Source: a virus
IMG/VR virus record: IMGVR_UViG_3300023117_000010
Location: 1 to 64,000 of that record
Strand: one strand, 5' to 3'
DNA length: 64,000 nucleotides
Shown here: piece after piece, positions 1-64,000 of the stretch
How positions within the stretch are numbered: the first letter of the stretch is position 1
How the letters are laid out: every line of letters begins with the position of its first letter
The notes under the pieces: model-generated
What the model saw: the letters and a program-made list of their open reading frames with translations, nothing else
Databases searched by the model: none
Told to the model about the DNA's origin: nothing
Made by a program: the position numbers and the translations under genes

Positions 1-2866
1 GAACCCAACTTTCTTCAGATCCTGCAAATATGTCTATTAAATATTCTGAGGCGTGGTCTATAAAATTATCATAAAAATCTTGAGTTTTACTAGCAGCACC
101 CACTTCGCGGTAAAGGCCGCCATAACTAGAAATGCTTTGAGATTGCATAAAATTAGGAACTATTGACAAATTATACATGGCTGCGGCTTGACCTTCCCAT
201 TTAGCCTCTTCTTGAGTGTGTTCTTCGTGTTCTTCGTTTTCAATATCATCCCAATTATCAACTGAAGTCTTTTTCCATTTAGAAGTCCTTCTCCACTTAG
301 ACAGAAGTGAAAGTTGTTGCTCATCAACTCTAGTGGGCAATTGTGAAATACCTTCTCCCTTATGTAAACCTCGTTCAAATCTTTGACGATAATCTGAAAA
401 GTCTGTTTCATCAAACTCAGACCAATTTAATAATTCGTCTTCTTCTGGATTAAACATTGAACGCAATTGATTCATTGAATTATATTTGTTTATAATTTTA
501 AGAATACTTGTTGCACGACTTTCATCTTCAGATCCTGATTCCCCCCAATTTTGATTTATTTTATTAACTTCAACAAGATTTTTTGCCAATTGTTTAGGAT
601 CTTCGCTCCAAATAGAGGATAGCCACTCGTTCCATTTTTCTTTATAATTAGGATCATTTGGATTTGTCATAGTCATCTTTTCAAAAGCATCTCTCCATCC
701 CCCACGGCGTTGATCTTCAAAACTAGGAATTATCAATAAGTCTTGATTTCTTGTTTGTTGACTTTGCATTATTTTAGCAAGTTGATCTACTTGGCCCGTT
801 CTTCTTGCATAATCTAATAGTTTTTGAAGATCTTCTTGAGAGATATCTTCTGGCAAAGAGGTTAATAATCTTGCCATATCAACAGGCTTATCTGGGCTTG
901 CTTCTGGCGGATAGATTCCATAATGCTCTGGTCTATAGTTTCTATCAAACCCCCCGGGACCGGCGTAAGGGTGTCGCCTCATATTTTCGTCATATTTTGA
1001 ATCAAATTCTTCTTCTTCATCAATAGCAATCATACTTGGATCATAGTTAGACTCTCCATCCATATTTCTAAACTCTTGCCATTCGGTTATATTGCGACCC
1101 CCGGGAAGAGTCGGTTTTTTATTAAAAAGTCGTTCAAACCCGTTGGGATCTGTCATAAATTGACGAATTCTTTTTCTATATTTTGCAAGAGGGTGAAGGT
1201 TTTGTTTTCCTTGAATTTGTTGAATAGAGCCGTCTTTATTTATTTCTAAAGTAGCGTGAGGTTTATTATTTGGACTTCTTAAAGAAACAATTTTTATTAG
1301 ACCTTGTTCTATTCTGTCTCCATATCCTTGACGACGAACACAGTGTTGCATAGTTTGACCTTCATAATCACACTCTTCTGGTGAAAGATCCCTTATAAAC
1401 CATCCATCGGGCCACTCATAAATAATTTTTTCGTCTTTTTTCTTTTCTTCATCTAAAGAAACTCCTTGAGACAGAAGTTCTAAGTCCCATTCTTGGATTT
1501 TATCAAAAATATCTTTTACTGAAAATTCCATGATGTTAACGCCACGACGAGTAGGAGAATTACTTCCATACCAATCTGCCCAATGAGAAAGAGTTGCTTC
1601 GTCTAAAAATCCTCTAAATTCAGTTCCTTCAATGGGAGTAGTTTGCATCAGTTCCACAAAAGCATCTTCGCCTTCTCCAACCATTGAAGGTTCTAATCTT
1701 TTCTTTTTATATTCTCTTACAATCCAAGGCAGAAAGTCATCAACTTTTTCGGGAAGACCTTTCATCCAGTCAAGAACCTTTTGCCCCTCTTCTGTTCTAA
1801 GCACTTTAGGATCGTCTTTAATAATCTTATCTAGTTTAGATGCGGTTACTTGTTTCCACTTAGATTGTTTTTGTTCTGGTCTATAAAAACCACAAGTGCA
1901 TGGTTTCCCTGTATGAACATTTTTATGAAGAGTAGACTTTGCAATTTTTTCACTTCTATATTTTTCTTTAGGTTTCATTTTTTTATCGCCAAGTATTTCT
2001 GATGCAGAAGGTACATAGTCGCCAGAATAGGGGCTTGCCCAATTCATTTGAGGAATAAATGGGACTTCTCCACTTTCTTCTAATTTCTTTCTTTCATTAA
2101 TTTCGTCTTGTAATTCTTGAGGGAGTTCATCTATTAATAAATCATGATCTGTTTTAAATTTAAAATTAGGAAGAGTATCTGGTCTTTGTTTTTTGGGTAC
2201 AAGAAGTTTTTTTTGTTTTCTGTTTGGAACACGCTCCCGAATTGGCGGCGTTTGTTTTTTTGTTTTTGGATGAAGCCTATGCTCCTTAAGACTTCTAGAA
2301 GGAATATTGTTTTCTTGTAAATAATTTTTAATTGCATTTGTAGAAACATTATATTTTTTTGCAAGTGATGCTACGCTTTCTCCCCCAACGTATTCAGCGA
2401 TAATATCTCTTAAAAACTCAGAACCTTTTGTGTCGCGGATTGATGGGCGCGCTGATTTTTTATCCGGCAAACTTTTATAATTTTTTTGTCCTTCAACGTA
2501 TTCACAAGCCTTAGCGCGAGTCATCCCCTTTGGAGGCTCAATAGAGCCATTACAAATACCTTGCATATATCTAAATTGGGCTTTACTACGAGCGGGCGCT
2601 TCTTTTAAAAGATAAGATTGTTTTTGATTTTGTTTCATAGAAAAAGAATAGGCAGGATACATACTCTGAAGTTCAGCAATAAGTTGTTCTCTAATTCCAC
2701 CTTCGCGCCAATACTTACGAGGAATATAGATATAATCTACAATAAGATTTTTATTATTATTATCAACTTTATAAAACAATTGACCTACCGGAAGTTGGTC
2801 TTCTTCTAAGACCGCAAATAGTTTACCATTTTGTCCTTCTTCTATGTTTTGAAAATCAACTTTCAT
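1..2866 (-). CDS. Large multidomain putative virion/internal head protein, truncated by the window edge (GNAT-like, PARSKAQ module, HTH, PcfJ-like domains)
   Basis: Hand translation from ATG 2866 is open to base 1 (MKVDFQNIEEGQNGK...). Not in the ORF track because its stop lies outside the window. PcfJ-like motif EGQTMQHCV...SLR...KPHATLEI...IQQIQGKQN; HTH GESVASLAKKYNVSTNAIKNYL. Confidence 0.85.
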   Translation of the reverse strand, partial: MKVDFQNIEEGQNGKLFAVLEEDQLPVGQLFYKVDNNNKNLIVDYIYIPRKYWREGGIREQLIAELQSMYPAYSFSMKQNQKQSYLLKEAPARSKAQFRYMQGICNGSIEPPKGMTRAKACEYVEGQKNYKSLPDKKSARPSIRDTKGSEFLRDIIAEYVGGESVASLAKKYNVSTNAIKNYLQENNIPSRSLKEHRLHPKTKKQTPPIRERVPNRKQKKLLVPKKQRPDTLPNFKFKTDHDLLIDELPQELQDEINERKKLEESGEVPFIPQMNWASPYSGDYVPSASEILGDKKMKPKEKYRSEKIAKSTLHKNVHTGKPCTCGFYRPEQKQSKWKQVTASKLDKIIKDDPKVLRTEEGQKVLDWMKGLPEKVDDFLPWIVREYKKKRLEPSMVGEGEDAFVELMQTTPIEGTEFRGFLDEATLSHWADWYGSNSPTRRGVNIMEFSVKDIFDKIQEWDLELLSQGVSLDEEKKKDEKIIYEWPDGWFIRDLSPEECDYEGQTMQHCVRRQGYGDRIEQGLIKIVSLRSPNNKPHATLEINKDGSIQQIQGKQNLHPLAKYRKRIRQFMTDPNGFERLFNKKPTLPGGRNITEWQEFRNMDGESNYDPSMIAIDEEEEFDSKYDENMRRHPYAGPGGFDRNYRPEHYGIYPPEASPDKPVDMARLLTSLPEDISQEDLQKLLDYARRTGQVDQLAKIMQSQQTRNQDLLIIPSFEDQRRGGWRDAFEKMTMTNPNDPNYKEKWNEWLSSIWSEDPKQLAKNLVEVNKINQNWGESGSEDESRATSILKIINKYNSMNQLRSMFNPEEDELLNWSEFDETDFSDYRQRFERGLHKGEGISQLPTRVDEQQLSLLSKWRRTSKWKKTSVDNWDDIENEEHEEHTQEEAKWEGQAAAMYNLSIVPNFMQSQSISSYGGLYREVGAASKTQDFYDNFIDHASEYLIDIFAGSEESWV

Positions 2867-2903
2867 AATTATCCAATCTTTCTATTCTATTATTAAAACT
2901 TCG

Positions 2904-5900
2904 CTATACACATATTTCTTTTAATTTAGATTCTTTATATCCTTTTCTGTAATTTATTGCTTCTTTTAGCGAAGATTCAAAAACATCAGGGTAAATTCCT
3001 AGTTCTTCGTATTCAGGATTAAAGTCTGGATCGTGTTCTTGAAGTATTTCTTCTACAGGTCTAAGACCATCTCCATCTAATCCTTCTCCAGTTTCGGGAT
3101 TAATTAAGAAAAAGTGCCACGCCCCGTCATTTGGCCCTTCAGCAATTTTATAGATCGGCCAGCCTGTTTCTTGATGTTTTTTTATTGCAAAAAGGTCGCA
3201 GTCTCCGTGTCTCCAATTATTATTTGATTCTTTATATCCAACAGGCTGAATGATAAGATCATATGGATGCTTGCCATGATCAAAGTGGAATGACCAGCGC
3301 TTCTTTTCTTCGTAAAGTTTTAGATCTTCCATTGCATGCCCGTCTTGCTCTTTTGCTTCGGAATCAATCTTTTCATTATCATGAGGATTTTCTTTATTTA
3401 TATATCCGTCTTTAAGTTGTTTAAGCCACTTGAGGGTTTGTTTTTTTACTTCTTCCCAACTTCCAGTAGTGAGGATATCGTGGCCCATCTCTCCATCAAG
3501 AACGGCTTCCCATGCGTCTTTTTTATTTGCTGAAGTTTTGTTACCATTAAATAATCTTTTAAACTCTTCGTGATAAGTATTTTTAAATATAAGATAAAGA
3601 TTATTTTTATCATCATTTGATAAAGAATTCATCAATTCTTTTTCTGCTTGATCCATTTCATAAACAGGCATTGTATTATTAAAAAGATGATTCCACAACG
3701 CTTCTTTTGCTATTTGTAGAAGATAATAAATATAAAATTTTTCAATTGAAATTCCTTTTTCAAAAAGTTGTTTTAATCTTTTTTCTCTAAAAATGTCAAC
3801 TTGGTTTGGATCATAAAAACGATTATTAAGAGTTTCTTGAGTTATCCCAGATGAAGATAGATCTATATCATCTACAAGATATTTTAATTGTTCATTACTA
3901 CTTCCGGGAATTGCATTTCCAAATGGGTGATTTTCAAATTGTTCCCATATTTGTTTTGCTTTTCTAATCGCTTCTTTTTTTGTAACTTCTGGGAGAGATT
4001 TTCTTGCAGGAATAAGTTTTTCTCTAACAAAAGAGTCTGTAAATTCACTATTTTCAAACATAGCGGTTTTTGAATACATACCCCATTGTCCCTTTGGTCT
4101 TGCATATTCTGCTGGTTGTGGATTATGCTTAGGACGAACTATTTTCCATTTTTTATTATTAATGACTTTTTCTTCAGGCTTGTCATCTTCTTCAATAGAA
4201 TCTGGAATTCCTTCAAAGGTTGTTTCTGCAACTTCATCTCCAATTGCCATTTGTCTTTGCCCATGAGAACTTGTTTTCTTTGCAATATTAATTATTTCTT
4301 TATTATTAAGTTTATTAAAATCTATGTAGTTGTGAACTATGCCATATTCCCAACCAGCCTTATAACTCTGTTCTAGTATTTCCCAGAATTTTTCCCAGTC
4401 ATCGTTGGGAATATCTGTTTTTTCAAAAAAATGAGTATAATTTTTAACTATAATACGAACGCCTTCTCCAACAATTATTGGTTCAAAATTATTTCTTAAT
4501 CTCTCTCTAAATAATTCTAATTGGTTTGGATTGTAATGTCTATCTGGTTCAACATAATCGTCTGATTTATTAAGTTCATTATAATTAATTCTGGCTAACG
4601 CTGTTTGTGCATTATGAAATCCATTAACAACACCTTGAAAACGAATATTATCAGCAACTAAAGCATTTTTTGAAGATTTTAAGTCTTCCGACTCTTCAAT
4701 TACTTGATCTTCGTGGTCATTAAGCAAAAAGTCTATTTGAGCCTCTTCTTCATCCCAGTCAGATGAAATAATTTTCCATTTAGATAATTTTGAAGATGTT
4801 TCTTCTTTAAATGTCTCATCCCACGCTTTATAAAAAGCATTATTATAAATTAATTCATTTTCTTTTGTGTTTGTAATATCAAATATGTCTTTTAATATAA
4901 TCTTTTTTTCTAAATATCCTAACTCTAACATATAATATTCTATTCGATCCAGAATAAGCCATTGAAGTTCTGTTTTAAACGATCCAACCCAATAAACTTC
5001 ATCTTTCAAAACATTATCTGCCATAGTTCTGAGTTGTTCAATTCCTAATCCTAATTGATTTTTATTAATTAAACGATTTTCTTCCGTTTGATGAAAATGA
5101 ATCATTTTTTCTTCATATGTATTTAAAGGAGAAATTATCTCACCATCATCGTCCAACCATACTTTTTTTTCTTTATCGTAATGTTTATTTAATCTATCAG
5201 TGTTATATCTATCAATCCATGCTTTTAAAATTCTAGAGGCTTCCCACCCGGCTCTTTGAGGTAATAGAACAGGAACTTCTTCTATTATTTTATTTATAAT
5301 TTGTTTTGTACTGTCAGTATAGTCGTCATGAGAAGCGATCTTACCACGATATTGAAGATCTTCTTTTACCCAGTCATAAATTTCTTGCCAATTTATATTT
5401 TCTACTTTAAGTAAATATCTTTCAATATCTTCTGGCTCTGGTTCTCCAAAGAAACCAAATTGCATCTGTTCCATCTCTTGAACATATTGCTTTTGCTTTT
5501 GCAAACTAAACGGAAACTGTTTTCTTGCTTGCTGTTTCCATGTTTTTCTAAGTTCATTTTTTTGGGCTTCTACATCTTGTTCGTCTGATATATTTTCCCA
5601 ATTTTGAGCAATTCCTTGATTATAAGGATTAAGCACATTTTCAATCATCCAATTAGCAAGGTCTTGAACAGAGCCACCTTGACGAACAATCTTTTCCATT
5701 GTCTTAATAGAAGGACGCAATATTCTTGAGTCCGATAATATTTGTTCAACTAAAATTTCTGTTTCTGGAGTAGACCAATTTTCATATTGAGAAGCAGTTT
5801 TAGATTGTTGCCTCATCCAATCAACAACTTGTGGACTTGGAGAAGCAGGTTCTGGCTCGGGCAACTCACCCTTTACGTTATAAAGATCCATCATTTCTTG

Positions 5901-8900
5901 ATCGGGGTGAATGTTACGATCATTTTGCTCTCTCTGTCTTTGCTCTTTCCATTTTTCAAAAAATGCTTCAGCAATGTTATAACCACCTAAAACATGGTTT
6001 ATTTCTATTTCTGCTCGTCTTTCTAGTTCTCCAGTATAATCATGTGCTTCATCCCACAAATATTGTCTTATAGTATCTTCTATGTCTGCCCAATGTTCTT
6101 CATATTCTTCTGTAGTTAACTGATCTTCAATATTTATATAAAAATCAATTGCTGTTTCTACAAAATATTCAAACCAACGTCCCGCCTCTTCTGTTGCCCA
6201 TTCTATTGCAAGATTTTCTTCAGGATTTGAATTATTAACTAAGGAGTTAACATATTTTTTAAAAATTGCCTCGTCAGACCACACACCTAATGGTACTAAC
6301 TGCTCAAAAACTATATCTTCCCAGTCATAATCTTCAAGAAAAGAGGTAACAATCGAATCTCCATCTATAGTTTGAACTTCTTGAAGAATCATCCAGTCAA
6401 TTTCTGACCAGTCTCTAATATCTTTTTCCTCTTCTTCCTCTTCTTCTTCATCCCACTCATCTGCTGCAACAATCTTCCTTTTAGAACCCTTCCACCAACT
6501 TTCAGGTTCCCATTTGTCAAGATTTTTATATCTTCTTAACTCTTCTTCTTCTTGTTCATTTCTTTCTGGTTTATTTTCATAAAAGTCTACAATATCAGAA
6601 GGAGTCCACTTGGGGTGATCTTGATGGTCTAACTCGTATCCAGTTTCAGTATAAACTTCGTACAAAGCGTTATTAATAGCATAAGGACCGCCAAATGCAG
6701 TTTGACGAACATTATTATGCATTATTTCAAACTGACTATGTATTTCATCATCATCTATATACATCAATGATTCAAATATTGGCGTAAAAATATCAATAAA
6801 TGCATCTTGGATAAATGAATCAAGATCATATGCTGGGCCATTGTAACCACTTTCTTCTTTGATTTCATCAATATAATCATACCAATTATATAATATTTCG
6901 TAAGCAACTTTAACCTTTTCAAATACAGTTGCTTCAGATTCCCAATCAAACGTCGCAGTTTTCTTAAGATTTTCTATCATTGTATGATAAAGGCGAGGCA
7001 GGAACTGATTGGGCATAGCAGAAACTTTTGTTTGAAAATGTTTTTCATATCCTGCTCTAATCTCATCATCCGATTCTCCACTTAAACGCCCTTGAGAGAT
7101 ATAATTATACATGCTTTCCATTTTTTGAAGCAAGTCGGGCATTTTATTGTTAATAAATTCTTCAATTGCTATAATTCTTGTTTCGCTGAAAGAATAATAA
7201 CTTTTCTTCCAATCAGGGAATAGTGATTCTAATAATTTTTGATGATTTGTAAAGTCTATCCACGAATCATGAAGCCGTTCCATTTTTAATTGATTGGGAA
7301 CAACTTCCATTCTATCTGGATATTTTTCAACGGTAAAACCGCTTCCCATTGATGGAAGATCTTCTAAAACAACATCAAATGCATATTTTTCAATTAATTG
7401 CTTAGTTTGATTTTCGTTTTGTTCTAATTGATTGTAGTATTGAGTATATAAATCTTCAAATCCCCCTGCAATCTTCCATTTAGAAGTAAAATCCCAAGGC
7501 TTTTTAGGAAAGTCTTCTTCAGTTGCCCAATTTAAAGGCTCATCAGATCCACGCAATGTCTGAATCTTCCATTTATCTTTAATTTTCTTACGATGCTTTT
7601 TAGCCTCGTTCTCATCTGTCTCTTTGGGACCAAGATAGGCTTCGGCGTCTGAGTCTACTGGGTCATAAAAACGTTCAATGTTGTTTATTACAGTAGGCCA
7701 TAAACTTAAAACTTTACTATCATTTAATAAATCTTGAGCGTATTTGTTTAACTCGTTATACACATAGTTATTAATAGGTTCATATACACTTATCAGTTTG
7801 TTAAGTTGATCGGATAAATCATCCCAACCATTAAGCGCTTCGTCTAAGAATCCTAAAAAGTCTAAACTATTCATTTCGAAAGAAAGATACCTTTCAAGAA
7901 GCATATCTTCTTCTAACCAAATTATTTTATCATTTGTTAAATTTGTTAAATCATTGCGAATTTTTTTAACAAAATGAAATATGTCGCCTCTAACTTCATC
8001 AATAGCCTGATTTGCAAAATATCTATTAGTGTCTTCCCAATCTACATGCTCTCTTGCTAAATCTTCTATATCATAAATTAAATCTGTATCATTATCATAT
8101 AATTCTCTTAATTCTGGAGAAACGCCGCTTTGAGGGCTTTCAAGATAATCATAAATGTCTCTCCAAATTGCTTCTGATATGCTATCTTCGGCAACATAAA
8201 TTGCATCTCTATAAGTAGAGTCTTGCACAAATTCTAAATCAGAATAAGCGGTATCTTTATAAGCATCCATATAATCTATGGGATATGGAGCAACATCTTT
8301 TGCTAGTTCTTCTATTTCTTTTTGAATTTGAGTAGAGTAATCAGATGCTACCTTACTCTCCCATCTTTTTTTAGGAAAGTCGTCTTCGCTAGCCCACTCA
8401 AGTTTTTGCCCCGGCTTGCGTTCCGTTTGGATTTTCCATTTATCGGCTATATTTCTGCGATGTTTTTTAGCCTCATTTTCGTCTGTTGCTTCAGGGCCAA
8501 GATAGGGTTCTCTACTTTCTGGCACAGGATTATATAATTCGGAGATATTTGCACTCTCTGAGAATGCCGCTCTTAGCCTTTCTTCATCAATATTTTCCCA
8601 AAATCCTTCATCAACGTCAAGATAAAATTCTTCTATAAGAAAATAAGGATCTTGAATATAGGGATTAGGTTCTCCTTCTTCAATATAACCTGTTGCAGCA
8701 CGAAGTTCATTGTATGCATTAGATTCATAAATATGATCTTCTATTAAAGAAGTCTTTCCTTCTTTAAGGTTTTCTAAGTAATCAATTCTATCTTTAACAG
8801 ACCAGTACCTAACAGAATTTTCAGACAGATCCATTACATATTCAGCAAAATATTTACCCTCTTGATATCCTGCCTGATTAACAGATTCTTCAATAATCTG

Positions 8901-11900
8901 TGCATATTCTATTCCAAGATTCCGAACAGACTGTTCAATATACTCAAAAAATTCCCATCTGTTTTCTTCAGTTCTTAGTTCTTCTGGGACTGTATTATAA
9001 AAATATCTTTCTGCTTCATCAATAAGGCTTTGTTTTAGCCTTTCATACATTCCAAGGAATTGCGCTCTTTCCCAGTATGCTATATTTTTTGGATTTAACC
9101 CAAGAGATTTTCCTGCAAGATTGGCATATTCTGCTAATAAATATTCTTCTGGATCATAAAAATTATTATTTATTCTGTCGTTTGATTGTTTAGTATGAGA
9201 GCCTTTCCACCATTCTTCGGGTTCCCATTTTTCTTTTACTTCTTCTGTTTTCTTTTTACGTTCATCTTCGTTAATTTCTTGATGAAGTACTTCGTTGGCT
9301 TTTTCTTGACGCCGATCCCACTCTTCTGAAGTTTTTGCACCAGTTTCTATAATTTTTTCAAAATATTCAAAGATATCTGTTTTATTGCCAAACCAATCTT
9401 CCATAAATTGAACTTCTGGGTATTTATCAACCCATTTTTTTAATTCGTTTAAAACTTTTTGAATTTTAGGAATAGCGGAAGGAAAATATGAAAGCCATTC
9501 TTGTTTATCATATTGGCGATTAGCAAGTTGATCGTTTATACTATCAAGAATTGGATGTAAACTTTTTTTAATTTCTTTTTCAGTAGGTTCCCAATTTTTG
9601 TTTATATTTTTACCACATTCATCACATTGCTTCCACCAATCATCTTCATCGGGATATTCATCTTTAAATAACGAGGGGTAAGAACCACCTTCAAAGTCAA
9701 TATAATCTCCGGGTTTTAGATACTGCATATACTTTTGGGCACAATCTTTACATATGTCAGACCCATAATCATCTTGATTTTTAAATATAACGTAGTGTTC
9801 GTCGCGTGAGTCTAAAGGGCTACTTGTTTTAGAGGTAAAGTCCCAAGGTTTTTTAGGGAAATCTTCTTCTGTTGCCCAGTTTAATCTGTCTCCCTTTGAT
9901 CGGTCGTAATCAACCTTCCATTTGTCAGCGATATCTCTGCGATGTTTCTTGGCCTCATTTTCGTCTGTCTCTTCTGGGCCAAGGTACGGCTCTCGTGAGG
10001 GGTCAACAGGTTCATACAAATGTCTTGCGTCTGCTCCCAAAGAGTCTTCCATCTTTCGCACACTAATATTACTCCGAAATCCTTCGTCTAACCCCTCGCT
10101 CCAATCATCGTATCCGCTGTTTAGACTGGCTTCCTGAAGAACTTCAGCGGCATTGTGAAAAGAATAAACTTCATCAAAGTCCCACATATTTGCATATTCA
10201 AGAAGATTAGAATGTCCTTCTTCGATATTTTTTATTTCGTCCAGTCTAGCCGCAATCGGCCAACTTTTTACTTCAGCCGGGTCAAAATCCATAAAGTAGG
10301 AGGCAATTGTTTTTCCCACTCTTTTTGCATCTTCATAAATTGCATCATAGATATCCCTTGAATATCTATCAATAATTCCGTAAATTTCTTCTTCGACGGC
10401 TTCAATAAACTTTTCTTTTACTACTTGTTCATCTTTAATATTATATCGTTTAACAAAACTATCGGCAAAATTATGTACTTCGTCTTCAAGATAAAAAAGA
10501 TCGTTAGAAAGAAGTCTTTTATCTGTCACCAAATCACTAATAATATCGGCCTTTTCCCAGTACCGTAGATTGGTAGGGTTAACAGTTATGCTTTTGTTTT
10601 TCTGCTGCACATAACTTTCAACTATAACTTGTTCAAGATCATAGAACTTATCTTTCATCTCTTGAATTAATTCAGGGGTGGCTGCAATAACCCTTTTCCG
10701 TTTAGAACCCTTCCACCAGTCGGCTGGTTCCCATTTGTCAATAATTCTTTTACGGTGCTTTCTGGCTTCGTTCTTATCTGTTGCCTCTGGCCCCAGATTA
10801 GTTTCCATATTTTCTGGGAGTGGGTTATATAAGTCATAGAGATTAGAAGGAATATAACCCATATCATCTGGTTCTGGCTGCTCAGATTGGTATTCGAATC
10901 CCCATTGATCCCAAAGTTCTTGATAATCAACATCTTTGCGTTCAATTAAATTGACAGCATCATTTTCTTCTTCGTTCATACGATCAATAACTTTATTTAT
11001 TTCTTGAACAAAATAATCAAACGACTGGCCGTTTTCCATTATATTAAAAAATCTGTCGTAATCGTCATCATCATCGTAAGTTTCAGACCAGATTCTTTCT
11101 TGAATGTCTGGGTTGCGAGCAGAACCTTTCCACCAACTTTGCGGCTCCCATTTGTCTTGAATATTTTTTTGACGTTTTTTATTATTTTGTATATCATATT
11201 CTTCAGAACTCATATCTTCAGGCGAAATAGAAATATTTTTATTTGAATTATTTAATCTTTTTTTTATATTTATTCTGTAATTTTCTATTATGCTTTGAAA
11301 TTTATTTATGATTATTTCGTAAGCATCTTTTTTAAATTTCAAAAGAGAATTTTTTGGTATATTTTTATTTCCAAAATTGTTTATATGCCATTTAATAAAG
11401 TCGTCAAATGGTTTAAACCATTCTGGGTTTCCATATCCTAAAAATTTTAATGTTTCTTCTGCTGCGGCTTCATCTGAGTGATATCGTAAAAAAGACTTTT
11501 GATAATATTCATTAATAAAATCACTTAAAGAGATTCTAAAAAAGGCTGCTGCAAATTTTTCAGCAATTATTAATGGGTCTGTGTCTGAACTTGACCCCTT
11601 CCACCAACTAGCCGGTTCCCATTTATCTTTTATTTCTTGTTGTCTTTGTTGATTGTGTTTCTCTTGAGTCCAGCGGTTATAGAAATCTTTTTGAGCCTGT
11701 CGGTAAGATTTCTTTTTAGCCTCAATTTCAGTTTCATCAAGCCCACCAAATTCATCTTCCCAATCAACTGAAGATTCGTTTAGGAAATCGTCTACTGTTT
11801 CCCCACAATCTACACAAGTGAGCATTTGATATGGAGCATCATCTTCATGATAGTTGTACCATTCATCCCACGGAGCAATTGGGTTAGGAGAGCCATCTGG

Positions 11901-12614
11901 TTGTTGTTGAGGCCAACGACCAGATTCATCTAAGCCATACGCTTTTTCAGCACAAGAAGGGCAAAGATATTCGCCGCCATTTGTAATATACGCAATTGGG
12001 TCTAAATGACCGCTTAACTTGTTTGATTTATTTAAATTATATATATCTAACATCTCTTGATCTGGATGAACATTTCTATCTTTTTCAAGATGATGTTTTT
12101 TATATTCATCTTTTAATTTTTGGCTAACATATTCTGGAGTTAAGATATATTCAAACAATTCATCTGCTTTATCAACAAGCATTTTTTTTGCTTTAATTGC
12201 CCAGAATTTTGTTACTAAGTCTTGTATGGCATTATCAATTTCAGAAGGGTATTTTTTAATTTCTTCTGAACTTACAATATGTTTAATATTTGAATATTCA
12301 TCATAAATTTTGTAAAAACTATCTTCAAAATGGCCTAAATTTTGTTCAACCCAATTGTCTACTAAATCGTGGAAATCAGAAGTCATTGCATTATAATCAA
12401 AATTCATCATTTCTCTATAAGAAATTAAAAATTTAGTTTCGTACTCGGGGTCATCTTTTTCTGGAAAATTTAAAAAATATTTAAAAAATTTCCAAATTTC
12501 AGGTTCTCTAATTGATGGGTTAAAGTTTCCAACATAGTCGGATACTAAAGACTCTAGATCTATACTAAATTCATTTTTTATTCGTTCAACAACATCATAA
12601 ACTTCTTGGTCCAT
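2904..12614 (-). CDS. Giant 3236 aa acidic modular protein, putative internal head polyprotein
   Basis: Uninterrupted ORF with several families of internal peptide repeats, two CxxC...CxxC zinc fingers and a C-terminal Cys-His-Asp-like domain. Function is inferred. Confidence 0.9.
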   Translation of the reverse strand: MDQEVYDVVERIKNEFSIDLESLVSDYVGNFNPSIREPEIWKFFKYFLNFPEKDDPEYETKFLISYREMMNFDYNAMTSDFHDLVDNWVEQNLGHFEDSFYKIYDEYSNIKHIVSSEEIKKYPSEIDNAIQDLVTKFWAIKAKKMLVDKADELFEYILTPEYVSQKLKDEYKKHHLEKDRNVHPDQEMLDIYNLNKSNKLSGHLDPIAYITNGGEYLCPSCAEKAYGLDESGRWPQQQPDGSPNPIAPWDEWYNYHEDDAPYQMLTCVDCGETVDDFLNESSVDWEDEFGGLDETEIEAKKKSYRQAQKDFYNRWTQEKHNQQRQQEIKDKWEPASWWKGSSSDTDPLIIAEKFAAAFFRISLSDFINEYYQKSFLRYHSDEAAAEETLKFLGYGNPEWFKPFDDFIKWHINNFGNKNIPKNSLLKFKKDAYEIIINKFQSIIENYRINIKKRLNNSNKNISISPEDMSSEEYDIQNNKKRQKNIQDKWEPQSWWKGSARNPDIQERIWSETYDDDDDYDRFFNIMENGQSFDYFVQEINKVIDRMNEEENDAVNLIERKDVDYQELWDQWGFEYQSEQPEPDDMGYIPSNLYDLYNPLPENMETNLGPEATDKNEARKHRKRIIDKWEPADWWKGSKRKRVIAATPELIQEMKDKFYDLEQVIVESYVQQKNKSITVNPTNLRYWEKADIISDLVTDKRLLSNDLFYLEDEVHNFADSFVKRYNIKDEQVVKEKFIEAVEEEIYGIIDRYSRDIYDAIYEDAKRVGKTIASYFMDFDPAEVKSWPIAARLDEIKNIEEGHSNLLEYANMWDFDEVYSFHNAAEVLQEASLNSGYDDWSEGLDEGFRSNISVRKMEDSLGADARHLYEPVDPSREPYLGPEETDENEAKKHRRDIADKWKVDYDRSKGDRLNWATEEDFPKKPWDFTSKTSSPLDSRDEHYVIFKNQDDYGSDICKDCAQKYMQYLKPGDYIDFEGGSYPSLFKDEYPDEDDWWKQCDECGKNINKNWEPTEKEIKKSLHPILDSINDQLANRQYDKQEWLSYFPSAIPKIQKVLNELKKWVDKYPEVQFMEDWFGNKTDIFEYFEKIIETGAKTSEEWDRRQEKANEVLHQEINEDERKKKTEEVKEKWEPEEWWKGSHTKQSNDRINNNFYDPEEYLLAEYANLAGKSLGLNPKNIAYWERAQFLGMYERLKQSLIDEAERYFYNTVPEELRTEENRWEFFEYIEQSVRNLGIEYAQIIEESVNQAGYQEGKYFAEYVMDLSENSVRYWSVKDRIDYLENLKEGKTSLIEDHIYESNAYNELRAATGYIEEGEPNPYIQDPYFLIEEFYLDVDEGFWENIDEERLRAAFSESANISELYNPVPESREPYLGPEATDENEAKKHRRNIADKWKIQTERKPGQKLEWASEDDFPKKRWESKVASDYSTQIQKEIEELAKDVAPYPIDYMDAYKDTAYSDLEFVQDSTYRDAIYVAEDSISEAIWRDIYDYLESPQSGVSPELRELYDNDTDLIYDIEDLAREHVDWEDTNRYFANQAIDEVRGDIFHFVKKIRNDLTNLTNDKIIWLEEDMLLERYLSFEMNSLDFLGFLDEALNGWDDLSDQLNKLISVYEPINNYVYNELNKYAQDLLNDSKVLSLWPTVINNIERFYDPVDSDAEAYLGPKETDENEAKKHRKKIKDKWKIQTLRGSDEPLNWATEEDFPKKPWDFTSKWKIAGGFEDLYTQYYNQLEQNENQTKQLIEKYAFDVVLEDLPSMGSGFTVEKYPDRMEVVPNQLKMERLHDSWIDFTNHQKLLESLFPDWKKSYYSFSETRIIAIEEFINNKMPDLLQKMESMYNYISQGRLSGESDDEIRAGYEKHFQTKVSAMPNQFLPRLYHTMIENLKKTATFDWESEATVFEKVKVAYEILYNWYDYIDEIKEESGYNGPAYDLDSFIQDAFIDIFTPIFESLMYIDDDEIHSQFEIMHNNVRQTAFGGPYAINNALYEVYTETGYELDHQDHPKWTPSDIVDFYENKPERNEQEEEELRRYKNLDKWEPESWWKGSKRKIVAADEWDEEEEEEEEKDIRDWSEIDWMILQEVQTIDGDSIVTSFLEDYDWEDIVFEQLVPLGVWSDEAIFKKYVNSLVNNSNPEENLAIEWATEEAGRWFEYFVETAIDFYINIEDQLTTEEYEEHWADIEDTIRQYLWDEAHDYTGELERRAEIEINHVLGGYNIAEAFFEKWKEQRQREQNDRNIHPDQEMMDLYNVKGELPEPEPASPSPQVVDWMRQQSKTASQYENWSTPETEILVEQILSDSRILRPSIKTMEKIVRQGGSVQDLANWMIENVLNPYNQGIAQNWENISDEQDVEAQKNELRKTWKQQARKQFPFSLQKQKQYVQEMEQMQFGFFGEPEPEDIERYLLKVENINWQEIYDWVKEDLQYRGKIASHDDYTDSTKQIINKIIEEVPVLLPQRAGWEASRILKAWIDRYNTDRLNKHYDKEKKVWLDDDGEIISPLNTYEEKMIHFHQTEENRLINKNQLGLGIEQLRTMADNVLKDEVYWVGSFKTELQWLILDRIEYYMLELGYLEKKIILKDIFDITNTKENELIYNNAFYKAWDETFKEETSSKLSKWKIISSDWDEEEAQIDFLLNDHEDQVIEESEDLKSSKNALVADNIRFQGVVNGFHNAQTALARINYNELNKSDDYVEPDRHYNPNQLELFRERLRNNFEPIIVGEGVRIIVKNYTHFFEKTDIPNDDWEKFWEILEQSYKAGWEYGIVHNYIDFNKLNNKEIINIAKKTSSHGQRQMAIGDEVAETTFEGIPDSIEEDDKPEEKVINNKKWKIVRPKHNPQPAEYARPKGQWGMYSKTAMFENSEFTDSFVREKLIPARKSLPEVTKKEAIRKAKQIWEQFENHPFGNAIPGSSNEQLKYLVDDIDLSSSGITQETLNNRFYDPNQVDIFREKRLKQLFEKGISIEKFYIYYLLQIAKEALWNHLFNNTMPVYEMDQAEKELMNSLSNDDKNNLYLIFKNTYHEEFKRLFNGNKTSANKKDAWEAVLDGEMGHDILTTGSWEEVKKQTLKWLKQLKDGYINKENPHDNEKIDSEAKEQDGHAMEDLKLYEEKKRWSFHFDHGKHPYDLIIQPVGYKESNNNWRHGDCDLFAIKKHQETGWPIYKIAEGPNDGAWHFFLINPETGEGLDGDGLRPVEEILQEHDPDFNPEYEELGIYPDVFESSLKEAINYRKGYKESKLKEICV
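6485..11625 (-). repeat. Five dispersed coding repeats (D/E)KWEPxxWWKGS
   Basis: Copies at about 11595-11625, 11122-11156, 10705-10740, 9200-9232 and 6485-6520. Confidence 0.9.
7479..10832 (-). repeat. Four dispersed coding repeats (L/F)YxP...LGPxxTDxNEAxKHRxxIxDKW, three extended by LxWA(T/S)ExDFPKKxW
   Basis: Copies at about 10731-10832, 9834-10021, 8352-8538 and 7479-7671. Confidence 0.9.
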
Positions 12615-12655
12615 AAAAAACCCCCAAATCCTATTTATTAAGGGTCTGAGGGTTT
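12615..12655 (-). terminator. Intrinsic terminator-like hairpin abutting the giant gene start, with TAATAAAT in the loop
   Basis: Minus strand aaaccctcagaccct-taataaat-aggatttgggggttt-ttt-ATG; 14 of 15 pairs including G-U; U-tract. Confidence 0.65.
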
Positions 12656-12803
12656 AAGCAAATAAGTGAGAAATTATACATCTTCTGGCTTTTTACCGGG
12701 ATTTTTAGAACATGCTCTAACCCACCAATCGGGTGGTGGATGAATCGCTCTATTTCTTTTTTCAATATCTGGTTCTTGAGGATCTACAGTAAGTACATAT
12801 TCA

Positions 12804-13253
12804 TTATATTGTCTGTAGAACTCTATCTGTTCTGGGGTCAGGCCAGTAGTATGGCACATCGGCGGATACTCCTTCAAATAGTGGACTGTAATAATCTGGA
12901 TCTTTACGAATAAGATTAGATTGATGAGAAATGTGAAGCCGCTCGTCGCCTAGCCACGGAGGGAGGACGATATATTCATTAGCAGGCATACGCTCAAGAA
13001 ACCATGCTAGTTGCGTATCATTATAGCCACGCTGAATCCACTCAGAACAAATAGCAGCGCCATACATAGCAAGAGCAGGCTCGTAGCCGCGCCACATATT
13101 AACAGCAGGGTGATTTTTCCAGCCCTTAGCCTCATCACCGCGATCAATAGTAAGAAGGATCTGCTTGGCTTCAACACGCTGCTTGCCTAGCCTACGCCAG
13201 TCAAGTACAGCAGCAGTGTCATAAAAATTGGAATGTGGAAGAAATGTTTGCAT
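12804..13253 (-). CDS. MSMEG_6728 family / pyrimidine-dimer DNA glycosylase (DenV-like) protein
   Basis: MQTFLP...LDWRRLGKQRVEAKQI...HPAVNMWRG...PPWLG...HISHQSNLIRKDP signature. Confidence 0.85.
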   Translation of the reverse strand: MQTFLPHSNFYDTAAVLDWRRLGKQRVEAKQILLTIDRGDEAKGWKNHPAVNMWRGYEPALAMYGAAICSEWIQRGYNDTQLAWFLERMPANEYIVLPPWLGDERLHISHQSNLIRKDPDYYSPLFEGVSADVPYYWPDPRTDRVLQTI

Positions 13254-13262
13254 ACACCTATC

Positions 13263-13556
13263 CTATAGGAATCTTAAATCTTTTTCAATATTATTTTTAT
13301 TTTCTAGATCTTTAACAATTTGACGCTTAAGGGCAACATTAATCTCTTTAAGGCGTCGGATTTCATAAACTAACTTTGCAACATCTTTAGCGGCATCTTC
13401 AAAAAACAAAATATCAGATTGCCGCATATTTTTTTCATCTTTTCTAGATACTAGCAGATATCGTGCATCTTGTGAAATATCTATGCTCCAAGAAGCAGGA
13501 GTTATGGCTTGAATTTTTTCGCTAATTGCATCTAAATCATTTTCAATCATCTTCAT
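13263..13556 (-). CDS. Hypothetical phage protein (Ead/Ea22-like motif)
   Basis: ITPASW...DILFF...A.KDV..LV.EIRRL pattern; operon context. Confidence 0.6.
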   Translation of the reverse strand: MKMIENDLDAISEKIQAITPASWSIDISQDARYLLVSRKDEKNMRQSDILFFEDAAKDVAKLVYEIRRLKEINVALKRQIVKDLENKNNIEKDLRFL

Positions 13557-13848
13557 CCTCTTCTTCCATAAGTTTTTCTAGTTGATCTAACTCTTCATCC
13601 ACCAAAAGGAAGTCGTCAAGAGCCATTTGATAAATTGTAAGTTCTTCGTCATCTCTAATTTCTTCAAAAAGAACATCAAGTATTTCTGCTGCTTCTTGTG
13701 CTTTTATCTCAGAAAAAGAAGCATATACAATGCTTTCTTTAGTCGTAACTAAGAAAATATCATTATCATCGTCTGGATCATTAAAAATCGTATAACCGCT
13801 AAATAATGATGACACTTTATCTCCCAACTTTTGGCGGTTTACTATCAA
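13543..13848 (-). CDS. Hypothetical acidic protein
   Basis: ORF overlapping both neighbours in a minus-strand operon. Confidence 0.65.
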   Translation of the reverse strand: MIVNRQKLGDKVSSLFSGYTIFNDPDDDNDIFLVTTKESIVYASFSEIKAQEAAEILDVLFEEIRDDEELTIYQMALDDFLLVDEELDQLEKLMEEEDEDD

Positions 13849-14119
13849 ACACTAATCTCATAAAATCAGTTCCTTCTTCAGAAATAATCCATTCAAAAAG
13901 GAAATTTTTAAGATTTTCTTTAATATCTAGTTCTAAGTCTATGTTATTAACATGAACATAAACAGGACTTACTCTGTGTTTAGATTCAGAAATACACACA
14001 TAATCGTCGTCCTCTACATATTTTGCCCGGATTCTTAAATCATCTCTTCCAGACTTTATATGTATTTCAACTAAATATGTATACAAAACCTCTTCAATAC
14101 TCATTTCAAACATATTCAT
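13817..14119 (-). CDS. Hypothetical protein
   Basis: ORF with AGGA RBS; operon context. Confidence 0.65.
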   Translation of the reverse strand: MNMFEMSIEEVLYTYLVEIHIKSGRDDLRIRAKYVEDDDYVCISESKHRVSPVYVHVNNIDLELDIKENLKNFLFEWIISEEGTDFMRLVFDSKPPKVGR

Positions 14120-14147
14120 ATATCCTACTTTACCATACTTTTATTTA

Positions 14148-14327
14148 TTAATCCAACTTAGGGAAAAACCAACCAAACACAGCCGCACATAACGTAGCAA
14201 TAGCAGCAGCAACAGTATCGGGCACAAATACACCTGTAAGAGTTATTATCCAAATAAGAATGGTTCCGATTGCTCCACCGACAGCAGTTGCCCCTACCGT
14301 TGTCCTTGGCCCGTTTCTTTTCTTCAT
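14148..14327 (-). CDS. 59 aa two-TM holin-like membrane protein (not in ORF track)
   Basis: MKKRNGPRTTVGATAVGGAIGTILIWIITLTGVFVPDTVAAAIATLCAAVFGWFFPKLD; GGAGAGG RBS. Confidence 0.7.
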   Translation of the reverse strand: MKKRNGPRTTVGATAVGGAIGTILIWIITLTGVFVPDTVAAAIATLCAAVFGWFFPKLD

Positions 14328-14328
14328 A

Positions 14329-14368
14329 ATAAAACCCTCTCCCCATATTATGTCACGGAGAGAGGGTT
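14329..14368 (-). terminator. Terminator-like hairpin covering the RBS of the holin-like gene
   Basis: Minus strand aaccctctctcc-gtgacataatat-ggggagagggtt-ttatt-ATG. Confidence 0.55.
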
Positions 14369-14371
14369 CTA

Positions 14372-14599
14372 TTAATCTTTTGATAGAAGATATCTATAAA
14401 CAAGTCTAAATATTGGCTCAATTAGCATTGTCATTAAAAATCCTACTACCATAATAATCATTCCAATGACAAAGAAAATTGTTGCTAATTCAACGTTTAT
14501 GATTAGCACCAACAATGATCCGAGAAGTATTATCCAGCCAATTAAACAAATCATTATAGAAATCATAGTTGAGTAATCAATAATATCATCTATCTTCAT
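14372..14599 (-). CDS. Small two-TM membrane protein
   Basis: Two long hydrophobic stretches; AGGA RBS. Confidence 0.7.
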   Translation of the reverse strand: MKIDDIIDYSTMISIMICLIGWIILLGSLLVLIINVELATIFFVIGMIIMVVGFLMTMLIEPIFRLVYRYLLSKD

Positions 14600-14615
14600 A
14601 TTATCCTAACTTATT

Positions 14616-15101
14616 TTAATAGAAACAACGATGTGCGCCCCATGCCGTAATGCCGAATCTATCACGAATCGCATCACCTACAAGGATAGTTTCCCACTTA
14701 TCGCCACTCCACAGTTTGTATGGGCTACGAGCAGTATACCATGTGGATTTATAAATGCCCAAACCACCGCCCCATGTGGGTCCAGAATGTGACCAATTTA
14801 CTCCATCCTTATACTTGGAATATCCGGGCTGTTCGCATCTTCCTAATCTGACAAACCCTTTCCAGTCAGGAACTCGCTTTGCAACATCTGCCTTAGTAGG
14901 ATTGGGAGGAAACTTCATATTATCCCTCGCCCTTTGCTTCTTATAAGCCTTAAGGCATTGCTTTTTAGTTACCTTTGTCTCCGAAGTGTGCTTTAAGCAT
15001 GGCTTCGCAGTCGCGGGAGAAGCGAATCCCCCTGAGAATGCCACTAATCCCACTAGTATCATGGAAATAACGGCAAATTTGGTTCTTAGATTGGAAACAA
15101 T
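14616..15101 (-). CDS. Secreted resuscitation-promoting-factor-like (Rpf) lytic transglycosylase
   Basis: Signal peptide ending PATA; Rpf core W...LGRCE...NWS...GGGLGI...TW...E.I.V...I....GITAW...C. Start uncertain (ATT 15101 or ATG 15062). Confidence 0.75.
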   Translation of the reverse strand: MVSNLRTKFAVISMILVGLVAFSGGFASPATAKPCLKHTSETKVTKKQCLKAYKKQRARDNMKFPPNPTKADVAKRVPDWKGFVRLGRCEQPGYSKYKDGVNWSHSGPTWGGGLGIYKSTWYTARSPYKLWSGDKWETILVGDAIRDRFGITAWGAHRCFY

Positions 15102-15166
15102 AACATCATTCCTTTCGTCGGTTTACCGCATACGCCCCGCCCGCAGTCGCGCAAAAAATACTTTTT

Positions 15167-15183
15167 GTTACAAATTTGTTACA
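15167..15183 (-). promoter_or_regulatory. Direct repeat TGTAAC-N5-TGTAAC, OmpR/PhoB-family-type box upstream of the rpf-like gene
   Basis: Perfect hexamer direct repeat with 11-bp period in the intergenic region. Confidence 0.5.
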
Positions 15184-15203
15184 AAGTATTGCACGATCAT
15201 GGA

Positions 15204-15416
15204 TTATAGATTCTTTCCCCACTTCCAACCTCTATCATATCCATATATTTTTGATATATAGACATTTGGCTGGAATGACTCGTATGCCTTGCCTATTCGT
15301 ATGAACCCGAATGGCACATGAATCTCTATATTAGGAGTTCGCAAGTCAATATGGAATCCTAAACTTATATGATATGGACTAACTAAGAAAAAATATGCTA
15401 CCCATTTTAAGCCCAT
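15204..15416 (-). CDS. Hypothetical protein
   Basis: ORF in minus-strand operon. Confidence 0.55.
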   Translation of the reverse strand: MGLKWVAYFFLVSPYHISLGFHIDLRTPNIEIHVPFGFIRIGKAYESFQPNVYISKIYGYDRGWKWGKNL

Positions 15417-15420
15417 AGAA

Positions 15421-15819
15421 TTAAAAAGGATAGCCCTCTACGATAACATCCTCATTATTGATAAAGAAATCCCGTAGAATCCTTCTCACGGAGCCAGAGA
15501 CAGTGTTGTAGACATTCACTTCATCTCTCCCAATTTCCTCCATTAGCAGAAGAGCATCATGGCGACACATATTGATATTGACGCGACCATCACTATTACT
15601 GACGCTAATAGTATAATCTGCTGGATTGCTTTCCTTTGCTTCCATAATCTTATCTGTCCTCTCATCTTTTACAGTATTAATAAATTCATCCCAATACTCG
15701 TCGTCGCCCTTATTTCGATCATTAAGAACGGCGTCTGTATTGCTAAACATCTTATCATAATACTTAGTCATATTTTTAGTTTCAACAGGAGAAGTGTACG
15801 GAGGAATATAATCTTCCAT
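15421..15819 (-). CDS. Hypothetical protein
   Basis: ORF coupled to the upstream gene by TAATG overlap. Confidence 0.7.
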   Translation of the reverse strand: MEDYIPPYTSPVETKNMTKYYDKMFSNTDAVLNDRNKGDDEYWDEFINTVKDERTDKIMEAKESNPADYTISVSNSDGRVNINMCRHDALLLMEEIGRDEVNVYNTVSGSVRRILRDFFINNEDVIVEGYPF

Positions 15820-16013
15820 TATGCAATTCTCTTAAGATTATAGATTTGAATATCTTGAATATAAGCAGCATCATTAAGATTAATTTCACCGGAAGCAACC
15901 TTATTGATAAGATCCTGCTTTGCAGCGTCAATTGCAGAGGGATCATCTGATACACCTTCTGCGCTTACATTGACCGACAGAACAATATCTGCCACTGCAC
16001 GATAATCTGCCAT
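15819..16013 (-). CDS. Hypothetical protein
   Basis: Likely start MADYRAV at 16013 after GAAAGG RBS. Confidence 0.65.
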   Translation of the reverse strand: MADYRAVADIVLSVNVSAEGVSDDPSAIDAAKQDLINKVASGEINLNDAAYIQDIQIYNLKRIA

Positions 16014-16089
16014 ATTTAATCCTTTCATTTTAGAAATAATATCACTGCTATTATTATAGCATAACAGATGATGACAGTATAGAGAAAAC

Positions 16090-16404
16090 TCATTTTCTAC
16101 TAAATAGCGATCCCAGCCAAGCAAAAAAGACCCAGATGGGATACGTCACCATCATGAGGAACGCTACAGCCCACATGAGTATAGCACCAACGATCATGAA
16201 TCCCCCAGCCAAAACAATGGCAAAGACCAATCCCCATACAAACAGATAGCCACCCATATAGAGAAGTCCCATGATGGAATTCCAATATTCACTATGCCAA
16301 TCCTCATCCTCAGCAGGCGAATTAGCCTTTTTCTCCAATTCGACCTTAGCAGGCATTTGAATACTATTTTGGCTACGAAGTGATACCAACTCCTTGTAGT
16401 CCAT
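16090..16404 (-). CDS. Membrane protein
   Basis: AGGAGG RBS; hydrophobic C-terminal half. Confidence 0.75.
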   Translation of the reverse strand: MDYKELVSLRSQNSIQMPAKVELEKKANSPAEDEDWHSEYWNSIMGLLYMGGYLFVWGLVFAIVLAGGFMIVGAILMWAVAFLMMVTYPIWVFFAWLGSLFSRK

Positions 16405-16413
16405 ATATTCCTC

Positions 16414-16497
16414 CTATTTACCCATTACATTGAATAATACCCAACAGGATATAAGCATAGCACATATCCATATACCTAATGCTATTCCCATAATCAT
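16414..16497 (-). CDS. 27 aa single-TM peptide (not in ORF track)
   Basis: MIMGIALGIWICAMLISCWVLFNVMGK after AGGAAAGGA RBS; first ORF downstream of the leftward promoter. Confidence 0.5.
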   Translation of the reverse strand: MIMGIALGIWICAMLISCWVLFNVMGK

Positions 16498-16522
16498 TCT
16501 TATATTCCTTTCCTATTATATA

Positions 16523-16552
16523 TTTATAACATATATATATAAGCAAAGTCAA
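16523..16552 (-). promoter_or_regulatory. Sigma70-type promoter for the leftward operon
   Basis: TTGACT-18 bp-TATAAA with extended TG. Confidence 0.55.
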
Positions 16553-16559
16553 ATTTAAA

Positions 16560-17640
16560 AAATGCTTTGCGTTTTAAAAAGCATGGGACTCCTAACTTAT
16601 ATCACATCTTGGTCTAAACAGATAGGGGGGGGTATCAACGAGAATGAACGAAGTTTGAAAAATACTCTACAGATTTGAAGGGAGGGGGACTCCTACCCCC
16701 CAGATGGGTTCCCTAAATGTAAATATGATATGGGGGGAGGGGGGTGCCCCTTGTGTATATCCAGAGAGTATGATAGGGGGCACAACTTGACGGCACAACT
16801 ACTTGGCCCTTATCACATAAGTAATATAGATGCAACTTACATATGCGGCACTACACTTGGCTACATATATGTATGTATTAGTGCTTGACATATGGGGATT
16901 CATGTAGTAGCGCACACATAAGTCCCCACTTATATCAACATTTGCCCCACATAACCCCCATTCATACATACACTTATATTACATCTATCCCCTCTATTCA
17001 TGCGGGAATACAGGTATTTGAGTTATATGTAAGTAGTGACGCATCCATGACGATTGTATTCAGTATGTTGTAAGTATGTGACATATCTATATATGTTCTA
17101 TTTGTTATGGATTCTTTATGGATTTATTAGGGCCGCGCCGTGGGTATCCCCTCATACTTTCATCATACTTGTAAGGATTGTATGAGGGCCGAGAGAATGT
17201 GATGGAAGTATTAGAGAAGGCTGAACTATTTGTGAGATTGTGATTCTGTGTTGGGGTTTGGTGAAATGTCGGTATTTGCGAACTTATCCATTTCCCAACA
17301 TGGCTAGAGAAAGTGTGCGATTTGCAGGAGGTTTGTGGGCGCTTAGATGTTATCGCAATGTAAGAACGCACAGGAAGCCTTCTATGCCCTGTTACAAGCG
17401 TTCTAGGTGTCCTTATACCTAGAGATTCCAGAATGTTGGTGTGAGCAGGCATTCTTCATACCTTTGTAAAGAGGATAAGCACCCCTTAGATTGGCTTAGA
17501 GTGATTGAGGGGCCGCTTGTGCGAATCCCGCACAAAGAGATTGAGGAAGCGGTTTACTGAACCTTCATTTGACATAGAGATTCAGATGTAGTATTTGCGC
17601 GAGTGCGTGCGCCTGTACGCGCGGATATGTTGTGGCTCAA
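16560..17640. other. About 1.1 kb non-coding strand-switch region (candidate genome terminus or packaging region)
   Basis: No credible ORFs; G-runs, repeated GGGACTCCTA and CACAACTT; transcription diverges on either side. Confidence 0.5.
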
Positions 17641-17644
17641 TCCT

Positions 17645-17698
17645 CTAACAAAGTCTTTACACGATACCCCTTGTGCAGAGAATCGAAAGGAGTAGTCT
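17645..17698 (+). promoter_or_regulatory. Early promoter P1 with upstream CTAACA-N5-TTTACA box
   Basis: ctaacaaagtctttaca...TTGTGC-16-TAGTCT. Confidence 0.65.
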
Positions 17699-17737
17699 CC
17701 CCGGCGTGGCAAGCAGACCCACTAAGGAGAATGACTG

Positions 17738-17977
17738 ATGGATAAAAACATGCTGAACGACCGGCGTTCCGGTGTGACTAAGTTTGTGGAGGTTCCCTGT
17801 TCGGTGAATCCTCCGCAGCGTGGCGAGACTATCGTTCAGTCTCGCGGCACCGGCACCCGTTGGTTCCATGACCCGTCGCACCGGAGTTGGCACCTGATTT
17901 CCTCGTGCCCCCGGTGTGGTAACATCCACCGCCCCGCAGGAGTCAAGGACACCCGTATCAAGAAGGAGAACGACTGA
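17738..17977 (+). CDS. Small early protein with CxxC
   Basis: AAGGAG RBS; first gene after P1. Confidence 0.75.
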   Translation: MDKNMLNDRRSGVTKFVEVPCSVNPPQRGETIVQSRGTGTRWFHDPSHRSWHLISSCPRCGNIHRPAGVKDTRIKKEND

Positions 17978-18117
17978 TGATTGACATTCTCACCCGCATC
18001 TACGGCAAGGGCTTTGTGTTCCTCGCTCCGTGGTATCTTGACAAGCCTGCGGGTTACATTACCCGTCGTGGATACCACCGCAGCATCATGTATTCGATTC
18101 AGAAGGAGAACGACTGA
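17977..18117 (+). CDS. 46 aa early protein (not in ORF track)
   Basis: MIDILTRIYGKGFVFLAPWYLDKPAGYITRRGYHRSIMYSIQKEND; junction motif at both ends. Confidence 0.7.
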   Translation: MIDILTRIYGKGFVFLAPWYLDKPAGYITRRGYHRSIMYSIQKEND

Positions 18118-18287
18118 TGGAGATTCGCCCCGGCGACATTGTGCTGGTTATGGTCCACGACCGCGAGGTTTGGGCTAGGGTTGATTGGACTGACGGTTTC
18201 CACTACCTTGATGTGGAGCCGCTTACGGGAGTCCTTGCAGAGACTTCCATCGTGTGCAAGACTGACGACGTAATCACAATCGGTTAG
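18117..18287 (+). CDS. 56 aa SH3/KOW-like early protein (not in ORF track)
   Basis: MEIRPGDIVLVMVHDREVWARVDW...; junction motif with RBS. Confidence 0.7.
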   Translation: MEIRPGDIVLVMVHDREVWARVDWTDGFHYLDVEPLTGVLAETSIVCKTDDVITIG

Positions 18288-18300
18288 GAGAGAACCGAGA

Positions 18301-19116
18301 ATGAGTATCAACAAGGCAACAGAAACGCTCATCACCCGGCTTGTGGCTTCCATTGAGTCGCAGCGTAAGGCTATTGACAATACCCTTACTCAGTATGTCC
18401 AGCGCGGTGAGATTGAGCGGGCCGAAAAGGTCCACGGAGAACACCGCAACGGCGACCACGCTGTAAGCATTCGTCGCCCCCGCAAGATTCGCGTGGCTAC
18501 GATGGAGGCAGCGATTGAGTGGATTTCCGCTCATAAGCCTGCCGGTGTGAAGGACGTAATCAAGCGCACCCGTTGGCAGACGAATGGTGCCATTGACTAC
18601 TACATGCAGGTCACGTTCAACGACATTCCGGCATTCAGCGACTACTGTGGGCCGCAGGCCGCTATCATGTTCGCAGAACGGGTATCAGACCGTCGGGATG
18701 CGGCGTGCAAGGCGCGCGAGGAAGTTATGGCGTCTTATGATGCGATGAAGGATGAGGTCAGTCAGGCCGTCCGTGAGGTCACTAACCTCACTATCAAGAT
18801 GCGGCATGAGAAGCGTGACAAGGATTATCGTCGGCAGGTGACTTCGCTGAACGGTCAGATGCGTCGTGACCTTGCTCACGCCTTCGTCGCTACGACGGAC
18901 GAGGAAATCGGCTACCTGTGCGACACCGCCCGTAGCCTGTATATGCTGCTCCCTTCCGGGCAGGACGAGGCAGCGTTGCGGGCTTATCAGTCGGTCACTA
19001 GGTTCCTTGATGCTCGCAGGAGGGCGGCTAGGTTGCAGGACGAGGTTATGGAAATGACTGAGGCTTGCGACGAGTTTGAGCAGAAGATTCGTTCCGGCAC
19101 GCTGGTCGCAGCCTAA
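18301..19116 (+). CDS. Helical/coiled-coil early protein
   Basis: 271 aa ORF, AGGAG RBS, biased codon usage. Confidence 0.85.
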   Translation: MSINKATETLITRLVASIESQRKAIDNTLTQYVQRGEIERAEKVHGEHRNGDHAVSIRRPRKIRVATMEAAIEWISAHKPAGVKDVIKRTRWQTNGAIDYYMQVTFNDIPAFSDYCGPQAAIMFAERVSDRRDAACKAREEVMASYDAMKDEVSQAVREVTNLTIKMRHEKRDKDYRRQVTSLNGQMRRDLAHAFVATTDEEIGYLCDTARSLYMLLPSGQDEAALRAYQSVTRFLDARRRAARLQDEVMEMTEACDEFEQKIRSGTLVAA

Positions 19117-19166
19117 CAAAGTTCTAACCTCCCTTCCCTTGATTGTTGTGGGGAAGGGAGTAGGCT
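19113..19166 (+). promoter_or_regulatory. Early promoter P2
   Basis: ctaacaaagttctaac...TTGATT-16-TAGGCT; 10-bp inverted repeat around the -35. Confidence 0.65.
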
Positions 19167-19200
19167 CTAGTCAAGAGAAAGAGAGAAAGAGAGAGACATT

Positions 19201-19461
19201 ATGGTTCGCAGGTTCTACTCAGGAAGCAACAAGGTGACTGCTCTTCGCACCAACGATGGGAAGTGGATTATCAACGAAATCACCAAGACCGTTCCGGTGA
19301 ATGGCTACTTCTACGACAAGCCGGGGAAGTACCTTGGCTCTGTTGAGAAGGCGGGCAGCAAGTGGAACGTCAGCAGCGCGGAGAACGGGAACGTACCGGG
19401 CTTTGGCACGCTGGCCTCAGCGGTTGCCTACCTTATGACAAGGGAGGCGCAGCGTGCCTGA
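19201..19461 (+). CDS. Hypothetical early protein
   Basis: First ORF after P2. Confidence 0.75.
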   Translation: MVRRFYSGSNKVTALRTNDGKWIINEITKTVPVNGYFYDKPGKYLGSVEKAGSKWNVSSAENGNVPGFGTLASAVAYLMTREAQRA

Positions 19462-19774
19462 GAACAAGGATAGCGATTACATAAACGAACACCCAGATTA
19501 CTACGGAGAGGAAGAAGGTAATCGTATGAGCAACCTTGCAGACCCGAAAGTGACCATCGCAAAGAATGACTACGGAGTGTATGTCACTATTGACTTCCCT
19601 ATTGTGGATGTTGATGGATACGAGAGTACGGCGTCTTACACCGTTTGCTTGGAGAACACCCCTTACGATGATGGTACGCCAAACGCTAGCGTTACCTTCC
19701 ATGACAATCAGCAGTTTGACGACACGCACTATCGTAACGTCCTGCCAGAGTTTCGGATGAAGGAGATTGACTGA
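19454..19774 (+). CDS. Hypothetical acidic early protein
   Basis: GGAGG RBS; overlap with neighbours. Confidence 0.7.
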   Translation: MPENKDSDYINEHPDYYGEEEGNRMSNLADPKVTIAKNDYGVYVTIDFPIVDVDGYESTASYTVCLENTPYDDGTPNASVTFHDNQQFDDTHYRNVLPEFRMKEID

Positions 19775-20001
19775 TGGAGAAGGTTCCCGCTTACATCCTG
19801 ATTGCCCCGGTGACTGATGATGGTGATGAGTTTCGTGCTATCGTCCCCACTCACAAGGGTAAGCCGTTGGGTATGATGGAGATTCAGCAGTACGACGAGG
19901 ATGGTTGGGTGAACGTGGATTGGCTGTATGTAACGGATGAGGACGTTCAGGCTCGCTTTGAGTCTTGGCTGTCTCGCCGTAATGGGAAGGGGAACGACTG
20001 A
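19774..20001 (+). CDS. Hypothetical early protein
   Basis: TGATG coupling; junction motif. Confidence 0.75.
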   Translation: MEKVPAYILIAPVTDDGDEFRAIVPTHKGKPLGMMEIQQYDEDGWVNVDWLYVTDEDVQARFESWLSRRNGKGND

Positions 20002-20231
20002 TGGACGACAAGACTTACGCAGGGCTTATCGAAAGCATGAAGGCCATGACTATCCCGCACGCTATGGTTATCGCCGGTAACGCTTACCGTAGTGGTGGCA
20101 AGCATATGGCAGAGAACGCGGCCCTGCTTGCTATGCTTATCGCTGAGAAGGCTGGCGGCAACATGCGGGTTGCGGCTGAGACAGCATGGAACGCCGCGAA
20201 CGCGATTGAGAAAGATAGGGGGAACGACTGA
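20001..20231 (+). CDS. Hypothetical Ala-rich early protein
   Basis: TGATG coupling; junction motif. Confidence 0.75.
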   Translation: MDDKTYAGLIESMKAMTIPHAMVIAGNAYRSGGKHMAENAALLAMLIAEKAGGNMRVAAETAWNAANAIEKDRGND

Positions 20232-20581
20232 TGAAGAATTACGACGAGCAGTACGATGTGGTGGAGAACATGACCTTTGAGTTCGGTCATGGGACGACCG
20301 TGAGCGACGTTCCGCTGTGTGAGGACGAGTTCTACTACTTCTACATGGTTGTCGGAATGGTCAATCGGAACGGCTACTCCGTTTACTACGAGGGTTCGGA
20401 CGACCTTGACGAGTTGTACGAGCAGGCCGCAACCATCATTTACGACAATGCCTTTGACGGCGCTAACTCTTTCGTCATGGCGACCCCTATTGCTATCGTG
20501 AACACCGTGACTCACAGGATGTATGAGCCTATGCTTCCTGCTATGGTTCAGTTCCGCGAGACTACCGGCATCTTTCTTTAG
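20231..20581 (+). CDS. Hypothetical acidic early protein
   Basis: TGATG coupling; junction motif. Confidence 0.75.
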   Translation: MKNYDEQYDVVENMTFEFGHGTTVSDVPLCEDEFYYFYMVVGMVNRNGYSVYYEGSDDLDELYEQAATIIYDNAFDGANSFVMATPIAIVNTVTHRMYEPMLPAMVQFRETTGIFL

Positions 20582-20598
20582 GATAGGGGAAACGACTG

Positions 20599-20808
20599 AT
20601 GAATGAGTATCAGGAGAAGGCACTTTACCGACTCAACGCTGTTGATGGGGCCGAGCCGGTCTATGAGATTGGTATGACCCCGGACGGTAATCTCCTTGTG
20701 CAAGACGAGGACGGGTGGTATTATCTTATTGACACGGATGGAGAAGTTTATGCCGCGATTTGGACTAAGGACTTACCGCAAGGGCATGTAACGAGGGAGA
20801 GTGACTAG
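20599..20808 (+). CDS. Hypothetical acidic early protein
   Basis: Junction motif start. Confidence 0.7.
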   Translation: MNEYQEKALYRLNAVDGAEPVYEIGMTPDGNLLVQDEDGWYYLIDTDGEVYAAIWTKDLPQGHVTRESD

Positions 20809-21046
20809 AATGTATTACGTTATTGCTGAGTACCCGCTTGGTCAGATGGAGGCCGTACAGAAGGTGATTGAGGAAGTTACGGAATCCTTTGGAGTGGCAC
20901 ACGATTCCGGCGCAGGGTTTGGTATTCGTGATGTATCGTTCTATACTGACGACGAGAGCGAGGCATGGGAGATTCTTTCTTTCCTGCGTGTAAGCAACCC
21001 GCAGCCTGTGAATGACTCTATTGAGTTCTACGATTGGGAGGACTAG
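20801..21046 (+). CDS. Hypothetical acidic early protein
   Basis: GAGGGAG RBS; DSGAGFGIRD motif. Confidence 0.7.
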   Translation: MTRMYYVIAEYPLGQMEAVQKVIEEVTESFGVAHDSGAGFGIRDVSFYTDDESEAWEILSFLRVSNPQPVNDSIEFYDWED

Positions 21047-21047
21047 C

Positions 21048-21242
21048 ATGTTTGTAGTTGTTACCATTACCAACACTCACACCAACGTCATTGGGCCTTT
21101 CCTGCTCCATGAGGATGCCGTAGAGTGGGCGCAGAAGTGGATGGAGCGTATCCCCGGCGTGGCTGGCGTGGCTGGCCTGCTGGATAGCGATGAGGCCGCA
21201 GGGTGGGCTGGCTTTGAGTGGACTACTGAGGAGGTCATGTAA
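21048..21242 (+). CDS. Hypothetical early protein
   Basis: GGAGG RBS then ATG 21048; IGPF....A..WA motif. Confidence 0.7.
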   Translation: MFVVVTITNTHTNVIGPFLLHEDAVEWAQKWMERIPGVAGVAGLLDSDEAAGWAGFEWTTEEVM

Positions 21243-21244
21243 TA

Positions 21245-21463
21245 ATGATTGACGAGAACATCATTGCAAGGGCAATCAACGCGGTGGATAAGGATTATTC
21301 GGTTGAGTGGGACGATGAGCAGCAGTATCCGTCCCTGATTGTGGACGAGATTGTAGATGCTATTATTGACGAGATTCGTTCCTCGTCCCCGCTCAATAAG
21401 TTTGACAAGGATGATTTCCGTTCCAAGTGCTTTGAGGCACGCAACATTCAGTACGGGAGGTAG
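21245..21463 (+). CDS. Hypothetical acidic early protein
   Basis: GGAGG RBS; FDKDDF...C C-terminal motif. Confidence 0.7.
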   Translation: MIDENIIARAINAVDKDYSVEWDDEQQYPSLIVDEIVDAIIDEIRSSSPLNKFDKDDFRSKCFEARNIQYGR

Positions 21464-21467
21464 AGTA

Positions 21468-22028
21468 ATGCCTAATTGGTGTCAGAACATTCTTACTGTA
21501 AGCGGTCCTGTGGAGGCTGTGGATAAGTTCATTGAGGTTGTCAAGACTGACGACTCTCCCCTGTCTCTTTCAACGCTGTATCCTCTCCCCGACGATGTGA
21601 AGCGTGGCGAGGTTCTTACTCACAATGGAGTGTCCATTCCCACTATGTCCGACGAGGAATACCGCTGGCATGTGAAGCATTGGGGTACTAAGTGGGATGT
21701 GTGTGATGTTATTTCACACGAAAGCGTTAGTGATGGAACCAAGACTGTCACCTATCGCTTTGACTCCGCATGGTCCCCGCCTGTTGAGTGGATGGAGCAT
21801 GTGGTAATGAATAACAATGACCTTATGGATGGTCTTTCATTCACGCTGGCATACTGTGAGGCTGGCGGGGGGTATGTTGGAGAGGCAAGCGGTGATTCCA
21901 GCGTCGGCATCTATATTGACGATATGGAAGATTTGTATGACCTTGAATTCGCGGAGGCCGCAGAGTCGGTTGGATTTGAGGGATATGTTGAGATGTATGA
22001 GGAATACGAGGGCAACACGATTTACTAA
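21468..22028 (+). CDS. DUF1281/YubB-like ferredoxin-fold protein
   Basis: MPNWCQN.L.VSG...HWGTKWD...FDSAWSPP...Y.E.G signature. Confidence 0.8.
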   Translation: MPNWCQNILTVSGPVEAVDKFIEVVKTDDSPLSLSTLYPLPDDVKRGEVLTHNGVSIPTMSDEEYRWHVKHWGTKWDVCDVISHESVSDGTKTVTYRFDSAWSPPVEWMEHVVMNNNDLMDGLSFTLAYCEAGGGYVGEASGDSSVGIYIDDMEDLYDLEFAEAAESVGFEGYVEMYEEYEGNTIY

Positions 22029-22078
22029 CACTTTCTTTACATCCACTCTCTTGACAAGGGTGGACAAGAGAGTAGAGT
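22025..22078 (+). promoter_or_regulatory. Early promoter P3
   Basis: ctaacactttctttaca...TTGACA-16-TAGAGT. Confidence 0.75.
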
Positions 22079-22106
22079 TCAGGACAACACAAACAAGGAG
22101 TGCAAC

Positions 22107-22397
22107 GTGAACATGAGTGACCCGATGTATAAGATGGTTGTGGAGCCGATTATGGAGCGCATCATGGAGGCTAATGAGATTGGCCGCGAGTACGCGGAGC
22201 GTTACATCCGTGATACCGTGGAGAGCGCGGTAGAGGCTGAGACTTACCACATGGGCGTTGAGATTGCCGCCATGAACGAGAGGGTTTGCGAGTTGGAGGG
22301 CGAGGTTGAGTCCCTGATGCATGTTGTTTCGATGTTGGAGGACGAGCATCGCGCAAAGACGAACAAGAGTTGGCTTGACCGCCTGCTCGGACGCTAG
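22107..22397 (+). CDS. Coiled-coil early protein
   Basis: AAGGAG RBS; C-terminal SWLDRLLG. Confidence 0.75.
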   Translation: MNMSDPMYKMVVEPIMERIMEANEIGREYAERYIRDTVESAVEAETYHMGVEIAAMNERVCELEGEVESLMHVVSMLEDEHRAKTNKSWLDRLLGR

Positions 22398-22407
22398 GAG
22401 GATTACC

Positions 22408-22572
22408 GTGAGTGAGACTTATTCTTTCGAGATTACCGCTAACCATATCTTCGATGTAGAGGCTGACAGTTTCTCCGCTGCCCTTGACGACGCGGAGGCG
22501 CAGGGCGAAAAGGTGAAGGCCGCGCTTGAGGCTTTGGGCTTCACTATCCTTGAGATTTGCGAGTTCGACTAG
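22408..22572 (+). CDS. Small acidic protein (DpnD/PcfM-like motif)
   Basis: AGGAGG RBS, GTG start; VEADS...A pattern. Confidence 0.65.
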   Translation: MSETYSFEITANHIFDVEADSFSAALDDAEAQGEKVKAALEALGFTILEICEFD

Positions 22573-22582
22573 GAGGATTGTA

Positions 22583-22942
22583 ATGATTACCAAGACGCTT
22601 ATCGGTCGCGTGCCGGTTGATTCCGGCCAGATTATGATTGTGGACCCTTGCTATGTCCTTGATGGTGACGTTCGTTTTGCAGAGGACAACAAGACTGTGA
22701 CTAGCGATAACCCTTACAGCCGTGCCTGCGCTGCTAGCATGGGTGGCGAAATGGCCGGTCCCTTCTCTACGCATGGTGGTAACATGGATGATGCTGTGTG
22801 CAGCAGCAGCGGCTACGGGGACGGTATGTACCCTGTGTATATTGAGTACGAGGACTGTGGTAGTTGGGGAGTCCGTGTCAAGAGCATTACCATTGAGTTT
22901 ATCAACGAGGATGACGAGTGGTATGAGGATGAAGAGGACTGA
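22583..22942 (+). CDS. DUF4241-like protein
   Basis: VDSGQIMIVDPCY...SGYGDGMYPVY signature. Confidence 0.75.
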   Translation: MITKTLIGRVPVDSGQIMIVDPCYVLDGDVRFAEDNKTVTSDNPYSRACAASMGGEMAGPFSTHGGNMDDAVCSSSGYGDGMYPVYIEYEDCGSWGVRVKSITIEFINEDDEWYEDEED

Positions 22943-22944
22943 TA

Positions 22945-23097
22945 ATGACTAACAAGCAGCGCAAGAAGTTTCGTCAGGAGACTCGCACCAACGGTCAGCG
23001 GTTTGACGTTATGCATTCTCGCATTCATGGTGTAGAGTCCAACAAGACAAAGCGCCGCAAGGACAAGCAGCGTGCGCGTGTAAGTGGATGGGAGTGA
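22945..23097 (+). CDS. 50 aa highly basic peptide (not in ORF track)
   Basis: MTNKQRKKFRQETRTNGQRFDVMHSRIHGVESNKTKRRKDKQRARVSGWE; GAGG RBS; fills the operon gap. Confidence 0.6.
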   Translation: MTNKQRKKFRQETRTNGQRFDVMHSRIHGVESNKTKRRKDKQRARVSGWE

Positions 23098-23306
23098 ACA
23101 TGGATACTGACCTTATTTGGATGGACCTTGATACAGGTAGTTGGGGTGGTTGTGCAAGCGATGGTATGCTCATTGTCCAGCGTGGTATGCTTTCTGACGA
23201 GGACCGTGAGATTTTGGAGGACGACCCTAGCGAGCGCGAGGTCTATAAGATTCTTATGAAGTATGTCAGGCTCAACAAGCATTCACACATCGTTACTCTC
23301 GGCTAG
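23088..23306 (+). CDS. Hypothetical early protein
   Basis: ORF in operon; start may be 23100. Confidence 0.65.
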   Translation: MGVNMDTDLIWMDLDTGSWGGCASDGMLIVQRGMLSDEDREILEDDPSEREVYKILMKYVRLNKHSHIVTLG

Positions 23307-23318
23307 AAAGGAACAATA

Positions 23319-23642
23319 ATGACTACTATTCCAGAACTGACTAACGAGGTTATTCTTGGCGTTCTCCAAGAGATTGAGGACAATGGTAATTACATTTCAT
23401 ACCCAGAGGCAGATGTTCTTCTTGACCTCCGGTGCCAGCAAGACAGGCCGTGGCTTCTTGTAGAGCGTAAGCCGGGGGAGCGTGAAGTTTACCTGTCTAT
23501 GCATCGCTCTCTTGACGCCGTTGAGTGGGCTATTCAGGAGGCTATGTGGGATACTGAATGGCGTCCTGTCGCTATTTATGACACGGAGAACGGTACGCGC
23601 CATGAGATTTACCTGTCCATTCAGTTTGAGGGGATGGAATAA
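23319..23642 (+). CDS. Hypothetical acidic early protein
   Basis: AAAGGA RBS. Confidence 0.75.
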   Translation: MTTIPELTNEVILGVLQEIEDNGNYISYPEADVLLDLRCQQDRPWLLVERKPGEREVYLSMHRSLDAVEWAIQEAMWDTEWRPVAIYDTENGTRHEIYLSIQFEGME

Positions 23643-24016
23643 TGGATTGGACTCAGGCTATTGAGCAGTACGAGGATGTTATCGTGGATTTCGATACCTC
23701 CACTAATGTTTATCGGCTCTATTGGGAGTTTATGGATGAGGGTTATTGTGGAGACTTTGACCCTAATGACGACGAGGACTCTCCGCTTCTCCGCTTCACC
23801 ATTGTCTTGGTGGACGACAAGAATGGTGAAGTTGCACTAGAGGATGCGTCTTATTGTACGCTCAACGATGTTTCTACCAATCGTGAAGATTTGGTAAAGT
23901 TGGGAACAAACATCCTTGCTACCCTTGCAACCAAGTACGACAACGACTACTCTTACAAGCATGAGTTGGAGGAAATGTCGTGGGTACGAGCGGGAGGTAA
24001 TCATGTTGGAGCCTGA
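23642..24016 (+). CDS. Hypothetical acidic phage protein
   Basis: EG..GD.DP.D.ED..LLRF...DASYCT motif; TAATG coupling. Confidence 0.75.
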   Translation: MDWTQAIEQYEDVIVDFDTSTNVYRLYWEFMDEGYCGDFDPNDDEDSPLLRFTIVLVDDKNGEVALEDASYCTLNDVSTNREDLVKLGTNILATLATKYDNDYSYKHELEEMSWVRAGGNHVGA

Positions 24017-24179
24017 TTATTATTTCGATGGACGCGCTTGTTATCTTTCCTGTGATGTAGGCAGCAACGATGATTGCGGTTACAGGGACGACGAGGGACA
24101 TAAGCGCGATGAGCCGTTCAATATTTACAGCGAGATTGTTGGAATCTACGAGGATTGGAAGGTGATTGGTAATGTCTAA
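24003..24179 (+). CDS. Small acidic protein
   Basis: GGAGG RBS, ATG 24003. Confidence 0.6.
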   Translation: MLEPDYYFDGRACYLSCDVGSNDDCGYRDDEGHKRDEPFNIYSEIVGIYEDWKVIGNV

Positions 24180-24480
24180 TATTTCACCCGTTGCAAAGCA
24201 GATTATTGACTGTATCCCCGTTCTTATCCGCCCTGCACTTGGCATTGACGAGGACAGTATGGTAGATGTAGACGAGAAGCGTGGTGGTGTTCGCTTCCAG
24301 ACTGATAAGGGACTTACGTTTACTATCGTCAATAACTTTTGGGACTATTTCGACTTGACTATCACGGATGCTGATGGTAACGTGGTCAAGGCGTGGACGG
24401 AGGACGACGAGAGTATTCCTGTTCAGAGTCTCCCGAACGCTTGGAACCTGTACGAGTTTGTGATGATGGAGGTACTGTAA
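24172..24480 (+). CDS. Hypothetical early protein
   Basis: AGGTG RBS; operon context. Confidence 0.7.
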   Translation: MSNISPVAKQIIDCIPVLIRPALGIDEDSMVDVDEKRGGVRFQTDKGLTFTIVNNFWDYFDLTITDADGNVVKAWTEDDESIPVQSLPNAWNLYEFVMMEVL

Positions 24481-24710
24481 TGACTGATTGGAACTCAAAG
24501 GCAGCGGTTGTTCTTACGCTGAACGAGTATGATTTTCTGCTGACGCTTCTCCGTTGGCGCATTGACGAGATTGAGGACAGCGGCATCCACGACCCTGACG
24601 ACGAGAAGGATATTGAAAACGCGCAGAAAATTATTGACACTCTTTACAAGCAGATTGGCCCGCTTATTGACGAGGCGGTTCACAACATCCTGTCGAACAA
24701 GAAGGTCTAG
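24480..24710 (+). CDS. Hypothetical early protein
   Basis: GGAGG RBS, TAATG coupling. Confidence 0.7.
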   Translation: MTDWNSKAAVVLTLNEYDFLLTLLRWRIDEIEDSGIHDPDDEKDIENAQKIIDTLYKQIGPLIDEAVHNILSNKKV

Positions 24711-24712
24711 AA

Positions 24713-25198
24713 ATGTTTTATGAAGGCATTGACATTTATGGTCAGGAGTGGAAGCCGGGAGACAAGGCACGCTTTATGTCAAAGGTTTACAGTCACCTTG
24801 ATGATTACCTGCATTGGGACGCCGGTATCACTTGGTATCCTTTTACTGACCCGATTGACGGAATGGTTTATGGAATCGTCGCTTATCCTGACTACAATGA
24901 TGCTATTTATGTTGGGCAGAAGTTGGGTAAGGCTATCCTTGATTTTGAGTGTGATTACTCTTACACCATGAGGGATATGTTCTTTGATGCAGAGGAATAC
25001 ATCTTTGGCCCACACATTTGGGATGGGACAGGATGCTATGCTCACGGTTGGTATGAGGATGTAAAGGCTGCTTGCATTGACACGATTATGGACTATTACA
25101 ATAATCTTTACAAGTCAAGCCTTGACAGCGACGACCCTGAGACAGTAGAATCCGCACGATTTGACCTTTACAATATCCGTAGGAGTTTGGAGGGATAA
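24713..25198 (+). CDS. Hypothetical acidic, aromatic-rich protein
   Basis: 161 aa ORF in operon. Confidence 0.75.
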   Translation: MFYEGIDIYGQEWKPGDKARFMSKVYSHLDDYLHWDAGITWYPFTDPIDGMVYGIVAYPDYNDAIYVGQKLGKAILDFECDYSYTMRDMFFDAEEYIFGPHIWDGTGCYAHGWYEDVKAACIDTIMDYYNNLYKSSLDSDDPETVESARFDLYNIRRSLEG

Positions 25199-25199
25199 T

Positions 25200-25544
25200 A
25201 TGAGTATTGAAGATTACCTTGCAAAGACGAATGCAGCATACGACCGCTATCACGATTACCTGCGTGTTCTTTTCAACAATGCAGCCAACATGAACGAGTT
25301 TGGGCCGGGTAAGATTTTCAGCATTGTTGTTGCTGACACTAAGGCTCACTACGTTGTTACTGAGTGTGATGATAAGACCGCTACTATTGAGTATGTATGG
25401 CCGGAAGATGAAGCAGACGATGAGTATATTGACCTTTGCACCGACCCTTTTCTTGGTACGGGCGGCACTTTTGACCGTGATAGGATTGAGCCTCTTTGTG
25501 CATACAGCGACAACCTCACTAAGATTTTTGGAGGCAGCAAGTGA
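25200..25544 (+). CDS. Hypothetical protein
   Basis: GGAGG RBS; VAD..A.Y.V motif. Confidence 0.7.
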   Translation: MSIEDYLAKTNAAYDRYHDYLRVLFNNAANMNEFGPGKIFSIVVADTKAHYVVTECDDKTATIEYVWPEDEADDEYIDLCTDPFLGTGGTFDRDRIEPLCAYSDNLTKIFGGSK

Positions 25545-25993
25545 GTAAGACTATGAGTGAGATTGCTGATGAACTTGGCCGCTGGTTGAGCGACGATAAT
25601 AATGTTGGTAAGGAATGGTATGGGCACAACTTTGACCGCTTTGAGCGTCGGCTTACCATCATGGCCTGTGATTGGCTTCATGACGCTGTTGTGAATAACC
25701 CCGACGACGACCTTTTTGATGCAAGGCTTGACTTTTGCGAACATATGGGCTGGAATAACGGTGCAGATGTGCTAGATTGGTTCAGCAACAACCCTCGCGC
25801 AAGCGATTATGTAGATGATTATACAAGCGATTTTTACTATTTTAGCGACAACAATGACCTTGATGGAACAGGCATTATTTATCAGTTGATGAGTGGTGGT
25901 ATTTATGTCGAAGCAACTTACGCTTGGAATGCAGTAGAGGATGCAGTTAGTAAGGTTTACAACGAGAGTAATAAGGAGGGCGACAATGCCTAA
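25541..25993 (+). CDS. Acidic protein, possible Ocr-like DNA mimic
   Basis: D/E-rich helical protein with DVLDWFSNN.R..DYVDD; resemblance only. Confidence 0.6.
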   Translation: MSKTMSEIADELGRWLSDDNNVGKEWYGHNFDRFERRLTIMACDWLHDAVVNNPDDDLFDARLDFCEHMGWNNGADVLDWFSNNPRASDYVDDYTSDFYYFSDNNDLDGTGIIYQLMSGGIYVEATYAWNAVEDAVSKVYNESNKEGDNA

Positions 25994-26240
25994 GATTATT
26001 TCAGATGAGCATTACAAGCGTATTTGTTGTGGGATTCGGGAGCGAGCAGACGCGATGTACGATATGGATACTAACGAGTTCTGGGAACTATATTATGACT
26101 CCGACTACGAGCAGGAATACGTTAATAACGGCTATGTCGGATATGATAATGATAGGGACGGAACTCTTTTTGTAGATTGGTTTATTAACCATGAGATTCT
26201 TTCTGAGATTGATTGGTTTAAGGACATTCCGCAGGACTAA
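25986..26240 (+). CDS. Hypothetical acidic protein
   Basis: AAGGAGG RBS. Confidence 0.7.
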   Translation: MPKIISDEHYKRICCGIRERADAMYDMDTNEFWELYYDSDYEQEYVNNGYVGYDNDRDGTLFVDWFINHEILSEIDWFKDIPQD

Positions 26241-26289
26241 CAAAGTCATTACATTTATGTCTTGACAACAAAACGTATACGAGTAAAAT
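26237..26289 (+). promoter_or_regulatory. Early promoter P4
   Basis: ctaacaaagtcattaca...TTGACA-16-TAAAAT. Confidence 0.75.
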
Positions 26290-26302
26290 ACTAAGCAATC
26301 TA

Positions 26303-26719
26303 ATGAAAGAGAATGAAATGAATAAGACAGTTGTTGGTAAGGTAACTGTATCTGTAAATGTTACGGACAAGTTGGTTAGTGATCTTCTTATGACGGCTTT
26401 TGATTCCCATTACGGCAGCGCAAACTATTGGGCAAACTATCTTAGTCGTGAGGGTAATAACGCAAGCGACATTCTTGATGAGATTTGGTATTCAGTAAAG
26501 TTTCGTGAGCCTGACGAGGCAGACACTATTCATGAGGTCAATGTAGATAAGGTTGTAGAGGCAATCTCTAAGATTCTCAACAACGAGGTTCAGGCTGCGG
26601 ATTATCTCGTTGAGTATCTTCGTCAGGCTGTTGCTAACGACGATTCTGGTTACGCTGATGGTGATGTTGCTGATGTTGTTGTTCAGGTTGCTACTTTCGG
26701 AAACATCGTTTACGGATAG
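26303..26719 (+). CDS. Conserved phage hypothetical protein
   Basis: NYWA...D...ADVVVQ.A.FG.IVYG family motif; first gene after P4. Confidence 0.8.
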   Translation: MKENEMNKTVVGKVTVSVNVTDKLVSDLLMTAFDSHYGSANYWANYLSREGNNASDILDEIWYSVKFREPDEADTIHEVNVDKVVEAISKILNNEVQAADYLVEYLRQAVANDDSGYADGDVADVVVQVATFGNIVYG

Positions 26720-26764
26720 AGAACATAATGCAGATCAAGACGACTATGTTTGTGGGTTGATATA

Positions 26765-26956
26765 ATGATTACACTAAAAGAGGCACAAGAACTTGCTGAA
26801 ATTATTGGATGGCTAAATGCTATTTGCATGGACAGTCAGCCAGAGGACACTATTGTTATTACACCGGGTTTTAAGAGTGAGATTCGTAGGGCACTTGAAA
26901 TTGCTAACTTGGTTCAGTATGATCTTGAAAACAATAACCGCTCTGATGAGTCCTAA
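26765..26956 (+). CDS. Hypothetical protein whose 3' end overlaps the hammerhead
   Basis: ORF; its stop TAA falls at hammerhead stem/loop II. Confidence 0.6.
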   Translation: MITLKEAQELAEIIGWLNAICMDSQPEDTIVITPGFKSEIRRALEIANLVQYDLENNNRSDES

Positions 26957-26992
26957 AGAGGACGAAACGCCGTGAGGCGTCAGCGGGATTAT
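26934..26992 (+). ncRNA. Type I hammerhead ribozyme
   Basis: Stem I CCGCT/AGCGG; CTGATGA; stem II GTCCT-AAAG-AGGAC; GAA; stem III ACGCC-GTGA-GGCGT; predicted cleavage after GTC at 26981. Confidence 0.9.
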
Positions 26993-27265
26993 GGGAGAGT
27001 CTAAGAGGTTGCCACCAATTAGATAATCCGAACTCCGTGGCAACGGGGGAAAGCAGGGGGCAACACGCATGGGGGTTGTCCATCTAGACCTGACATAAAC
27101 CTGCAATACGACCCATGTGATAACAACCCGAATAATGATCTGTTCGGGCTACATAATATAACTAAATATAATAACTAAAGGAATCGGTTGTCGGTGACGG
27201 GTGAGCAGGTAGGTGTAGATCCAATTTGGTGACACCACTTGACTTGACTGTGGAACCGTCTATAA
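26993..27265 (+). ncRNA. Unclassified structured RNA region (hairpins and a pseudoknot)
   Basis: No credible ORF; several 5-8 bp helices and an 8-bp loop-to-tail pairing. Confidence 0.5.
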
Positions 27266-27272
27266 TATTTAT

Positions 27273-27370
27273 GCCCCTAATGGTCTAGTGGCAACGACGC
27301 CGGTATCACACAAGGACGCTTGTGATGCTTATGCGGAAGTTTATCGCGGGTTCGACTCCCGCTAGGGGCT
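27273..27370 (+). tRNA. tRNA-like element with an extended, non-canonical anticodon arm (no assignable anticodon)
   Basis: Acceptor GCCCCTA/TAGGGGC; D arm GTC-TAGTGGCAAC-GAC; T arm GCGGG-TTCGACT-CCCGC; no encoded CCA. Confidence 0.7.
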
Positions 27371-27396
27371 ATGCTTTATCAAAGAAAGGAAATAAT

Positions 27397-27546
27397 ATGG
27401 ACAATACAGACACAATCAAATGCATGTGTGGACACACCATTCCAGAGAAGGATGTTACTTATGTCAATCCAGCAACTAAGGCTGTGACTTGGACAGAGGG
27501 GCTTCCTTACTGTGGTTCCTGCGTCCCTGAAATCAAGGAGGATTAG
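27397..27546 (+). CDS. Small zinc-finger protein
   Basis: AAAGGA RBS; CMCGH...YCGSC. Confidence 0.65.
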   Translation: MDNTDTIKCMCGHTIPEKDVTYVNPATKAVTWTEGLPYCGSCVPEIKED

Positions 27547-27553
27547 AAACACT

Positions 27554-27901
27554 ATGAGTTGGTATGACCCGCCAGAATACCCATTTCAGAAGGCAGCAGA
27601 AGAGATTGATAGTCGTGGACTCTTTGGCCTTTACGAGTATGATGCCGAGGCTGAAAAGATCATAAACTATGACAGGATTCCCGATGAATTCGGCAGCAAG
27701 GAAGAAATGACAAAGTTGTATGACTCAATCGTTGAGGATGAGCCAGAGGCTGCTGATAAGTATATCGTGATCGAACTAAGTTTTGATGCGTGCTGTGAAA
27801 TGGCAGAAAGTGAGTATGAAGATGCCCTTGAAGCGCACTACGATTACAAGTATCATGCAGAGAAAGAGTCGCAGCCTTGCGACTACGATGATTACTACTA
27901 G
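27554..27901 (+). CDS. Highly acidic protein
   Basis: MSWYDPPE start; D/E-rich. Confidence 0.7.
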   Translation: MSWYDPPEYPFQKAAEEIDSRGLFGLYEYDAEAEKIINYDRIPDEFGSKEEMTKLYDSIVEDEPEAADKYIVIELSFDACCEMAESEYEDALEAHYDYKYHAEKESQPCDYDDYY

Positions 27902-27905
27902 GAGG

Positions 27906-28037
27906 ATGAACTTGCGTAAGACAAAGACTTCTAACTACCAAACTCCAAAGAGAATTGCTAAGGTAACTATCAGAAAGACAAAGAAGCGACGAAGCAAGGT
28001 CGGCAATACTGTTCCCAACCCAAAGAGGTTTGTATAA
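27906..28037 (+). CDS. 43 aa basic peptide
   Basis: AGGAGG upstream; TAATG coupling to the next gene. Confidence 0.5.
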   Translation: MNLRKTKTSNYQTPKRIAKVTIRKTKKRRSKVGNTVPNPKRFV

Positions 28038-28441
28038 TGTCAGAGATTCTTGAGAATTATAGTGATATTGGCCTCAAGTATGATATCTCACATATCTCTA
28101 CATACATTTTCAATGTCCCCTCATATGGGCCTATCTATCTAATTGAAAAGAGCAATTCGCCAAATGACGTTGCTAGTATGGCTATTGAGGCAATAGATCG
28201 TAGTAACGTCAGCCTGCTTGATGTTAGGGCATCAGAAGTCGTTGAGGATATTCGCGCTTGGTTTACACACCCAGAGGACGATTCATATTCTCTTAGCGAT
28301 TCTTTTTGGAATCAGGTTGAAACTTTTATTTATGATGAGCAAGATGCTGAAATGCATGAAGCGCAGGAATGGCAGCATGAAATTAGCATGATGAATGCTA
28401 GCCGACAGCGCGAACTTGTAGAGGAAATGAGAGGTTGGTAG
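28037..28441 (+). CDS. Hypothetical protein
   Basis: ORF in operon. Confidence 0.7.
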   Translation: MSEILENYSDIGLKYDISHISTYIFNVPSYGPIYLIEKSNSPNDVASMAIEAIDRSNVSLLDVRASEVVEDIRAWFTHPEDDSYSLSDSFWNQVETFIYDEQDAEMHEAQEWQHEISMMNASRQRELVEEMRGW

Positions 28442-28442
28442 T

Positions 28443-28955
28443 ATGTATTTCCCAAAGAAGAGGGTTTCCCTAAATATTGCAGAGACTTCCTATGTCATGA
28501 ATGCAATCTATGAACTAATCCATCAGGATAATAAGAATTATCAAATTTCAAGCAATTATCATCAGAGTCTTTTGGACCTATTCAATGGTTGCAAGTATCT
28601 TTGGAGCGATCATGAGTGGGAAGTCTATAAGTATGTCGTTACCTTTGAGAAGTCTCAGCGGGGGTGGGAGATAGATCGGGATGCAGAGTGGGAAATCAAT
28701 ATCTTGGATTGCGATTCTATTATATTCACCCTACAGCATACTTTTATGCGAGCATCTAAGGACTTCATCAACGGAGACAAGGATTGTAAAAGGCTGATGG
28801 AAGTAATGAGCGAAATCCTCATTCCTCGGTTCACTAATACTTTCAACGATGATGAGTGGAAGTATTATTTTTCTCTAATTGAAGATAATGATTCAGACGA
28901 TGAAGTTAGTCAGCCACTTGATATTCACAATCAAGATACCCAAGAGGTCAGATAA
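28443..28955 (+). CDS. Hypothetical protein
   Basis: ORF in operon. Confidence 0.7.
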   Translation: MYFPKKRVSLNIAETSYVMNAIYELIHQDNKNYQISSNYHQSLLDLFNGCKYLWSDHEWEVYKYVVTFEKSQRGWEIDRDAEWEINILDCDSIIFTLQHTFMRASKDFINGDKDCKRLMEVMSEILIPRFTNTFNDDEWKYYFSLIEDNDSDDEVSQPLDIHNQDTQEVR

Positions 28956-29022
28956 TGTTTGTTGTTTTTTGTATCCTGTTTGTTTTGGCACCACTTTTAT
29001 TTCTAATAAGATAGGAGAAGTT

Positions 29023-29229
29023 ATGAACAATCAAATCTCAATCACTCTCTATGATGGGCGCGTTGCTCATGTTGAGTCAAGAGAAGATGTAAATGTTGTT
29101 ATTTTTAATTATGGAAATGTAAAAAAGAATAAGTTTTCAAAGAAGAAGTTTGATATCATTTCTATTGAAAATCATCATGTTGAAGGAAAGGGTGATGATG
29201 CAATTGTAGGAGTTAGTGATGAAATTTGA
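29023..29229 (+). CDS. Hypothetical protein
   Basis: AGGAG RBS, ATG 29023. Confidence 0.6.
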   Translation: MNNQISITLYDGRVAHVESREDVNVVIFNYGNVKKNKFSKKKFDIISIENHHVEGKGDDAIVGVSDEI

Positions 29230-29437
29230 TGAAGCAATCCCCTGTATGACAATGGGAAACATGGTTTCTAACGATTCTCTTACATCTAGTGTCTCAAAAT
29301 CTAATTCAAGGTGCTATACTTGTGGGTGTAAGGTAAGCATATACAACCCAAGAAAGCGTTGCTTCCCTTGTCGAAAGAAAGAAGTAGAGATTATTTCTAA
29401 TTCTATTGATTCTATATTTGAAGGAGGTCAGAAATGA
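29216..29437 (+). CDS. Small zinc-finger protein
   Basis: CYTCG...SIYN....CFPC. Confidence 0.65.
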   Translation: MMKFDEAIPCMTMGNMVSNDSLTSSVSKSNSRCYTCGCKVSIYNPRKRCFPCRKKEVEIISNSIDSIFEGGQK

Positions 29438-29610
29438 CAAAGACGAATTTTGCAGATCCTTATGATGATTTTGATGATGAGTTTGTTGAGTGGGTTGCTG
29501 AACTGTTGAAAGACTTTGATGATGTTGATAGTTTTTCCGATTACGACAACTCACAGGACGATTTCTTTTGGATCAAGGAATTGAAGGGGGTAGACTTTGA
29601 TGATGAGTGA
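29434..29610 (+). CDS. 58 aa extremely acidic peptide (not in ORF track)
   Basis: AAGGAGG RBS; 21 of 58 residues are D/E. Confidence 0.65.
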   Translation: MTKTNFADPYDDFDDEFVEWVAELLKDFDDVDSFSDYDNSQDDFFWIKELKGVDFDDE

Positions 29611-30196
29611 AACTGATCTTTGGTCTGTTATTTATCCCGATGATTATGTTCCCGTTCGTGGAGACACTATTCGTTATTATGATTTGAATTGGCGTTCTGC
29701 TGTAGTCTTGAACTCACAAGATGATGAGGTAACTTTTCTTACTCCTGAAAATAAGACTAGGACATTCAACAAGAGTAATGTTAAGGTTGCTCACGATATG
29801 CGTATGCGACTTCTCGCAATGCTCAACGATGATGATGCTGCAAAGAACCGTCAGCAATTTCTTGATGAGTATATTGCTAAGGCAGCAAAGAACGAGAAGA
29901 ACGCATTGGAGGCCAAGGCAGAAGCCTCTCAGAAGCGTTCTAACGGCAAGGGTAAGGTGGCCCGCATGGAGCCTAACCGCGCACAAGAAGTCTCACAACT
30001 TGTCAAGGCCGTGACAGAACTGATTGAGAAGTCAGACAAGCCTATGTATAAGAACGATATTGTTAATTCTGTCAAGATGAACCCCACTACCTATTCTCTT
30101 GTTATGAAGAAGGTTATCGGAGGCCACAAGATCATTAAGGCTGGCAAGAAGAGGGGAACCAATTATCGCGTTGCTGGACGCACATACGGCGAGTAA
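29597..30196 (+). CDS. Putative DNA-binding protein (SH3-like N-terminus, winged-HTH-like C-terminus)
   Basis: C-terminal ...KIIKAGKKRGTNY wing motif. Confidence 0.7.
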   Translation: MMMSETDLWSVIYPDDYVPVRGDTIRYYDLNWRSAVVLNSQDDEVTFLTPENKTRTFNKSNVKVAHDMRMRLLAMLNDDDAAKNRQQFLDEYIAKAAKNEKNALEAKAEASQKRSNGKGKVARMEPNRAQEVSQLVKAVTELIEKSDKPMYKNDIVNSVKMNPTTYSLVMKKVIGGHKIIKAGKKRGTNYRVAGRTYGE

Positions 30197-30212
30197 ATAA
30201 AAGTATAAAATG

Positions 30213-30238
30213 AGAGGGGGAGCAATCCCCCTCTTTTA
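30213..30238 (+). terminator. Intrinsic terminator
   Basis: agaggggga-gcaa-tccccctct-ttt. Confidence 0.75.
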
Positions 30239-30265
30239 TGTCATTTTAATTGAGAAGGACTTTAT

Positions 30266-30556
30266 ATGAATTCAAGTAAAGCAAATCACTTCTATAAAGC
30301 ATGGGAAAAGTTTGTAGAACTAACAGACTCGGCTTATGCTGATTACGTTGTTGCATCTGACATTGTTAGTCTTGTAAAGAAACCATCTTTCAATGACCCG
30401 ACCGTTGATAATAATATTATTGCTGTCCAATATCAGATATACAGCAAACTAAATCAGCGTCTACGTTTTTACAAAACACGATATAAAACACTAGAGAATA
30501 CTAGAGATAATGCATTTAAGATATGGATAGAACTCAAAAAGGAGGAAAAGAAATGA
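30266..30556 (+). CDS. Hypothetical protein
   Basis: AAGGA RBS. Confidence 0.65.
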   Translation: MNSSKANHFYKAWEKFVELTDSAYADYVVASDIVSLVKKPSFNDPTVDNNIIAVQYQIYSKLNQRLRFYKTRYKTLENTRDNAFKIWIELKKEEKK

Positions 30557-30801
30557 GTGAGTCAATTAGAAACATTAATGCTGGAGATACAATTATCTAT
30601 AAGGGTTTTAGTGAAGAGATAAAGTATTTTGTGACAAATAAAAAGACCACAGAATCTTTTAACCCAAAAAATCGGGAAGTTAAAATAAGTGGAACTCTTG
30701 CTTGCAAGTCTTTAAAAGAAGATTCAATTGATAGATATAATAACTTTTATTGCGTGGCAGATGGTATGATTCCCAACGTGCAAGTAATTAGACGAGCATA
30801 A
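30553..30801 (+). CDS. Hypothetical protein
   Basis: GGAGG RBS; last plus-strand gene, stop abuts the convergent gene. Confidence 0.6.
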   Translation: MSESIRNINAGDTIIYKGFSEEIKYFVTNKKTTESFNPKNREVKISGTLACKSLKEDSIDRYNNFYCVADGMIPNVQVIRRA

Positions 30802-31272
30802 TTAACTTAATAATTCATCAGGAGAATCAGGAATAGAGTCTACGAATTCTTGTATAAAACTTTCTTCCTGTTCATGTAGTCTTTGTTTGACATTTGTTCT
30901 GAACTCTTTAACGAACTGATCGAATTCATCAAAGTTTTCTTTTAGATGATTTATAGATTCAATAATCATTACTATTGAGTCTCCAAAGATAGAAACAAGG
31001 CGCATCATTTCGCTGCCCGGCTTTGTCTTGGCTATTTCAGACATTTCTTCAGCATCAACTTGCATAATAAATGAGTCTATCTCTTCTCCAACGCTCATGC
31101 AGAGGCGATAGATGCCTTCAGCAACAACAGCACTTGTCTTTTCCATAGACATAGTTTTCGCTTCATCTGAATTAGCCTTGACAAACATCATAAACTGTTC
31201 TTGATTTAGTGGGCCAATTTGTGGTTCACTATCTTCGTTTTGAAAATCATCATTCATAATTCTGTTCCTCAC
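30802..31272 (-). CDS. Hypothetical protein
   Basis: ORF; likely start MNDDF at 31257. Confidence 0.7.
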   Translation of the reverse strand: MRNRIMNDDFQNEDSEPQIGPLNQEQFMMFVKANSDEAKTMSMEKTSAVVAEGIYRLCMSVGEEIDSFIMQVDAEEMSEIAKTKPGSEMMRLVSIFGDSIVMIIESINHLKENFDEFDQFVKEFRTNVKQRLHEQEESFIQEFVDSIPDSPDELLS

Positions 31273-31528
31273 TTATTTCTAAATTAACCATTAGACTTTC
31301 TATTTGTTGATTTATTATCCCAACATTGTCAAGTATAACTTCTTTTATTCTTTCTGTTTCTGCTGTTGCAAGCCTTCTCATGGCTTCATCCCTTTGGATA
31401 AATAGATTGATTAGTTGAGAATATATGAACAACTTGTTCTCAATAATTTCTTTTTTTTCTGAAACTTCTATCAATCTATTCCAAAGATGTTCAGCAGTAT
31501 AGAACCGCCAAGGATTATCTTCTGACAT
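31250..31528 (-). CDS. Hypothetical coiled-coil protein
   Basis: ORF in operon. Confidence 0.65.
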   Translation of the reverse strand: MSEDNPWRFYTAEHLWNRLIEVSEKKEIIENKLFIYSQLINLFIQRDEAMRRLATAETERIKEVILDNVGIINQQIESLMVNLEISEEQNYE

Positions 31529-31801
31529 TTACTTTAAGAATTCGTTATTCTCATTCCAATGTTGTTTTTCTTGATCAGAACGAGAAGCAAGTTTATATAA
31601 ATCACCATCTGACTTTTCGGAAGCCCAAATAGAAAGACCCTTCTTCTTTGTCTTGGCGATTACATGAAGTTTATCTCCCTTGATATGACACTTACCGGGG
31701 ATATGCCTTTCGTCTGCCTGCCAAGCACTTCTGTTCATCCATCCCTTTAACTCTTCTTCTGGGTTCCTACCTTCTCCCATAGGTTCCATCATATTACCCA
31801 C
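31529..31801 (-). CDS. Hypothetical protein
   Basis: GTG 31801 after AAGGAGG; the upstream part of the track ORF is a shadow of thyX. Confidence 0.65.
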   Translation of the reverse strand: MGNMMEPMGEGRNPEEELKGWMNRSAWQADERHIPGKCHIKGDKLHVIAKTKKKGLSIWASEKSDGDLYKLASRSDQEKQHWNENNEFLK

Positions 31802-32648
31802 GTTCTTCCTCCTTAAATATGTGAGGCGCAATTCTTGCGAGGCGCGATTGTACAATTCTTGCGACTTCTTGGAAGGTTGCGTCTGCTTCCGGTGTATTTC
31901 TTTTTTGTAGATACTCGTACCATGATCGGAAGTTTCCTGTGACCACGATTTTAGTTTCTGTACATTCTGGTAATATTGCTCTGGCTGCTTCTCTACTCTT
32001 CTTTTTGAGAGAAAAAGACTCCGTACCAATAAGGTTATAAAGATCATTAAGTTTACCAAAATACTTCTTGCCCAAACTTTCCCCATATTCATGAAACTCC
32101 TGTTCAATATCTTTTTCTTCCCACAAAGCAGGAGGGATAACTAACTCAACCTTGTCTGGAACATAAAACCTTTGAGACAACTGAGAATAATTGAAATGAC
32201 GATGCCTTACTTGTTCATGGCTCCAAAATCTAGGAACACGATCAAAATATAATGTAACACTTGAATGCTCTAGAATAGAGTAATGACCAACTTCCATAAT
32301 ATGCTCTAGATATTCAGAAGCACTTTTGCGTCCTGCCTTGTCCCCAAAGGATTGATAACAAACCCTTCCGGCAAATACAGGAACCTGCTCTTCTAGAGTG
32401 GCATCATATTCAATGCTATGATCAAACTCTGCCGACAACTGTTTAAAAGATGAAGGGATTTCATTTAGATCCCAATAAGGTCTTGAAGTTTGAATAGGAA
32501 CAATTCTAGGATGCCCCATAAAGATTCTAGAATATTTTCCTTCAATAACAGTTCTATATGTTATAGGACTTGTATCTGAATAAATATCTGATTCAATATG
32601 TTTAGAATAATTCAGTTTTTTATTATTAATGAACTTATCCCAAATCAA
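31794..32648 (-). CDS. thyX: FAD-dependent thymidylate synthase
   Basis: GHYSILEH, RHRHFNYSQLSQR, REAAR.ILP, TGNFRSW motifs. Confidence 0.95.
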   Translation of the reverse strand: MIWDKFINNKKLNYSKHIESDIYSDTSPITYRTVIEGKYSRIFMGHPRIVPIQTSRPYWDLNEIPSSFKQLSAEFDHSIEYDATLEEQVPVFAGRVCYQSFGDKAGRKSASEYLEHIMEVGHYSILEHSSVTLYFDRVPRFWSHEQVRHRHFNYSQLSQRFYVPDKVELVIPPALWEEKDIEQEFHEYGESLGKKYFGKLNDLYNLIGTESFSLKKKSREAARAILPECTETKIVVTGNFRSWYEYLQKRNTPEADATFQEVARIVQSRLARIAPHIFKEEERG

Positions 32649-32917
32649 AATGGCCTCCTATCGCCACATTTAGAACAACGAGTTAAATAATGTCTGTGTG
32701 GTCCAGCACAGTCCTCTCTGTTACAAAACCATTCTTCTTTAGGTAGAGCATCTTTACCAAAATTACGGGGAGCAACATTAGAAAAGAATTTACCTTCCAT
32801 AATCTTGCGAGAATGCATATCTGTTCCAAGATATTTCAAAGGACCATTAGTAGTTCCTTCTGGAATACCATCCCTAACAGGATCTATGTCTCTTACTCTA
32901 ATCTCTTTATCACTCAT
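32645..32917 (-). CDS. Zinc-finger protein (RanBP2-like W.C...C...C..CG)
   Basis: WFCNREDC...RCSKCG. Confidence 0.65.
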   Translation of the reverse strand: MSDKEIRVRDIDPVRDGIPEGTTNGPLKYLGTDMHSRKIMEGKFFSNVAPRNFGKDALPKEEWFCNREDCAGPHRHYLTRCSKCGDRRPF

Positions 32918-32926
32918 CTTAATTCC

Positions 32927-33187
32927 TTATGGTGAAATAATTTTAGGGTCTGCGCCTACTCCTTGCATCAATGAAGCAATTTGACTTAACACAAATGAAA
33001 GATTTGCAACACTTGAAAATCTTCCAGCAAGGTTTATTGCTTCATCAACAGTAAGAAATACTTCGCTCTTATTATTATTTATATCTGTAACCATAAGCCT
33101 TACACCTAATCCGTACAGAGGATGTTCTGTAATGCCTACGGAAACGTTTTTACCGCCTAACTCTTCCTTGTTCTCTTCTTCTGACAT
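32927..33187 (-). CDS. Hypothetical protein
   Basis: AAAGG RBS; operon context. Confidence 0.7.
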   Translation of the reverse strand: MSEEENKEELGGKNVSVGITEHPLYGLGVRLMVTDINNNKSEVFLTVDEAINLAGRFSSVANLSFVLSQIASLMQGVGADPKIISP

Positions 33188-33199
33188 ATTTACCTTTCT

Positions 33200-33439
33200 T
33201 TATATCTGCCAAGGCTTGCTTGAAAACAATTCCAACTGATTGTCAAAAACAACATCTGGATAAACAGCCTCTTCTTTTATTGTATCAAATTTTTCACCAT
33301 CTGACCTTGCTCTTACACCATATTCATCTATAATAACTTCAATACGGTCTGTGGCATCTACAGTCAAGTGATGAGGTAGTTCATCATCTAATTGATTATC
33401 AACAACAATATTTATTCTACGCATAATCCTCTCCAACAT
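33200..33439 (-). CDS. Hypothetical protein
   Basis: ORF; C-terminal QLELF. Confidence 0.65.
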   Translation of the reverse strand: MLERIMRRINIVVDNQLDDELPHHLTVDATDRIEVIIDEYGVRARSDGEKFDTIKEEAVYPDVVFDNQLELFSSKPWQI

Positions 33440-33803
33440 TTCTCCAAAATTGGAATACCGAACTTAAAAGGCCAGCGCGAATAGCAGCGGCAACTGCTTC
33501 GGCTGGCACACCAATTGACATATATTCTTCAATTTCATTTATACTAATTTGTTCTACTGATTCTTTATCTTTTATTCTTGTCAAGAGTTGAACAAAGATA
33601 ATATCTTCTTGTTCTTCTGTCCTATGAAAAACAACACCCTGAGTACCTAGTGCAGAAGCAAAATCTACAAACCATTTTTCTTCAGGATTGTTTTCATAAA
33701 TCTCTTTTTGTCTTTCTAGTTGTAATTCATTAAATTGACTTCTAAACTCATGAACCATTTCTGGATCAAACATTTTATCGAATTCATTTCCATCTATAGA
33801 CAT
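33417..33803 (-). CDS. Hypothetical protein
   Basis: ORF in operon. Confidence 0.7.
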   Translation of the reverse strand: MSIDGNEFDKMFDPEMVHEFRSQFNELQLERQKEIYENNPEEKWFVDFASALGTQGVVFHRTEEQEDIIFVQLLTRIKDKESVEQISINEIEEYMSIGVPAEAVAAAIRAGLLSSVFQFWRNVGEDYA

Positions 33804-33829
33804 TGTAAGTACCTAGATAAATAATTGAA

Positions 33830-34396
33830 TCAATCCATAATATCCTCAACTATTTTAATTGCCCTTTCTTTTAACTGCTCCAAAGAACCATCGTTTACCA
33901 ATTCATAATCAACAAAGTAGTTATTTAAACTGTTCTCTGAAACATGATTGTCAATATTTTGTAGATCAGGTCTTTTTAAACTAACTATCTTCCCACCTAG
34001 TTCTCTAATTCTTAACGCTTCATTAGAAAAACGAACATCAGTAATGATCCACAATTTATTATTATGAGATTTTATTCCTCTTTTATTAGGGCGAGGCAAA
34101 ACTTTATCTACCCAAAAATCTTCACCAAAGATTTCTCTATGTGCTTCGGTTCCATATCTTTGAGCAAAACTTCTCCAAGTATATGAATGTTCGTAGTTTT
34201 CACTTTCAACTTTAAACATTGCGCCTTCTCTTTTTAGAATATCAATTTCTCTAACTGAAATTCCAAACAGAGCCGCTAGACTTTCTTTAATCTTATCTGC
34301 AAAAGCAAATCTAATTGCATCAGGATACTCTGACTGTATTAAATTATACACAGTATCTTTTCCTGCTCTTTGCACCCCATGCAATCCGATTATCAT
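33830..34396 (-). CDS. Deoxynucleoside monophosphate kinase
   Basis: IIGLHG...AGKDT, FADKIK, QRYGTE..R, ITDVRF.NE, H.SE (T4 gp1-like). Confidence 0.92.
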   Translation of the reverse strand: MIIGLHGVQRAGKDTVYNLIQSEYPDAIRFAFADKIKESLAALFGISVREIDILKREGAMFKVESENYEHSYTWRSFAQRYGTEAHREIFGEDFWVDKVLPRPNKRGIKSHNNKLWIITDVRFSNEALRIRELGGKIVSLKRPDLQNIDNHVSENSLNNYFVDYELVNDGSLEQLKERAIKIVEDIMD

Positions 34397-34665
34397 TCTT
34401 CGCTCTCACCCGCAGTCATGTTCTCATAAAAGTCATCAATTTCATTCTGAATAGATTGTTCAGCATGAACCCTAAGTTCTTCTTCAATCTCTGCACGACG
34501 AACACGAACATACTCATCATAAGTTACTTGATCCTCTGGATCATCAGGTCTAGGAGCCAAAGGCTCTTCGTGCCCAAATGTCCTTGAAAAAACAACATTC
34601 TCATACTGATTACGAGGATTTGTAACCTTTGAAGTTAACCCAACACTAACTTTAATAACTGTCAT
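34393..34665 (-). CDS. Hypothetical protein
   Basis: ORF coupled to the kinase gene. Confidence 0.7.
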   Translation of the reverse strand: MTVIKVSVGLTSKVTNPRNQYENVVFSRTFGHEEPLAPRPDDPEDQVTYDEYVRVRRAEIEEELRVHAEQSIQNEIDDFYENMTAGESEE

Positions 34666-34671
34666 TTTTAC

Positions 34672-34881
34672 TTATCCTTTGTTTACAGCAATAGCAAGAC
34701 TATTAAAATTATCTGACTTAATTGAATCTTCTGCGTGGGAAACAATCTTTTTTACAATATCATCTGAAATTGGATTCCCTTGCATATCGTAAACTGTAAT
34801 ACAGACAGAACGAGGGTACTGTTTGTATGCTGTCCAACCTTCGTTCTTACGACGCTTACGATTATTGTTATTATTACTCAC
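34672..34881 (-). CDS. Hypothetical protein
   Basis: AGGAG RBS, GTG start. Confidence 0.65.
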   Translation of the reverse strand: MSNNNNNRKRRKNEGWTAYKQYPRSVCITVYDMQGNPISDDIVKKIVSHAEDSIKSDNFNSLAIAVNKG

Positions 34882-34889
34882 TATAACTC

Positions 34890-36188
34890 CTAACTAATTG
34901 AACCGAGATTAATACGTTCGAAAGATGTAATACCATGACGCCGATTAATAGTAATAAGCGCCTGTTGTGCCTCATCGCCAGCATGCATTGTATCGAATGC
35001 ATACTCATCTGGCCCCTTAATAGAACCATTGACAATAAGATCACACCCACGACCGGGCCACCAAAGCAATTGGTGGAAATGCCCCATCATGAGCATATCT
35101 ACGGGAGGCATTCCAAGACTCTTAAGACCTTCTTGGAATGCCGCCCGCTTTCTCGCAAGACCGTAAAACGGAATGCCTGCGAAACTTGTAGACTTATATC
35201 CATCGCCATGAGTGAACCCAACCTTGTGTCCCTCAATGTCGTGAACATAAATCAAATCCTTTGGTACGATAACTTTTACATTATCAATATCACGGACAAT
35301 GGCCTTAACCATTTCACCCATGATATATTCTAGGTTATCATACTTTCGCTTATGGCGTGGCTTCTTTGTTAAGCGTGGGTGATTACCGGGCATAACAATA
35401 ACCTCAACCTCTGGAAAGTTCTCAGAAAGCGAACCAATAACATCAACCATCAGATGCGCCATGCGAACTAGTTGATCTGAAACAGGAGACTCATTTGATT
35501 CAGCCAACTCTTCATGAATATTACCACTAATCATATCGCCAAGAAACACAGCGACAATCTTATTGATTGGATGATCTTGACTGTTAAGTTGACGAAAACG
35601 TATAATTTTCTGAGTAAGAAACTCTATACGACGCTCACAAACATCCATGTTATATCTAATGTCATACATATCTACAGTCTCTCCGTAATGAGCATCGGAG
35701 ATAAGCGCAACCATCGTGTGTGGGTCATCACCTTCTGTTGGAGAAGGACCGGCTCTAAAGATTGGTTCATAAGGATTAGTTTCCATAGCACCGATTATCT
35801 TTTGAGCGACACGATCATCTGCATCTAAGACTGATTCATAATCTTTAATAAGTTTAACAGAACGCTTTATGTCAGTTGACTGTCTAAGCAGTTCACGGTT
35901 TGCTTCAACTAACTCACGACGCAAACGATCTTGTTCTGTATCTTCATTATTAAGACGCCTATTAGCAGAAGCAATAGGAGACTTATTTACATCAAATGTA
36001 TAAATCTCACTATCCCAACGATCAATAGCCCTGCGAACAGAACGCTCTGACGTTGAAATGCCATAACGATCAACAAGAAGCCGCGCAATAGCAGTCATTC
36101 CCATTCCGGCTAGGTGAGCATCTATGATGATATCTTTGAAATCATCAAGAGGCGAACCTGACACACCTGAAGGTTCATTAGTACCCAT
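34890..36188 (-). CDS. Calcineurin-like metallophosphoesterase with N-terminal HTH
   Basis: SDAHYG, GDMISG, GNH, THGD, GHFH motifs; N-terminal HTH and coiled coil. Confidence 0.9.
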   Translation of the reverse strand: MGTNEPSGVSGSPLDDFKDIIIDAHLAGMGMTAIARLLVDRYGISTSERSVRRAIDRWDSEIYTFDVNKSPIASANRRLNNEDTEQDRLRRELVEANRELLRQSTDIKRSVKLIKDYESVLDADDRVAQKIIGAMETNPYEPIFRAGPSPTEGDDPHTMVALISDAHYGETVDMYDIRYNMDVCERRIEFLTQKIIRFRQLNSQDHPINKIVAVFLGDMISGNIHEELAESNESPVSDQLVRMAHLMVDVIGSLSENFPEVEVIVMPGNHPRLTKKPRHKRKYDNLEYIMGEMVKAIVRDIDNVKVIVPKDLIYVHDIEGHKVGFTHGDGYKSTSFAGIPFYGLARKRAAFQEGLKSLGMPPVDMLMMGHFHQLLWWPGRGCDLIVNGSIKGPDEYAFDTMHAGDEAQQALITINRRHGITSFERINLGSIS

Positions 36189-36197
36189 TAAAACTCC

Positions 36198-38318
36198 TTA
36201 CTCGTTTGTGTTATTAGTTTCTTCTTGAGGTTTTTCGGGTTTTATATCTTCTCTAATTAAAGAAATTTTCTTAGAATTCTTAGGTAGATTTAACTTCTCT
36301 ACCAATCTTCCTTCTTTTTCTTCAACGACTTTACTCATACTAGATCTACCACCGGGAGGTTGAATCGGAGTTCTTTCATTAGAAATTTCTGGCATTCCAC
36401 CCGGAGTTGTTGACATAGGTGCTGCTGCTGGAGGTAATCCACCCGGCTCTGGAGGCATCTCAATACCCATAGGACCAGAGACAGGACCAGCCTGACCCAT
36501 ATCACCCATCATAGCATCCATTCCCATTTGATTCAAGCCCTGATCCATTGCGGGGAATTCATTTGGATCTAATCCAGCATTTGGATCAAGTCCTGCTGCC
36601 ATAATTTCTTGTAATAGATCCGCAGGGATAGGTAGGTTCTTAGCCTTAAGTAATCTGTAAATCTTAACTTTGGCTTCTTGTTGTGCAACTGTCTTTTCAA
36701 TTGCTTCTTCTTCAAATTTAGCAAGTTCTTCTTTGAATGTATAGGGCAAGCCAACCATGAATGTTTGATCTGATATTGGAACACCAGAAGACTTGAGTTG
36801 TGCAAGGAATTGACGTTGAGTTGCTTCATCACGAAGATCAAGAACTTTCATATTAATCTCTGGAATGAGCAATTTGTGTCTTTCAACAACCATGATGTTT
36901 CCTTCTTCATCATATTCAACATGCTCTTCCATTATTGGGACTCTAGTATCTCCGCGTTGTTCATAGTCATAATGTTCATTTGCTTCAGCAACAACTCTTG
37001 CTCTTTCCATAAAATGTCTTTTTAGGAAGTTTTGGTATGTGCGGAGAATTTGATTTAAGAACTCAGCCTGCAATGCTGAAGATGCGTATGGTTGAGAATT
37101 AGAACCAGCAGATAGTAGACTTGGATTAACTCCAAACAACTGCATCAATCTACGCTCAATACGATCAAAATCCTCGCCTAGATTTGGCATTTGTTCACGA
37201 CCAAATACGTTTTGAATATCTACTCCAAAGTGGTGAACAAGAACTCGGAAATCAGAAGCAAGAGCGATATCAATATCATCACGGAATGCTTCACACTCAT
37301 CTGGACCGGGCATCCACGGCACACCATCACCGATATCTTGAACACCCAACTTAGCAAGAATCAGCGGAGAATAAAGACGTTCAGCAATAGCATCCTGTGA
37401 AGCCATTAACTTCTCTTCATGGATAAGTGTACGCAATCCTCTTAACAGAAGCGGAGTGCCATGAACATCCCAATCATTAATTTTAAATGCTACTTGCTTC
37501 ATAAGAATATTAGAAACAGGAATGTTTTCATTCTTAGTAAGATAAGGGATTAGTTCCGGCCAATCTCTTTCAAGAGTAGTATAATCTTGAGTAGGGCTTT
37601 TCTTTGTTGCTAGTTCTCTTAAGAATTCAGGAGGCTTAATCTCAAACTGTTGAGTACCAAGAAGCGGATATTGTTTAAGAACAACATCTTCTGGGTTAAT
37701 CAGTTCTTCCCTTTCCCAAATACCTAAAGTATCATTAAAAGATCCTAGCGGGAAAGCCTGTCCTACGGTCCAGTATTCACGACCCATTCGTACAAGAAAC
37801 TCTTGGTAATCAAGACGGTCAAAGAAAAGATCTTCATACCATTGAGTAAGTTTTGGATCTTTTGATGTTAGTTCAATTCCTACTAGGGGGAATCTAGTAA
37901 AAATATCAATAAGAATAGGAACTAAGTAGTGTGTCATATAATACAGACGCAACCACTGATACAATTTACGACGGTGAGTATCGTTTTGAATATTCCACGG
38001 AATCCCAGAAAGTTCCCAATACTCTACAGGATCATAGAAACGAGGGATAGCAGCAATATAATCACCACCACCGGCTGCTGTCTTTTGAACAGAAGATACT
38101 CTTCGATTGCGAGCAAATTCAGAGGCAAGCGCTCTATTAGCCCTCATATCTCCAATTGTTGCTTGGAGTCCATCTGGGCCGTTTGGGTCACTTCCTGCAA
38201 GGTTATAAGCCTCCCAAGCAGCCATTTTCTTACGAATATCATGCTTGGGAAGCGTACCACCTAATTCTTTAATTACTCTTGCTTGCTCTTCTGGAGTTAA
38301 TTTAGGGAATTCTGGCAT
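36198..38318 (-). CDS. Portal protein
   Basis: GTPLLLRGLRTL..EEKL..SQDAIAERLYSPLILAKLG resembles large actinophage portals; Pro/Met/Gly-rich tail; near terminase. Confidence 0.85.
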   Translation of the reverse strand: MPEFPKLTPEEQARVIKELGGTLPKHDIRKKMAAWEAYNLAGSDPNGPDGLQATIGDMRANRALASEFARNRRVSSVQKTAAGGGDYIAAIPRFYDPVEYWELSGIPWNIQNDTHRRKLYQWLRLYYMTHYLVPILIDIFTRFPLVGIELTSKDPKLTQWYEDLFFDRLDYQEFLVRMGREYWTVGQAFPLGSFNDTLGIWEREELINPEDVVLKQYPLLGTQQFEIKPPEFLRELATKKSPTQDYTTLERDWPELIPYLTKNENIPVSNILMKQVAFKINDWDVHGTPLLLRGLRTLIHEEKLMASQDAIAERLYSPLILAKLGVQDIGDGVPWMPGPDECEAFRDDIDIALASDFRVLVHHFGVDIQNVFGREQMPNLGEDFDRIERRLMQLFGVNPSLLSAGSNSQPYASSALQAEFLNQILRTYQNFLKRHFMERARVVAEANEHYDYEQRGDTRVPIMEEHVEYDEEGNIMVVERHKLLIPEINMKVLDLRDEATQRQFLAQLKSSGVPISDQTFMVGLPYTFKEELAKFEEEAIEKTVAQQEAKVKIYRLLKAKNLPIPADLLQEIMAAGLDPNAGLDPNEFPAMDQGLNQMGMDAMMGDMGQAGPVSGPMGIEMPPEPGGLPPAAAPMSTTPGGMPEISNERTPIQPPGGRSSMSKVVEEKEGRLVEKLNLPKNSKKISLIREDIKPEKPQEETNNTNE

Positions 38319-38351
38319 CTATCTTATATCCAAACTGTAGTTTACAAATTT

Positions 38352-38360
38352 ATTATATCA
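38352..38360 (-). promoter_or_regulatory. Extended -10 promoter TGATATAAT upstream of portal
   Basis: The same nonamer recurs upstream of the SSB gene at about 54529-54537. Confidence 0.45.
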
Positions 38361-38377
38361 GATATAATAGTTTTTGT

Positions 38378-40804
38378 CTAACGCTCTTCATAAGGAGAGC
38401 GATAGACCTCATCGTATACTTCCTGTGGAGATTGGTGATCAAGGAAGTAATCGTCTTCGACACCTTGCTTCTTATCTATCATATAATCTGCATATTCTAT
38501 TGCAAGATCATGAGCATCATCTTCCCCATGCCCCTCTTCTATAAGTTCTGGATATCTTTCGTTGTAGTAGTCCATCCATTCTTCGCTAGAATCTGATATT
38601 TTTCTAGAAGATTGCTTTGGGACATTATCCTCTTGCTTAACACCTTTACCATCCATCTTTGAACGGTCGGCTTCACCCTTGTACTTATCTTTATTCTTTT
38701 CAGTACGTTCATCGTTGTCAGCGTATGGGGCTTCGCCACCCGGCTGTACAAACTCACGAACATCTTCATACTCAGGGCCGGGGTCTTGATGTTCTACACC
38801 GATAGCCTTTGAAGTTTCTTCAACATTAATGTTGCGATACTTATCTCCTTCTTTGCCACCGATTTCCTTATCAATGTTTACGCTATCTGAATCTTCAGAA
38901 GCAACAGGCAGGCCGGGCGCACTTACTTGAAGTTGAGCCATTTCGCCTACTGATTCTACAATAATTGAAGCGTATTTTTCATTTAAGCCTTTATTCATGT
39001 AAACCTCTATTAATTTCTCTTCAATTGGAGTGAGTGAGGATGTGGCAGTTAAACCTTCCATCATCTTCTTTCTTCTTTTAGGATTCATTGTTTGATTTGG
39101 TGGCGGGTTTCCTTGTAGACCTTTTACCATTTGATCATTATTTCTACCGTCACCTTGTCCTCCAGCACCAGACATATCTTGTGTTATTTGATCGTCTGGA
39201 TTATTATTGTTTACATTTGGGTTATTATTCATATTTGGAGGAAGTGGCCCTCTATCTGCATCAACTCCCTTTGAACGCAAAGGATAACCTTTTTGTCCAT
39301 AAAGATTACTTCTCATAATATAGTCATGCCATGTTTGATTAGGAATTTCATACTGTTGTCTCTTATTGGCTCCAGCAGGATATGGGTCTGGTCTACCAAC
39401 GGACTTTTCAACTTCTTGAAGAGGTTGGCGCCCGTCTGGACCTACTGGATATGATTGCCATCTTCTTTTGAGTTCATCCCAAATAGGACCACTGTATAAC
39501 TGCATTGCTTCTTTTTTGATAAACTCGTCTTCAATTCCAATAAACTTTGAAACAGACGCTTCTCTAGTTGAGATTCTTTGAGGATTAATTTCATAAGCAA
39601 TTAAGTTTGCTTCTGTCATTAAATCTACTAGTTCATTTTTATTATTGCTATAAAATTCTCTAACTTCAGGACGCCTATCTCCTTTAAGAACTTCCCAGAG
39701 TTGTCTAGCAGCACTTGCAATTTTTTCATGAGCGCCTTCTGCGCTTGTTTCAGGGTTCATCCAATCTTCAACCCATTTGTCTGCAAGTTTAGAGTGACCA
39801 GACTGTTCTGCCATAGAAATTAATTTTTGACCGATAGGAAGAAGCGAGTTTTCTACACTCGCTTCTCTTTGTTTATCAATCAAATCCATGCCACATTGAT
39901 CACACTTGCCTGAATGTCCTGTGTATTTAGAAATGTCTGACATTTCCATTTGACTTATTGGAGATAAAGAATCTTCCCATTCTAAATTATCTCCTGTCAT
40001 TTCTTGAGCGCAATGAGGACAGAGGAAGTGATCGTTACCTTTGATCTGATAAGCAGCATAATTACCTGCACCAGCGGTCTTCTCTTCCTTATTTTCTTCA
40101 TCAGTTTCTTCAGAAGACTTGTTGCGATTTCTCCACTTATCTCCGTGACCCGAGCGGTCCCAAAGTTCTTGATGGAGTTCTTCTAGATCTTCACCCATAG
40201 GCTCTTCAAGTCTCTTTAATTGTTGAACAAGGTTTTTAATTTTATTCAGCAATTCTTCATCAGAAAGATCTTTATGAGCAGAAGCAGTTCTGTCCCATTC
40301 TTCGTATTGATTAGGATCGTTTTCCCACATATCAGTTACAGGGCGAGATTCTACAGCCTCAACAAAAGAATCAACTATCTCTCCATAAAGATCTACTTGA
40401 TTTTGCATATCTAGTGAAGATAACTTTTGTTCCCAGTCTGTTGCTAACTCTTCAAATCCTGCTTCTTTCATTACTTTAAGATAATCTTCAATACCCGGGG
40501 CAATAACTGGTCCTTCATTTTCTTCGGGCATAAAGTTCTCTGCATTTTTAGTTAAGTAAGAAACAGTGGCTTCGTAAACCATTTTAGGATCTACATCATA
40601 TTGATAAGCAAACTTATCAGTAACGTCTTTAATTTCCTTTTCAATAATACTAACTCTGTTAACATTTTCATCAATAAAGTTGCCAAACCTTTTTTCTGTT
40701 TCCATCTGAGATGCAAGGATAGCACTACGAGGATTTTTCTCTTTTGCGTCTGCTTGCATTTGCAATTCTATATTTTCAAATAAATCGCTCATTATAGTAA
40801 CCAT
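38378..40804 (-). CDS. Acidic modular head-associated protein (808 aa)
   Basis: Lies between terminase and portal; zinc finger shared with the giant protein; many K/R-x-A/S linkers. Confidence 0.8.
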   Translation of the reverse strand: MVTIMSDLFENIELQMQADAKEKNPRSAILASQMETEKRFGNFIDENVNRVSIIEKEIKDVTDKFAYQYDVDPKMVYEATVSYLTKNAENFMPEENEGPVIAPGIEDYLKVMKEAGFEELATDWEQKLSSLDMQNQVDLYGEIVDSFVEAVESRPVTDMWENDPNQYEEWDRTASAHKDLSDEELLNKIKNLVQQLKRLEEPMGEDLEELHQELWDRSGHGDKWRNRNKSSEETDEENKEEKTAGAGNYAAYQIKGNDHFLCPHCAQEMTGDNLEWEDSLSPISQMEMSDISKYTGHSGKCDQCGMDLIDKQREASVENSLLPIGQKLISMAEQSGHSKLADKWVEDWMNPETSAEGAHEKIASAARQLWEVLKGDRRPEVREFYSNNKNELVDLMTEANLIAYEINPQRISTREASVSKFIGIEDEFIKKEAMQLYSGPIWDELKRRWQSYPVGPDGRQPLQEVEKSVGRPDPYPAGANKRQQYEIPNQTWHDYIMRSNLYGQKGYPLRSKGVDADRGPLPPNMNNNPNVNNNNPDDQITQDMSGAGGQGDGRNNDQMVKGLQGNPPPNQTMNPKRRKKMMEGLTATSSLTPIEEKLIEVYMNKGLNEKYASIIVESVGEMAQLQVSAPGLPVASEDSDSVNIDKEIGGKEGDKYRNINVEETSKAIGVEHQDPGPEYEDVREFVQPGGEAPYADNDERTEKNKDKYKGEADRSKMDGKGVKQEDNVPKQSSRKISDSSEEWMDYYNERYPELIEEGHGEDDAHDLAIEYADYMIDKKQGVEDDYFLDHQSPQEVYDEVYRSPYEER

Positions 40805-43632
40805 CCTTCGTCTTCTTCATCATCATTTTTATAAAAATCAGAATTATTTAATCTTTCGTATGAATCCCAATAGTCTTTATATTTACCTTCTGGACTGTCT
40901 CTAAATTCATCATCTTTTCGCCACTGTTCTTCCATTTCTTCATGTTCTGCTCTATATAAAGGATCTTCTTCAAGTCGTCTTTCGTGTTCTTCATCCCAAG
41001 CCCTATTTGCGGCTTCCATTTCTGGAGTTATTTCACTATCTGAAAGTTCTCCAAGATATTCATTCAAAAGATCCATCAAACTTTTTTCTCCTGCGTAAGA
41101 CTCAATTGCAAAATTATTAATACCGGGCAAAAGGTTTTCAAGTTCTTGAATAGAAGTTATATTATTATACTTAGGATTTAAGGACTGAATTTTTAGTACA
41201 GCATTTTGAATGGCTTCTTCTTGATTTAATCCCACTTCTTTTCCTCTTTTAATAATTCCATTAATAAGCATAAATGCAACTTCTTCAGGCCCCCGAGAGG
41301 CAGTCTTAACATCTGCAACAACTTTTCTTCTGACATTTTCTACATTTTTCATAAATTCAGATATAAGATCTTGTCTCTTACCATCTTCTACAAAAGCAAC
41401 CTTTTGTGAAAATTCATTAAATGCCATCTTAGCAACTTCTTGAGCATCGCTAAGAATTGATGTAGATAGATTATTAACAAACCCAATTGAATCTGTAATT
41501 ACTACCTGATTCCAATCAATTGAAGCGGCTTCTTTTTCCATCTCATCAGCAATAATAACCATAGATTCTCCACCACCGGGACCGACTTGACTGCCGAGGG
41601 AGGCTTCTCTGGCAAATTCGTATTTCGGCAAAGAGTCTACATATTCTTGCTCGCCCATAAATTGATCATTAGAAAGGCTTGCTTGACAAAATAGGATTTC
41701 ATTATTAATAGCATCTCTTGCTTCAACAAGCATTCCTACTTCGCCAACATTTTTAGTAATGGCAAGTTTATTATTGATTTCGCTAAGTAAAGCGCGTGAT
41801 TCCTTAATTCTATCTGAGTAAGTATTACGGTTCTTAGAATTCTGCAAAGAATCAAACCACTCTCCATCTAGATGAGAGGTTATCTTAATAAATAAATCTT
41901 CGTTTGCAGAAGATACTTTTTGATCCTCTACAACTTCTACATCTTCAAGCATAAATTCATATTCGGAACCATTTTCAGATACAACACTTGCCATTTTGCC
42001 ATACAGGGTTTCCCAAACATTTGAAACCTTGCCGACTCCGACGTTGGATCTGACAAATACTCCCGGTCTGATGGAAGGATCATCTTCCAACTTTAGTTTG
42101 TCAGCCACTTCATCTGCCTCCTGTTTATCAGCGCCTTCATTTTTTAATATTTCTACAATATCCCCTCTAGTCATTTGAGGATCTTTTGCAACATAATCTT
42201 TTGCCATATCTTCAAAGAATCCATCCGAATCAGATTCAGCAAAAAAGTCTCCATCAGCAGTGTCACCCGGGGCACTCATATATCCGCCACCAGTTCCGCT
42301 AAAATCGTTTGGACCGGGAGCGCCCTCTAAACTATCATTCAGACCACCCGGACCATCTATATCCATACCAGCACTATATGGGAAATCTCCACTTGCACCC
42401 AAATCTAAATCTTCTGGGGCATCGCTTGGAGCGCCTGACATTTCTTCTTCACCCGCACCTTCTGCTCCATCTCTTGGAATAGCAGCAGCATGAGCCTCTT
42501 CATCAGAAGCCCCATTTTCTTTTAGAATTGTAATAATTTGATCTTTATCAACTCCAGAATCTTGTAGGGCTAAACCAATTTCTCTCCATGATAGATCAAC
42601 TGAAGTTTTTACACTTGAAAATCTCCAAGGCTCTTCATAGTAACGATCATAAAATTCTGGGTCTGCCCCCATATACAAAAATTGTTTTTTATTACCCTCT
42701 TCGTCAAATTCTGGCTCTACAAGACGATTTTCAAACTTTTGTTTTTGTGAAGCCCAATATCTTTGAACATGATCAATCATCCATTCCCAGATTTCTTGCC
42801 AATTAATCATATTTTCTTGAATAGCATGTTGAGGGTGTGTTTCTTCAACAGATTGATTATATGGCTCTACCGCCATATGCATTACTTCTTTTACAAAATC
42901 TTCTGGGTTTCTAATCATATGATTAGTGATCATAGCAAATAAAACATCATAGGGGCGAGAGCCGCCGTTCATTCCACCCATCATAATAGCCTCAACATCT
43001 GGGTTTAAGGCGTCCCCTTTGCCCATAATAAGATCTTTGATCATCTCTGTACTATCATTTGAGGCGGCTTCTTTAGCAAAAAGTTCTTTATTGAGTTGTG
43101 ATATGGAGTTTTGAGAAACATCAAACTTTTCAAGGATATTTCTTAAAGTTTCAGGATTCATATTAGCCTTGTCTTCTTCAGCAGAATTGATTAATTCTTT
43201 AATTGCCTCTGGAGGAATATCGTCATATTTATAACCGGGATCAGCATAATCAGCATAAGCATTATCTTCATGAGGTTTTTCTGTAAACTTATTTACATCT
43301 TGATCACCTTCATCAAGATTAATATTTTTAATAGCATCTACGGCCTCATCTCTTAGATATCCTATTTCAAGTAATTTATCTAAGATTTCTCCCATATCTA
43401 TATTAGCCTCATACATGGCTTTGGCTGCTTGTAGTGCGTTTACCCCAGAAGACTTTAAGTTTTCTTTAATATGAGGATTTTCTTTAAATACAAGCATTAT
43501 AGCCATTTTTGCTATTTTGGGATCAAAACCTGCTGCTACCATTTCATTTGAAATGTTACCAATATTACTATATCTAATTTCGGGCAATTGACTAGCATAA
43601 TTTATTGCGCTAGATAAATCGTATTTAGCCAT
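40792..43632 (-). CDS. Acidic modular head-associated protein (946 aa)
   Basis: Directly downstream of terminase; shares a PYNQ...INWQEI domain with the giant protein. Confidence 0.8.
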   Translation of the reverse strand: MAKYDLSSAINYASQLPEIRYSNIGNISNEMVAAGFDPKIAKMAIMLVFKENPHIKENLKSSGVNALQAAKAMYEANIDMGEILDKLLEIGYLRDEAVDAIKNINLDEGDQDVNKFTEKPHEDNAYADYADPGYKYDDIPPEAIKELINSAEEDKANMNPETLRNILEKFDVSQNSISQLNKELFAKEAASNDSTEMIKDLIMGKGDALNPDVEAIMMGGMNGGSRPYDVLFAMITNHMIRNPEDFVKEVMHMAVEPYNQSVEETHPQHAIQENMINWQEIWEWMIDHVQRYWASQKQKFENRLVEPEFDEEGNKKQFLYMGADPEFYDRYYEEPWRFSSVKTSVDLSWREIGLALQDSGVDKDQIITILKENGASDEEAHAAAIPRDGAEGAGEEEMSGAPSDAPEDLDLGASGDFPYSAGMDIDGPGGLNDSLEGAPGPNDFSGTGGGYMSAPGDTADGDFFAESDSDGFFEDMAKDYVAKDPQMTRGDIVEILKNEGADKQEADEVADKLKLEDDPSIRPGVFVRSNVGVGKVSNVWETLYGKMASVVSENGSEYEFMLEDVEVVEDQKVSSANEDLFIKITSHLDGEWFDSLQNSKNRNTYSDRIKESRALLSEINNKLAITKNVGEVGMLVEARDAINNEILFCQASLSNDQFMGEQEYVDSLPKYEFAREASLGSQVGPGGGESMVIIADEMEKEAASIDWNQVVITDSIGFVNNLSTSILSDAQEVAKMAFNEFSQKVAFVEDGKRQDLISEFMKNVENVRRKVVADVKTASRGPEEVAFMLINGIIKRGKEVGLNQEEAIQNAVLKIQSLNPKYNNITSIQELENLLPGINNFAIESYAGEKSLMDLLNEYLGELSDSEITPEMEAANRAWDEEHERRLEEDPLYRAEHEEMEEQWRKDDEFRDSPEGKYKDYWDSYERLNNSDFYKNDDEEDEGWLL

Positions 43633-43665
43633 TAAGAATCCTTAAATAAATGCATTTACTACCAA

Positions 43666-45600
43666 TTATAGTGTCGGACGACGGGTTTTACTGTAACCGA
43701 ACCTACTAGGAGTTTGTTTTGCACTTCTTGTTCTCATAGGTTTAGGCTTTTTTGAATAAAAATGAGCAAAAGATTCGGGAGTTTCAGCACCGATTGCGTT
43801 TTTAGTATAACCTCCCATAGCACCCATCGCCATCCCCGAAGATAGACCTTCTAGATTAATAAAATCACCTACTAGGTAGTCTACAACTTCCATTAAACAG
43901 TCTGCGATATCCTTTGTGGTAACAGGACCAACATTTTGTTTTACGACACGATTTCCCTTTTGCTGCAAGAACTTTAATTCATTTTTAGTAAGTTCTAGAA
44001 GAGGAAAGTCAGCAGGAGCATGTACAAGACCTAAATTGATAGCAGTTTTAAATCTTTCCGCTCTAGCATAATTAAGTTTTTCAGTAGCGACAACCTCTCT
44101 AATCATAGTATCGCCAACTTGGTTTCTACGAGTCTGCTTTCTTAACCATTGAATTAAACCTTTTGATTGGAATTGGTCGAAACTAAAATCTTTTGGTCTA
44201 AAATTAATAATATTTTCAAGAATTTCATCTTGAACATCCAAATAGTTAATAGTATGATCTGGAAAGTCAGCAGGAATCCACGCATGGATATAATCAAAAA
44301 ATACATGAGGTACATTTCTTCCCTGATCATCTAAATGATGTTCAACATGCCCAATAGCAAGACCAAAATTAGCAGTAGTTGTTGAAGGGTCACAATGTCC
44401 CTTAAAAAGAACTTCTGGACCATAACCAGAACGATCTTGCTTTGTCTTTAATGTTCTTCCATTCCAAGTCTTAAACACATCGTCAACTTTATTAGGATCT
44501 AAGAATCCATCTACAACTTCTGCAAACTTGGAACGACGTTCAACTGAAAACTTTTCTGGGTTACGCTCTTCTTCAAGAGCCATTGCCTCATCCTCTACTG
44601 GAGAAAGCACGATTGCATTTTTAAATCTTCTTTCGGGATCTTTGTCCCAATCTTTATACAATTCCCAAGAAGGAAATTGAAAACCCATCATTCTATAGTC
44701 CAAAATTTCAGAAGACTTTTGTTCTTGTTCAGGCAAAATATCCATTGCAACAAGATAATTATTATAAAACTTACCGACTTTTGTATATGGAGAAGAATTT
44801 TCAAAGATAAGAGCATCTTCTTTAAACTGGTCAAGAGCGGGTCGCGCTGCTTCTATGATTTCATCTGCTCCCGATTTACTATTAATTCCTTCCATCATGT
44901 GAGCCATCTCATCCATAATAAGAACCATTGTAGCCTCTCCACGAATAGTAGAAGCGTTAGCAGCCGATGGTTTTATTCTAATCGAAGCCAAATCGCGTTC
45001 ACTTTTAAAAGCACTTCTTGCTTTTAGTTGATTTGCTTTTTCAATATCTGCGGGAGTCATGAGACTAATTTCTTTTTCAAGAAATTTAGACCAATAAGGT
45101 TTTAATGCATCGCATGATGTGATAGATCCTGTGATATCTGCAAACTGATATCTTTTTGCTTGGTCTTCTGATGCAGCAATCGTTGTTACCCAAATTGCTT
45201 TATCTCGGTCAATACCATACTTATCTTGAGGATTGTCCATGTTAATTAAATCATAAATCTTTTTAGCAACGGCAAGACCTGTTATGTGGCCCTTAGAAGA
45301 ACGACGCCCTCCAATCAACATCACTTCTCTAAAATGATTATATCCACGGTCCCTTAGAATTCCAACTCTTTCTCTTATCTGCGGAGAAAGCATAACTTCG
45401 CCAGACTTATTATAAACCCATTCGTCAAGGATATCTTCCTCAAAAGGAGTAAGTTCTTCTAAAAAGATTAATTTTAATAAAACTCTTTGTCTTGGATAAA
45501 GAGGTTTATTACAGTACTCATCTGATTCAGCAAATTCTACAATTGAAACTTTCTTGTCTTTAAGATTTAAAGAAAAGAAATCAATAAGATCAGTTCCCAT
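43666..45600 (-). CDS. terL: Terminase large subunit
   Basis: LYPRQ, GGRRSSKG (Walker A), LIMDE (Walker B), SSP coupling motif, nuclease HCDPS...FDQFQS...KDIAD. Confidence 0.93.
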   Translation of the reverse strand: MGTDLIDFFSLNLKDKKVSIVEFAESDEYCNKPLYPRQRVLLKLIFLEELTPFEEDILDEWVYNKSGEVMLSPQIRERVGILRDRGYNHFREVMLIGGRRSSKGHITGLAVAKKIYDLINMDNPQDKYGIDRDKAIWVTTIAASEDQAKRYQFADITGSITSCDALKPYWSKFLEKEISLMTPADIEKANQLKARSAFKSERDLASIRIKPSAANASTIRGEATMVLIMDEMAHMMEGINSKSGADEIIEAARPALDQFKEDALIFENSSPYTKVGKFYNNYLVAMDILPEQEQKSSEILDYRMMGFQFPSWELYKDWDKDPERRFKNAIVLSPVEDEAMALEEERNPEKFSVERRSKFAEVVDGFLDPNKVDDVFKTWNGRTLKTKQDRSGYGPEVLFKGHCDPSTTTANFGLAIGHVEHHLDDQGRNVPHVFFDYIHAWIPADFPDHTINYLDVQDEILENIINFRPKDFSFDQFQSKGLIQWLRKQTRRNQVGDTMIREVVATEKLNYARAERFKTAINLGLVHAPADFPLLELTKNELKFLQQKGNRVVKQNVGPVTTKDIADCLMEVVDYLVGDFINLEGLSSGMAMGAMGGYTKNAIGAETPESFAHFYSKKPKPMRTRSAKQTPSRFGYSKTRRPTL

Positions 45601-45932
45601 TATTCAATTTCCTCAATGTCTTCATTTAATTCTTTTGCTTTCTTGACTTCATACTGCTTTTTATCGAAATCAAAGCCAGATATAGGATCAACCCGATCAA
45701 TTATATTAACAATAAGTTTCGGGTAGTCATCTCCTTCTTCAAGGTGCCAATCTGCGTCTGCTTCAAACCCGGCGTCATGAAGTTTACCTTCTAACTCAAC
45801 AATCATATTCCACATATTTTCAAAGTTACCAGTGGCATCTTTATATTTATATTCAATTCTGCCAACCACATCTTTGATTTTTATAATCTCTTCATCATAA
45901 AGATTAATCGCACTACTCTGTTCCATCATCAA
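45600..45932 (-). CDS. Conserved hypothetical protein adjacent to terminase
   Basis: TAATG coupling to terL; FDFDKKQYEV motif. Confidence 0.7.
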   Translation of the reverse strand: MMMEQSSAINLYDEEIIKIKDVVGRIEYKYKDATGNFENMWNMIVELEGKLHDAGFEADADWHLEEGDDYPKLIVNIIDRVDPISGFDFDKKQYEVKKAKELNEDIEEIE

Positions 45933-46638
45933 CCTCTTCCTGTTCTACTGTGACTATTTCTTTATAGTCACCCAAATCTTGTGGCATTTCTGGCTCTCCT
46001 ACGGAAGCCTTAGTATTCTCTGCTTCAATGGCTAAAGTCTCTCCTTGAGCAATTTCTTTTGCTCTTGCCGCTACTTCAGCATGTAGTTCTGGAGGGACTA
46101 TTTCCCTAATTGCTTGAACCATTGACTTAACTTGAAGCATCATCTTTTCTTCAAGAACAGAATACCCTCCACTCATTAATTCTTCACGCAATTCAATTGC
46201 TTTAATAATATCTTTAGGTTCTACATGAAAGTCTTCATATATTAATTGATCCCATCCTTTTTGAATAAAAACATCTAAGTAAGCCTTCCCAGAAATAATT
46301 CGAATATCATTTTCGGCATTTGCCTTTTCATATTCTTCTGCATGTTTATCAATAATCGCACGATAAGCAGACTTTTCTAAATTAAGATGAGATTCTTTAT
46401 GCCGTTGCACAGAACGATAACTAATATCTTCTCCTGCTGATTGCAAAGACTCAGCAATTTTGCGAACACTAAATCCACGAATTAACATCATATCAACATT
46501 AACGCGCCATTTAGATTGACATACTTTACAACGACTAGATGTGAAAACATCAAAGAGTTCATTATCTCCTGCTGCTGGTAGTTTTCCTCCATCTTTATTA
46601 TTCTTTTTTTCTGGCTTATTATTTGGAATCTTTGGCAT
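45913..46638 (-). CDS. Putative terminase small subunit (zinc/HTH)
   Basis: CKVC...HTH...HKESH; position upstream of terL. Confidence 0.6.
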   Translation of the reverse strand: MPKIPNNKPEKKNNKDGGKLPAAGDNELFDVFTSSRCKVCQSKWRVNVDMMLIRGFSVRKIAESLQSAGEDISYRSVQRHKESHLNLEKSAYRAIIDKHAEEYEKANAENDIRIISGKAYLDVFIQKGWDQLIYEDFHVEPKDIIKAIELREELMSGGYSVLEEKMMLQVKSMVQAIREIVPPELHAEVAARAKEIAQGETLAIEAENTKASVGEPEMPQDLGDYKEIVTVEQEEVDDGTE

Positions 46639-46644
46639 AATTAA

Positions 46645-46995
46645 TTACCTATAAAAACTTGCACCATTAACTTTACGCTGATGTTCGCTGTTAACTTTGC
46701 GACCTTCAGGATGAGTTCTATTATACATTCCTTGTTCTACAGAAGGATCTGGCACCCCACTATTAGGATAGATTTCTCTCCTATACCTAGTTCTCATATG
46801 TTCTTTAAAAAGAATAGGATTCTTATGATGAATTCTGTTACCTGCTCTTACATCTGCTTTTAAGATCATATCGGTAATGTAATCTAATTGAGCAGGAGTT
46901 AGAGTAGGATCATTAATATCAAATTCATAATATTCTTCTTCAAAAGTTAAATCTTCAAATTTATTATTAACTTCTTCACTCATCAGACTCTCCAA
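46645..46995 (-). CDS. Conserved hypothetical phage protein
   Basis: R.RREI....GVPD...YNRTHP.GR motif. Confidence 0.7.
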   Translation of the reverse strand: MESLMSEEVNNKFEDLTFEEEYYEFDINDPTLTPAQLDYITDMILKADVRAGNRIHHKNPILFKEHMRTRYRREIYPNSGVPDPSVEQGMYNRTHPEGRKVNSEHQRKVNGASFYR

Positions 46996-47314
46996 AGTAT
47001 ATATCCGCTAACTGCTTTGATGCCGCTTCAACATACTGCCCGACAGACACTGTAGTTATACCCATAATTTCAGCAACATCTTTTTGTTTTTTATCTAAAA
47101 TAACATTTAAATAAAAAGCCTGTTTCTTTCTTGGACTCAATTCATTAAGACCCATTCCTAAGTCATAAAAAGAAATTGCAACATTTTGATGTTCAATTAC
47201 TGTTTCCCCAGTTGACCTAACATACTCTCTAAATTGCATATAGTTTCTATACAATTCTCTCATAACTTTATGCTTACTAACTGGTTCTATTTTTCTTTTT
47301 TTAGACTTTTTCAT
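46976..47314 (-). CDS. Sigma-70 region 4-like HTH protein
   Basis: LSPRKKQAF.L......QKDVAEIMGIT..SV. Confidence 0.8.
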   Translation of the reverse strand: MKKSKKRKIEPVSKHKVMRELYRNYMQFREYVRSTGETVIEHQNVAISFYDLGMGLNELSPRKKQAFYLNVILDKKQKDVAEIMGITTVSVGQYVEAASKQLADIYFGESDE

Positions 47315-47876
47315 TACTCTCCTTTACCTCAAAATGAAATCTAGGAAAGTAACTCATGCCAACAGCAATAGCGTCTGTTTCGTCAAAGGGTATATCAGTT
47401 AACTTCCGCCCCTGCACTATTTCAGGGTATTGATCTATAACTAATCGTCTGATAATTGCTTTACTTACTGAAGAATCTCCAGTTAAAACATTTTTAACTG
47501 ATCTGGCAGATATATCTATCCACTCTAATTCATCTTCATATGCCATCACCTTACAAACTGCCATAACAGATAGAACTAATGGGACTTGTGGAGAAACACC
47601 AAAATTCCCTTTATTTGAAATTGGAGGAACAATTTCAGATATCACTCTTGTTATATTATTTTCTTCTAACAAGTCTCCAAACCAGTGGTACATATCATAT
47701 ATACCAGAATTTAAATACTCTTGATACTTTTCTTCTTTCTTTCTCTCTCTAGTTGAGTAGACTCCATGTTTTTTAATAACAGTACCTTCATCAAAGATAC
47801 AATACCCGAATCTTTTAAATCCGGGGTCAATCGAAAGTAGTCTCATTGGCTCCCCTCTGTAATTATTCGTTCCCAA
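47301..47876 (-). CDS. ruvC: RuvC-like Holliday junction resolvase
   Basis: LSIDPG...FGY, E, VK..LTG....SK, DETDAIAV. Confidence 0.88.
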   Translation of the reverse strand: MGTNNYRGEPMRLLSIDPGFKRFGYCIFDEGTVIKKHGVYSTRERKKEEKYQEYLNSGIYDMYHWFGDLLEENNITRVISEIVPPISNKGNFGVSPQVPLVLSVMAVCKVMAYEDELEWIDISARSVKNVLTGDSSVSKAIIRRLVIDQYPEIVQGRKLTDIPFDETDAIAVGMSYFPRFHFEVKESNEKV

Positions 47877-48535
47877 ACTCTAGTCCATTTTGCATATATG
47901 TCATCCAAAAGAGACTGATCATATTGAATGCTTATTTCTCTGATATCGTGAGCAGGTAAACCACCTTTACCGGGAGTTCCACCTTTCCTAATAGCAAGAA
48001 TAAAAGCCTGATCTATTCCTGTCCAATGCATATAGCAATTTAATTGGGCTGTCCATTTTGCTAATGTTGGAGGATAGGGGCCAGTATCAAATTCAATATC
48101 GTTCATAGTTTTCATATCCACTATAAACGTTCCTTTGTTTGGGAATTCTGCAATGGTATCTACAGTGCCCTTCCCTGTCCATCCAGATTCATGATGATAT
48201 GTATATGTTCTTTCTACATTTTCTGGTTTTGCATAACCCATATCAACAATAATATTTTGATAGTAAGCGTGCCAGAAATGACCACAATCAAAGACTCTTC
48301 TTAATCCTGCTGATATTCTTTTAGACTCTTTTCCTGTAAGCCTTTTGTATAATTCTTCCTCTGAAGCAAAGCAATCACCAGAAGGGTGAAAACATTGATC
48401 TGGTTCTTTGCGACGATCATTTTCTATTTCAATGATCCATTTGTCAGGGAATTCCCCCTTATTCTGATACATCTCAATTCTAGAGGCTAAGATACTTCCA
48501 TCTGACAATTTTTTCATGAGTTTAGTGTCTAACAT
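47843..48535 (-). CDS. Cas4-like PD-(D/E)XK exonuclease
   Basis: FHPS, G...H, G..D, IVDMKT, QLNCYM. Confidence 0.85.
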   Translation of the reverse strand: MLDTKLMKKLSDGSILASRIEMYQNKGEFPDKWIIEIENDRRKEPDQCFHPSGDCFASEEELYKRLTGKESKRISAGLRRVFDCGHFWHAYYQNIIVDMGYAKPENVERTYTYHHESGWTGKGTVDTIAEFPNKGTFIVDMKTMNDIEFDTGPYPPTLAKWTAQLNCYMHWTGIDQAFILAIRKGGTPGKGGLPAHDIREISIQYDQSLLDDIYAKWTRVWERIITEGSQ

Positions 48536-48881
48536 CTTCCACCATTTCTAAGTCATCGTGAATTGATCTAACTACTAAATCAATCATTTTGCCAGACTCA
48601 TCTTCAAACCGTATAAACATACATGGCCTCCTGCCTTGTTCTTGCGCTTCTTCAACAATTTTATTCCAAGTCTCTTTTTTAATAGAAAAAGATTTCTTTT
48701 CAGTTGTTTTACATTCAGCAGTATAATTATACGTTTCTATTTCAAAACGAACATCTCCCCGATCTACCCAAGAAGCCCCGGATGATGGAGAGCGCTTTCC
48801 TTTATACATTTTTGCTATATAGTTTTCATGATTTTGCGCTCTAAGCGTTTTTGTTTTACTCAAGATTTTGTCCCCCATCAT
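48522..48881 (-). CDS. Hjc-type PD-(D/E)XK Holliday junction resolvase
   Basis: HE...A.......P.SGA....GDV...ECKTT.K.SFSIK...W.KI..EA. Confidence 0.8.
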   Translation of the reverse strand: MMGDKILSKTKTLRAQNHENYIAKMYKGKRSPSSGASWVDRGDVRFEIETYNYTAECKTTEKKSFSIKKETWNKIVEEAQEQGRRPCMFIRFEDESGKMIDLVVRSIHDDLEMVEDVRH

Positions 48882-49050
48882 CTGCCCAATTTAATAGTTG
48901 GGTTGGATAATCTTCTGTCCAATACTTGTTTTCTTTTTTATATTCTATTAACATATTATCATAATTTGAGTTTTTTGTTAAGTTTTTAAAAAATTTTAAA
49001 GTATTTTTATTTATTTCTTTTATCTGGCTAGAGTCATAATAATAAATCAT
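48856..49050 (-). CDS. Small hypothetical protein
   Basis: Fills the gap with overlaps; C-terminal WADDGG. Confidence 0.5.
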   Translation of the reverse strand: MIYYYDSSQIKEINKNTLKFFKNLTKNSNYDNMLIEYKKENKYWTEDYPTQLLNWADDGGQNLE

Positions 49051-50045
49051 TTTTCTAAAAAGATTTCTTCTTTTAGTTTATCTACCTGATCTGGGTTTTC
49101 CTTAAAAAACTCAACAACTGCATTTCTGCCCTGAAAAGATTTGTCTGCAATGTCATACCAAGCACCACGCTGATTAATAACTCCAGATCTAAGACCAACA
49201 CTAACAATAGATTCAATTATATCTATGCCAACTTCGTTATCTTCTGTTTTAGTATGATATAAATCCCATTCAGCGTTTCTCTTTGGAGGACTTACTTTTG
49301 ATTTTGTCACAGTAGCAACTGGCCTAAACCCAATCTCAACTGGTTCAGTTTCGCCGGGAACTTTTGCCTTCTTGATTCCCTCGCTCTTCCCCTTCTTAAC
49401 TTGAATAATTACAGCGCAAGCATGATGAAGGGCGTGACCACCCGGAGCGTGTACAATTGGAAGTCCTTGACGATTTGCAGTATCTCTAACTTGGTTTAAT
49501 AATAGACATACTTTTTTAGTTTCAGCAACGCGAGGAAGTAATTGCTTGACCATCTGAGTAATCAACCCAGATTGTCCATAAGCCTGCTTTTTCCCATCTT
49601 CATCTAATTCTCTTTCTGAAGCCATTGCTCCAATGGAGTCTACTACAACTATGTCTAATGCAGGCTCGTTTGCAAAGTAAACCGCTTGCTTTGCAGTATC
49701 TTCTGCTGACTTGGGGGTGCTAACAATTAATCTGTCAGTATCTACTCCAAAATGTCTAGCAAACACAGGATCAAAAGAGCCTTCAAGATCTACATAGCCA
49801 GCATAGCCACCCTTCTTGTGAACTTCAGCAATAGCCATACATGCCATTACGGATTTACCCACACTTTCTGGGCCAAATACCATCGTAATACCACCTTTAG
49901 GGTATCCACCAATTCCTAATGCATAATCAAGAGAAGGGATACCACTTGAAGAGGCTTCTATGTCCACTTTTTGACTCGCAATTCTAACATAGTCTGTTCC
50001 AAACTCTTTCGTTGCTTTCTTCAATAATTCTTCAACAGCACTCAC
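49047..50045 (-). CDS. recA: RecA-like recombinase
   Basis: SSGIPSLDYALGIGG.P, GPESVGKS, D.EGS.D, VVDSI, NQVR, PGG.AL. Confidence 0.95.
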   Translation of the reverse strand: MSAVEELLKKATKEFGTDYVRIASQKVDIEASSSGIPSLDYALGIGGYPKGGITMVFGPESVGKSVMACMAIAEVHKKGGYAGYVDLEGSFDPVFARHFGVDTDRLIVSTPKSAEDTAKQAVYFANEPALDIVVVDSIGAMASERELDEDGKKQAYGQSGLITQMVKQLLPRVAETKKVCLLLNQVRDTANRQGLPIVHAPGGHALHHACAVIIQVKKGKSEGIKKAKVPGETEPVEIGFRPVATVTKSKVSPPKRNAEWDLYHTKTEDNEVGIDIIESIVSVGLRSGVINQRGAWYDIADKSFQGRNAVVEFFKENPDQVDKLKEEIFLEK

Positions 50046-53000
50046 ACAAGTTCCTCCAAATTAGTAAGATTAACTCCACGGTTGGTTGATTTAACGCTTG
50101 CAATTACCGGAGTACACTCCTGTAGTATATCAGAAAATGCCAATAGATGTTGCTCAAATACCGCAAACTCCAGAGTCTGATCACCATATTCTAGAGTAAC
50201 GAAAGCCATATCTTGCCCCTTTTTTGTTTTTAATTCTCTTATTGATTTAATCTCACCCGCAACAATATAATTGCCCGGAGTTTTTAACTCACCAAAATCA
50301 ATAACACATTCTTGCTGAATAACTTCTTTATATTTATCCAAGACTTTAGGTGCATCATTAGTTAAAATGATACCAAGTAACTCTTTTTCAAATTCTCTTC
50401 TTTCTCTTTTTGAAAGTTGTCTTGTTTCAAGAAAATCAAACGCTCCAGCATTAAACAATGCTTTTGCTTTATTTGCGCCAAGACGCTGCTTAGGAGAAGG
50501 ACCATCTACTTCACCGTTCTTCTTTTTAGAAAGAAACTCTTTGTTTTGACTTTCTAACAAAGCAAGCATTTGGTCATAAGATTCAAATGGACGATTCTCA
50601 ATTACCCATTCTGCGCCCTTTGATACTCCCTTAATATCTTTTAAACCAAGATAAATCTCTCCGTCAATAATATCCGTCTGAAACATAGACTTATTAACAT
50701 CTGGTGGGTTTACTTTAATACCCATACGTTGTGCTTCCGCGATGAAGCGAGGAACATCATCTCTTGTATCTTCCTTCCGAATACATGCAAGTAAATATTC
50801 AGCAGGATACATATATTTAGTCCAAAGAGTCCAAAGAGTGATAATTCCATACGCAACAGAATGTGCTTTATTAAAGGCATACTTAGAAAACCCAAGAAGT
50901 TCGTTCCACAACTCGTTTGCAGACTTTTCATCCATGTTTTGGATGGCCTTTTCCATGTAACGAGGATAGAACTCTTCCATTTCTTTTACTTTCTTTTTAC
51001 CCATAATTCGACGCACATCATCTGCCTCTTCAAGAGTAAAACCCATCTTTGTAAACAAAGAGATTACCTGCTCTTGATATACAAAAACGCCGTATGTATC
51101 TTCAACAATGTCTGCAATAAAGGGATGAAGAACTTCATAATCAGTTCCCCCTCTTCTGTCTATATACATATCAACATATCCGGCTCTAAGGGGGCCGGGT
51201 CGGTTAAGTGCAACAAGCACAGCGAGGTCTTCAATATTTCGACACTTCATATGAGAAGCAATCCTTTTTGCAATACCTCCATCTTCTACTTGGAAAACTC
51301 CAATAGTTAGACCACGATCTAGAAGATCCCAAAACTTTTTATTCTCTAGATCTTCGTTATGATGTAACTTCTTGAAATCCCAATCAACATCATGATTTCT
51401 TTTAATTAACATCTGTGCTTCTTTAAGAACAGAAAGATTCTTAAGGGCAAGAAAATCTAATTTCATAAACCCAAGACTTTCAATTTCATGCATATCGAAT
51501 TGAGTTGCAATTTCGCCATCTTTGCGACCCGCGCTTTTATCTAATCTAAGAGGACAAATAGCAGCAAGAGGTTCATCGCCAACAACAAAACCACTAGCAT
51601 GAACACTGCTGGCAAATATTCGACCATGCAAGTCTCCTGCGAGATTAAATAGATCTGGATACTTTGCAATCCAGCCTTGTAGTTCGCCAACTTCTACAAT
51701 ATCATCCCAATCAGCCATAAGGCCAGCATCTGTAGTTGTATCAACAATGTTTTTAATTTCTTCAATATCTCTAATAGGTATTTCTAGAAATTTACCAACC
51801 CTTTCTAGGGCAGACTTACCATGCAACTTCATAACAGTGCCGATATGAGTTACACAATCTTCGCCAAAGGTATCACGCATAAATTGCTTGATCTTGTCAC
51901 GATCTTCAATAGCAAAATCTGTATCAATATCAGGCAGACCACCCTTTTCACGACCTTTATTATAAAAGCGCTCAAAGATAAGTCCATACTTAATTGGATC
52001 AATATCTGTAATCCCAAGAAGATATGCGACAAGGCTGCCGCCTACAGAACCACGACCCGGACCTCTAAGAACATCGCTATTTTCAGCATATTCATTAACA
52101 AGATGTTCAATCAAAAAGAAATCAGACAGTTCTGCTTCAAAAATAGCGTCAAGTTCTTTTTCAACTCTTTGCATGTAAATACTTTCAGTATCTAATTCTG
52201 ACACCTTCTGATAATAACCTTCTTCTACAAGACCAACCAGTTTTGAAGGACCGTCTTGCCCCCAAGTTGGAATTCTTTTTCTTTTCATTGGAAGTTCAAC
52301 TTCACTCATTTCAGCAATAATATGAGTATTATTAATTGACTCTTCAACCACACTTTTTGGAAGGTAGTTTAAAGATTCACGAATCCCATCTTCATCCATG
52401 ATCCACATGCAAGGTGGGTGATTTCTATCTACTTCTGAAATCTTCTTTCTCATTGACATATTGACAAATGCTTCGTGATTATGATATTGATCACCACAAG
52501 CATAATGAGCATCAGTAGCATAGACAAAAGGAATCCCCTTCTTTTGTCCAAGACGTACTAATTCAGTATTTACTTCTCTTTGATTATCACTGTCATATGT
52601 ATGAAGTTCTATGTAAAATTTATCATCAAAAATATTTAAATATTGATCTAATATTGACTCTGCATTTGCTTCTTCAAGAATGGCAGAAGATACTTTACCG
52701 CCCATACAAGCAGAAGTCAGAATAAGCCCCTCTTTGTGTTGTTCAAGAATCTCCCAGTCAACGCGAGGCTTATGATAAAACCCCTCAAGGTATGCGCGAG
52801 TTGATAGTGTCCAAAGATTATTAACGCCTTCTTGATTATAAGCAAGAATAATCAAATGACTTCTATCATTTTTTGGACGATTACCTTTAAGATCAGATTT
52901 GTGATGATTTAATCTGCTATCTCTAGCCTGATACGACTCAATACCGAGGATTGGCTTTATTCCACGCTCTGTTGCTTTTCTATAAAACTCCACATGCCCA

Positions 53001-53131
53001 GCCACAGTTCCATGATCAGTTAATGCAACAGCGTTAGAACCAATCTCTTGAACACGATCAAGAATTTCTTCTACTGTTGCATAACCATCAAAAATAGAAT
53101 AATGGCTGTGTTGATGAAGTGGTACGGCCAA
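50042..53131 (-). CDS. dnaE: DNA polymerase III alpha subunit
   Basis: PHP domain (HQHSHYS, TDHG, DAHY), GPGRGS, PDIDTDF, KLDFL, YQEQ, FNKAHS, C-terminal OB fold. Confidence 0.96.
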   Translation of the reverse strand: MAVPLHQHSHYSIFDGYATVEEILDRVQEIGSNAVALTDHGTVAGHVEFYRKATERGIKPILGIESYQARDSRLNHHKSDLKGNRPKNDRSHLIILAYNQEGVNNLWTLSTRAYLEGFYHKPRVDWEILEQHKEGLILTSACMGGKVSSAILEEANAESILDQYLNIFDDKFYIELHTYDSDNQREVNTELVRLGQKKGIPFVYATDAHYACGDQYHNHEAFVNMSMRKKISEVDRNHPPCMWIMDEDGIRESLNYLPKSVVEESINNTHIIAEMSEVELPMKRKRIPTWGQDGPSKLVGLVEEGYYQKVSELDTESIYMQRVEKELDAIFEAELSDFFLIEHLVNEYAENSDVLRGPGRGSVGGSLVAYLLGITDIDPIKYGLIFERFYNKGREKGGLPDIDTDFAIEDRDKIKQFMRDTFGEDCVTHIGTVMKLHGKSALERVGKFLEIPIRDIEEIKNIVDTTTDAGLMADWDDIVEVGELQGWIAKYPDLFNLAGDLHGRIFASSVHASGFVVGDEPLAAICPLRLDKSAGRKDGEIATQFDMHEIESLGFMKLDFLALKNLSVLKEAQMLIKRNHDVDWDFKKLHHNEDLENKKFWDLLDRGLTIGVFQVEDGGIAKRIASHMKCRNIEDLAVLVALNRPGPLRAGYVDMYIDRRGGTDYEVLHPFIADIVEDTYGVFVYQEQVISLFTKMGFTLEEADDVRRIMGKKKVKEMEEFYPRYMEKAIQNMDEKSANELWNELLGFSKYAFNKAHSVAYGIITLWTLWTKYMYPAEYLLACIRKEDTRDDVPRFIAEAQRMGIKVNPPDVNKSMFQTDIIDGEIYLGLKDIKGVSKGAEWVIENRPFESYDQMLALLESQNKEFLSKKKNGEVDGPSPKQRLGANKAKALFNAGAFDFLETRQLSKRERREFEKELLGIILTNDAPKVLDKYKEVIQQECVIDFGELKTPGNYIVAGEIKSIRELKTKKGQDMAFVTLEYGDQTLEFAVFEQHLLAFSDILQECTPVIASVKSTNRGVNLTNLEELV

Positions 53132-53139
53132 GTTTTCTC

Positions 53140-53724
53140 CTAGATATTAGTTATTGGGATTGGATCACCTTGACTCTTGCGAGCCTCTTTAGCAAGTTTA
53201 TCACAATAATCGTTTAACTTATCACCACTATGGGCTTTTACTTTTATAAACTCAACATCGTTTATATTCAACAAATAAATTAACTCTTTCCAAAGAACGG
53301 CATTTGGTGTAGCCAATCCATTTCTTTTAACCCAATTATTTTTTTCCCAGTCTTTCCACCAAGAATTTTTAAGGGTGTTAATCATATAAGCAGAATCAGA
53401 GTAAAGTTCTATTTGACACTTTTGATTTACAAGAGACTTTATGCCCTCAATTGCTGCTTTAAGTTCCATGCTGTTATTTGTAGCACCAATCTCATAGCCA
53501 TAGTTTTGGTTAATAAAGCCTTCTTCGCCTAAAATAATATAAGCCCAACCACCTTCATTGGTAACATGCGAAGAAGAACCGTCTGTATATAAATAGTAGA
53601 GGGGGAGGTCTTGCCTCCCCCTCTTTTTGTTTTTACTTTGCTGCTGCTTGTCGCTTAATCCGTTCGAAAGCAGATTCTGCATCCTCTTCTGCTTCTGCGT
53701 TTTCCTTCTTGCGGATTGGACCAC
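53140..53724 (-). CDS. rnhA: Ribonuclease HI (start uncertain)
   Basis: YTDGS, TNNSMEL.A, YSDSAY, N..LW, VKAHSG...N..CD.LA. Confidence 0.9.
   Translation of the reverse strand: MVQSARRKTQKQKRMQNLLSNGLSDKQQQSKNKKRGRQDLPLYYLYTDGSSSHVTNEGGWAYIILGEEGFINQNYGYEIGATNNSMELKAAIEGIKSLVNQKCQIELYSDSAYMINTLKNSWWKDWEKNNWVKRNGLATPNAVLWKELIYLLNINDVEFIKVKAHSGDKLNDYCDKLAKEARKSQGDPIPITNI
53598..53628. terminator. 11-bp perfect GC-rich hairpin just after the SSB stop
   Basis: agagggggagg-tcttg-cctccccctct; the T-run is on the plus-strand side. Confidence 0.5.
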
Positions 53725-54484
53725 TATTATTCTCTTCCTTGTTTACATACATTTGCTTTTGAGTTTGCCAAAGGTCTTCGTTTCCAAGATACATCTCATA
53801 CCTCTCCTTAGAACCAAGTCCTTCAAGAATCTCATTAATTGAGGGAATGTTTATATCACGATAGTCAATCAATTCTGCCTTATCAACTTCATACCCATGA
53901 TAAGTTGTTGACTGATCTGCTCCTTCACGAATGATCTTCCAAGGATTGGCAGTAATAGGGCCAATCTGATCACTGTGGCTAGTGAACTGCTGCCAGAAGT
54001 TTTGAGCAGCCTGAAATACAACGACGTACTCAGGGAAAAAGATTTCTGTACCATCCTTAGTAGTATACTCATTTCCACGAATGTTAAAAGAAGCAATATC
54101 TGAAATTCTTTTAGTTGACGCAGATGAATCGTATACAGGATCAAGCAATACCGCTACAGCAGCAAAATTTTCCTTCGGAACGTGACCAATCTTGTCACAA
54201 AGAATACAGGAACCATCTCCATCATCCCAAGCATCCATCTTGCGACAGGCAAAATCACGATAACCCGTCTTTGTTTCTCCATTCTGTTCCCAAGAAACCT
54301 TCACATAACGGTGAAGGCTCACTAGAGGCACTTCATCAATATCAGTAAAAAATTGAAGGAAAGCCTCTTCTCCATCCTTAAGGGAAAGGAAGGGAACAAA
54401 GTCAGTTGCACGATGGGTTCTTGCACCACCGCCACCTTGACTCTTCTGCTTAATCAAATCACTACCTGTTTTAAATGTCGGCAT
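53633..54484 (-). CDS. Single-stranded DNA-binding protein (gp32-like)
   Basis: LKDGE....F, H...C...C..C zinc site, I.R.G....T.Y, acidic tail; replication cluster. Confidence 0.75.
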   Translation of the reverse strand: MPTFKTGSDLIKQKSQGGGGARTHRATDFVPFLSLKDGEEAFLQFFTDIDEVPLVSLHRYVKVSWEQNGETKTGYRDFACRKMDAWDDGDGSCILCDKIGHVPKENFAAVAVLLDPVYDSSASTKRISDIASFNIRGNEYTTKDGTEIFFPEYVVVFQAAQNFWQQFTSHSDQIGPITANPWKIIREGADQSTTYHGYEVDKAELIDYRDINIPSINEILEGLGSKERYEMYLGNEDLWQTQKQMYVNKEENNSGPIRKKENAEAEEDAESAFERIKRQAAAK

Positions 54485-54539
54485 TATGTCTCACTTTCTT
54501 TCGTGTTTTTGACTTGCCATAAAACATATTATATCAAAT

Positions 54540-54695
54540 TTATTCTTTATTTTCATTTAATTCTTTATTAAGTTCTTCTTTTTCTTCCTTAGTCAATTGA
54601 TCATAATTTACTTTACCAACTCTTCTAAAGTAATTTTGAACTTTTTCAGTTTTGACTGTAAGAGATTCAGAATTTGTAAACTTTGTAAAAGCCAT
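54540..54695 (-). CDS. Small hypothetical protein
   Basis: GGAGG RBS, MAFTKF start coupled to the primase stop. Confidence 0.6.
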   Translation of the reverse strand: MAFTKFTNSESLTVKTEKVQNYFRRVGKVNYDQLTKEEKEELNKELNENKE

Positions 54696-55672
54696 TATTT
54701 CCTCCAGTGGACGTAATATTCTGCTTTGTTCAAATACTTCTCCCACTCATCGTAGGGGATATCAGCAGGGTCGCCCTTCGGTACTTCAACAGGAGGGACT
54801 ATATAAACTTCGCAATAGTCCTTCAGATAATTAAGTGCCGTTAAAGTGGCTTTTGCTCCTGCTTCATCGTTATCAAACCATAAAAATATATTCTTATAGT
54901 CCCACAACAAAGACATTTGCTCTTCTGTTATTGAAGCCCCAAAAGTGGCTACAACATTATGATAACCAACACCCCACATTATTGCAGCCGTCTTTGGTGA
55001 CTCAACAACAATTATATAATCTGTATCATTATTGCATTTACAATCTTTATGATAAAGGGTAGTTGCCTTTGGAAAATCAAGAGTATTTATATACTTTGCT
55101 CTTTTTGTTCCGCTCAAATCTCTCGTTTGCCAACCGACAATTTGATTATTAACCATATGAGGGAAAATAACACCGTCTTGCTTTTCATCATAGGTAATCA
55201 TAAAATGCTCTATTGCCTCGTCTGTTAAACCTTGGGTATACATCCACGGATGCTTTTTATTTTCGTGTGATATTTTATAAAAAGGAAGTTCTCTTTTCCC
55301 AATAGTTTTTCTTGGAGGCTCTTCTTCTAAAACTCTAGCAAGAAGTTCTTCTTTATCCCAATCATCATCAAGTATATTAAAATAATTAGATTCAATCCAT
55401 TTTTCCGATTCATCATAAGAATCGAATCCTTTGATTTGATAAACCATATTAACAATGTTTCCACCGCCACATGCAAAACAGTGGTACAAACCATACTTAT
55501 TAGAAGTTGGATTAATGTTTATACTAAAACTTGGATTACTATCATCATGAAAAGGACAACGGCACCATAGTTCGCCGCGAGAGTCTTCATAAAACTCTTC
55601 GTCAGGAAGGATATCTTTAACAATATTTTCTACCGGGATTTTATTCCGATGCTCTTGAAACAACCGGGCCAT
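54695..55672 (-). CDS. dnaG: DNA primase
   Basis: CPFHDD..PSF...CFAC zinc domain; TOPRIM VVES...FDND.AG...D. Confidence 0.92.
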   Translation of the reverse strand: MARLFQEHRNKIPVENIVKDILPDEEFYEDSRGELWCRCPFHDDSNPSFSININPTSNKYGLYHCFACGGGNIVNMVYQIKGFDSYDESEKWIESNYFNILDDDWDKEELLARVLEEEPPRKTIGKRELPFYKISHENKKHPWMYTQGLTDEAIEHFMITYDEKQDGVIFPHMVNNQIVGWQTRDLSGTKRAKYINTLDFPKATTLYHKDCKCNNDTDYIIVVESPKTAAIMWGVGYHNVVATFGASITEEQMSLLWDYKNIFLWFDNDEAGAKATLTALNYLKDYCEVYIVPPVEVPKGDPADIPYDEWEKYLNKAEYYVHWRK

Positions 55673-56882
55673 TGAATGTAAATTCTGTTTTGTTTTGCAA
55701 GTTTATCTTTATACCCCACATAGCGTTACTTTTACAGTATCTTCCTTCAAGGATTCTCATTCTTACCATATTCAAATCTGCTTCGTCCTCATTTCTATGA
55801 AGAGCAATAAGAAGATCTGCTGTTTCTTCAATTGAACGAGACAAACCGATCTTATCTGCGCCAGCAAGATCTTCTACTTGAGCGGCTTCACGATTAAACT
55901 GACAAACACAAATATATGGAATTTCTTGTTTTGTAGCAGCAACCTTCATTGCATGAACAATTGACTTGGTATTCTCGTCTGTTCTGCCAGAGTTATTTTC
56001 TGGATGGACAAAAGAAAGTTGATCAACTAGAACAACATCGGCATCTACCTTAGTTGATTCAAGAACAAAATTCGAAACCTTACGCTCTTCAAATCCGGGG
56101 TGAACAATATAAGCGGGACCAAGAGCATTGAACTCTTCCATTGCTGTTTCAATCTTTTTCCATTCTGAAGGCATCAATGAATTCTTTACCATCCTGCTAT
56201 AACTTACTCCACTTACCATGCACATCAAACGCTTATACATATCTTTTTCAGTGAGTTCTAGAGTAAATAAGATCGGCACAAGCCCTTGTCTTCTCTGTTC
56301 AACAAAAGCATTTAGTAAAAACCAAGACTTAAATCTTTTAGGACGAGCCACAAAGAATGTTAGATGGCCCGGGCCTGCGCCACCTGTATGCTCATCAACA
56401 TCCGGGAATCCATATGTAGCGCCTTGCTCGCTATTTTCAGCAGACTGCTTAAACTCTTCAATAACCTCTTTATAGTCTTCAGAAGAAAGAATATGCTTCT
56501 TACTGCTTACTTGTGACCACATATTGTGAGCATTAGAGATTAGAGTTTCAACAAAATGCTCTGGCTCTCTAGCGTCTGCCAAGTCATTAAGAATAGACTT
56601 ATGACGAGAACGGATAAACCTCTCCTTAAGTTTATCCGCAAGAAAAGCAGGCTCTACGCTTGGGCCTGTCTTTTGGATATTCTCAAACTCGTAATCAATA
56701 ACCTTTTCATTAGGTGGAGTTCCATACTCTGTTAGATAGTTAAAGATGAATTGTACAAATGGTTTCAGGTTGGTATCTCTAACCATATGAGGACCAACAC
56801 CAGCATTCTTAAGTTCAATAAGGTTTTCTGGAACTAGAATTTGTTGAACAAGTTCGTTATCAAGATCAATTCTATCACTCAT
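55641..56882 (-). CDS. dnaB: DnaB-like replicative helicase
   Basis: ARPKRFKS, FTLE, VDQL, QFNR, S.SIEE.AD motifs. Confidence 0.9.
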   Translation of the reverse strand: MSDRIDLDNELVQQILVPENLIELKNAGVGPHMVRDTNLKPFVQFIFNYLTEYGTPPNEKVIDYEFENIQKTGPSVEPAFLADKLKERFIRSRHKSILNDLADAREPEHFVETLISNAHNMWSQVSSKKHILSSEDYKEVIEEFKQSAENSEQGATYGFPDVDEHTGGAGPGHLTFFVARPKRFKSWFLLNAFVEQRRQGLVPILFTLELTEKDMYKRLMCMVSGVSYSRMVKNSLMPSEWKKIETAMEEFNALGPAYIVHPGFEERKVSNFVLESTKVDADVVLVDQLSFVHPENNSGRTDENTKSIVHAMKVAATKQEIPYICVCQFNREAAQVEDLAGADKIGLSRSIEETADLLIALHRNEDEADLNMVRMRILEGRYCKSNAMWGIKINLQNKTEFTFNGPVVSRASE

Positions 56883-57655
56883 CGAATGGGCCTTACCTCT
56901 TTGTTTGTAATTAACATATCAACTATATCTTTTGCTTGTGATGCTCTAACATCTGAACCAGAAACTTGTATCGGAATCTGAACCATATTCAGTAGACTCC
57001 ATACTCTAGGATACCATTTTTCATGCTGTTCTGTATCCAAGTTCGTGCCAATAAGCGTTGGCAAAGAGTTTTCTACTCTGTATCTTATCACACTTTCGTA
57101 TACTTCAGAAAAATATTCGTGCTGACGAGAAGACATAGGTTCAATAACCTCATCAAGTGCAAAAATTTCAGCAGAACGAACGTTGTTCATTAAATACTTC
57201 TTACTATCCACTTCAGAGTATTGGGTAACAACGTTTGTAAAGGAATCAAACCAAGCCTTATAACCTTCTTTGATAAGAGACTTGAGTATAAGTATTTGAG
57301 CAAACGTTTTGCCTGTTCCTAGTGGTCCATAAAAAGTTACACCACGGCCATATCTTGCATTAGAATCAAAGTTTTCTATGTACTCTTCCAAGAAGAGTCT
57401 AAGATCATCTTTTTCTTCATATAGATCATCAAAAGAAAGAGAATGATATCTGATCCCGATATTTGCATAAAGATAATGTCTTCTTAGGCCCCTCTGAACA
57501 TCACAATCACATATATGTTCTTCACCTTCGAAAACATACTTTTCATTATCATTACAAGTTGGGCAAACATTTGCTGTCGCTCTTAAAGTGGGGAATCTTT
57601 CCCAAAGATTCTCATATTCACTGTTTGAAATATTTCTCCATACTATATTAGTCAA
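56879..57655 (-). CDS. DnaC/IstB-like helicase loader ATPase
   Basis: CPTC...CDC, GPLGTGKT, LDE, R.....PTLIGTN. Confidence 0.88.
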   Translation of the reverse strand: MTNIVWRNISNSEYENLWERFPTLRATANVCPTCNDNEKYVFEGEEHICDCDVQRGLRRHYLYANIGIRYHSLSFDDLYEEKDDLRLFLEEYIENFDSNARYGRGVTFYGPLGTGKTFAQILILKSLIKEGYKAWFDSFTNVVTQYSEVDSKKYLMNNVRSAEIFALDEVIEPMSSRQHEYFSEVYESVIRYRVENSLPTLIGTNLDTEQHEKWYPRVWSLLNMVQIPIQVSGSDVRASQAKDIVDMLITNKEVRPIR

Positions 57656-58124
57656 TTGTTATTATCTTCTCCTTAAGATAAAACTCTTTAATTGCATTCT
57701 TAATACATCTGTCCATATAGAAAGAAAAAGTATCCTCTTCTTTTTTATAAGGCAGATAATATATCTTATCATACCACAAAGAGTCTAGTGCTATTCTACC
57801 CATCGCCATCATATGCCATAAAATATCAAATTTTTTCTCTGTATCTTCTATAAGAGTTGCTTTATATGCAAAATGACAATATGTATATAGTGGCCCGGCT
57901 GTTATTATATAATCTTCTTTTTCATATTTATATTCCTTAAGAAGAACATCTCCAGCGAATATAAAATCTGTTCTATAATCACTAAATTGACCTAATGCAA
58001 GATCAGTCTTTTTTACAAATTTTTGAGGAAGCCGATCTAAGATTTTTAAATTTCTTTCTTGACTTATTTTTTTAGCCATCTTACTTTTTCCGCTTCCGGG
58101 CGCACCTAACATTAAAATCTTCAT
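57648..58124 (-). CDS. P-loop kinase/ATPase
   Basis: MKILMLGAPGSGKS. Confidence 0.75.
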   Translation of the reverse strand: MKILMLGAPGSGKSKMAKKISQERNLKILDRLPQKFVKKTDLALGQFSDYRTDFIFAGDVLLKEYKYEKEDYIITAGPLYTYCHFAYKATLIEDTEKKFDILWHMMAMGRIALDSLWYDKIYYLPYKKEEDTFSFYMDRCIKNAIKEFYLKEKIITID

Positions 58125-58654
58125 TAGTCTTCTTTTTTCCTTGATTTAGAAACAACAAAAGAAACAGAAGGCTTATCCATTTTAATAGTTTCTTCTAACA
58201 CATTAAGAAATTCTGGATTTTCTTCCAATCTTTGATTGATTTTTTCTTCGTTTATTTCAGGAACCATCATTACAATATCTGAAAAGATTTCTGGATAGCC
58301 TTTTTGTAATTCCCAAAGGTCTACCCTAACCTTTCCTTTTGATATTCTTCGATAAGCCTGCCCTCCATCTGAAAATTCCATCTTTTTAGGAACAAACTCA
58401 TCTTTCTCTTTTATTGTAGCAGTTCTATTGTCTTCATTAATTTTTACAATTTCATATGAAGGAAATCTTCCTTCAAGATATGAATTTGTATTTTCTACAA
58501 ACTCTGGAATAAAAACAACTTTAATTTCAGCATCTCTTGCTGAATCTACCAATTCTTCAAGTTCTTTTTTAAATGTTTTTATTTCTTTATCAATTTCAGA
58601 TTTTTTATCTTGAAGTTCTTTGATTTTTTCGTAAATATCATTTTGTTCACTCAT
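58124..58654 (-). CDS. Hypothetical protein (coiled-coil N-terminus)
   Basis: GGAGG RBS, MSEQND start at 58654. Confidence 0.7.
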   Translation of the reverse strand: MSEQNDIYEKIKELQDKKSEIDKEIKTFKKELEELVDSARDAEIKVVFIPEFVENTNSYLEGRFPSYEIVKINEDNRTATIKEKDEFVPKKMEFSDGGQAYRRISKGKVRVDLWELQKGYPEIFSDIVMMVPEINEEKINQRLEENPEFLNVLEETIKMDKPSVSFVVSKSRKKED

Positions 58655-58835
58655 AATCTTCCTCCAAAATTTTTTTAACATGAGAACAAGTTCCATTAAA
58701 GCGAAACCCCCGGCAATCACAAAAAGGATCGCACAAGGGGTAGCCTATACCTACAACTGTATATACGTTTCCTCTTGGAGAAACGACTTTTACTTCATTT
58801 GGATAATCTTCAATTATTTTCGGTTTTTGATTCAA
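58647..58835 (-). CDS. SWIM zinc-finger protein
   Basis: Y.V.......CDC.GF.....CSHV. Confidence 0.75.
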   Translation of the reverse strand: MNQKPKIIEDYPNEVKVVSPRGNVYTVVGIGYPLCDPFCDCRGFRFNGTCSHVKKILEEDYE

Positions 58836-59187
58836 GTACAGTCTCTTTATAAGATTCGTATTTTACATTAATATGTTTTAAATATTCTTGCATAAGCGTA
58901 ATTAATCTGAAAGTTATAATTTGACTAACAATATCATGTAAATTATATTTTCCACCTTGTTCAAATTCAACTATATCATACATCATATCTTTATCTTCTA
59001 CAACAACATCAAGTAAATTTACTTGTTCTATAATTTCAGATTCAAACAAAGCCCCAACAGCAATATCTAAAAGCACATTAAATTTAACTGGAAGGTCTAT
59101 TTGTTTAGAGTTCAACAAGTTTTCTAACGTAGTGAGAGTTTTTTTTGAAATTTCAAATAAAGTTTTTTGTTCTATTATTTCACTCAT
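58810..59187 (-). CDS. Hypothetical protein
   Basis: Likely start MSEIIE at 59187. Confidence 0.65.
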   Translation of the reverse strand: MSEIIEQKTLFEISKKTLTTLENLLNSKQIDLPVKFNVLLDIAVGALFESEIIEQVNLLDVVVEDKDMMYDIVEFEQGGKYNLHDIVSQIITFRLITLMQEYLKHINVKYESYKETVLESKTENN

Positions 59188-59291
59188 CTTCTTCCCAAAA
59201 AAGGTCTTCAAATGGACAGTCTGTATTGCCACAGTACATTGGATTTAATTCATTACACTTGGAGCAAACAATACTGTTTTGATCGTTCATT

Positions 59292-59579
59292 TTATTTTTC
59301 CTCCGTTTTATGTCCGAATGCAAATTCTCCACACTCTTCGCATAAAGAAATAAATCTATTTTTAGAATCTATAGCCCAAAGAACATCGTCATGAGAACAC
59401 TTTTCTGTTTCATCGTTAGGCCAAATTTTTTTTAAATTAGAGTCGGTTGCAATCATTCTCCACACAAATGTTTTACCAAACTCTTGTGTTTTTTGACCTT
59501 TGAGTTCTAATAAAACATCTCCTTTTGATGGAGAAAATTTTTTAATACCACAATCTTCATTATGGTCTTCTTCAGACAT
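59292..59579 (-). CDS. Hypothetical zinc-binding protein
   Basis: CSH...CEECG; AAGGA RBS. Confidence 0.65.
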   Translation of the reverse strand: MSEEDHNEDCGIKKFSPSKGDVLLELKGQKTQEFGKTFVWRMIATDSNLKKIWPNDETEKCSHDDVLWAIDSKNRFISLCEECGEFAFGHKTEEK

Positions 59580-59587
59580 AAAAATCC

Positions 59588-62500
59588 TTAGATAAATAAA
59601 TCAAAATCTTCTATAAAAAAATCTTTTAGAGGAATTTCTTCTAGATCTATTTTATCATTTTTGCTTGTTTGCATCAATGTTGGATAATGCGTACCTTCTA
59701 AATTTAAGCGATCCATATTGCGAGCAATACCTTGTTCTTCAATAAGCGCCCTTTGCTCGTTTGTACTTAAGGTGGACTCAGATAGGAAAGAAGTTTTTTG
59801 AGAATCTTTTTCAATTGGCTCAAAACTATAATTTGATTGCCTTATTTCTGATTCACTAAGACTTACATCTAAGTCGCCTCTTGGGATATATAGATCCAAA
59901 CGAGTTCCATTGTTTACTATTCTAACATAGTCAGGAATTTCATAATCAGATGAAGTCATCTTATACAATTTATCTTTAACTAAAACATTTCCTCTTACGT
60001 CTTTCCATGCAGCAACTTTTGAAGTTGTTGCTGAAGAAAGCCCTTGACCAGCGTTAGTGGCTGTTTGACCGGCAGAAGACTGTTGTTCAGCAGTTTGCAT
60101 TGGGTGCCCCGATGACTGTTGTTGCTGTTGTTGTCTTTGCAACCACTGTCTTGTCATATCAGTTGGCACGTTTGGATACATTTCTTGCAATTGCGCCTCT
60201 TCTTCTTGTTGCTGTTGAAGTTGCCCAAGAACGCCGGGATCTGGAGTCGCATCAGAACCTGCTTGATAGGCTTGCTGTGTCATAACAGCATCGCCCATTT
60301 GAGATGTTTGTTGAGCAATCCCCATTGTCTGATTATACGATTGATCGTAAGGAGATGGAGTTTGTGCTAACGTATTGTTGGGTAATGATGTGAAATCAGA
60401 TTCTTTTTTTTTAGATTCTCTTGGTAAATCTATTCCAAACTGCCCTAACGCTCTTCTGTCTCTTTCATCCATTTGAAAATCTTCTGGGTCTTTAATAATT
60501 GTTCTGGGATCTGCAAAAACACCTTGCTCTTCTTGCAGTCTTTCTGACTTTTCGATATCTTCAGGAAGAAAACCAATTTCTGGACCAATGTTGTCTTTAA
60601 ACATTCCAGAAACTCCTTGAATTTCATCAATTATTGCTTTTATTCCAGCATTAAACTCTTCTACACCCATGCCTAATGAGTCTAACTGTTGCATCATAGC
60701 GTCTGTATTACCCATTATCTCTGGAGGCATAACTTCAGCAAGCATTTGAAGTCCTTGTTTTATTCTTTCATTTTGTGCCTGAAGACTTCTAATGGCTAAC
60801 ACAAAAACTTCTTCAACTAACTCTTTTGCTTCCATAGGGTCTATATCTCTTCCACTTTGTTCGATAGATTCTTCAACTACTTCATCTGAATAAACATTAT
60901 TTATTGCAGTTTCAAGATAGTTTTCAGCATAATCTTCAATAAATGCTTCAATATTTTCTAGATCGGCCATAGCCTTTCTTGAATCTCCAGTATTTACGAC
61001 TTCTTGTGCAAGAAAATGGTAAGGATAGAACAATTTTTTTTCTAAATACGCTTGAGGCATTAATTGCAATGCATCTTCATCATGTTGCAATTCTTGATTC
61101 ATAAGAAGATAATCAGCAGCAGCAACTTTTTCTTGTTGCGGAGTAATCATTCCAGAAGTTTCTTGCTGATTAATCTTTTCTTCAGAATTTGCTCCTACAT
61201 TTTCTCCTTTTGAGGGGAATTTGTTATTAGTTCTTTCTTTCTTTGCTTTTTCTTTTTTCTCTTTTTCAACATCTTCAAGCACTTCCATGATATCCATCTG
61301 ATGCATACCTTCTGGTAAATCATGCGGGTCATTCCCTGCTTCTTTCCATTCAATTCCCATATTAACAATTGAAGGATCTACTAGCGGATCATTGCTGGCT
61401 ACTCTCTTTACCTGTTCAAGCGCCCAAATAGTATATTCGTGCCCATATGATGGATAAAGAGTATTAATAATATCGCTTTCGTGAGTTCCCGCTTCCATAA
61501 AAGCCGCTACTCTTGCGAGAACTGGACGGTCTTCTTCTACATAACCATCAAATTTTGATTCATCAAGAGAAGCAAAAACTGGCTTTACTCTAAGAGAATC
61601 GTGAGATGCCGCTACTGCTCCGGGAATAAGAGTTTGTTGGTTTTGAGGCATCTTAGGTGGCGTTCCTACTCCATCAATCGGAATAGGACTCATATTTGTA
61701 TTTGTTGGAGACATAGCATCTGTGGGAGATGATGGTTCTGGCAATCCAGTATTTCCTTCTGGGGGAGCCTCTTCCTCTAACCCAACAGGGGTATTCAAAA
61801 CAGAATTGTGATATTGTTCTGGAACAGCAGTTAAAATAGAAGAAAGTTCAGCAATTGTTTCCGCTTCGTGAGCATAACTATAAAGTGCCCACCAGACAGC
61901 GCGGTTCTCTGTAACTTCACCAGATTTTGCCCATTGAGTTAACGCAGAATTAACTTGCGCTCTTAATGATTCAATATCTGAATCCTTCTTCTTAATTCCT
62001 GAAGCGGCTTCAAACATTAAATTATCTGAGATGTGATCAAATGGCATATCAGAACGGCTTACTGATGCTTGTGGAGCCATACCCGGGGCTGTTGTATTCA
62101 TCATTTGAATTGGTTGAACGGCTTCCTCTTGTCCACCACCACCAAACAAATTACCAACAATTGGAACGTTACGAAGAGCATTACTAAGACCTACTGCTGA
62201 AAGACCCTTTTTTACATATGGCATAATTTTGGGCAAACCAGATTTAACCAATTGTGGGCCAAATACGGCGGCAGCAGCCGCTAGGGGTAGAGCAGACTCT
62301 TTTTGATAATTAGAAACAGAACTAATTCCGTTATAATTTTTATCTTGCGTATTCATCACTTCAATAATAAAACCAGTTCCGGGTAGATCTTCTTCTCCCA
62401 ATTCTGGGTCTGAACAAGTAGTTAAGAAATCCATAAGATAGCCCTCAAATTCATCAACATCTTCAGTCTTAAACTCTTCTTTTCTACGAAGAGAGTTTAC

Positions 62501-62656
62501 ATTCTGTAAAAGTTGCTGAACAAAACTATCTGGCTCACTTAGGGGGTCGGGCCATTCCTCTCCCTCTGGATCATAATTTTCATCGGCTGGACTTACTTTT
62601 TCACCCATTGCTAATTTTCTATCTTTCTTGGACATTTTAAACGCGAAATCAGACAC
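59588..62656 (-). CDS. Large acidic modular virion-associated protein (1022 aa)
   Basis: AAGGAG RBS; K/R-x-A/S linkers; Gln- and Pro-rich segments; ARN.D.L.L.GTHY C-terminal motif. Confidence 0.8.
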   Translation of the reverse strand: MSDFAFKMSKKDRKLAMGEKVSPADENYDPEGEEWPDPLSEPDSFVQQLLQNVNSLRRKEEFKTEDVDEFEGYLMDFLTTCSDPELGEEDLPGTGFIIEVMNTQDKNYNGISSVSNYQKESALPLAAAAAVFGPQLVKSGLPKIMPYVKKGLSAVGLSNALRNVPIVGNLFGGGGQEEAVQPIQMMNTTAPGMAPQASVSRSDMPFDHISDNLMFEAASGIKKKDSDIESLRAQVNSALTQWAKSGEVTENRAVWWALYSYAHEAETIAELSSILTAVPEQYHNSVLNTPVGLEEEAPPEGNTGLPEPSSPTDAMSPTNTNMSPIPIDGVGTPPKMPQNQQTLIPGAVAASHDSLRVKPVFASLDESKFDGYVEEDRPVLARVAAFMEAGTHESDIINTLYPSYGHEYTIWALEQVKRVASNDPLVDPSIVNMGIEWKEAGNDPHDLPEGMHQMDIMEVLEDVEKEKKEKAKKERTNNKFPSKGENVGANSEEKINQQETSGMITPQQEKVAAADYLLMNQELQHDEDALQLMPQAYLEKKLFYPYHFLAQEVVNTGDSRKAMADLENIEAFIEDYAENYLETAINNVYSDEVVEESIEQSGRDIDPMEAKELVEEVFVLAIRSLQAQNERIKQGLQMLAEVMPPEIMGNTDAMMQQLDSLGMGVEEFNAGIKAIIDEIQGVSGMFKDNIGPEIGFLPEDIEKSERLQEEQGVFADPRTIIKDPEDFQMDERDRRALGQFGIDLPRESKKKESDFTSLPNNTLAQTPSPYDQSYNQTMGIAQQTSQMGDAVMTQQAYQAGSDATPDPGVLGQLQQQQEEEAQLQEMYPNVPTDMTRQWLQRQQQQQQSSGHPMQTAEQQSSAGQTATNAGQGLSSATTSKVAAWKDVRGNVLVKDKLYKMTSSDYEIPDYVRIVNNGTRLDLYIPRGDLDVSLSESEIRQSNYSFEPIEKDSQKTSFLSESTLSTNEQRALIEEQGIARNMDRLNLEGTHYPTLMQTSKNDKIDLEEIPLKDFFIEDFDLFI

Positions 62657-62699
62657 TTTAACTCCTTGTTATGAAGATCTACCCTTTATTATCAGGAAA

Positions 62700-64000
62700 C
62701 TACAACAATACAGGTTCCGTACCACCAACAGATATATCAATTATATCACCCGTTACGCTGCCATGAACAGTTGGAGTGTCATTAACATTTAATACAATAG
62801 GAGCGGCTGTTCCAATTGCAGTTTTTTCTTTAAATGTAATCAATTGGATAGTGTTTGGGCTTATACTTATATTAAAATCAGTGACTACAAAAATATCAAA
62901 ATCTTCTTTAAGAATTGTTGCCCGAGCAATTTCAGATATTAAGAAAAAATAGTCTAATCTTGAATAATTTGCATCATAATATGGGATTTCTATTAATGTT
63001 GCTGTTTCTTTAACGTTTAATAACAATCCATTATTAATTTCTGTCAATTGTCCAACATCATCTGTTGATGCGGATACTTCGACTCCGACAAAATCTTGCA
63101 ATGTGCTGATATCAGAAGCAATCGCTCCAATTATTGGAGTGTCTGTAAGATTTGATTCATCTAAAGATGATAAAGAATTAGAAACTGCTTCAAATAGTGT
63201 AATATTTTCAATTACATAAACTTCAATTGATACATTTTCAGATAGTTGAATTTGCTCCAACCCAATAGCATCGGCTTCTAATGAATCAAATTGATCTGAT
63301 GCTGACGAGGTATCTGAACTTCCAATATCATTAGATATATTAGGTGTTTCTATTAAAGATGAAGAATCTGAACTTTCAGCATTTACATTTGACAAAGTAG
63401 ATTCTGAAAGTTGTGCATCGTCGCTGATTTCAGGGGCTATTTCAACAAACTCTGCAAGATTTGACTGATCTTGCGATCTAAACCCGATGTTAGAAGTATC
63501 TTCAAAAAGATTTGAAAGGTCATCAGATGACAATTCAGCAGATATTAAAGGAATATCCGTTGTAGAAATATTATCAGTTCCGGGCGCTTCTGCTGCAACA
63601 AAATTGCTTGATTCTAGTAGAAAACCATCTGAATCAGAGGCTACTAGATCTGTAAAGACTTGAACGTTTTCAGATTCAATTCCTGAGTCAAGAGCATTTA
63701 GATCTATTGTGTTGACAAACTCAGATAATGTAGAAAAATCTTGTATATTGTCTAATAATATTTGAGTTATTTCTACTAATAGAGAACTATCACTAGAACT
63801 CAATGATGCTGCAATAGATTCAGAAAGGGCTATGCTATCTTGATTTGTAAGAAACAAGCCACCGTTTGAATCTGACAACGATAAACTATCGCTAGAAGAT
63901 AGTCTTATATCAATGAATTCATTAAAAGTTACACTATCTATGTTTGCAACTGAAACAGAAAGTGTAAGTAAAATATCTGTTAAAGATAAAGAATCAACAA
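62700..64000 (-). CDS. Ser/Asp-rich repetitive virion (tail-associated) protein, 5' end outside window
   Basis: Frame stays open to base 64000; degenerate S.D...L.E repeats of roughly 20 aa. Confidence 0.75.
   Translation of the reverse strand, partial: VDSLSLTDILLTLSVSVANIDSVTFNEFIDIRLSSSDSLSLSDSNGGLFLTNQDSIALSESIAASLSSSDSSLLVEITQILLDNIQDFSTLSEFVNTIDLNALDSGIESENVQVFTDLVASDSDGFLLESSNFVAAEAPGTDNISTTDIPLISAELSSDDLSNLFEDTSNIGFRSQDQSNLAEFVEIAPEISDDAQLSESTLSNVNAESSDSSSLIETPNISNDIGSSDTSSASDQFDSLEADAIGLEQIQLSENVSIEVYVIENITLFEAVSNSLSSLDESNLTDTPIIGAIASDISTLQDFVGVEVSASTDDVGQLTEINNGLLLNVKETATLIEIPYYDANYSRLDYFFLISEIARATILKEDFDIFVVTDFNISISPNTIQLITFKEKTAIGTAAPIVLNVNDTPTVHGSVTGDIIDISVGGTEPVLL

Follow-up and report, generated by a model that had tools for sequence, protein, structure and literature searches.

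A giant mosaic phage protein with recurrent junction peptides: a candidate new family of polyvalent type

The protein P0001, encoded by an uncultured salt-marsh phage within the 64,000-nucleotide stretch of viral DNA analysed here (the window), is best read as one member of a new family of mosaic phage giants of polyvalent type, whose modules are joined according to a junction code. We hold this explanation as a whole with moderate confidence, and the modular, polyvalent-type nature of the protein is very likely. P0001 is a modular mosaic with selection at the peptide level; its junctions coincide with module boundaries and fall within linkers modelled at low confidence, and single modules also occur as free-standing proteins. 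P0001 would be a string of approximately 16 independently folding modules, mostly acidic and helical, with a few repeated paralogues and a majority of unique units. The modules would be joined by basic Trp/Lys peptides of the forms S-KWK-[I/V/K]-[A/S], the reduced K-[T/I/V]-[A/S]-[A/S], and (basic helix)-DKWEPxxWWKGS. Every member would contain one nearly invariant core of about 105 residues ending in GYKES, and the cassettes around it would be swapped between phages and between the genes of one phage. Such a precursor may bring many activities together and then be cut or docked at the junctions, and this processing or docking would most likely be tied to capsid loading and host delivery.

The reading frame of P0001 has no internal stops over 3236 aa (370 kDa if intact; Table 1), and the protein was recovered from 11 contigs, the longest of 127 kb. 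Its composition is acidic (D+E 20.8%, K+R 12.1%, W 3.2%), and its segments are 63–341 aa long with net charges of −1 to −44 and a single exception of +2. The modelled segments are mostly helical. The whole protein had no match in Pfam or PHROGs, contains no HExxH motif, and gave no match in 50,697 GenBank phage records, either by megablast or by tblastn with both halves; therefore, no virion proteome bears on it. Pfam searches with ten single modules at E values up to 1 returned sub-threshold noise apart from a Zn ribbon and the M91/M78 matches of a relative, and a search of the ESM Atlas reached scores of only 0.75–0.78. One Cys-His-Asp module and two Zn ribbons are the only nameable parts of P0001.

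Table 1. Positions of the P0001 gene, its neighbour, and the features of the protein in the window
Feature	Position	Strand	Residues and remarks
Giant ORF P0001	2904..12614	(-)	3236 aa, ATG start, TAG stop
PcfJ-like ORF, downstream	2..2866	(-)	at least 955 aa, runs off contig end
DRNVHPDQEM-containing domain, copy 1	12033..12365	(-)	aa 84-194, hhalign
CxxC...CxxC zinc ribbon	11805..11963	(-)	aa 218-270; Zn_Ribbon_TF below threshold, E 8e-4
KWEPxxWWKGS tag 1	11592..11627	(-)	aa 330-341, end of module A
KWEPxxWWKGS tag 2	11121..11156	(-)	aa 487-498, end of module B
Region with four copies of one repeated domain family	7473..11120	(-)	self-BLAST, hhalign
KWEPxxWWKGS tag 3	10704..10739	(-)	aa 626-637, fused to LGP element, end of module C
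Second zinc ribbon	9615-9752		aa 955-1000
KWEPxxWWKGS tag 4	9198..9233	(-)	aa 1128-1139, end of unique Zn-ribbon module D
Canonical junction S-KWKI	7470..7484	(-)	aa 1711-1715, DFTS-KWKI-AG
KWEPxxWWKGS tag 5	6483..6518	(-)	aa 2033-2044, end of module F
DRNIHPDQEM-containing domain, copy 2	5874..6212	(-)	aa 2135-2247, hhalign
Module H	5259..5831	(-)	aa 2262-2452
Canonical junction S-KWKI	4770..4784	(-)	aa 2611-2615, KLS-KWKI-ISS
Module K	4068..4256	(-)	aa 2787-2849, ..NNKKWKIVRPKHNPQP..; present in 20 relatives
Family-defining core domain	3225..3554	(-)	aa 3021-3130, K-T-S-A before, GYKES at end
Cys-His-Asp module	2928..3224	(-)	aa 3131-3229; C3139, H3172, D3184/3186; bracketed by two GYKES

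The repeated motifs listed in the original prediction were reproduced exactly, with their copy numbers. Besides the five [DE]KWEPxxWWKGS tags, P0001 contains LGPxxTDxNEAxKHRxxIxDKW four times (aa 607, 878, 1372, and 1661), WA[TS]ExDFPKKxW three times (aa 913, 1407, and 1696), and two copies each of DRN[VI]HPDQEMxDxYN (aa 179 and 2232), YxPNQxxxFRE (aa 2694 and 2934), and GYKES (aa 3126 and 3225). In 2000 residue shuffles of P0001, every motif had zero matches except GYKES (four in total). Synonymous positions vary freely among the five KWEP copies, the four LGP copies, and the Lys codons of the junctions; in the KWEP tag, Pro is encoded by CCG, CCG, CCA, CCC, and CCT, and Gly by GGG, GGT, GGT, GGC, and GGT. 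Because the synonymous sites differ between copies, the repeats do not stem from recent duplication of DNA, and it is their peptide sequence that has been maintained. As judged from the codons, selection acts on the tag peptides, and the junction peptides are very probably functional as peptides. That the tags are by-products of DNA-level duplication, gene conversion, or recombination hot spots, with no peptide function, is very improbable. Such an origin would agree with the clear shuffling of the modules, with the two GYKES copies, which differ at 1 of 15 nucleotides, and with the Ser codon before KWK, which is TCT in 15 of 16 cases compared with 44% overall in the same genes. However, it is largely refuted by the codon variation of KWEP, LGP, and the junction Lys, and the motifs persist between unrelated flanks in phages of 35% and 42% GC. 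Other readings of the string TCT-AAA-TGG, as the remnant of a TAA-ATG boundary between genes or as a place of frameshifting, were dropped because no feature supported them.

P0001 had been described as a series of unrelated domains, each capped by a tag, and profile-profile comparison upholds this description for some of the motifs. Segments C (499–637), R1 (638–932), R2 (1140–1424), and E (1425–1714) are copies of one domain family (hhalign probability 99.7–100%), among which module D (933–1139) is interposed. The LGP..DKW and WATEEDFPKK motifs are the conserved C-terminal part of this family. Segments A and G have in common a domain of about 110 aa that encloses the DRN motif (hhalign 97.8%, 110 columns), and the two YxPNQ segments (J and L) may also be related (BLAST 48% over 31 aa, hhalign 25%). 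By these alignments, half of the listed tags are ends or parts of homologous repeated domains. The caps found on otherwise unrelated modules are KWEP..WWKGS, GYKES, and the short K-x-[AS]-[AS]/KWKI linkers only, and KWEP..WWKGS forms the last 12–30 aa of segments A, B, C, D, and F. The four-membered family, the two further segments with a common domain, and the mostly helical models could be taken to indicate a structural repeat protein (fibre, decoration, or scaffold) whose segments would all have diverged from a single unit. This is extremely improbable: beyond the two groups and the weak J-L match, module pairs align over their last 12–30 residues only, and different folds for modules A, B, D, F, and H–L are largely indicated. 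Moreover, the relatives have enzyme domains, and modules exist as single genes. Module H is common to 11 relatives at 51–76% and to three more at 27–31%, and a relative of it forms the C-terminal module of a separate 523-aa gene of the same phage.

The family-wide junction is S-KWK-[I/V/K], and P0001 often has the reduced form K-[T/I/V]-[A/S]-[A/S]. The pattern [KR]WK[IVK] occurs 6–12 times per giant, compared with about 0.13–0.2 expected (1000 shuffles, maximum 3). In the relatives, the core is flanked on both sides by junctions (..ES-KWKV-SKKDAWEAV.. and ..GYKES-KWKK..), and the P0001 sequence that aligns there is N-KTSA-NKKDAWEAV. Therefore, the basic linker previously noted after the tags is the same junction; the earlier description had captured the family-wide S-KWK junction only as basic linkers. 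In the AF2 model of aa 3015–3236 (pLDDT 80.7), both junctions flanking the core have pLDDT values below 50. The same tags are also found in two other genes of the phage.

Approximately 30 relatives were found, all of them metagenomic mosaics. They include nine long homologues (1950–2678 aa), 20 more obtained by an exhaustive HMMER search, and two giants on IMG/VR contigs (L004, 2165 aa; L006, 3216 aa). Scans of viral contigs yielded no relative with P0001 alone, only one distant match with P0016, and only L004–L009 and L024 with the alignment. The relatives share modules in differing orders and numbers, and single modules are stand-alone genes on long contigs. Their comparison bears out the predicted modular array, in which the tags are retained while modules are gained, lost, and reordered. 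Breakpoints lie near tags about four times as often as at random, since 25.7% of the homology (HSP) end points fall within 10 aa of a tag, compared with 6.6 ± 0.6% for random positions. Junction motifs were seen across unrelated flanks and in both the 35% and the 42% GC phages. In the relatives, the cassettes following the junctions include ParB_N, GNAT, PcfJ-like, and HExxH (ALWHELQHAYQ) modules. HELQH is conserved in L004g, L006g, P0010, and P0014, with sub-threshold M91/M78 matches (E 0.02 and 0.08), and in P0018, P0020, P0021, and P0025 one protein unites a PcfJ domain with the core. On the basis of these sequence matches, the payload modules of the relatives are probably enzymes of the kinds typical of injected phage effectors.

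The core of about 105 aa is 76–94% identical among the giants, and apart from the core, L004g and L006g have nothing but module K in common with P0001. The core is predicted to begin with two strands and a helix, to continue with a short helix followed by a long one, and to close with two further strands. A fold search with the core gave no match above background, and Foldseek searches of the PDB and BFVD with the model of aa 3015–3236 returned nothing below E 0.001. The first AF2 model (aa 2780–3236) was poor (pLDDT 53.5), and the Foldseek search with it was uninformative. The core also exists as a free-standing protein of 107 aa (P0023) on a 34-kb contig.

The Cys-His-Asp module is the one candidate enzyme module of P0001. 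The Cys, His, and Asp marked in Table 1 are invariant in six sequences at 37–79% identity, and they follow the papain/transglutaminase order, with Cys at the start of a helix (GxCxxFA) and His and Asp on later strands. The model has a helix followed by strands (pLDDT 72–96). The best fold matches are weak (VIA Z 3.5–4.8): protein-glutaminase 2zk9 (Z 4.8 over 90 aa), 8z3i (Z 4.5), AvrPphB (Z 3.8), 3c9q (Z 3.7), and transglutaminase 7c9j (Z 3.5). All five are papain/transglutaminase-fold enzymes, and the module is closest to deamidases rather than proteases. The model thus suggests a weak resemblance to this fold. In Pfam, YunG alone was matched, below threshold and on a relative. The module is present in only 3 of approximately 30 family members, and a free-standing version (P0027) is encoded on a 39-kb contig. 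A phmmer match to caspases (E 0.2) spanning the boundary between the core and this module was judged to be due to chance.

Proteolytic cutting at the junctions is a tentative proposal, the balance leaning somewhat against it. T4 gp21 cleaves at (L/I)xE, and T4 uses capsid-targeting sequences. In phiKZ and SPN3US, the gp245 motif AXE recurs in several proteins associated with the head, among them the portal at its N-terminus, and marks cleavage there (PMC10052503). Processed internal head proteins of the T4 and phiKZ types lose an N-terminal targeting sequence at (L/I)xE or (A/S/G)xE through a prohead protease of the S77/S80 type. The modules of P0001 had been proposed to be cut apart in the prohead. 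Across three related genomes, S-KWK was found in the giant itself and, in the phage carrying P0001, in the PcfJ-like neighbour, and in no portal, terminase, or other protein; therefore, it is not a general prohead-protease site. No prohead protease of PF04586 or PF03420 (S78, S77) was found on the three partial genomes, which are 57–82% complete, PF03420 also being null in control genomes. The reduced form is distributed more widely. K-[TIV]-[AS]-[ASG] is enriched in the giant (8 compared with 0.88 expected), at the N-terminus of the portal (2 compared with 0.21), and in three other large proteins (3, 2, and 4 compared with 0.31, 0.40, and 0.42), two of which lie between the terminase and the portal and one about 21 kb away. 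This enrichment resembles the distribution of prohead-protease substrates. Replication enzymes show no such enrichment, nor do the giants of the relatives for K-x-[AS]-[AS]. Unlike the sites in T4 and phiKZ substrates, which mostly remove N-terminal propeptides, the motifs of P0001 differ in sequence and lie between modules and at C-termini, and S-KWK is private to the giant family and its neighbour.

A true polyprotein strategy for injected effectors, with a private W-K + small/aliphatic code read by a phage protease, is a rather unlikely extension of these observations. The code would be S-KWK-I-A and WWK-GS, reducible to K-T-A-S, and the protease might be the array's own papain-like or HExxH cassette. 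Whatever cassette came to lie between two junctions would automatically undergo loading, release, and delivery, in a plug-and-play system for cargo with the invariant 105-aa core as the anchor. RNA-virus polyproteins, which are cut by papain- or chymotrypsin-like proteases, offer a parallel in their unrelated domains and recurring junction, and the Cys-His-Asp module is bracketed by identical junctions. However, P0001 comes from a dsDNA tailed phage, and its candidate protease module is confined to the few members mentioned above.

Conversely, P0001 may stay intact, with its junctions and WWKGS caps serving as flexible tethers or as docking peptides that bind one shared partner, for example DNA, the inside of the capsid, or the core domain; we regard this as fairly doubtful. 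Junction-like motifs stand at extreme C-termini with no module behind them, in P0035 (..IISKWKIC), the 523-aa protein (..KESSWKVLKWKRI), P0001 (..GYKESKLKEICV), and P0002, P0004, and P0005 (..QKTASEVL..), and such positions would suit cleavage no better than they suit a terminal tag or one used for docking. The motifs are also basic and Trp-rich within an otherwise acidic protein, they lie in low-confidence linkers, no protease is common to every member, and N4 vRNAP, ArdC, and TraC1 are transferred uncut (PMC5512222). However, this alternative names no specific binding partner, and one gene (P0016, 624 aa, on a 94-kb contig) opens directly with a junction, M-KWKI. The free-standing P0023, P0026, and P0027 carry no junction motifs, although a docking tag would predict the same; thus, the motif is not needed for the folding or function of the module itself. 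Encapsulin cargo has C-terminal loading peptides, to which docking tags in P0001 would be comparable, but repeated many times.

Packaging of P0001 in the virion falls just short of an even chance in our estimation. The phage has a portal (phrog_2833, E 1.8e-165), which is 41% identical to Bixzunavirus portals, and a terminase large subunit (phrog_2); BLAST comparison of the large proteins of the portal region with Bixzunavirus gp78, gp83, gp91, and gp92 found nothing. The P0001 gene is flanked by small ORFs of no assigned function and by the PcfJ-like ORF (PF14284, 42.7 bits compared with a cutoff of 25), whose modules occur inside the giants of relatives and which has QS-KWKQ and TS-KWKK junctions. 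It comes after nine small unassigned ORFs, which run leftward from about 17 kb, the point of divergence from the early region, and therefore could be an early or middle gene. Scans for promoters and terminators around it remained at chance level. This position at the end of the run, the lack of MuF or another virion-anchor domain, and the lack of any match among the GenBank phages would also suit a protein that is not a virion component and acts inside the cell, possibly early, as a multi-module hub for host takeover or anti-defence or as an acidic decoy, processed or not. We consider such a role distinctly unlikely. In G001 and G002, two of the relatives, tail-collar and fibre-like genes come immediately after the giant gene on the same strand, and K-x-[AS]-[AS] is common to the portal N-terminus and the three large proteins described above. 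In addition, cassettes of the ParB and GNAT kinds are characteristic of proteins for which injection has been proposed (PMC5512222).

In a polyvalent protein, a single polypeptide holds two to fifteen domains whose biochemical activities are disparate (Iyer, Burroughs, Anand, de Souza, and Aravind 2017, PMC5512222). Such proteins occur in portal-terminase phages or conjugative elements, with genes among those for late or virion functions; delivery into the host together with the DNA is a further hallmark of the class, and processing into units has been proposed (PMC5512222). The P0001 family resembles them in its very large size, its shuffled unrelated modules, its portal-terminase phage, and the solo versions of its domains, and ParB-like, GNAT, and metallopeptidase-like cassettes occur in the relatives. 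Unlike them, the family has no Pfam LPD, MuF, ArdC-N, or helicase-methylase hallmark, and P0001 itself had no Pfam match to the zincin-like MPTase, SNF2-methylase-LPD36, MuF, ArdC-N, or LPDs. Its hub is the new core of about 105 aa and not a zincin peptidase, and a conserved junction peptide code lies between its modules; the account of polyvalent proteins contains neither the word 'linker' nor PcfJ (PMC5512222). The Dar proteins of P1 (DarB, DdrB) and the virion RNA polymerase of N4 are giant capsid-carried proteins delivered with DNA. DdrB is processed and N4 vRNAP is not (PMC5512222). P0001 has no sequence relationship to these proteins, which are without a tag and junction syntax. As far as the sequences compared here indicate, the P0001 family has not been described before, and its junction code is a new feature relative to polyvalent proteins.

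Polyvalent proteins are thought to be a main route by which anti-defence and takeover enzymes of phages enter cells. The P0001 family gives this class a readable syntax, consisting of an invariant core and of a short junction peptide that marks almost all boundaries between modules. The syntax predicts mature products with their exact termini, and it marks dozens of uncharacterised modules as autonomous units. The junction is a short peptide and a candidate cleavage or encapsidation signal; if the code is indeed a signal for loading or release, foreign proteins could be packaged into phage heads.

The 92-kb IMG/VR phage contig whose first 64 kb form the window is about 57% complete, and its portal protein (phrog_2833, E 1.8e-165) is 41% identical to those of the large mycobacteriophages of cluster C. 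The large terminase subunit, DNA polymerase III alpha, DnaB, a primase, and a UvsX-like recombinase are also encoded. The identical giant protein (P0001) is known from 11 contigs, the longest of 127 kb; therefore, it is not an assembly artifact. Its gene is flanked by small unknown ORFs in the window and by tail-collar genes in the relatives. A plus-strand block at positions 17000–30000 of the window has a GC content of 43–54%, compared with 30–40% elsewhere in the window, and contains few long ORFs.

A word-indexed search returned nine long homologues of 1950–2678 aa, and an exhaustive HMMER search with residues 2780–3236 as the query yielded 25 proteins. Pattern scans added two giants on IMG/VR contigs, L004g (2165 aa) and L006g (3216 aa), together with fragments. 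All relatives (P0002–P0035 for the database proteins) are mosaic, and every P0001 module is found in a different subset of them, at 21–94% identity and in variable order and copy number. The original prediction of a tagged cargo array that is cut apart in the prohead is partly supported, namely in that the protein is a modular array. Of 1604 end points of pairwise homology, 25.7% lie no more than 10 aa from a tag, compared with 6.6 ± 0.6% at random positions. Part of this enrichment would be expected in any case, the tags being shared elements, although this sharing is the very claim tested.

The six motifs claimed for P0001 recur with exactly the implied counts and positions, and the segments are acidic as described (net charge −1 to −44, with one exception). 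In 2000 shuffles of P0001, no motif recurred except the pentapeptide GYKES (4 matches in total). Synonymous codon positions vary freely among the motif copies; therefore, conservation acts on the peptide. The tags were sorted by self-BLAST and by comparing 16 segments profile to profile, every segment being represented by its family alignment. Segments 499–637, 638–932, 1140–1424, and 1425–1714 form one domain family (probability 99.7–100%), and LGP..DKW with WATEEDFPKK is the conserved C-terminal part of this four-copy family. The DRN motif lies inside a domain common to residues 84–194 and 2135–2247 (97.8%), and the two YxPNQ segments may be related to each other. In contrast, segments A, B, C, D, and F can be aligned over their last 12–30 residues only, where a short basic helix is followed by DKWEPxxWWKGS. 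The alignments indicate that this KWEPxxWWKGS stretch is a true cap. The idea of unrelated domains that are each capped by a tag is thus correct for KWEPxxWWKGS but not for LGP/WATE and DRN, which belong to repeated domains. The observation is real and has in part been re-interpreted.

When all [KR]WK[IVK] occurrences of the family are viewed with their flanking residues, a junction motif emerges, x-K-[E/Q]-S-KWK-[I/V/K]-[A/S/K]. Each giant contains 6–12 copies of [KR]WK[IVK], whereas 0.13–0.2 are expected (1000 shuffles, maximum 3). The KWK junction sits between otherwise unrelated modules and, in the relatives, on either side of the core, the domain that defines the family. The residues aligned with this junction beside the core are N-KTSA-N in P0001 and KSSK or QKTSK in its close relatives; moreover, two paralogous ends within P0001 read ..PWDFTS-KTSS and ..PWDFTS-KWKIAG. 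Because of this alignment and these ends, KTSS, KVAS, KIAS, KTAS, KTSA, and KWKIAG are full and reduced forms of one junction. The basic linkers noted after the tags are therefore present, but as variants of a family junction at module boundaries. In 15 of 16 junctions (including window 7482–7484 and 4782–4784 and the L004 and L006 giant genes), the Ser that precedes KWK is encoded by TCT, compared with 44% of the Ser codons in the same genes, and AAG encodes the second Lys in 12 of 23 cases, compared with 24% overall; these counts are non-independent because several junctions are orthologous. Beyond their last junction, P0002, P0004, P0005, P0035, and P0001 (window 2907–2927) have short, conserved tails at the C-terminus, with the sequences ..QKTASEVL(M/I)(S/N)(V/A), ..IISKWKIC, and, in P0001, ..GYKESKLKEICV. 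They are possibly a terminal signal.

The core (residues 3021–3130, KKDAWEAVLDGE.GHD...RWSFHFDHGKHPYDLIIQPVGYKES) is present in 30 family members; between the giant relatives, L004g and L006g among them, its identity is 76–94%. The core and module K, a 63-aa module (residues 2787–2849) found in 20 members, are all that these two giants share with P0001. Free-standing core proteins have about 100 aa and 32–50% identity, and one is encoded on a 34-kb contig. With a more diverse alignment as input, a second AF2 prediction reached a pLDDT of 80.7; in this good model, two strands and a helix are followed by a short and a long helix and two strands. Structural neighbor searches with this model gave none that was convincing. 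GYKES forms the end of the last modeled strand. The pLDDT drops below 50 just after GYKES and at the K-T-S-A junction before the core, as would be expected of flexible linkers. Among 185,579 species genomes, the sole core-domain match is at the end of an 8-kb contig (L024, CALCSG010000037.1) in a MAG labeled uncultured Gammaproteobacteria; this contig is probably phage DNA that was binned there by mistake and is of no use as host evidence.

The last module of P0001 follows the core. P0011 and P0012 have the same cassette in the same place, with KWKIS and one more module behind their second GYKES. The first GYKES of other relatives directly precedes a ParB_N module, a module starting with KWK, or a short tail only. 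Free-standing homologues of 107–126 aa exist, and the Cys, His, and Asp residues of the module are invariant. Its best fold matches are weak but of one kind: protein-glutaminases (Z 4.8 and 4.5), AvrPphB (3.8), 3c9q (3.7), and transglutaminase (3.5). We read the module as a putative papain/transglutaminase-fold enzyme, either a peptidase or a deamidase.

ParB_N occurs in P0006, P0009, P0010, P0020, and L006g, and P0017 has a GNAT domain directly after the core. An ALWHELQHAYQ motif is conserved in L004g, L006g, P0010, and P0014 (M91/M78 matches below threshold). P0018, P0020, P0021, and P0025 have a PcfJ-like domain fused to the core, and the PcfJ-like ORF downstream of the giant is homologous over 500–600 aa to the interior of P0018, P0020, and P0021. 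A 523-aa protein of the phage has a perfect DKWEPESWWKGS tag, with KWNKIS behind it, and an internal FS-KWEK junction. It also contains two GWTNWETW modules, which are relatives of the giant's module H, and its C-terminus reads ..KESSWKVLKWKRI. Since this protein and the PcfJ-like ORF carry shared modules and junctions, the module pool and its syntax are spread over at least three genes of the phage.

Coordinates of the giant ORF and associated features (window positions unless stated otherwise)
Feature	Position	Strand	Remarks
Giant ORF P0001	2904–12614	−	Uninterrupted, 3236 aa
Last module of P0001	residues 3131–3229	−	Between GYKES and regenerated GYKES
PcfJ-like downstream ORF	2–2866	−	Cut by contig end; carries two junctions
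523-aa gene	G000 79289–80860 (L002:17289–18860), outside window	−	67 kb from giant
[KR]-[TIV]-[AS]-[ASG]-enriched proteins	36198–38318, 38378–40804, 40792–43632, 59588–62656	all −	Portal and three large acidic proteins

A second, ultra-conserved mini-module, in the PcfJ-like ORF (aa 82–138; window 2453–2623, minus strand; ..EAPARSKAQFRYMQGICNGSIEPPKGMTRAKACEYV..) is 71–83% identical to stretches in L004g, L006g, P0014, P0021, and P0022 with different flanks, and P0016 has a copy of about 52% identity shortly after the core. Another module, which has about 140 aa, starts with HW(I/V)EGFHAA, and contains YRGLYNPETGEL, follows S-KWKK junctions, with two or three copies per protein, in L004:9374–15871, L006:9023–18673, and P0010 (DUF5648 match below threshold). 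The L004, L006, and P0010 giants end with a basic stretch and a domain, YHDV..GILPKEQTG..SRPDHVY(L/I)G, that by eye looks ART/Tpt1-like.

The arrangement has the pattern of a viral polyprotein, and the junctions may be cleavage sites at which the giant would be processed. Candidate peptidase cassettes lie inside the arrays, and a gene on a 94-kb contig starts with M-KWKI. Papain-family enzymes favor a bulky hydrophobic residue at P2 and accept a basic one at P1; a W-K pair with a small residue after it would thus be a plausible site for such an enzyme. K-[TIV]-[AS]-[ASG] is enriched in the giant (8 versus 0.88 expected), in the portal N-terminus (2 versus 0.21, at aa 73 and 79), and in three large proteins (3 versus 0.31, 2 versus 0.40, and 4 versus 0.42), two of which are encoded between terminase and portal and the third at a distance of about 21 kb; it is near expectation in the other 41 ORFs. 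Two related contigs show the same enrichment in the portal and neighboring large proteins, and in Mycobacterium phage Caravan a motif of the R-T-A-G type is enriched in gp83 (6 versus 0.67) and gp91 (6 versus 0.9). [KR]-[TIV]-[AS]-[ASG] is a candidate prohead-protease site of this lineage; in giant phages, a short motif common to the portal propeptide and internal proteins is such a site (PMC10052503). However, the S-KWK form is confined to the giant family (three genomes), and the giants of the relatives contain K-x-[AS]-[AS] without enrichment. No peptidase is common to all family members, and a prohead protease was not found on the partial genomes. Several proteins terminate in a junction-like motif with no module behind it, an arrangement that a terminal docking peptide would explain no less well than a cleavage site.

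Among known systems, the giant family comes nearest to the polyvalent proteins of Iyer et al. (2017, PMC5512222), large phage and plasmid proteins that join disparate domains. They are proposed to be delivered together with the DNA and to be processed by peptidases that they themselves contain. The giant family matches how these proteins are thought to work, but it lacks their hallmark domains. Its invariant core, which is not a peptidase, and its code of junction peptides are additions that the paper does not describe. Neither "linker" nor "PcfJ" occurs in PMC5512222. The giant family is not a T4-type capsid-targeting-sequence system, from which it differs in its motifs, in where these lie, and in the protease families. 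The value of the giant family is that the question of processing and loading becomes directly testable.

What the first reader, a model, noticed from the sequence alone, without database searches (positions are those of the whole stretch)
26934..26992. Canonical type I hammerhead ribozyme overlapping a gene's stop codon
Seen: all catalytic-core nucleotides (CUGAUGA, G-C closing stem II, GAAA, GUC), three perfect 5-bp stems, and a stem I extension ATAA/TTAT beyond a GA bulge. The upstream ORF's last codons and TAA form the 5' half. Predicted cut after 26981. Inference: it splits the P4 transcript, and ribosomes finishing the ORF could modulate folding.
Basis: partly seen in the sequence, partly recalled or inferred. 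Interest (0 to 1): 0.72.

Follow-up and report, generated by a model that had tools for sequence, protein, structure and literature searches.

The report
Phage type I hammerhead ribozyme
A genuine-looking self-cutting RNA (type I hammerhead ribozyme) sits on the last codons of a small early gene of an uncultured salt-marsh phage. It is kept almost letter for letter in a distant relative, but it belongs to a kind of phage RNA element described in 2011, so it is a sound but ordinary find.

Summary
Window 26938-26986 (+) has every hammerhead core base, three 5-bp stems and a C17 cut site after 26981. It is the only such motif in the window, with none in 300 shuffles. Rfam Hammerhead_1 scores 28.5 bits, below the gathering score of 34 (E 6.7e-5 locally).

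Thirty-six related type I hammerheads from other phage contigs show compensatory changes at 13 of 15 pairs. A syntenic metagenome relative (L030) has flanking proteins only 36-68% identical. It keeps the ribozyme identical except for loop II and one stem I end, again with the upstream gene's stop codon in loop II. That upstream gene encodes a real, conserved 63-aa protein.

The most likely role is cutting the early polycistronic RNA. The upstream mRNA would end in a hairpin, and the downstream RNA would start with a 5'-OH. That downstream RNA is a roughly 290-nt non-coding stretch followed by a conserved tRNA-like element.

Control by ribosomes and the 'P4' transcript remain inference, and cleavage itself is untested.

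Phage hammerheads between small genes are known (Perreault 2011), and this scan has reported many on other DNA. This is a new member of a known kind.

The parts
26938..26986 (+). Type I hammerhead ribozyme: stem I, core, stem II, GAAA, stem III, C17, stem I return strand
   Evidence: Sequence; MFE fold; Rfam RF00163 28.5 bits; descriptor scan 1 hit against 0 in 300 shuffles; conserved in L030
26943..26949 (+). Catalytic core strand CUGAUGA (C3-A9), read in frame as part of Ser-Asp-Glu of the upstream protein
   Evidence: Sequence; invariant in 36 family members except U7/C7
26981..26982 (+). Predicted self-cleavage site: after C17 (26981), leaving a 2',3'-cyclic phosphate on 26981 and a 5'-OH on A26982
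   Evidence: Position follows from the hammerhead consensus (established knowledge) applied to the sequence. Not tested experimentally.
26765..26956 (+). Upstream gene for a conserved 63-aa protein. Its last five codons (Arg-Ser-Asp-Glu-Ser) and its TAA stop are hammerhead stem I, core and stem II.
   Evidence: ORF list; five homologous protein clusters at 53-98% identity; orthologue in L030 with stop TAG also in loop II
26262..26289 (+).
   Evidence: Consensus scan, 11 of 12 matches; no equivalent found in L030; function not shown
26982..27272 (+). Non-coding stretch released downstream of the cut. The 5' ~200 nt is poorly conserved; a block at about 27186-27262 is conserved with L030.
   Evidence: No ORF of 40 aa or more on the + strand; fold z -3.2; alignment with L030; contigs from two RNA libraries cover 26994-27218 and 27026-27198
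27273..27370 (+). tRNA-like element with normal acceptor, D and T arms but a long rod in place of the anticodon arm; probably a processing signal
   Evidence: ARAGORN gives an odd 98-nt 'Cys aca'; fold; orthologue in L030 scores 43.8 bits with Rfam tRNA and differs by compensatory changes in the acceptor and T stems
27397..27546 (+). Next gene: small Cys-rich protein with a strong ribosome-binding site, conserved in L030
   Evidence: Sequence; tblastn 57% identity to L030

Best explanation
Window 26938-26986 encodes an active type I hammerhead ribozyme inside the + strand early-gene block of a large uncultured phage.

Once transcribed, it folds into the three-way junction and cuts itself after C26981. 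This divides the polycistronic early RNA into two products.

(a) An upstream mRNA for the 138-aa and 63-aa proteins. It keeps its stop codon and ends in the stem II and stem III hairpins plus one base with a 2',3'-cyclic phosphate. That end should resist 3' exonucleases and stands in for a terminator.

(b) A downstream RNA that begins with a 5'-hydroxyl. It carries a roughly 290-nt non-coding stretch, a tRNA-like element and the following genes.

The type I topology puts about 44 of the 49 ribozyme bases before the cut. This lets the ribozyme be packed onto the end of an ORF without producing a stop-less message.

What is shown: the motif, its fold, its conservation and its covariation. What is inferred: cleavage in the cell and its consequences for RNA stability.
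For: - The core and all three stems are complete. The hammerhead fold is the MFE and the centroid, both alone and in context.
- Rfam Hammerhead_1 gives E 6.7e-5. There is one descriptor hit against 0 in 300 shuffles.
- The same-core family occurs in 27 phage contigs. In 36 aligned members, 99.3% of cells are paired and 13 of 15 pairs change on both sides. The two invariant pairs are G10.1-C11.1 and A15.1-U16.1.
- Some family members pass the Rfam gathering score.
- The syntenic relative L030 has collinear genes at 36-68% aa identity. It keeps the ribozyme at 46 of 52 aligned positions, differing only in loop II and at one stem I end, while the flanks are 48-67% identical.
- In relatives the upstream stop lies within -21 to +14 of the core start in nearly all. 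The next ATG lies 19-41 nt after the cut in most. Arrays of up to five copies flank small genes.
- No terminator-like site lies between 26000 and 27800 apart from one at 25978.
- Perreault et al. 2011 (PMC3088659) showed cleavage of prophage hammerheads in polycistronic RNAs, in vitro and in E. coli.
Against: - The Rfam score is below the curated threshold (28.5 against 34).
- No cleavage assay and no mapped RNA ends exist for this locus.
- Only one copy is present in the 92-kb record, so no gene is flanked on both sides as in the classic clustered cases.
- No tertiary stem I/loop II contact can be demonstrated, and loop II differs between the two orthologues.
- In L030 the 201-nt context MFE prefers another pairing for the 5' half.
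Confidence: 0.8

Rival explanations
1. The ribozyme's main job is to mature a non-coding RNA rather than to separate mRNAs. The hammerhead makes the 5' end, and host RNase P cutting at the tRNA-like element (27273) makes the 3' end of a roughly 290-nt RNA. It would be a two-ended punctuation cassette. This is compatible with the best explanation and is a more specific version of it.
For: - The order ORF, hammerhead, non-coding stretch, tRNA-like element, small Cys-rich ORF is conserved in L030.
- The tRNA-like element keeps its acceptor and T stems through compensatory changes. Its L030 orthologue scores 43.8 bits as tRNA.
- In unrelated loci L006 and L023 a hammerhead is followed about 30 nt later by a tRNA-like element without a normal anticodon loop.
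- Contigs from two RNA libraries cover 26994-27218 and 27026-27198.
Against: - The first ~200 nt after the cut are only 48% identical to L030 and differ in length. That is weak support for a conserved functional RNA.
- Most family members are followed directly by a protein gene, not by a non-coding RNA.
- RNase P cleavage is untested.
- The window has a promoter-like site at 27239-27266 that could transcribe the tRNA-like element on its own, although its -10 box is not conserved in L030.
Confidence: 0.3
2. Cleavage is gated by translation. Ribosomes terminating at TAA 26954-56 unfold stems I and II, so cutting happens only when the 63-aa ORF is not being translated. mRNA fate would then be coupled to ribosome traffic.
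For: - The stop codon lies in loop II in both the window and L030.
- In most of 19 distinct relatives the upstream stop lies in stem I, in the core UGA or in loop II.
- A ribosome footprint of about 30 nt (general knowledge) would cover stem I, the core and stem II.
Against: - The overlap is also what tight gene packing alone would give, and the core sequence itself contains UGA.
- Cleavage is irreversible, so ribosomes can only delay it.
- No conserved alternative 'off' hairpin was seen in the window.
- Nothing here measures translation.
Confidence: 0.15
3. The motif is an inactive relic or a chance look-alike that serves, at most, as a pair of stabilising hairpins.
For: The Rfam score is below gathering. 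It is a single copy in the record. No activity data exist.
Against: - 0 hits in 300 shuffles.
- Every core base is intact.
- Near-perfect conservation against flanks that are 48-67% identical.
- The core bases are conserved even though only hairpins II and III would be needed for stabilisation.
Confidence: 0.05

Closest known systems
Hammerhead ribozyme, type I (Rfam RF00163, clan CL00010)
   Same: Full consensus core, G10.1-C11.1, A15.1-U16.1, C17, an open stem I, and loops closing stems II and III. Stem II (GUCC...GGAC) even matches the Rfam consensus.
   Different: It scores 28.5 bits, below the gathering score of 34. Stem I is short (5 bp), with no demonstrable loop II contact. The setting is a phage operon, not satellite DNA, viroid-like RNA or a retrozyme.
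Clustered hammerheads flanking genes in prophages and phages (Perreault et al. 2011, PMC3088659; reviewed in PMC6155905)
   Same: Same strand as small phage genes of unknown function, placed at a gene junction. The proposed role is the same: cutting long phage transcripts into shorter units.
   Different: Those examples are multi-copy arrays that flank genes on both sides. Here there is a single type I copy. It overlaps the coding end of the upstream gene and is followed by non-coding RNA rather than by the next start codon.
HHphage of haloviruses HF1/HF2 (Perreault et al. 2011)
   Same: A single hammerhead in an early polycistronic region of a lytic tailed virus, expected to define a transcript 5' end.
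   Different: HHphage is a core variant that needs high salt and lies 13 nt upstream of a helicase start codon. This one has a canonical core and lies about 415 nt before the next start codon.
tRNA punctuation, and tRNA-like 3'-end signals such as mascRNA/MALAT1 (named from general knowledge)
   Same: A tRNA-shaped, non-decoding element downstream could recruit RNase P. Together with the ribozyme it would delimit an RNA.
   Different: This applies only to the neighbouring element, not to the hammerhead. RNase P cleavage was not tested.

Membership tests
Hammerhead ribozyme | Conserved core C3 U4 G5 A6 N7 G8 A9 ... G12 A13 A14 | tested here: met
   CUGAUGA at 26943-49 and GAA at 26964-66; aligned to the RF00163 consensus
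Hammerhead ribozyme | Three helices around the core, with G10.1-C11.1 and A15.1-U16.1 closing pairs and a non-G base at position 17 | tested here: met
   Stems of 5, 5 and 5 bp; G26950-C26963; A26967-U26980; C26981
Hammerhead ribozyme | Helices supported by covariation among relatives | tested here: met
   36 phage relatives: 13 of 15 pairs change on both sides, 99.3% paired, slid controls 25-40%. Caveat: the alignment was fitted to the model, and stems II and III of 19 of the 36 rows were fixed by the search pattern.
Hammerhead ribozyme | Score at or above the Rfam gathering threshold (RF00163, 34 bits) | tested here: not met
   28.5 bits. Orthologue L030 scores 28.0. Other members of the same phage family pass at 35.9-37.5.
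Hammerhead ribozyme | Mg2+-dependent site-specific self-cleavage giving 2',3'-cyclic phosphate and 5'-OH ends | not testable with these tools
   The RNA-library data were contigs only and did not cover the site
Hammerhead ribozyme | Tertiary contact between stem I and loop II, needed for fast cleavage at cellular Mg2+ | tested here: inconclusive
   An A/GA internal loop follows the 5-bp stem I. Loop II differs between the window and L030. The AUAA/UUAU extension is not conserved.
Type I topology | Stem I open, stems II and III closed by loops | tested here: met
   Loop AAAG closes stem II and loop GUGA closes stem III; the 5' and 3' ends leave through stem I
Clustered phage/prophage hammerheads (Perreault 2011) | Several ribozymes close together, flanking single genes or short gene blocks | tested here: not met
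   Only one match in the whole 92-kb record with model R1 and with the descriptor scan. Relatives in other phages do form arrays.
Clustered phage/prophage hammerheads (Perreault 2011) | Lies at a junction of same-strand small phage genes in a polycistronic region | tested here: met
   + strand block of small ORFs at about 17.7-30.8 kb. The record is a phage: portal, terminase and DnaE-like polymerase are present.

The most novel reading that the evidence does not exclude
The hammerhead and the non-decoding tRNA-like element 291 nt downstream work as one conserved two-ended processing cassette. The ribozyme makes the 5' end and host RNase P makes the 3' end. Together they excise a stable non-coding RNA with a 5'-OH from the early operon. 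The ribozyme also encodes the last five residues and the stop codon of a conserved protein, so that translation of that protein times the cut.
Probability: 0.25. Interest if true: 0.55.

Novelty: new member of a known kind. Interest (0 to 1): 0.3.

Why it matters
It adds a well-supported example to the known class of hammerheads that punctuate phage operons. The biological role of that class is still an open question (PMC6155905).

Three points are useful:
- This phage type I subfamily mostly falls below the Rfam cut-off, so routine annotation misses it.
- The ribozyme is conserved far better than the genes around it. That argues for function.
- The pairing with a tRNA-like element, seen in two unrelated lineages, offers a concrete testable case of ribozyme cleavage and RNase P cleavage cooperating in phage RNA processing.

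None of this changes the general picture.

Tried and rejected
Searches that found nothing or could not run:
- Rfam at gathering thresholds over the window: no match.
- Megablast of 3 kb around the site against cultured phages: nothing.
- The search for related loci in viral contigs with the 138-aa protein, the 63-aa protein and the 63-aa family alignment: no relatives.
- A pattern for the conserved block upstream of the tRNA-like element in viral contigs: no match.
The DNA of the closer protein relatives P0002-P0005 could not be fetched. Their C-termini differ from the window's ribozyme-encoded tail, and I could not tell whether they carry the ribozyme.
- The genome search on L030's record: not held.

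RNA-library contigs: four metatranscriptome runs gave only short, low-depth contigs. None covers 26863-26993 and none bridges the cut site. This is evidence neither for nor against cleavage. No read ends can be taken from contigs.

Readings considered and rejected:
- A decoding tRNA-Cys at 27273-27370. It has no 7-nt anticodon loop, and the Rfam tRNA model does not match it in the window.
- Shared ancestry of the whole locus with the other 27 hammerhead loci. There is no protein similarity.
- A promoter of its own for the tRNA-like element as settled fact. The -10 box is not conserved in L030.

Full report
**What is there**

The window is the first 64 kb of a 92-kb uncultured virus record, estimated 57% complete. 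It carries a portal, a terminase, a replicative helicase and a DnaE-like polymerase. The polymerase is only about 32% identical to those of Rhodococcus and Gordonia phages. DNA runs that hold the stretch come from salt-marsh metagenomes.

G+C is about 0.35, except for a + strand block at roughly 16-30 kb (0.43-0.54) that is packed with small ORFs of unknown function. The finding lies inside this block.

**The observation**

The sequence gives:
- stem I: CCGCU 26938-42 with AGCGG 26982-86
- core: CUGAUGA 26943-49
- stem II: GUCCU/AGGAC with loop AAAG, 26950-63
- GAA 26964-66
- stem III: ACGCC/GGCGU with the GNRA loop GUGA, 26967-80
- C17 at 26981

ViennaRNA returns exactly this three-way junction as both MFE and centroid. 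This holds for the element alone (z -2.3) and within 201 nt of context.

Rfam's Hammerhead_1 model matches end to end at 28.5 bits. E is 6.7e-5 in 600 nt and 2e-3 in 19 kb. The score is below the curated 34 bits, so the default scan is silent.

A descriptor scan I wrote required the core, G10.1-C11.1, A15.1-U16.1, a non-G at position 17 and stems of at least 4 bp. It finds this one site in the window and nothing in 300 shuffled windows.

The AUAA/UUAU extension beyond a GA bulge can be drawn, but it is not part of the predicted fold and is not kept in the orthologue described below.

**The overlapped ORF is a real gene**

ORF 26765-26956 encodes 63 aa and has five homologous protein clusters at 53-98% identity, with a conserved RRALEIA core. 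Its last codons, Arg-Ser-Asp-Glu-Ser-stop, are ribozyme stem I, core and stem II. The TAA at 26954-56 straddles the stem II/loop II boundary.

**Relatives**

A pattern built on the core and stems II/III found 27 IMG/VR contigs. Their stem I sequences differ freely but always pair.

A covariance model built from them (R1) found further copies on the same strand in the same loci. There are up to five within 2.3 kb (L007), and also arrays in L012 and L015.

In the 36-member alignment, 99.3% of cells pair and 13 of 15 pairs change on both sides. Slid controls give 25-40% pairing. The two invariant pairs are those that are invariant in all hammerheads. One caveat applies: the alignment is model-fitted, and for 19 of the 36 rows stems II and III were fixed by the search pattern.

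Several members pass Rfam's threshold at 35.9-37.5 bits. A cultured example appears in Streptomyces phage Spernnie.

These loci share no proteins with the window. What they share is the ribozyme, not the neighbourhood.

**A syntenic orthologue**

A metagenome contig (L030) is collinear with window 22-30 kb at 36-68% protein identity. At the same place it carries the same ribozyme (64.2 bits with R1).

The two copies are identical at 46 of 52 aligned positions. All differences lie in loop II or at the outer end of stem I, where the window's A·G becomes A-U. The flanks are 48-67% identical.

The upstream ORF in L030 again reads through the core (…Arg-Ser-Asp-Glu-Ser-Leu-stop), with its TAG in loop II. 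This conservation is the strongest argument that the element is functional.

**Surroundings**

Only one hammerhead exists in the 92-kb record. Upstream there is a promoter-like site at 26262-26289 (11 of 12 matches). No terminator-like site follows it.

Downstream of the cut come 291 nt without an ORF, then a 98-nt tRNA-like element at 27273-27370, then a small Cys-rich ORF at 27397-27546.

The tRNA-like element has normal acceptor, D and T arms but a long rod in place of the anticodon arm. Its L030 counterpart scores 43.8 bits with Rfam's tRNA model, yet ARAGORN does not call it. The two differ by compensatory changes throughout the acceptor stem and in the T stem.

A block just upstream of it, at about 27186-27262, is also conserved. 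It includes the window's TTGACT -35-like box, but the TATAAT -10-like box is not conserved in L030.

In the unrelated loci L006 and L023, a hammerhead is followed about 30 nt later by another tRNA-like element without a normal anticodon loop.

**How it most likely works**

The following is inferred from the anatomy and from published work on prophage hammerheads (PMC3088659). The early RNA is cut after C26981.

Because the topology is type I, nearly all of the ribozyme stays on the upstream product, and so does the stop codon. No stop-less message is made. That product ends in the GNRA-capped stem III plus one base with a cyclic phosphate. Such an end should resist 3' exonucleases and substitutes for a terminator.

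The downstream product starts with a 5'-OH. From general knowledge, such ends are poor substrates for 5'-end-dependent RNases.

In most relatives the upstream stop lies between -21 and +14 of the core start, and the next ATG lies 19-41 nt after the cut. This fits a general gene-punctuation role.

The window and L030 differ from that pattern. Here the downstream partner is non-coding RNA plus a tRNA-like element. This suggests a cassette in which the ribozyme and RNase P together delimit an RNA. I rate that at about 0.25-0.3.

Gating by terminating ribosomes is geometrically possible but untested, and I rate it at about 0.15.

**Comparison with what is known, and novelty**

Type I and type II hammerheads in bacterial, prophage and phage DNA have been known since 2010-2011. 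They are often found between small ORFs of unknown function, and their role is still called open.

This scan has itself reported many phage hammerheads on other DNA. These include stop-codon-embedded ones, and one case where mini-tRNAs and hammerheads swap at the same gene junction.

The present element is therefore a new, well-supported member of a known kind. It has a conserved coding overlap and a conserved tRNA-like neighbour as modest points of interest.

**Limits**

No cleavage data exist for this locus. The RNA-library data were contigs that do not cover the site.

Noticed in passing
window 27273-27370; L030 3449-3516: A conserved tRNA-like element. The acceptor and T stems are kept through compensatory changes between the two phages, and a D loop with GG is present. 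The anticodon arm is replaced by a ~50-nt rod in the window and by a short aberrant arm in L030. The Rfam tRNA model gives 43.8 bits in L030, but ARAGORN calls none there.
   Followed up: partly
window 27186-27262; L030 3379-3448: A conserved block just upstream of the tRNA-like element, with predicted nested helices. It contains the window's TTGACT-16-TATAAT promoter-like site, whose -10 box is not conserved in L030. The block may therefore be RNA structure rather than a promoter.
   Followed up: partly
L006 7527-7685 (-); L023 593-747 (+): In phage contigs with no protein similarity to the window, a type I hammerhead is followed by a short hairpin and then a tRNA-like element whose anticodon loop is 3-6 nt. 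It scores 36-39 bits with Rfam tRNA. This is a second, independent pairing of a hammerhead with a tRNA-like element.
   Followed up: partly
L007 1038-3370 (+); L015 1453-8083 (+); L012 4627-5721 (+): Arrays of three to five type I hammerheads on one strand between small ORFs, with different stem sequences in each copy.
   Followed up: partly
window 16000-30000: The + strand block of small ORFs has G+C of 0.43-0.54, against about 0.35 for the rest of the phage. This is an unusually sharp compositional island inside a phage genome.
   Followed up: no
window 26994-27218: Contigs from two salt-marsh metatranscriptome libraries of different studies cover 26994-27218 and 27026-27198. In one run this is the only piece laid on the 1.5-kb stretch. 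The non-coding region after the ribozyme is at least present in RNA libraries.
   Followed up: partly
L031 1502-1546 (Streptomyces phage Spernnie, MT701594.1): A hammerhead match (34.7 bits with model R1) in a cultured Streptomyces phage. It lies under an annotated ribosome-binding site and the start of a hypothetical CDS, so that gene start may be mis-called.
   Followed up: no
window 2904-12614 (-): A single 3236-aa ORF. It was not included in any of the family searches run here.
   Followed up: no
window 26765-26953 and proteins P0002-P0004: Closer relatives of the 63-aa protein end in ...AELSGE(EV) instead of the ribozyme-encoded ...NNNRSDES. Either they lack the ribozyme or it sits in a different register. 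Their DNA could not be fetched.
   Followed up: partly

Follow-up and report, generated by a model that had tools for sequence, protein, structure and literature searches.

A hammerhead ribozyme, a structured RNA domain and a tRNA mimic form a conserved, putatively self-processing cassette in a large tailed phage

Results

Organization of the cassette

A type I hammerhead ribozyme, a gene-free structured stretch and an anticodon-less tRNA mimic follow one another in the DNA of a large tailed phage. The same succession is found in relatives of the phage, in which the middle of the stretch is occupied by a different RNA domain. We interpret the array as a conserved modular cassette of an early operon, which may process itself and release a swappable structured RNA along with the tRNA mimic. 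This reading we hold to be about evenly balanced between right and wrong.

The window, meaning the whole stretch of DNA analysed (64,000 nt), makes up the start of a 92-kb IMG/VR virus record. The source phage carries portal, terminase, primase/helicase and UvsX-like genes, and the sequencing runs bearing the stretch are mostly salt-marsh metagenomes. The cassette is located in an island of small genes, 13-15 kb long and all on the + strand, which has a G+C content of about 50% vs 35% genome-wide. The features of the region are the following.

26262-26289, + strand: upstream sigma-70-like promoter, TTGACA-16-TAAAAT, 11/12 match
26765-26956, + strand: upstream ORF of 63 aa, homologues P0002-P0006
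26937-26987, + strand: type I hammerhead (Rfam RF00163), predicted cut after C26981
26982-27106, + strand: core domain A', 125 nt, predicted four-way junction (MFE, shuffles)
27058-27081, + strand: hairpin GGGCAAC/GTTGTCC with a 10-nt loop, p=0.98
27112-27119, + strand: CCCATGTG, candidate partner of the loop CGCATGGG (27066-27073), 8 complementary bases
27127-27148, + strand: hairpin CCCGAATA/TGTTCGGG, p=0.98
27149-27175, + strand: AU-rich linker, of varying length in the alignment
27173-27209, + strand: 5' part of block B, 37/37 identical to L033 and L035, 28/28 to L036
27239-27266, + strand: internal sigma-70-like promoter, TTGACT-16-TATAAT, 11/12 match, in block B
27249-27267, + strand: 3' part of block B (TGTGGAACCGTCTATAAT), identical in 5/5 distinct copies
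27273-27369, + strand: anticodon-less tRNA mimic, 97 nt, 89-93% identical to relatives
27397-27546, + strand: downstream Cys-rich ORF of 49 aa, starting 27 nt past the mimic

The promoter at 26262 is the likely source of the transcript entering the cassette. The 63-aa ORF runs into the ribozyme, as its last six codons (NRSDES) and stop (26938-26956) are encoded by the 5' half of the hammerhead. Proteins P0003-P0006 are 53-87% identical to this ORF. Homologues below 90% identity have different ends and no hammerhead-derived tail, and the overlap of ORF and hammerhead is therefore specific to the lineage of the window. No terminator was found between the mimic and the downstream 49-aa ORF. Nine ORFs around the cassette gave no match in Pfam, and neither did the 138-aa ORF and the 63-aa family when used as IMG/VR protein queries. 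A strong bidirectional terminator-like hairpin, GGGGGAGCAATCCCCC, with T runs on both strands, is located at 30210-30239 of the window, at the end of the + strand early island.

Beyond the window the record hosts 11 tRNAs (83274-88028), 0/11 with an encoded CCA, and a CCA-adding enzyme of 659 aa (about 73380-75356, minus strand) featuring PolyA_pol, RNA-binding and HD domains. RtcB and Ro60 (TROVE) were not found in the records searched, which are incomplete (five for Ro60).

Conservation of the cassette in related phages

The same phage group supplies four more distinct sequences with the cassette, for a total of five copies. The four are L002 (same as L012, L037 and L038, of which L037 is a separate, shorter metagenome contig), L033 (same as L034), L035 and L036. 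All five copies keep hammerhead, ORF-free stretch, block B and mimic in this order. Portal proteins of the relatives are 83-87% identical at the amino acid level, and the neighbouring early protein was found in one relative, L002, at 55% identity. The gene neighbourhood of the cassette differs between window and relatives. A 49-aa gene located upstream in the relatives is absent from the genome of the window, and the L002 homologue of the downstream gene of the window has no cassette upstream. A hairpin, CCATCT-ATTC-AGATGG, lies in a conserved promoter-like stretch before downstream genes, past the mimic in L035 and L036 and at 6140-6220 in L002. Searches of 50,697 records of cultured phages with the cassette region (megablast, blastn) and with P0003 (tblastn) returned nothing, or chance matches in coding DNA.

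The hammerhead scores 28.5 bits against RF00163 (E 1.7e-4 in 1.5 kb), under the gathering threshold of 34. Its core is complete. CUGAUGA, GAAA and GUC are all there, stem I is open, and stems II and III are closed. Position N7 is U or C among the relatives, and both are permitted by the consensus. The 14 pairs of the hammerhead are kept in 56/56 cells of 4 distinct sequences, with two compensatory pairs (stems I and III), and the 24 pairs of the mimic in 94/94 cells of four sequences, with three compensatory pairs in the apical stem (CACAAG/CTTGTG vs CATGGG/CCCATG, the GACG loop being invariant); as four sequences were compared, these counts are suggestive and fall short of statistical proof. 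They suggest that hammerhead and mimic behave as selected RNA structures. The earlier note on this DNA had placed a hammerhead and a tRNA-like element at the two sides of a gene-free structured stretch. This holds in every copy, and both elements are conserved and covarying. Of the elements to which the covariation check on homologs proposed there would apply, hammerhead and mimic have compensatory pairs, and the copies of the core are all identical.

A marine metagenome DNA relative, X14, features 6 listed differences in 26765-26872 (108 nt) and 0 in 26873-27212 (340 nt), with at most 3 unlisted ones possible near contig ends. At 27212 it switches to a different apical hairpin, and its loose contig end resembles L036 more than the window. 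The pattern argues for strong constraint on hammerhead and core, or for a recent exchange.

The core is also represented in RNA libraries. The intervals 26994-27218 and 27026-27198 are represented by contigs assembled in two metatranscriptome studies, and the salt-marsh RNA runs X17 and X21 are among those with the core. The contigs indicate presence in RNA libraries irrespective of strand, DNA carry-over being possible. No RNA-library contig was found over 26869-26991 or 27219-27401; these are assemblies, so gaps prove nothing. In the RNA run X19 the flanks were assembled and the spacer is missing. Contig depths (11.4 and 7.4 vs 4) are unfit for ranking abundance. No RNA end is claimed, because contig ends differ by study and one of them falls at position 27212, which varies among strains.

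The spacer is a mosaic

The spacer separating the predicted cut from the tRNA-like element spans 26982-27272 (291 nt) and has no ORF of at least 30 aa on the + strand, in agreement with the 290 nt or so of ORF-free DNA described earlier. ORFs of 97, 59 and 35 aa on the minus strand overlap it, opposite to the direction of the whole island. No match to the spacer past the hammerhead (26988-27272) was found in Rfam 15, at gathering thresholds or up to E=10, in line with the earlier note, which could not match it to a known riboswitch or ribozyme. The whole spacer folds better than its shuffles (z -3.2).

The strings quoted in the earlier note were all located at the coordinates given there. Its helices fared unequally in the partition function. 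GGGCAAC (27058)/GTTGTCC (27075) and CCCGAATA (27127)/TGTTCGGG (27141) are both formed with p=0.98. The other three are disfavoured (p<=0.05): GTTGCCAC at 27008 and GTGGCAAC at 27037 pair with p=0.00, GCAGG at 27053 and CCTGC at 27100 with p<=0.05, and GACGG at 27196 and CCGTC at 27256 with p<=0.02. The view of the spacer as a single pseudoknotted RNA has to be abandoned. When aligned with the relatives, the spacer shares its ends, and the middle is non-alignable. It is a mosaic, made by a lineage-specific 125-nt core followed by generic parts that are common to relatives.

The core, or domain A', is closed by the helices 26983-26987/27100-27104 and 26989-26993/27094-27098, and its 5' closing strand is also a strand of hammerhead stem I. 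The MFE structure (-47.5 kcal/mol) accounts for 24% of the ensemble and has a z of -3.75, none of 200 shuffles being equally good. A' is known only from identical copies, which give no covariation for the core. Its sequence is absent from five related or other records, and no significant repeat or antisense match to it is found elsewhere in the genome. In the relatives the 130 nt directly 3' of the cut are occupied by domain A, which adopts a multi-branch fold (z -4.58), with three compensatory pairs in one of the hairpins. Searched with a covariance model that was built on A from four relatives, the window gave a best score of 7.8 bits (E 0.07), limited to a hairpin. With no match to the A model in the window and no A' in the relatives, the two are different domains. 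A' and A are alike in one respect. Both have a closing helix built from the bases just 3' of the cut, which thereby shares at least part of stem I's 3' strand. With this overlap, religation would be disfavoured once the cleaved RNA refolds.

The loop of the GGGCAAC hairpin connects the core to a second family of elements, here called motif X. The 18-mer 27062-27079, encompassing loop and 3' strand, occurs in IMG/VR in three unrelated contigs, L055, L056 and L057, and 27061-27080 corresponds to the 5' arm of motif X (18-20 nt identity). The conserved arms of the motif, AACACG-CA-UGGGGG and CCCCCA-GC-CGUGUUGG, frame inserts of 10-58 nt, and the top pair covaries. Motif X is found at L056:7712-7782, where it stops about 10 nt upstream of a tRNA-Met gene, at L055:9548-9592, and in tandem copies upstream of tRNA-Pro and tRNA-His on the minus strand of L057 (about 11510-11800). 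It is absent from Rfam 15, and blastn searches of 50,697 phage records with the L057 and L055 copies gave nothing, or chance matches in coding DNA. In motif X the 5' arm is paired to a complementary strand further downstream, as was proposed for CGCATGGG/CCCATGTG, which is possibly a pseudoknot, or the remnant of a motif X stem. The element at 27061-27080 and motif X are similar also in being sited upstream of a tRNA-shaped gene, and both fit the notion of a constant frame holding exchangeable inserts. They differ in the register of pairing, and the canonical 3' arm (CCCCAG-CGUGUUGG) is absent from the 92-kb genome at up to 3 mismatches, its place being taken by another 8-nt complement. Because this arm is absent, 27061-27080 would denote descent from, or recombination with, motif X, and not membership.

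From TAACAACC (at about 27121) through the CCCGAATA/TGTTCGGG hairpin into the linker, a weak but significant local similarity to the relatives is found (z 3.5). The two parts of block B, of 37 and 19 nt, which precede the mimic, are identical or nearly so among relatives. Conservation of block B as an RNA fold is not apparent. The 3' part of the spacer (27180-27272) folds no better than shuffles (z -1.2), and block B folds from all copies have z values from -1.2 to +0.6, none beating shuffles. The consensus fold is weak (alifold -7 kcal/mol), CGGU/ACCG being preferred over GACGG/CCGTC. Block B may act as DNA. Its pattern was found 4 times in 185,579 genomes, in all cases by chance in GC-rich coding DNA.

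A short frame is present in block B (27183-27230), in which an SD-like AAAGGA, a UUG and four conserved codons (MSVT) occur in every copy. Length and later sequence vary by copy, and some frames enter the mimic. The frame was judged probably non-coding, since lengths differ between copies; a leader-peptide role is the alternative.

The tRNA mimic

The mimic features a 7-bp acceptor, a D hairpin with GG and a T arm with a loop of the GTTCGA type. The position of the anticodon is occupied by a 13-bp bulged hairpin with a GACG tetraloop, which has no 5-bp stem with a 7-nt loop. Depending on options, ARAGORN gives conflicting calls, Cys(ACA) or Val(CAC) with a 6-nt intron, and calls no tRNA in the L002 mimic. 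In Rfam the best clan match is tmRNA (RF00023), which concerns the T arm and reaches 18.6 bits vs a threshold of 47; tRNA scores lower. The likeness to tmRNA and to YrlA/Y RNA resides in acceptor, D and T elements being kept, with a long helix replacing the anticodon arm. The difference is that the long helix of the mimic is capped, not open. Assignment to either class was rejected. The mimic is 97 nt long, has no tag frame and no pseudoknots, and its third acceptor pair is C-G, not G3-U70, as to tmRNA; no Rfam YrlA match was obtained, and no TROVE protein was found in five incomplete records, as to YrlA/Y RNA.

A 16-mer of the mimic hairpin has about 28 matches, nearly all coding or due to chance. 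The 16-nt hairpin CACAAG-GACG-CTTGTG of the window mimic is found in a 125-nt five-arm tRNA-like RNA of a different, 41-kb phage (L005:3542-3666, also in L015 and L016). Besides a T arm and three additional hairpins, this RNA possesses a 7-bp acceptor with ACC after it. It lies between ORFs, with no hammerhead.

Discussion

A processing model and its alternatives

In the scheme that we infer, for the cleavage sites as for the release of discrete RNAs and any action on other molecules, read-through transcripts would be cut by the type I hammerhead after 26981. The cut would leave a 5'-OH RNA, the first 12 bases of which, freed from stem I, would close the 125-nt four-way junction. The mimic would be recognised by the tRNA-maturation machinery, with RNase P acting at 27272/27273, trimming of the 3' end and addition of CCA by the phage enzyme. 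Expected products are a structured RNA that could reach about 290 nt, the 97-nt non-decoding tRNA mimic and the flanking mRNAs, set apart from each other. The internal promoter of this phage could also provide a direct start for the mimic. The middle domain would be exchangeable cargo, A' in the lineage of the window and A in the relatives.

The same elements might work in cis only. Hammerhead and mimic would separate messages and set their stability or translation, and the middle would trap the 3' strand of the hammerhead and block exonucleases. The cassette does lie between ORFs with no terminator, the next start codon being 27 nt past the mimic, and intergenic hammerheads of phages are known beside genes of polycistronic transcripts (PMC3088659). 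The cassette persists when an unrelated domain stands in for the middle, and in both domains the closing helix is built from the bases that come just after the cut. Such a function leaves unexplained the elaborate tRNA elbow with its invariant D and T loops; insulation would need no more than a simple hairpin. In X14, moreover, 340 nt that include the core show 0 listed differences, in contrast to the variable ORF beside them. We regard a role restricted to cis as rather unlikely.

Hammerhead, block B and mimic might also be a natural expression-and-processing platform that phages equip with different structured cargo RNAs, A' here and A in the relatives. Early in infection, cargo and mimic would then serve as decoys or sponges against host defence factors that bind RNA or target tRNA. 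Taken as a whole this proposal is unlikely; the anti-defence idea alone is plausible.

The internal promoter offers another possibility, in which the mimic, driven by it, is the sole product that matters, block B is promoter or operator DNA, and hammerhead and core are the 3'-end module of the upstream operon. The 11/12 sequence TTGACT-16-TATAAT is predicted to start transcription at about 27273, where the mimic begins. Block B is invariant as DNA with no significant RNA fold. Promoter matches of 11/12 number four in the 15-kb island, and all are on the + (coding) strand. L033 and L035 have the -35 box in common with the window. In this phage the mimic can probably be made directly from the promoter, and RNase P would then be unnecessary for it here. 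Against a promoter-only scheme, L002 and L036 keep TATAAT, have no -35 box and yet retain the whole cassette; in these copies the mimic must come from read-through, and this requires 5' processing. Across copies, 3 to 6 nt separate TATAAT from the mimic, and on inspection by eye the promoter lacks the upstream box reported for the other early promoters. It seems improbable that the promoter-driven mimic is all that matters. The proposal that RNase P makes the end at the mimic survives in part, as the internal promoter would make the enzyme dispensable here, and an origin of the mimic from its own promoter only is not supported by the copies that keep the cassette with no -35 box.

The core, or the segment 27050-27122 within the spacer, could be a new self-cleaving ribozyme, or a ligand-sensing switch for the downstream genes. 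It has a compact, significant fold adjoining the hammerhead. The possible loop-to-tail pseudoknot has a topology that we take to resemble that of the pistol ribozyme. The lack of any Rfam match, all known small ribozymes and riboswitches included, speaks against this reading, as do the lack of an expression platform and of a terminator, and the presence of an unrelated domain in the same place in the relatives. We consider it very improbable. Least credible of all is a functionless relic, a decaying tRNA gene with hairpin debris in a fast-evolving early region: the mimic does look like a rearranged tRNA, the tip of its hairpin equals a D-stem/anticodon-stem string of real phage tRNAs in L031 and L032, and only half of motif X is found in the core, but conservation is near-perfect where the neighbouring protein is 55% identical to its L002 homologue, compensatory changes occur in hammerhead and mimic, and X14 has no listed difference.

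Relation to known systems

The self-processing cassette has partial counterparts in other systems. In the MALAT1-mascRNA pair, a tRNA-shaped element recruits RNase P and sets the end of the neighbouring non-coding RNA. Stable RNAs C and D, encoded in the tRNA cluster of phage T4, are small RNAs of unknown function made by the tRNA machinery. None of these is related in sequence to the cassette, in which the 5' end would derive from the predicted ribozyme and processing is likewise predicted.

Intergenic phage hammerheads that flank genes in polycistronic RNAs have been described by Perreault et al. 2011 (PMC3088659). Type I and II hammerheads (RF00163) of phages and prophages similarly have the full catalytic core and three helices, and are found between polycistronic phage genes. 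The hammerhead of the window differs in always coming with a structured RNA and a tRNA mimic, in overlapping a stop codon and in its sub-threshold Rfam score. Theta ribozymes, which are minimal HDV-like ribozymes, are found next to phage tRNAs (Kienbeck et al. 2024, PMC10879173). In these too a small self-cleaving ribozyme and a tRNA-shaped RNA are associated in a phage, which implies ribozyme-assisted RNA maturation. The ribozyme is of another class, and its cleavage site is beside genuine tRNAs, whereas in the window about 290 nt separate the cut from a non-decoding mimic. Hammerheads between phage genes (PMC3088659) and ribozymes teamed with phage tRNAs (PMC10879173) are, in other words, already known. 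The literature search made for a unit composed of hammerhead, RNA and tRNA mimic retrieved no paper describing one.

The cassette enlarges the growing set of uncatalogued small phage RNAs made with the tRNA machinery. If the processing model holds, it would be a natural counterpart of the ribozyme-RNA-tRNA cassettes used in synthetic biology for precisely trimmed RNAs, with an exchangeable payload. Expressed early, a mimic with an intact elbow and no anticodon is a candidate for interfering with host defences or enzymes directed at tRNA. The existence of two unrelated payloads provides a built-in comparison toward what the cassette delivers.
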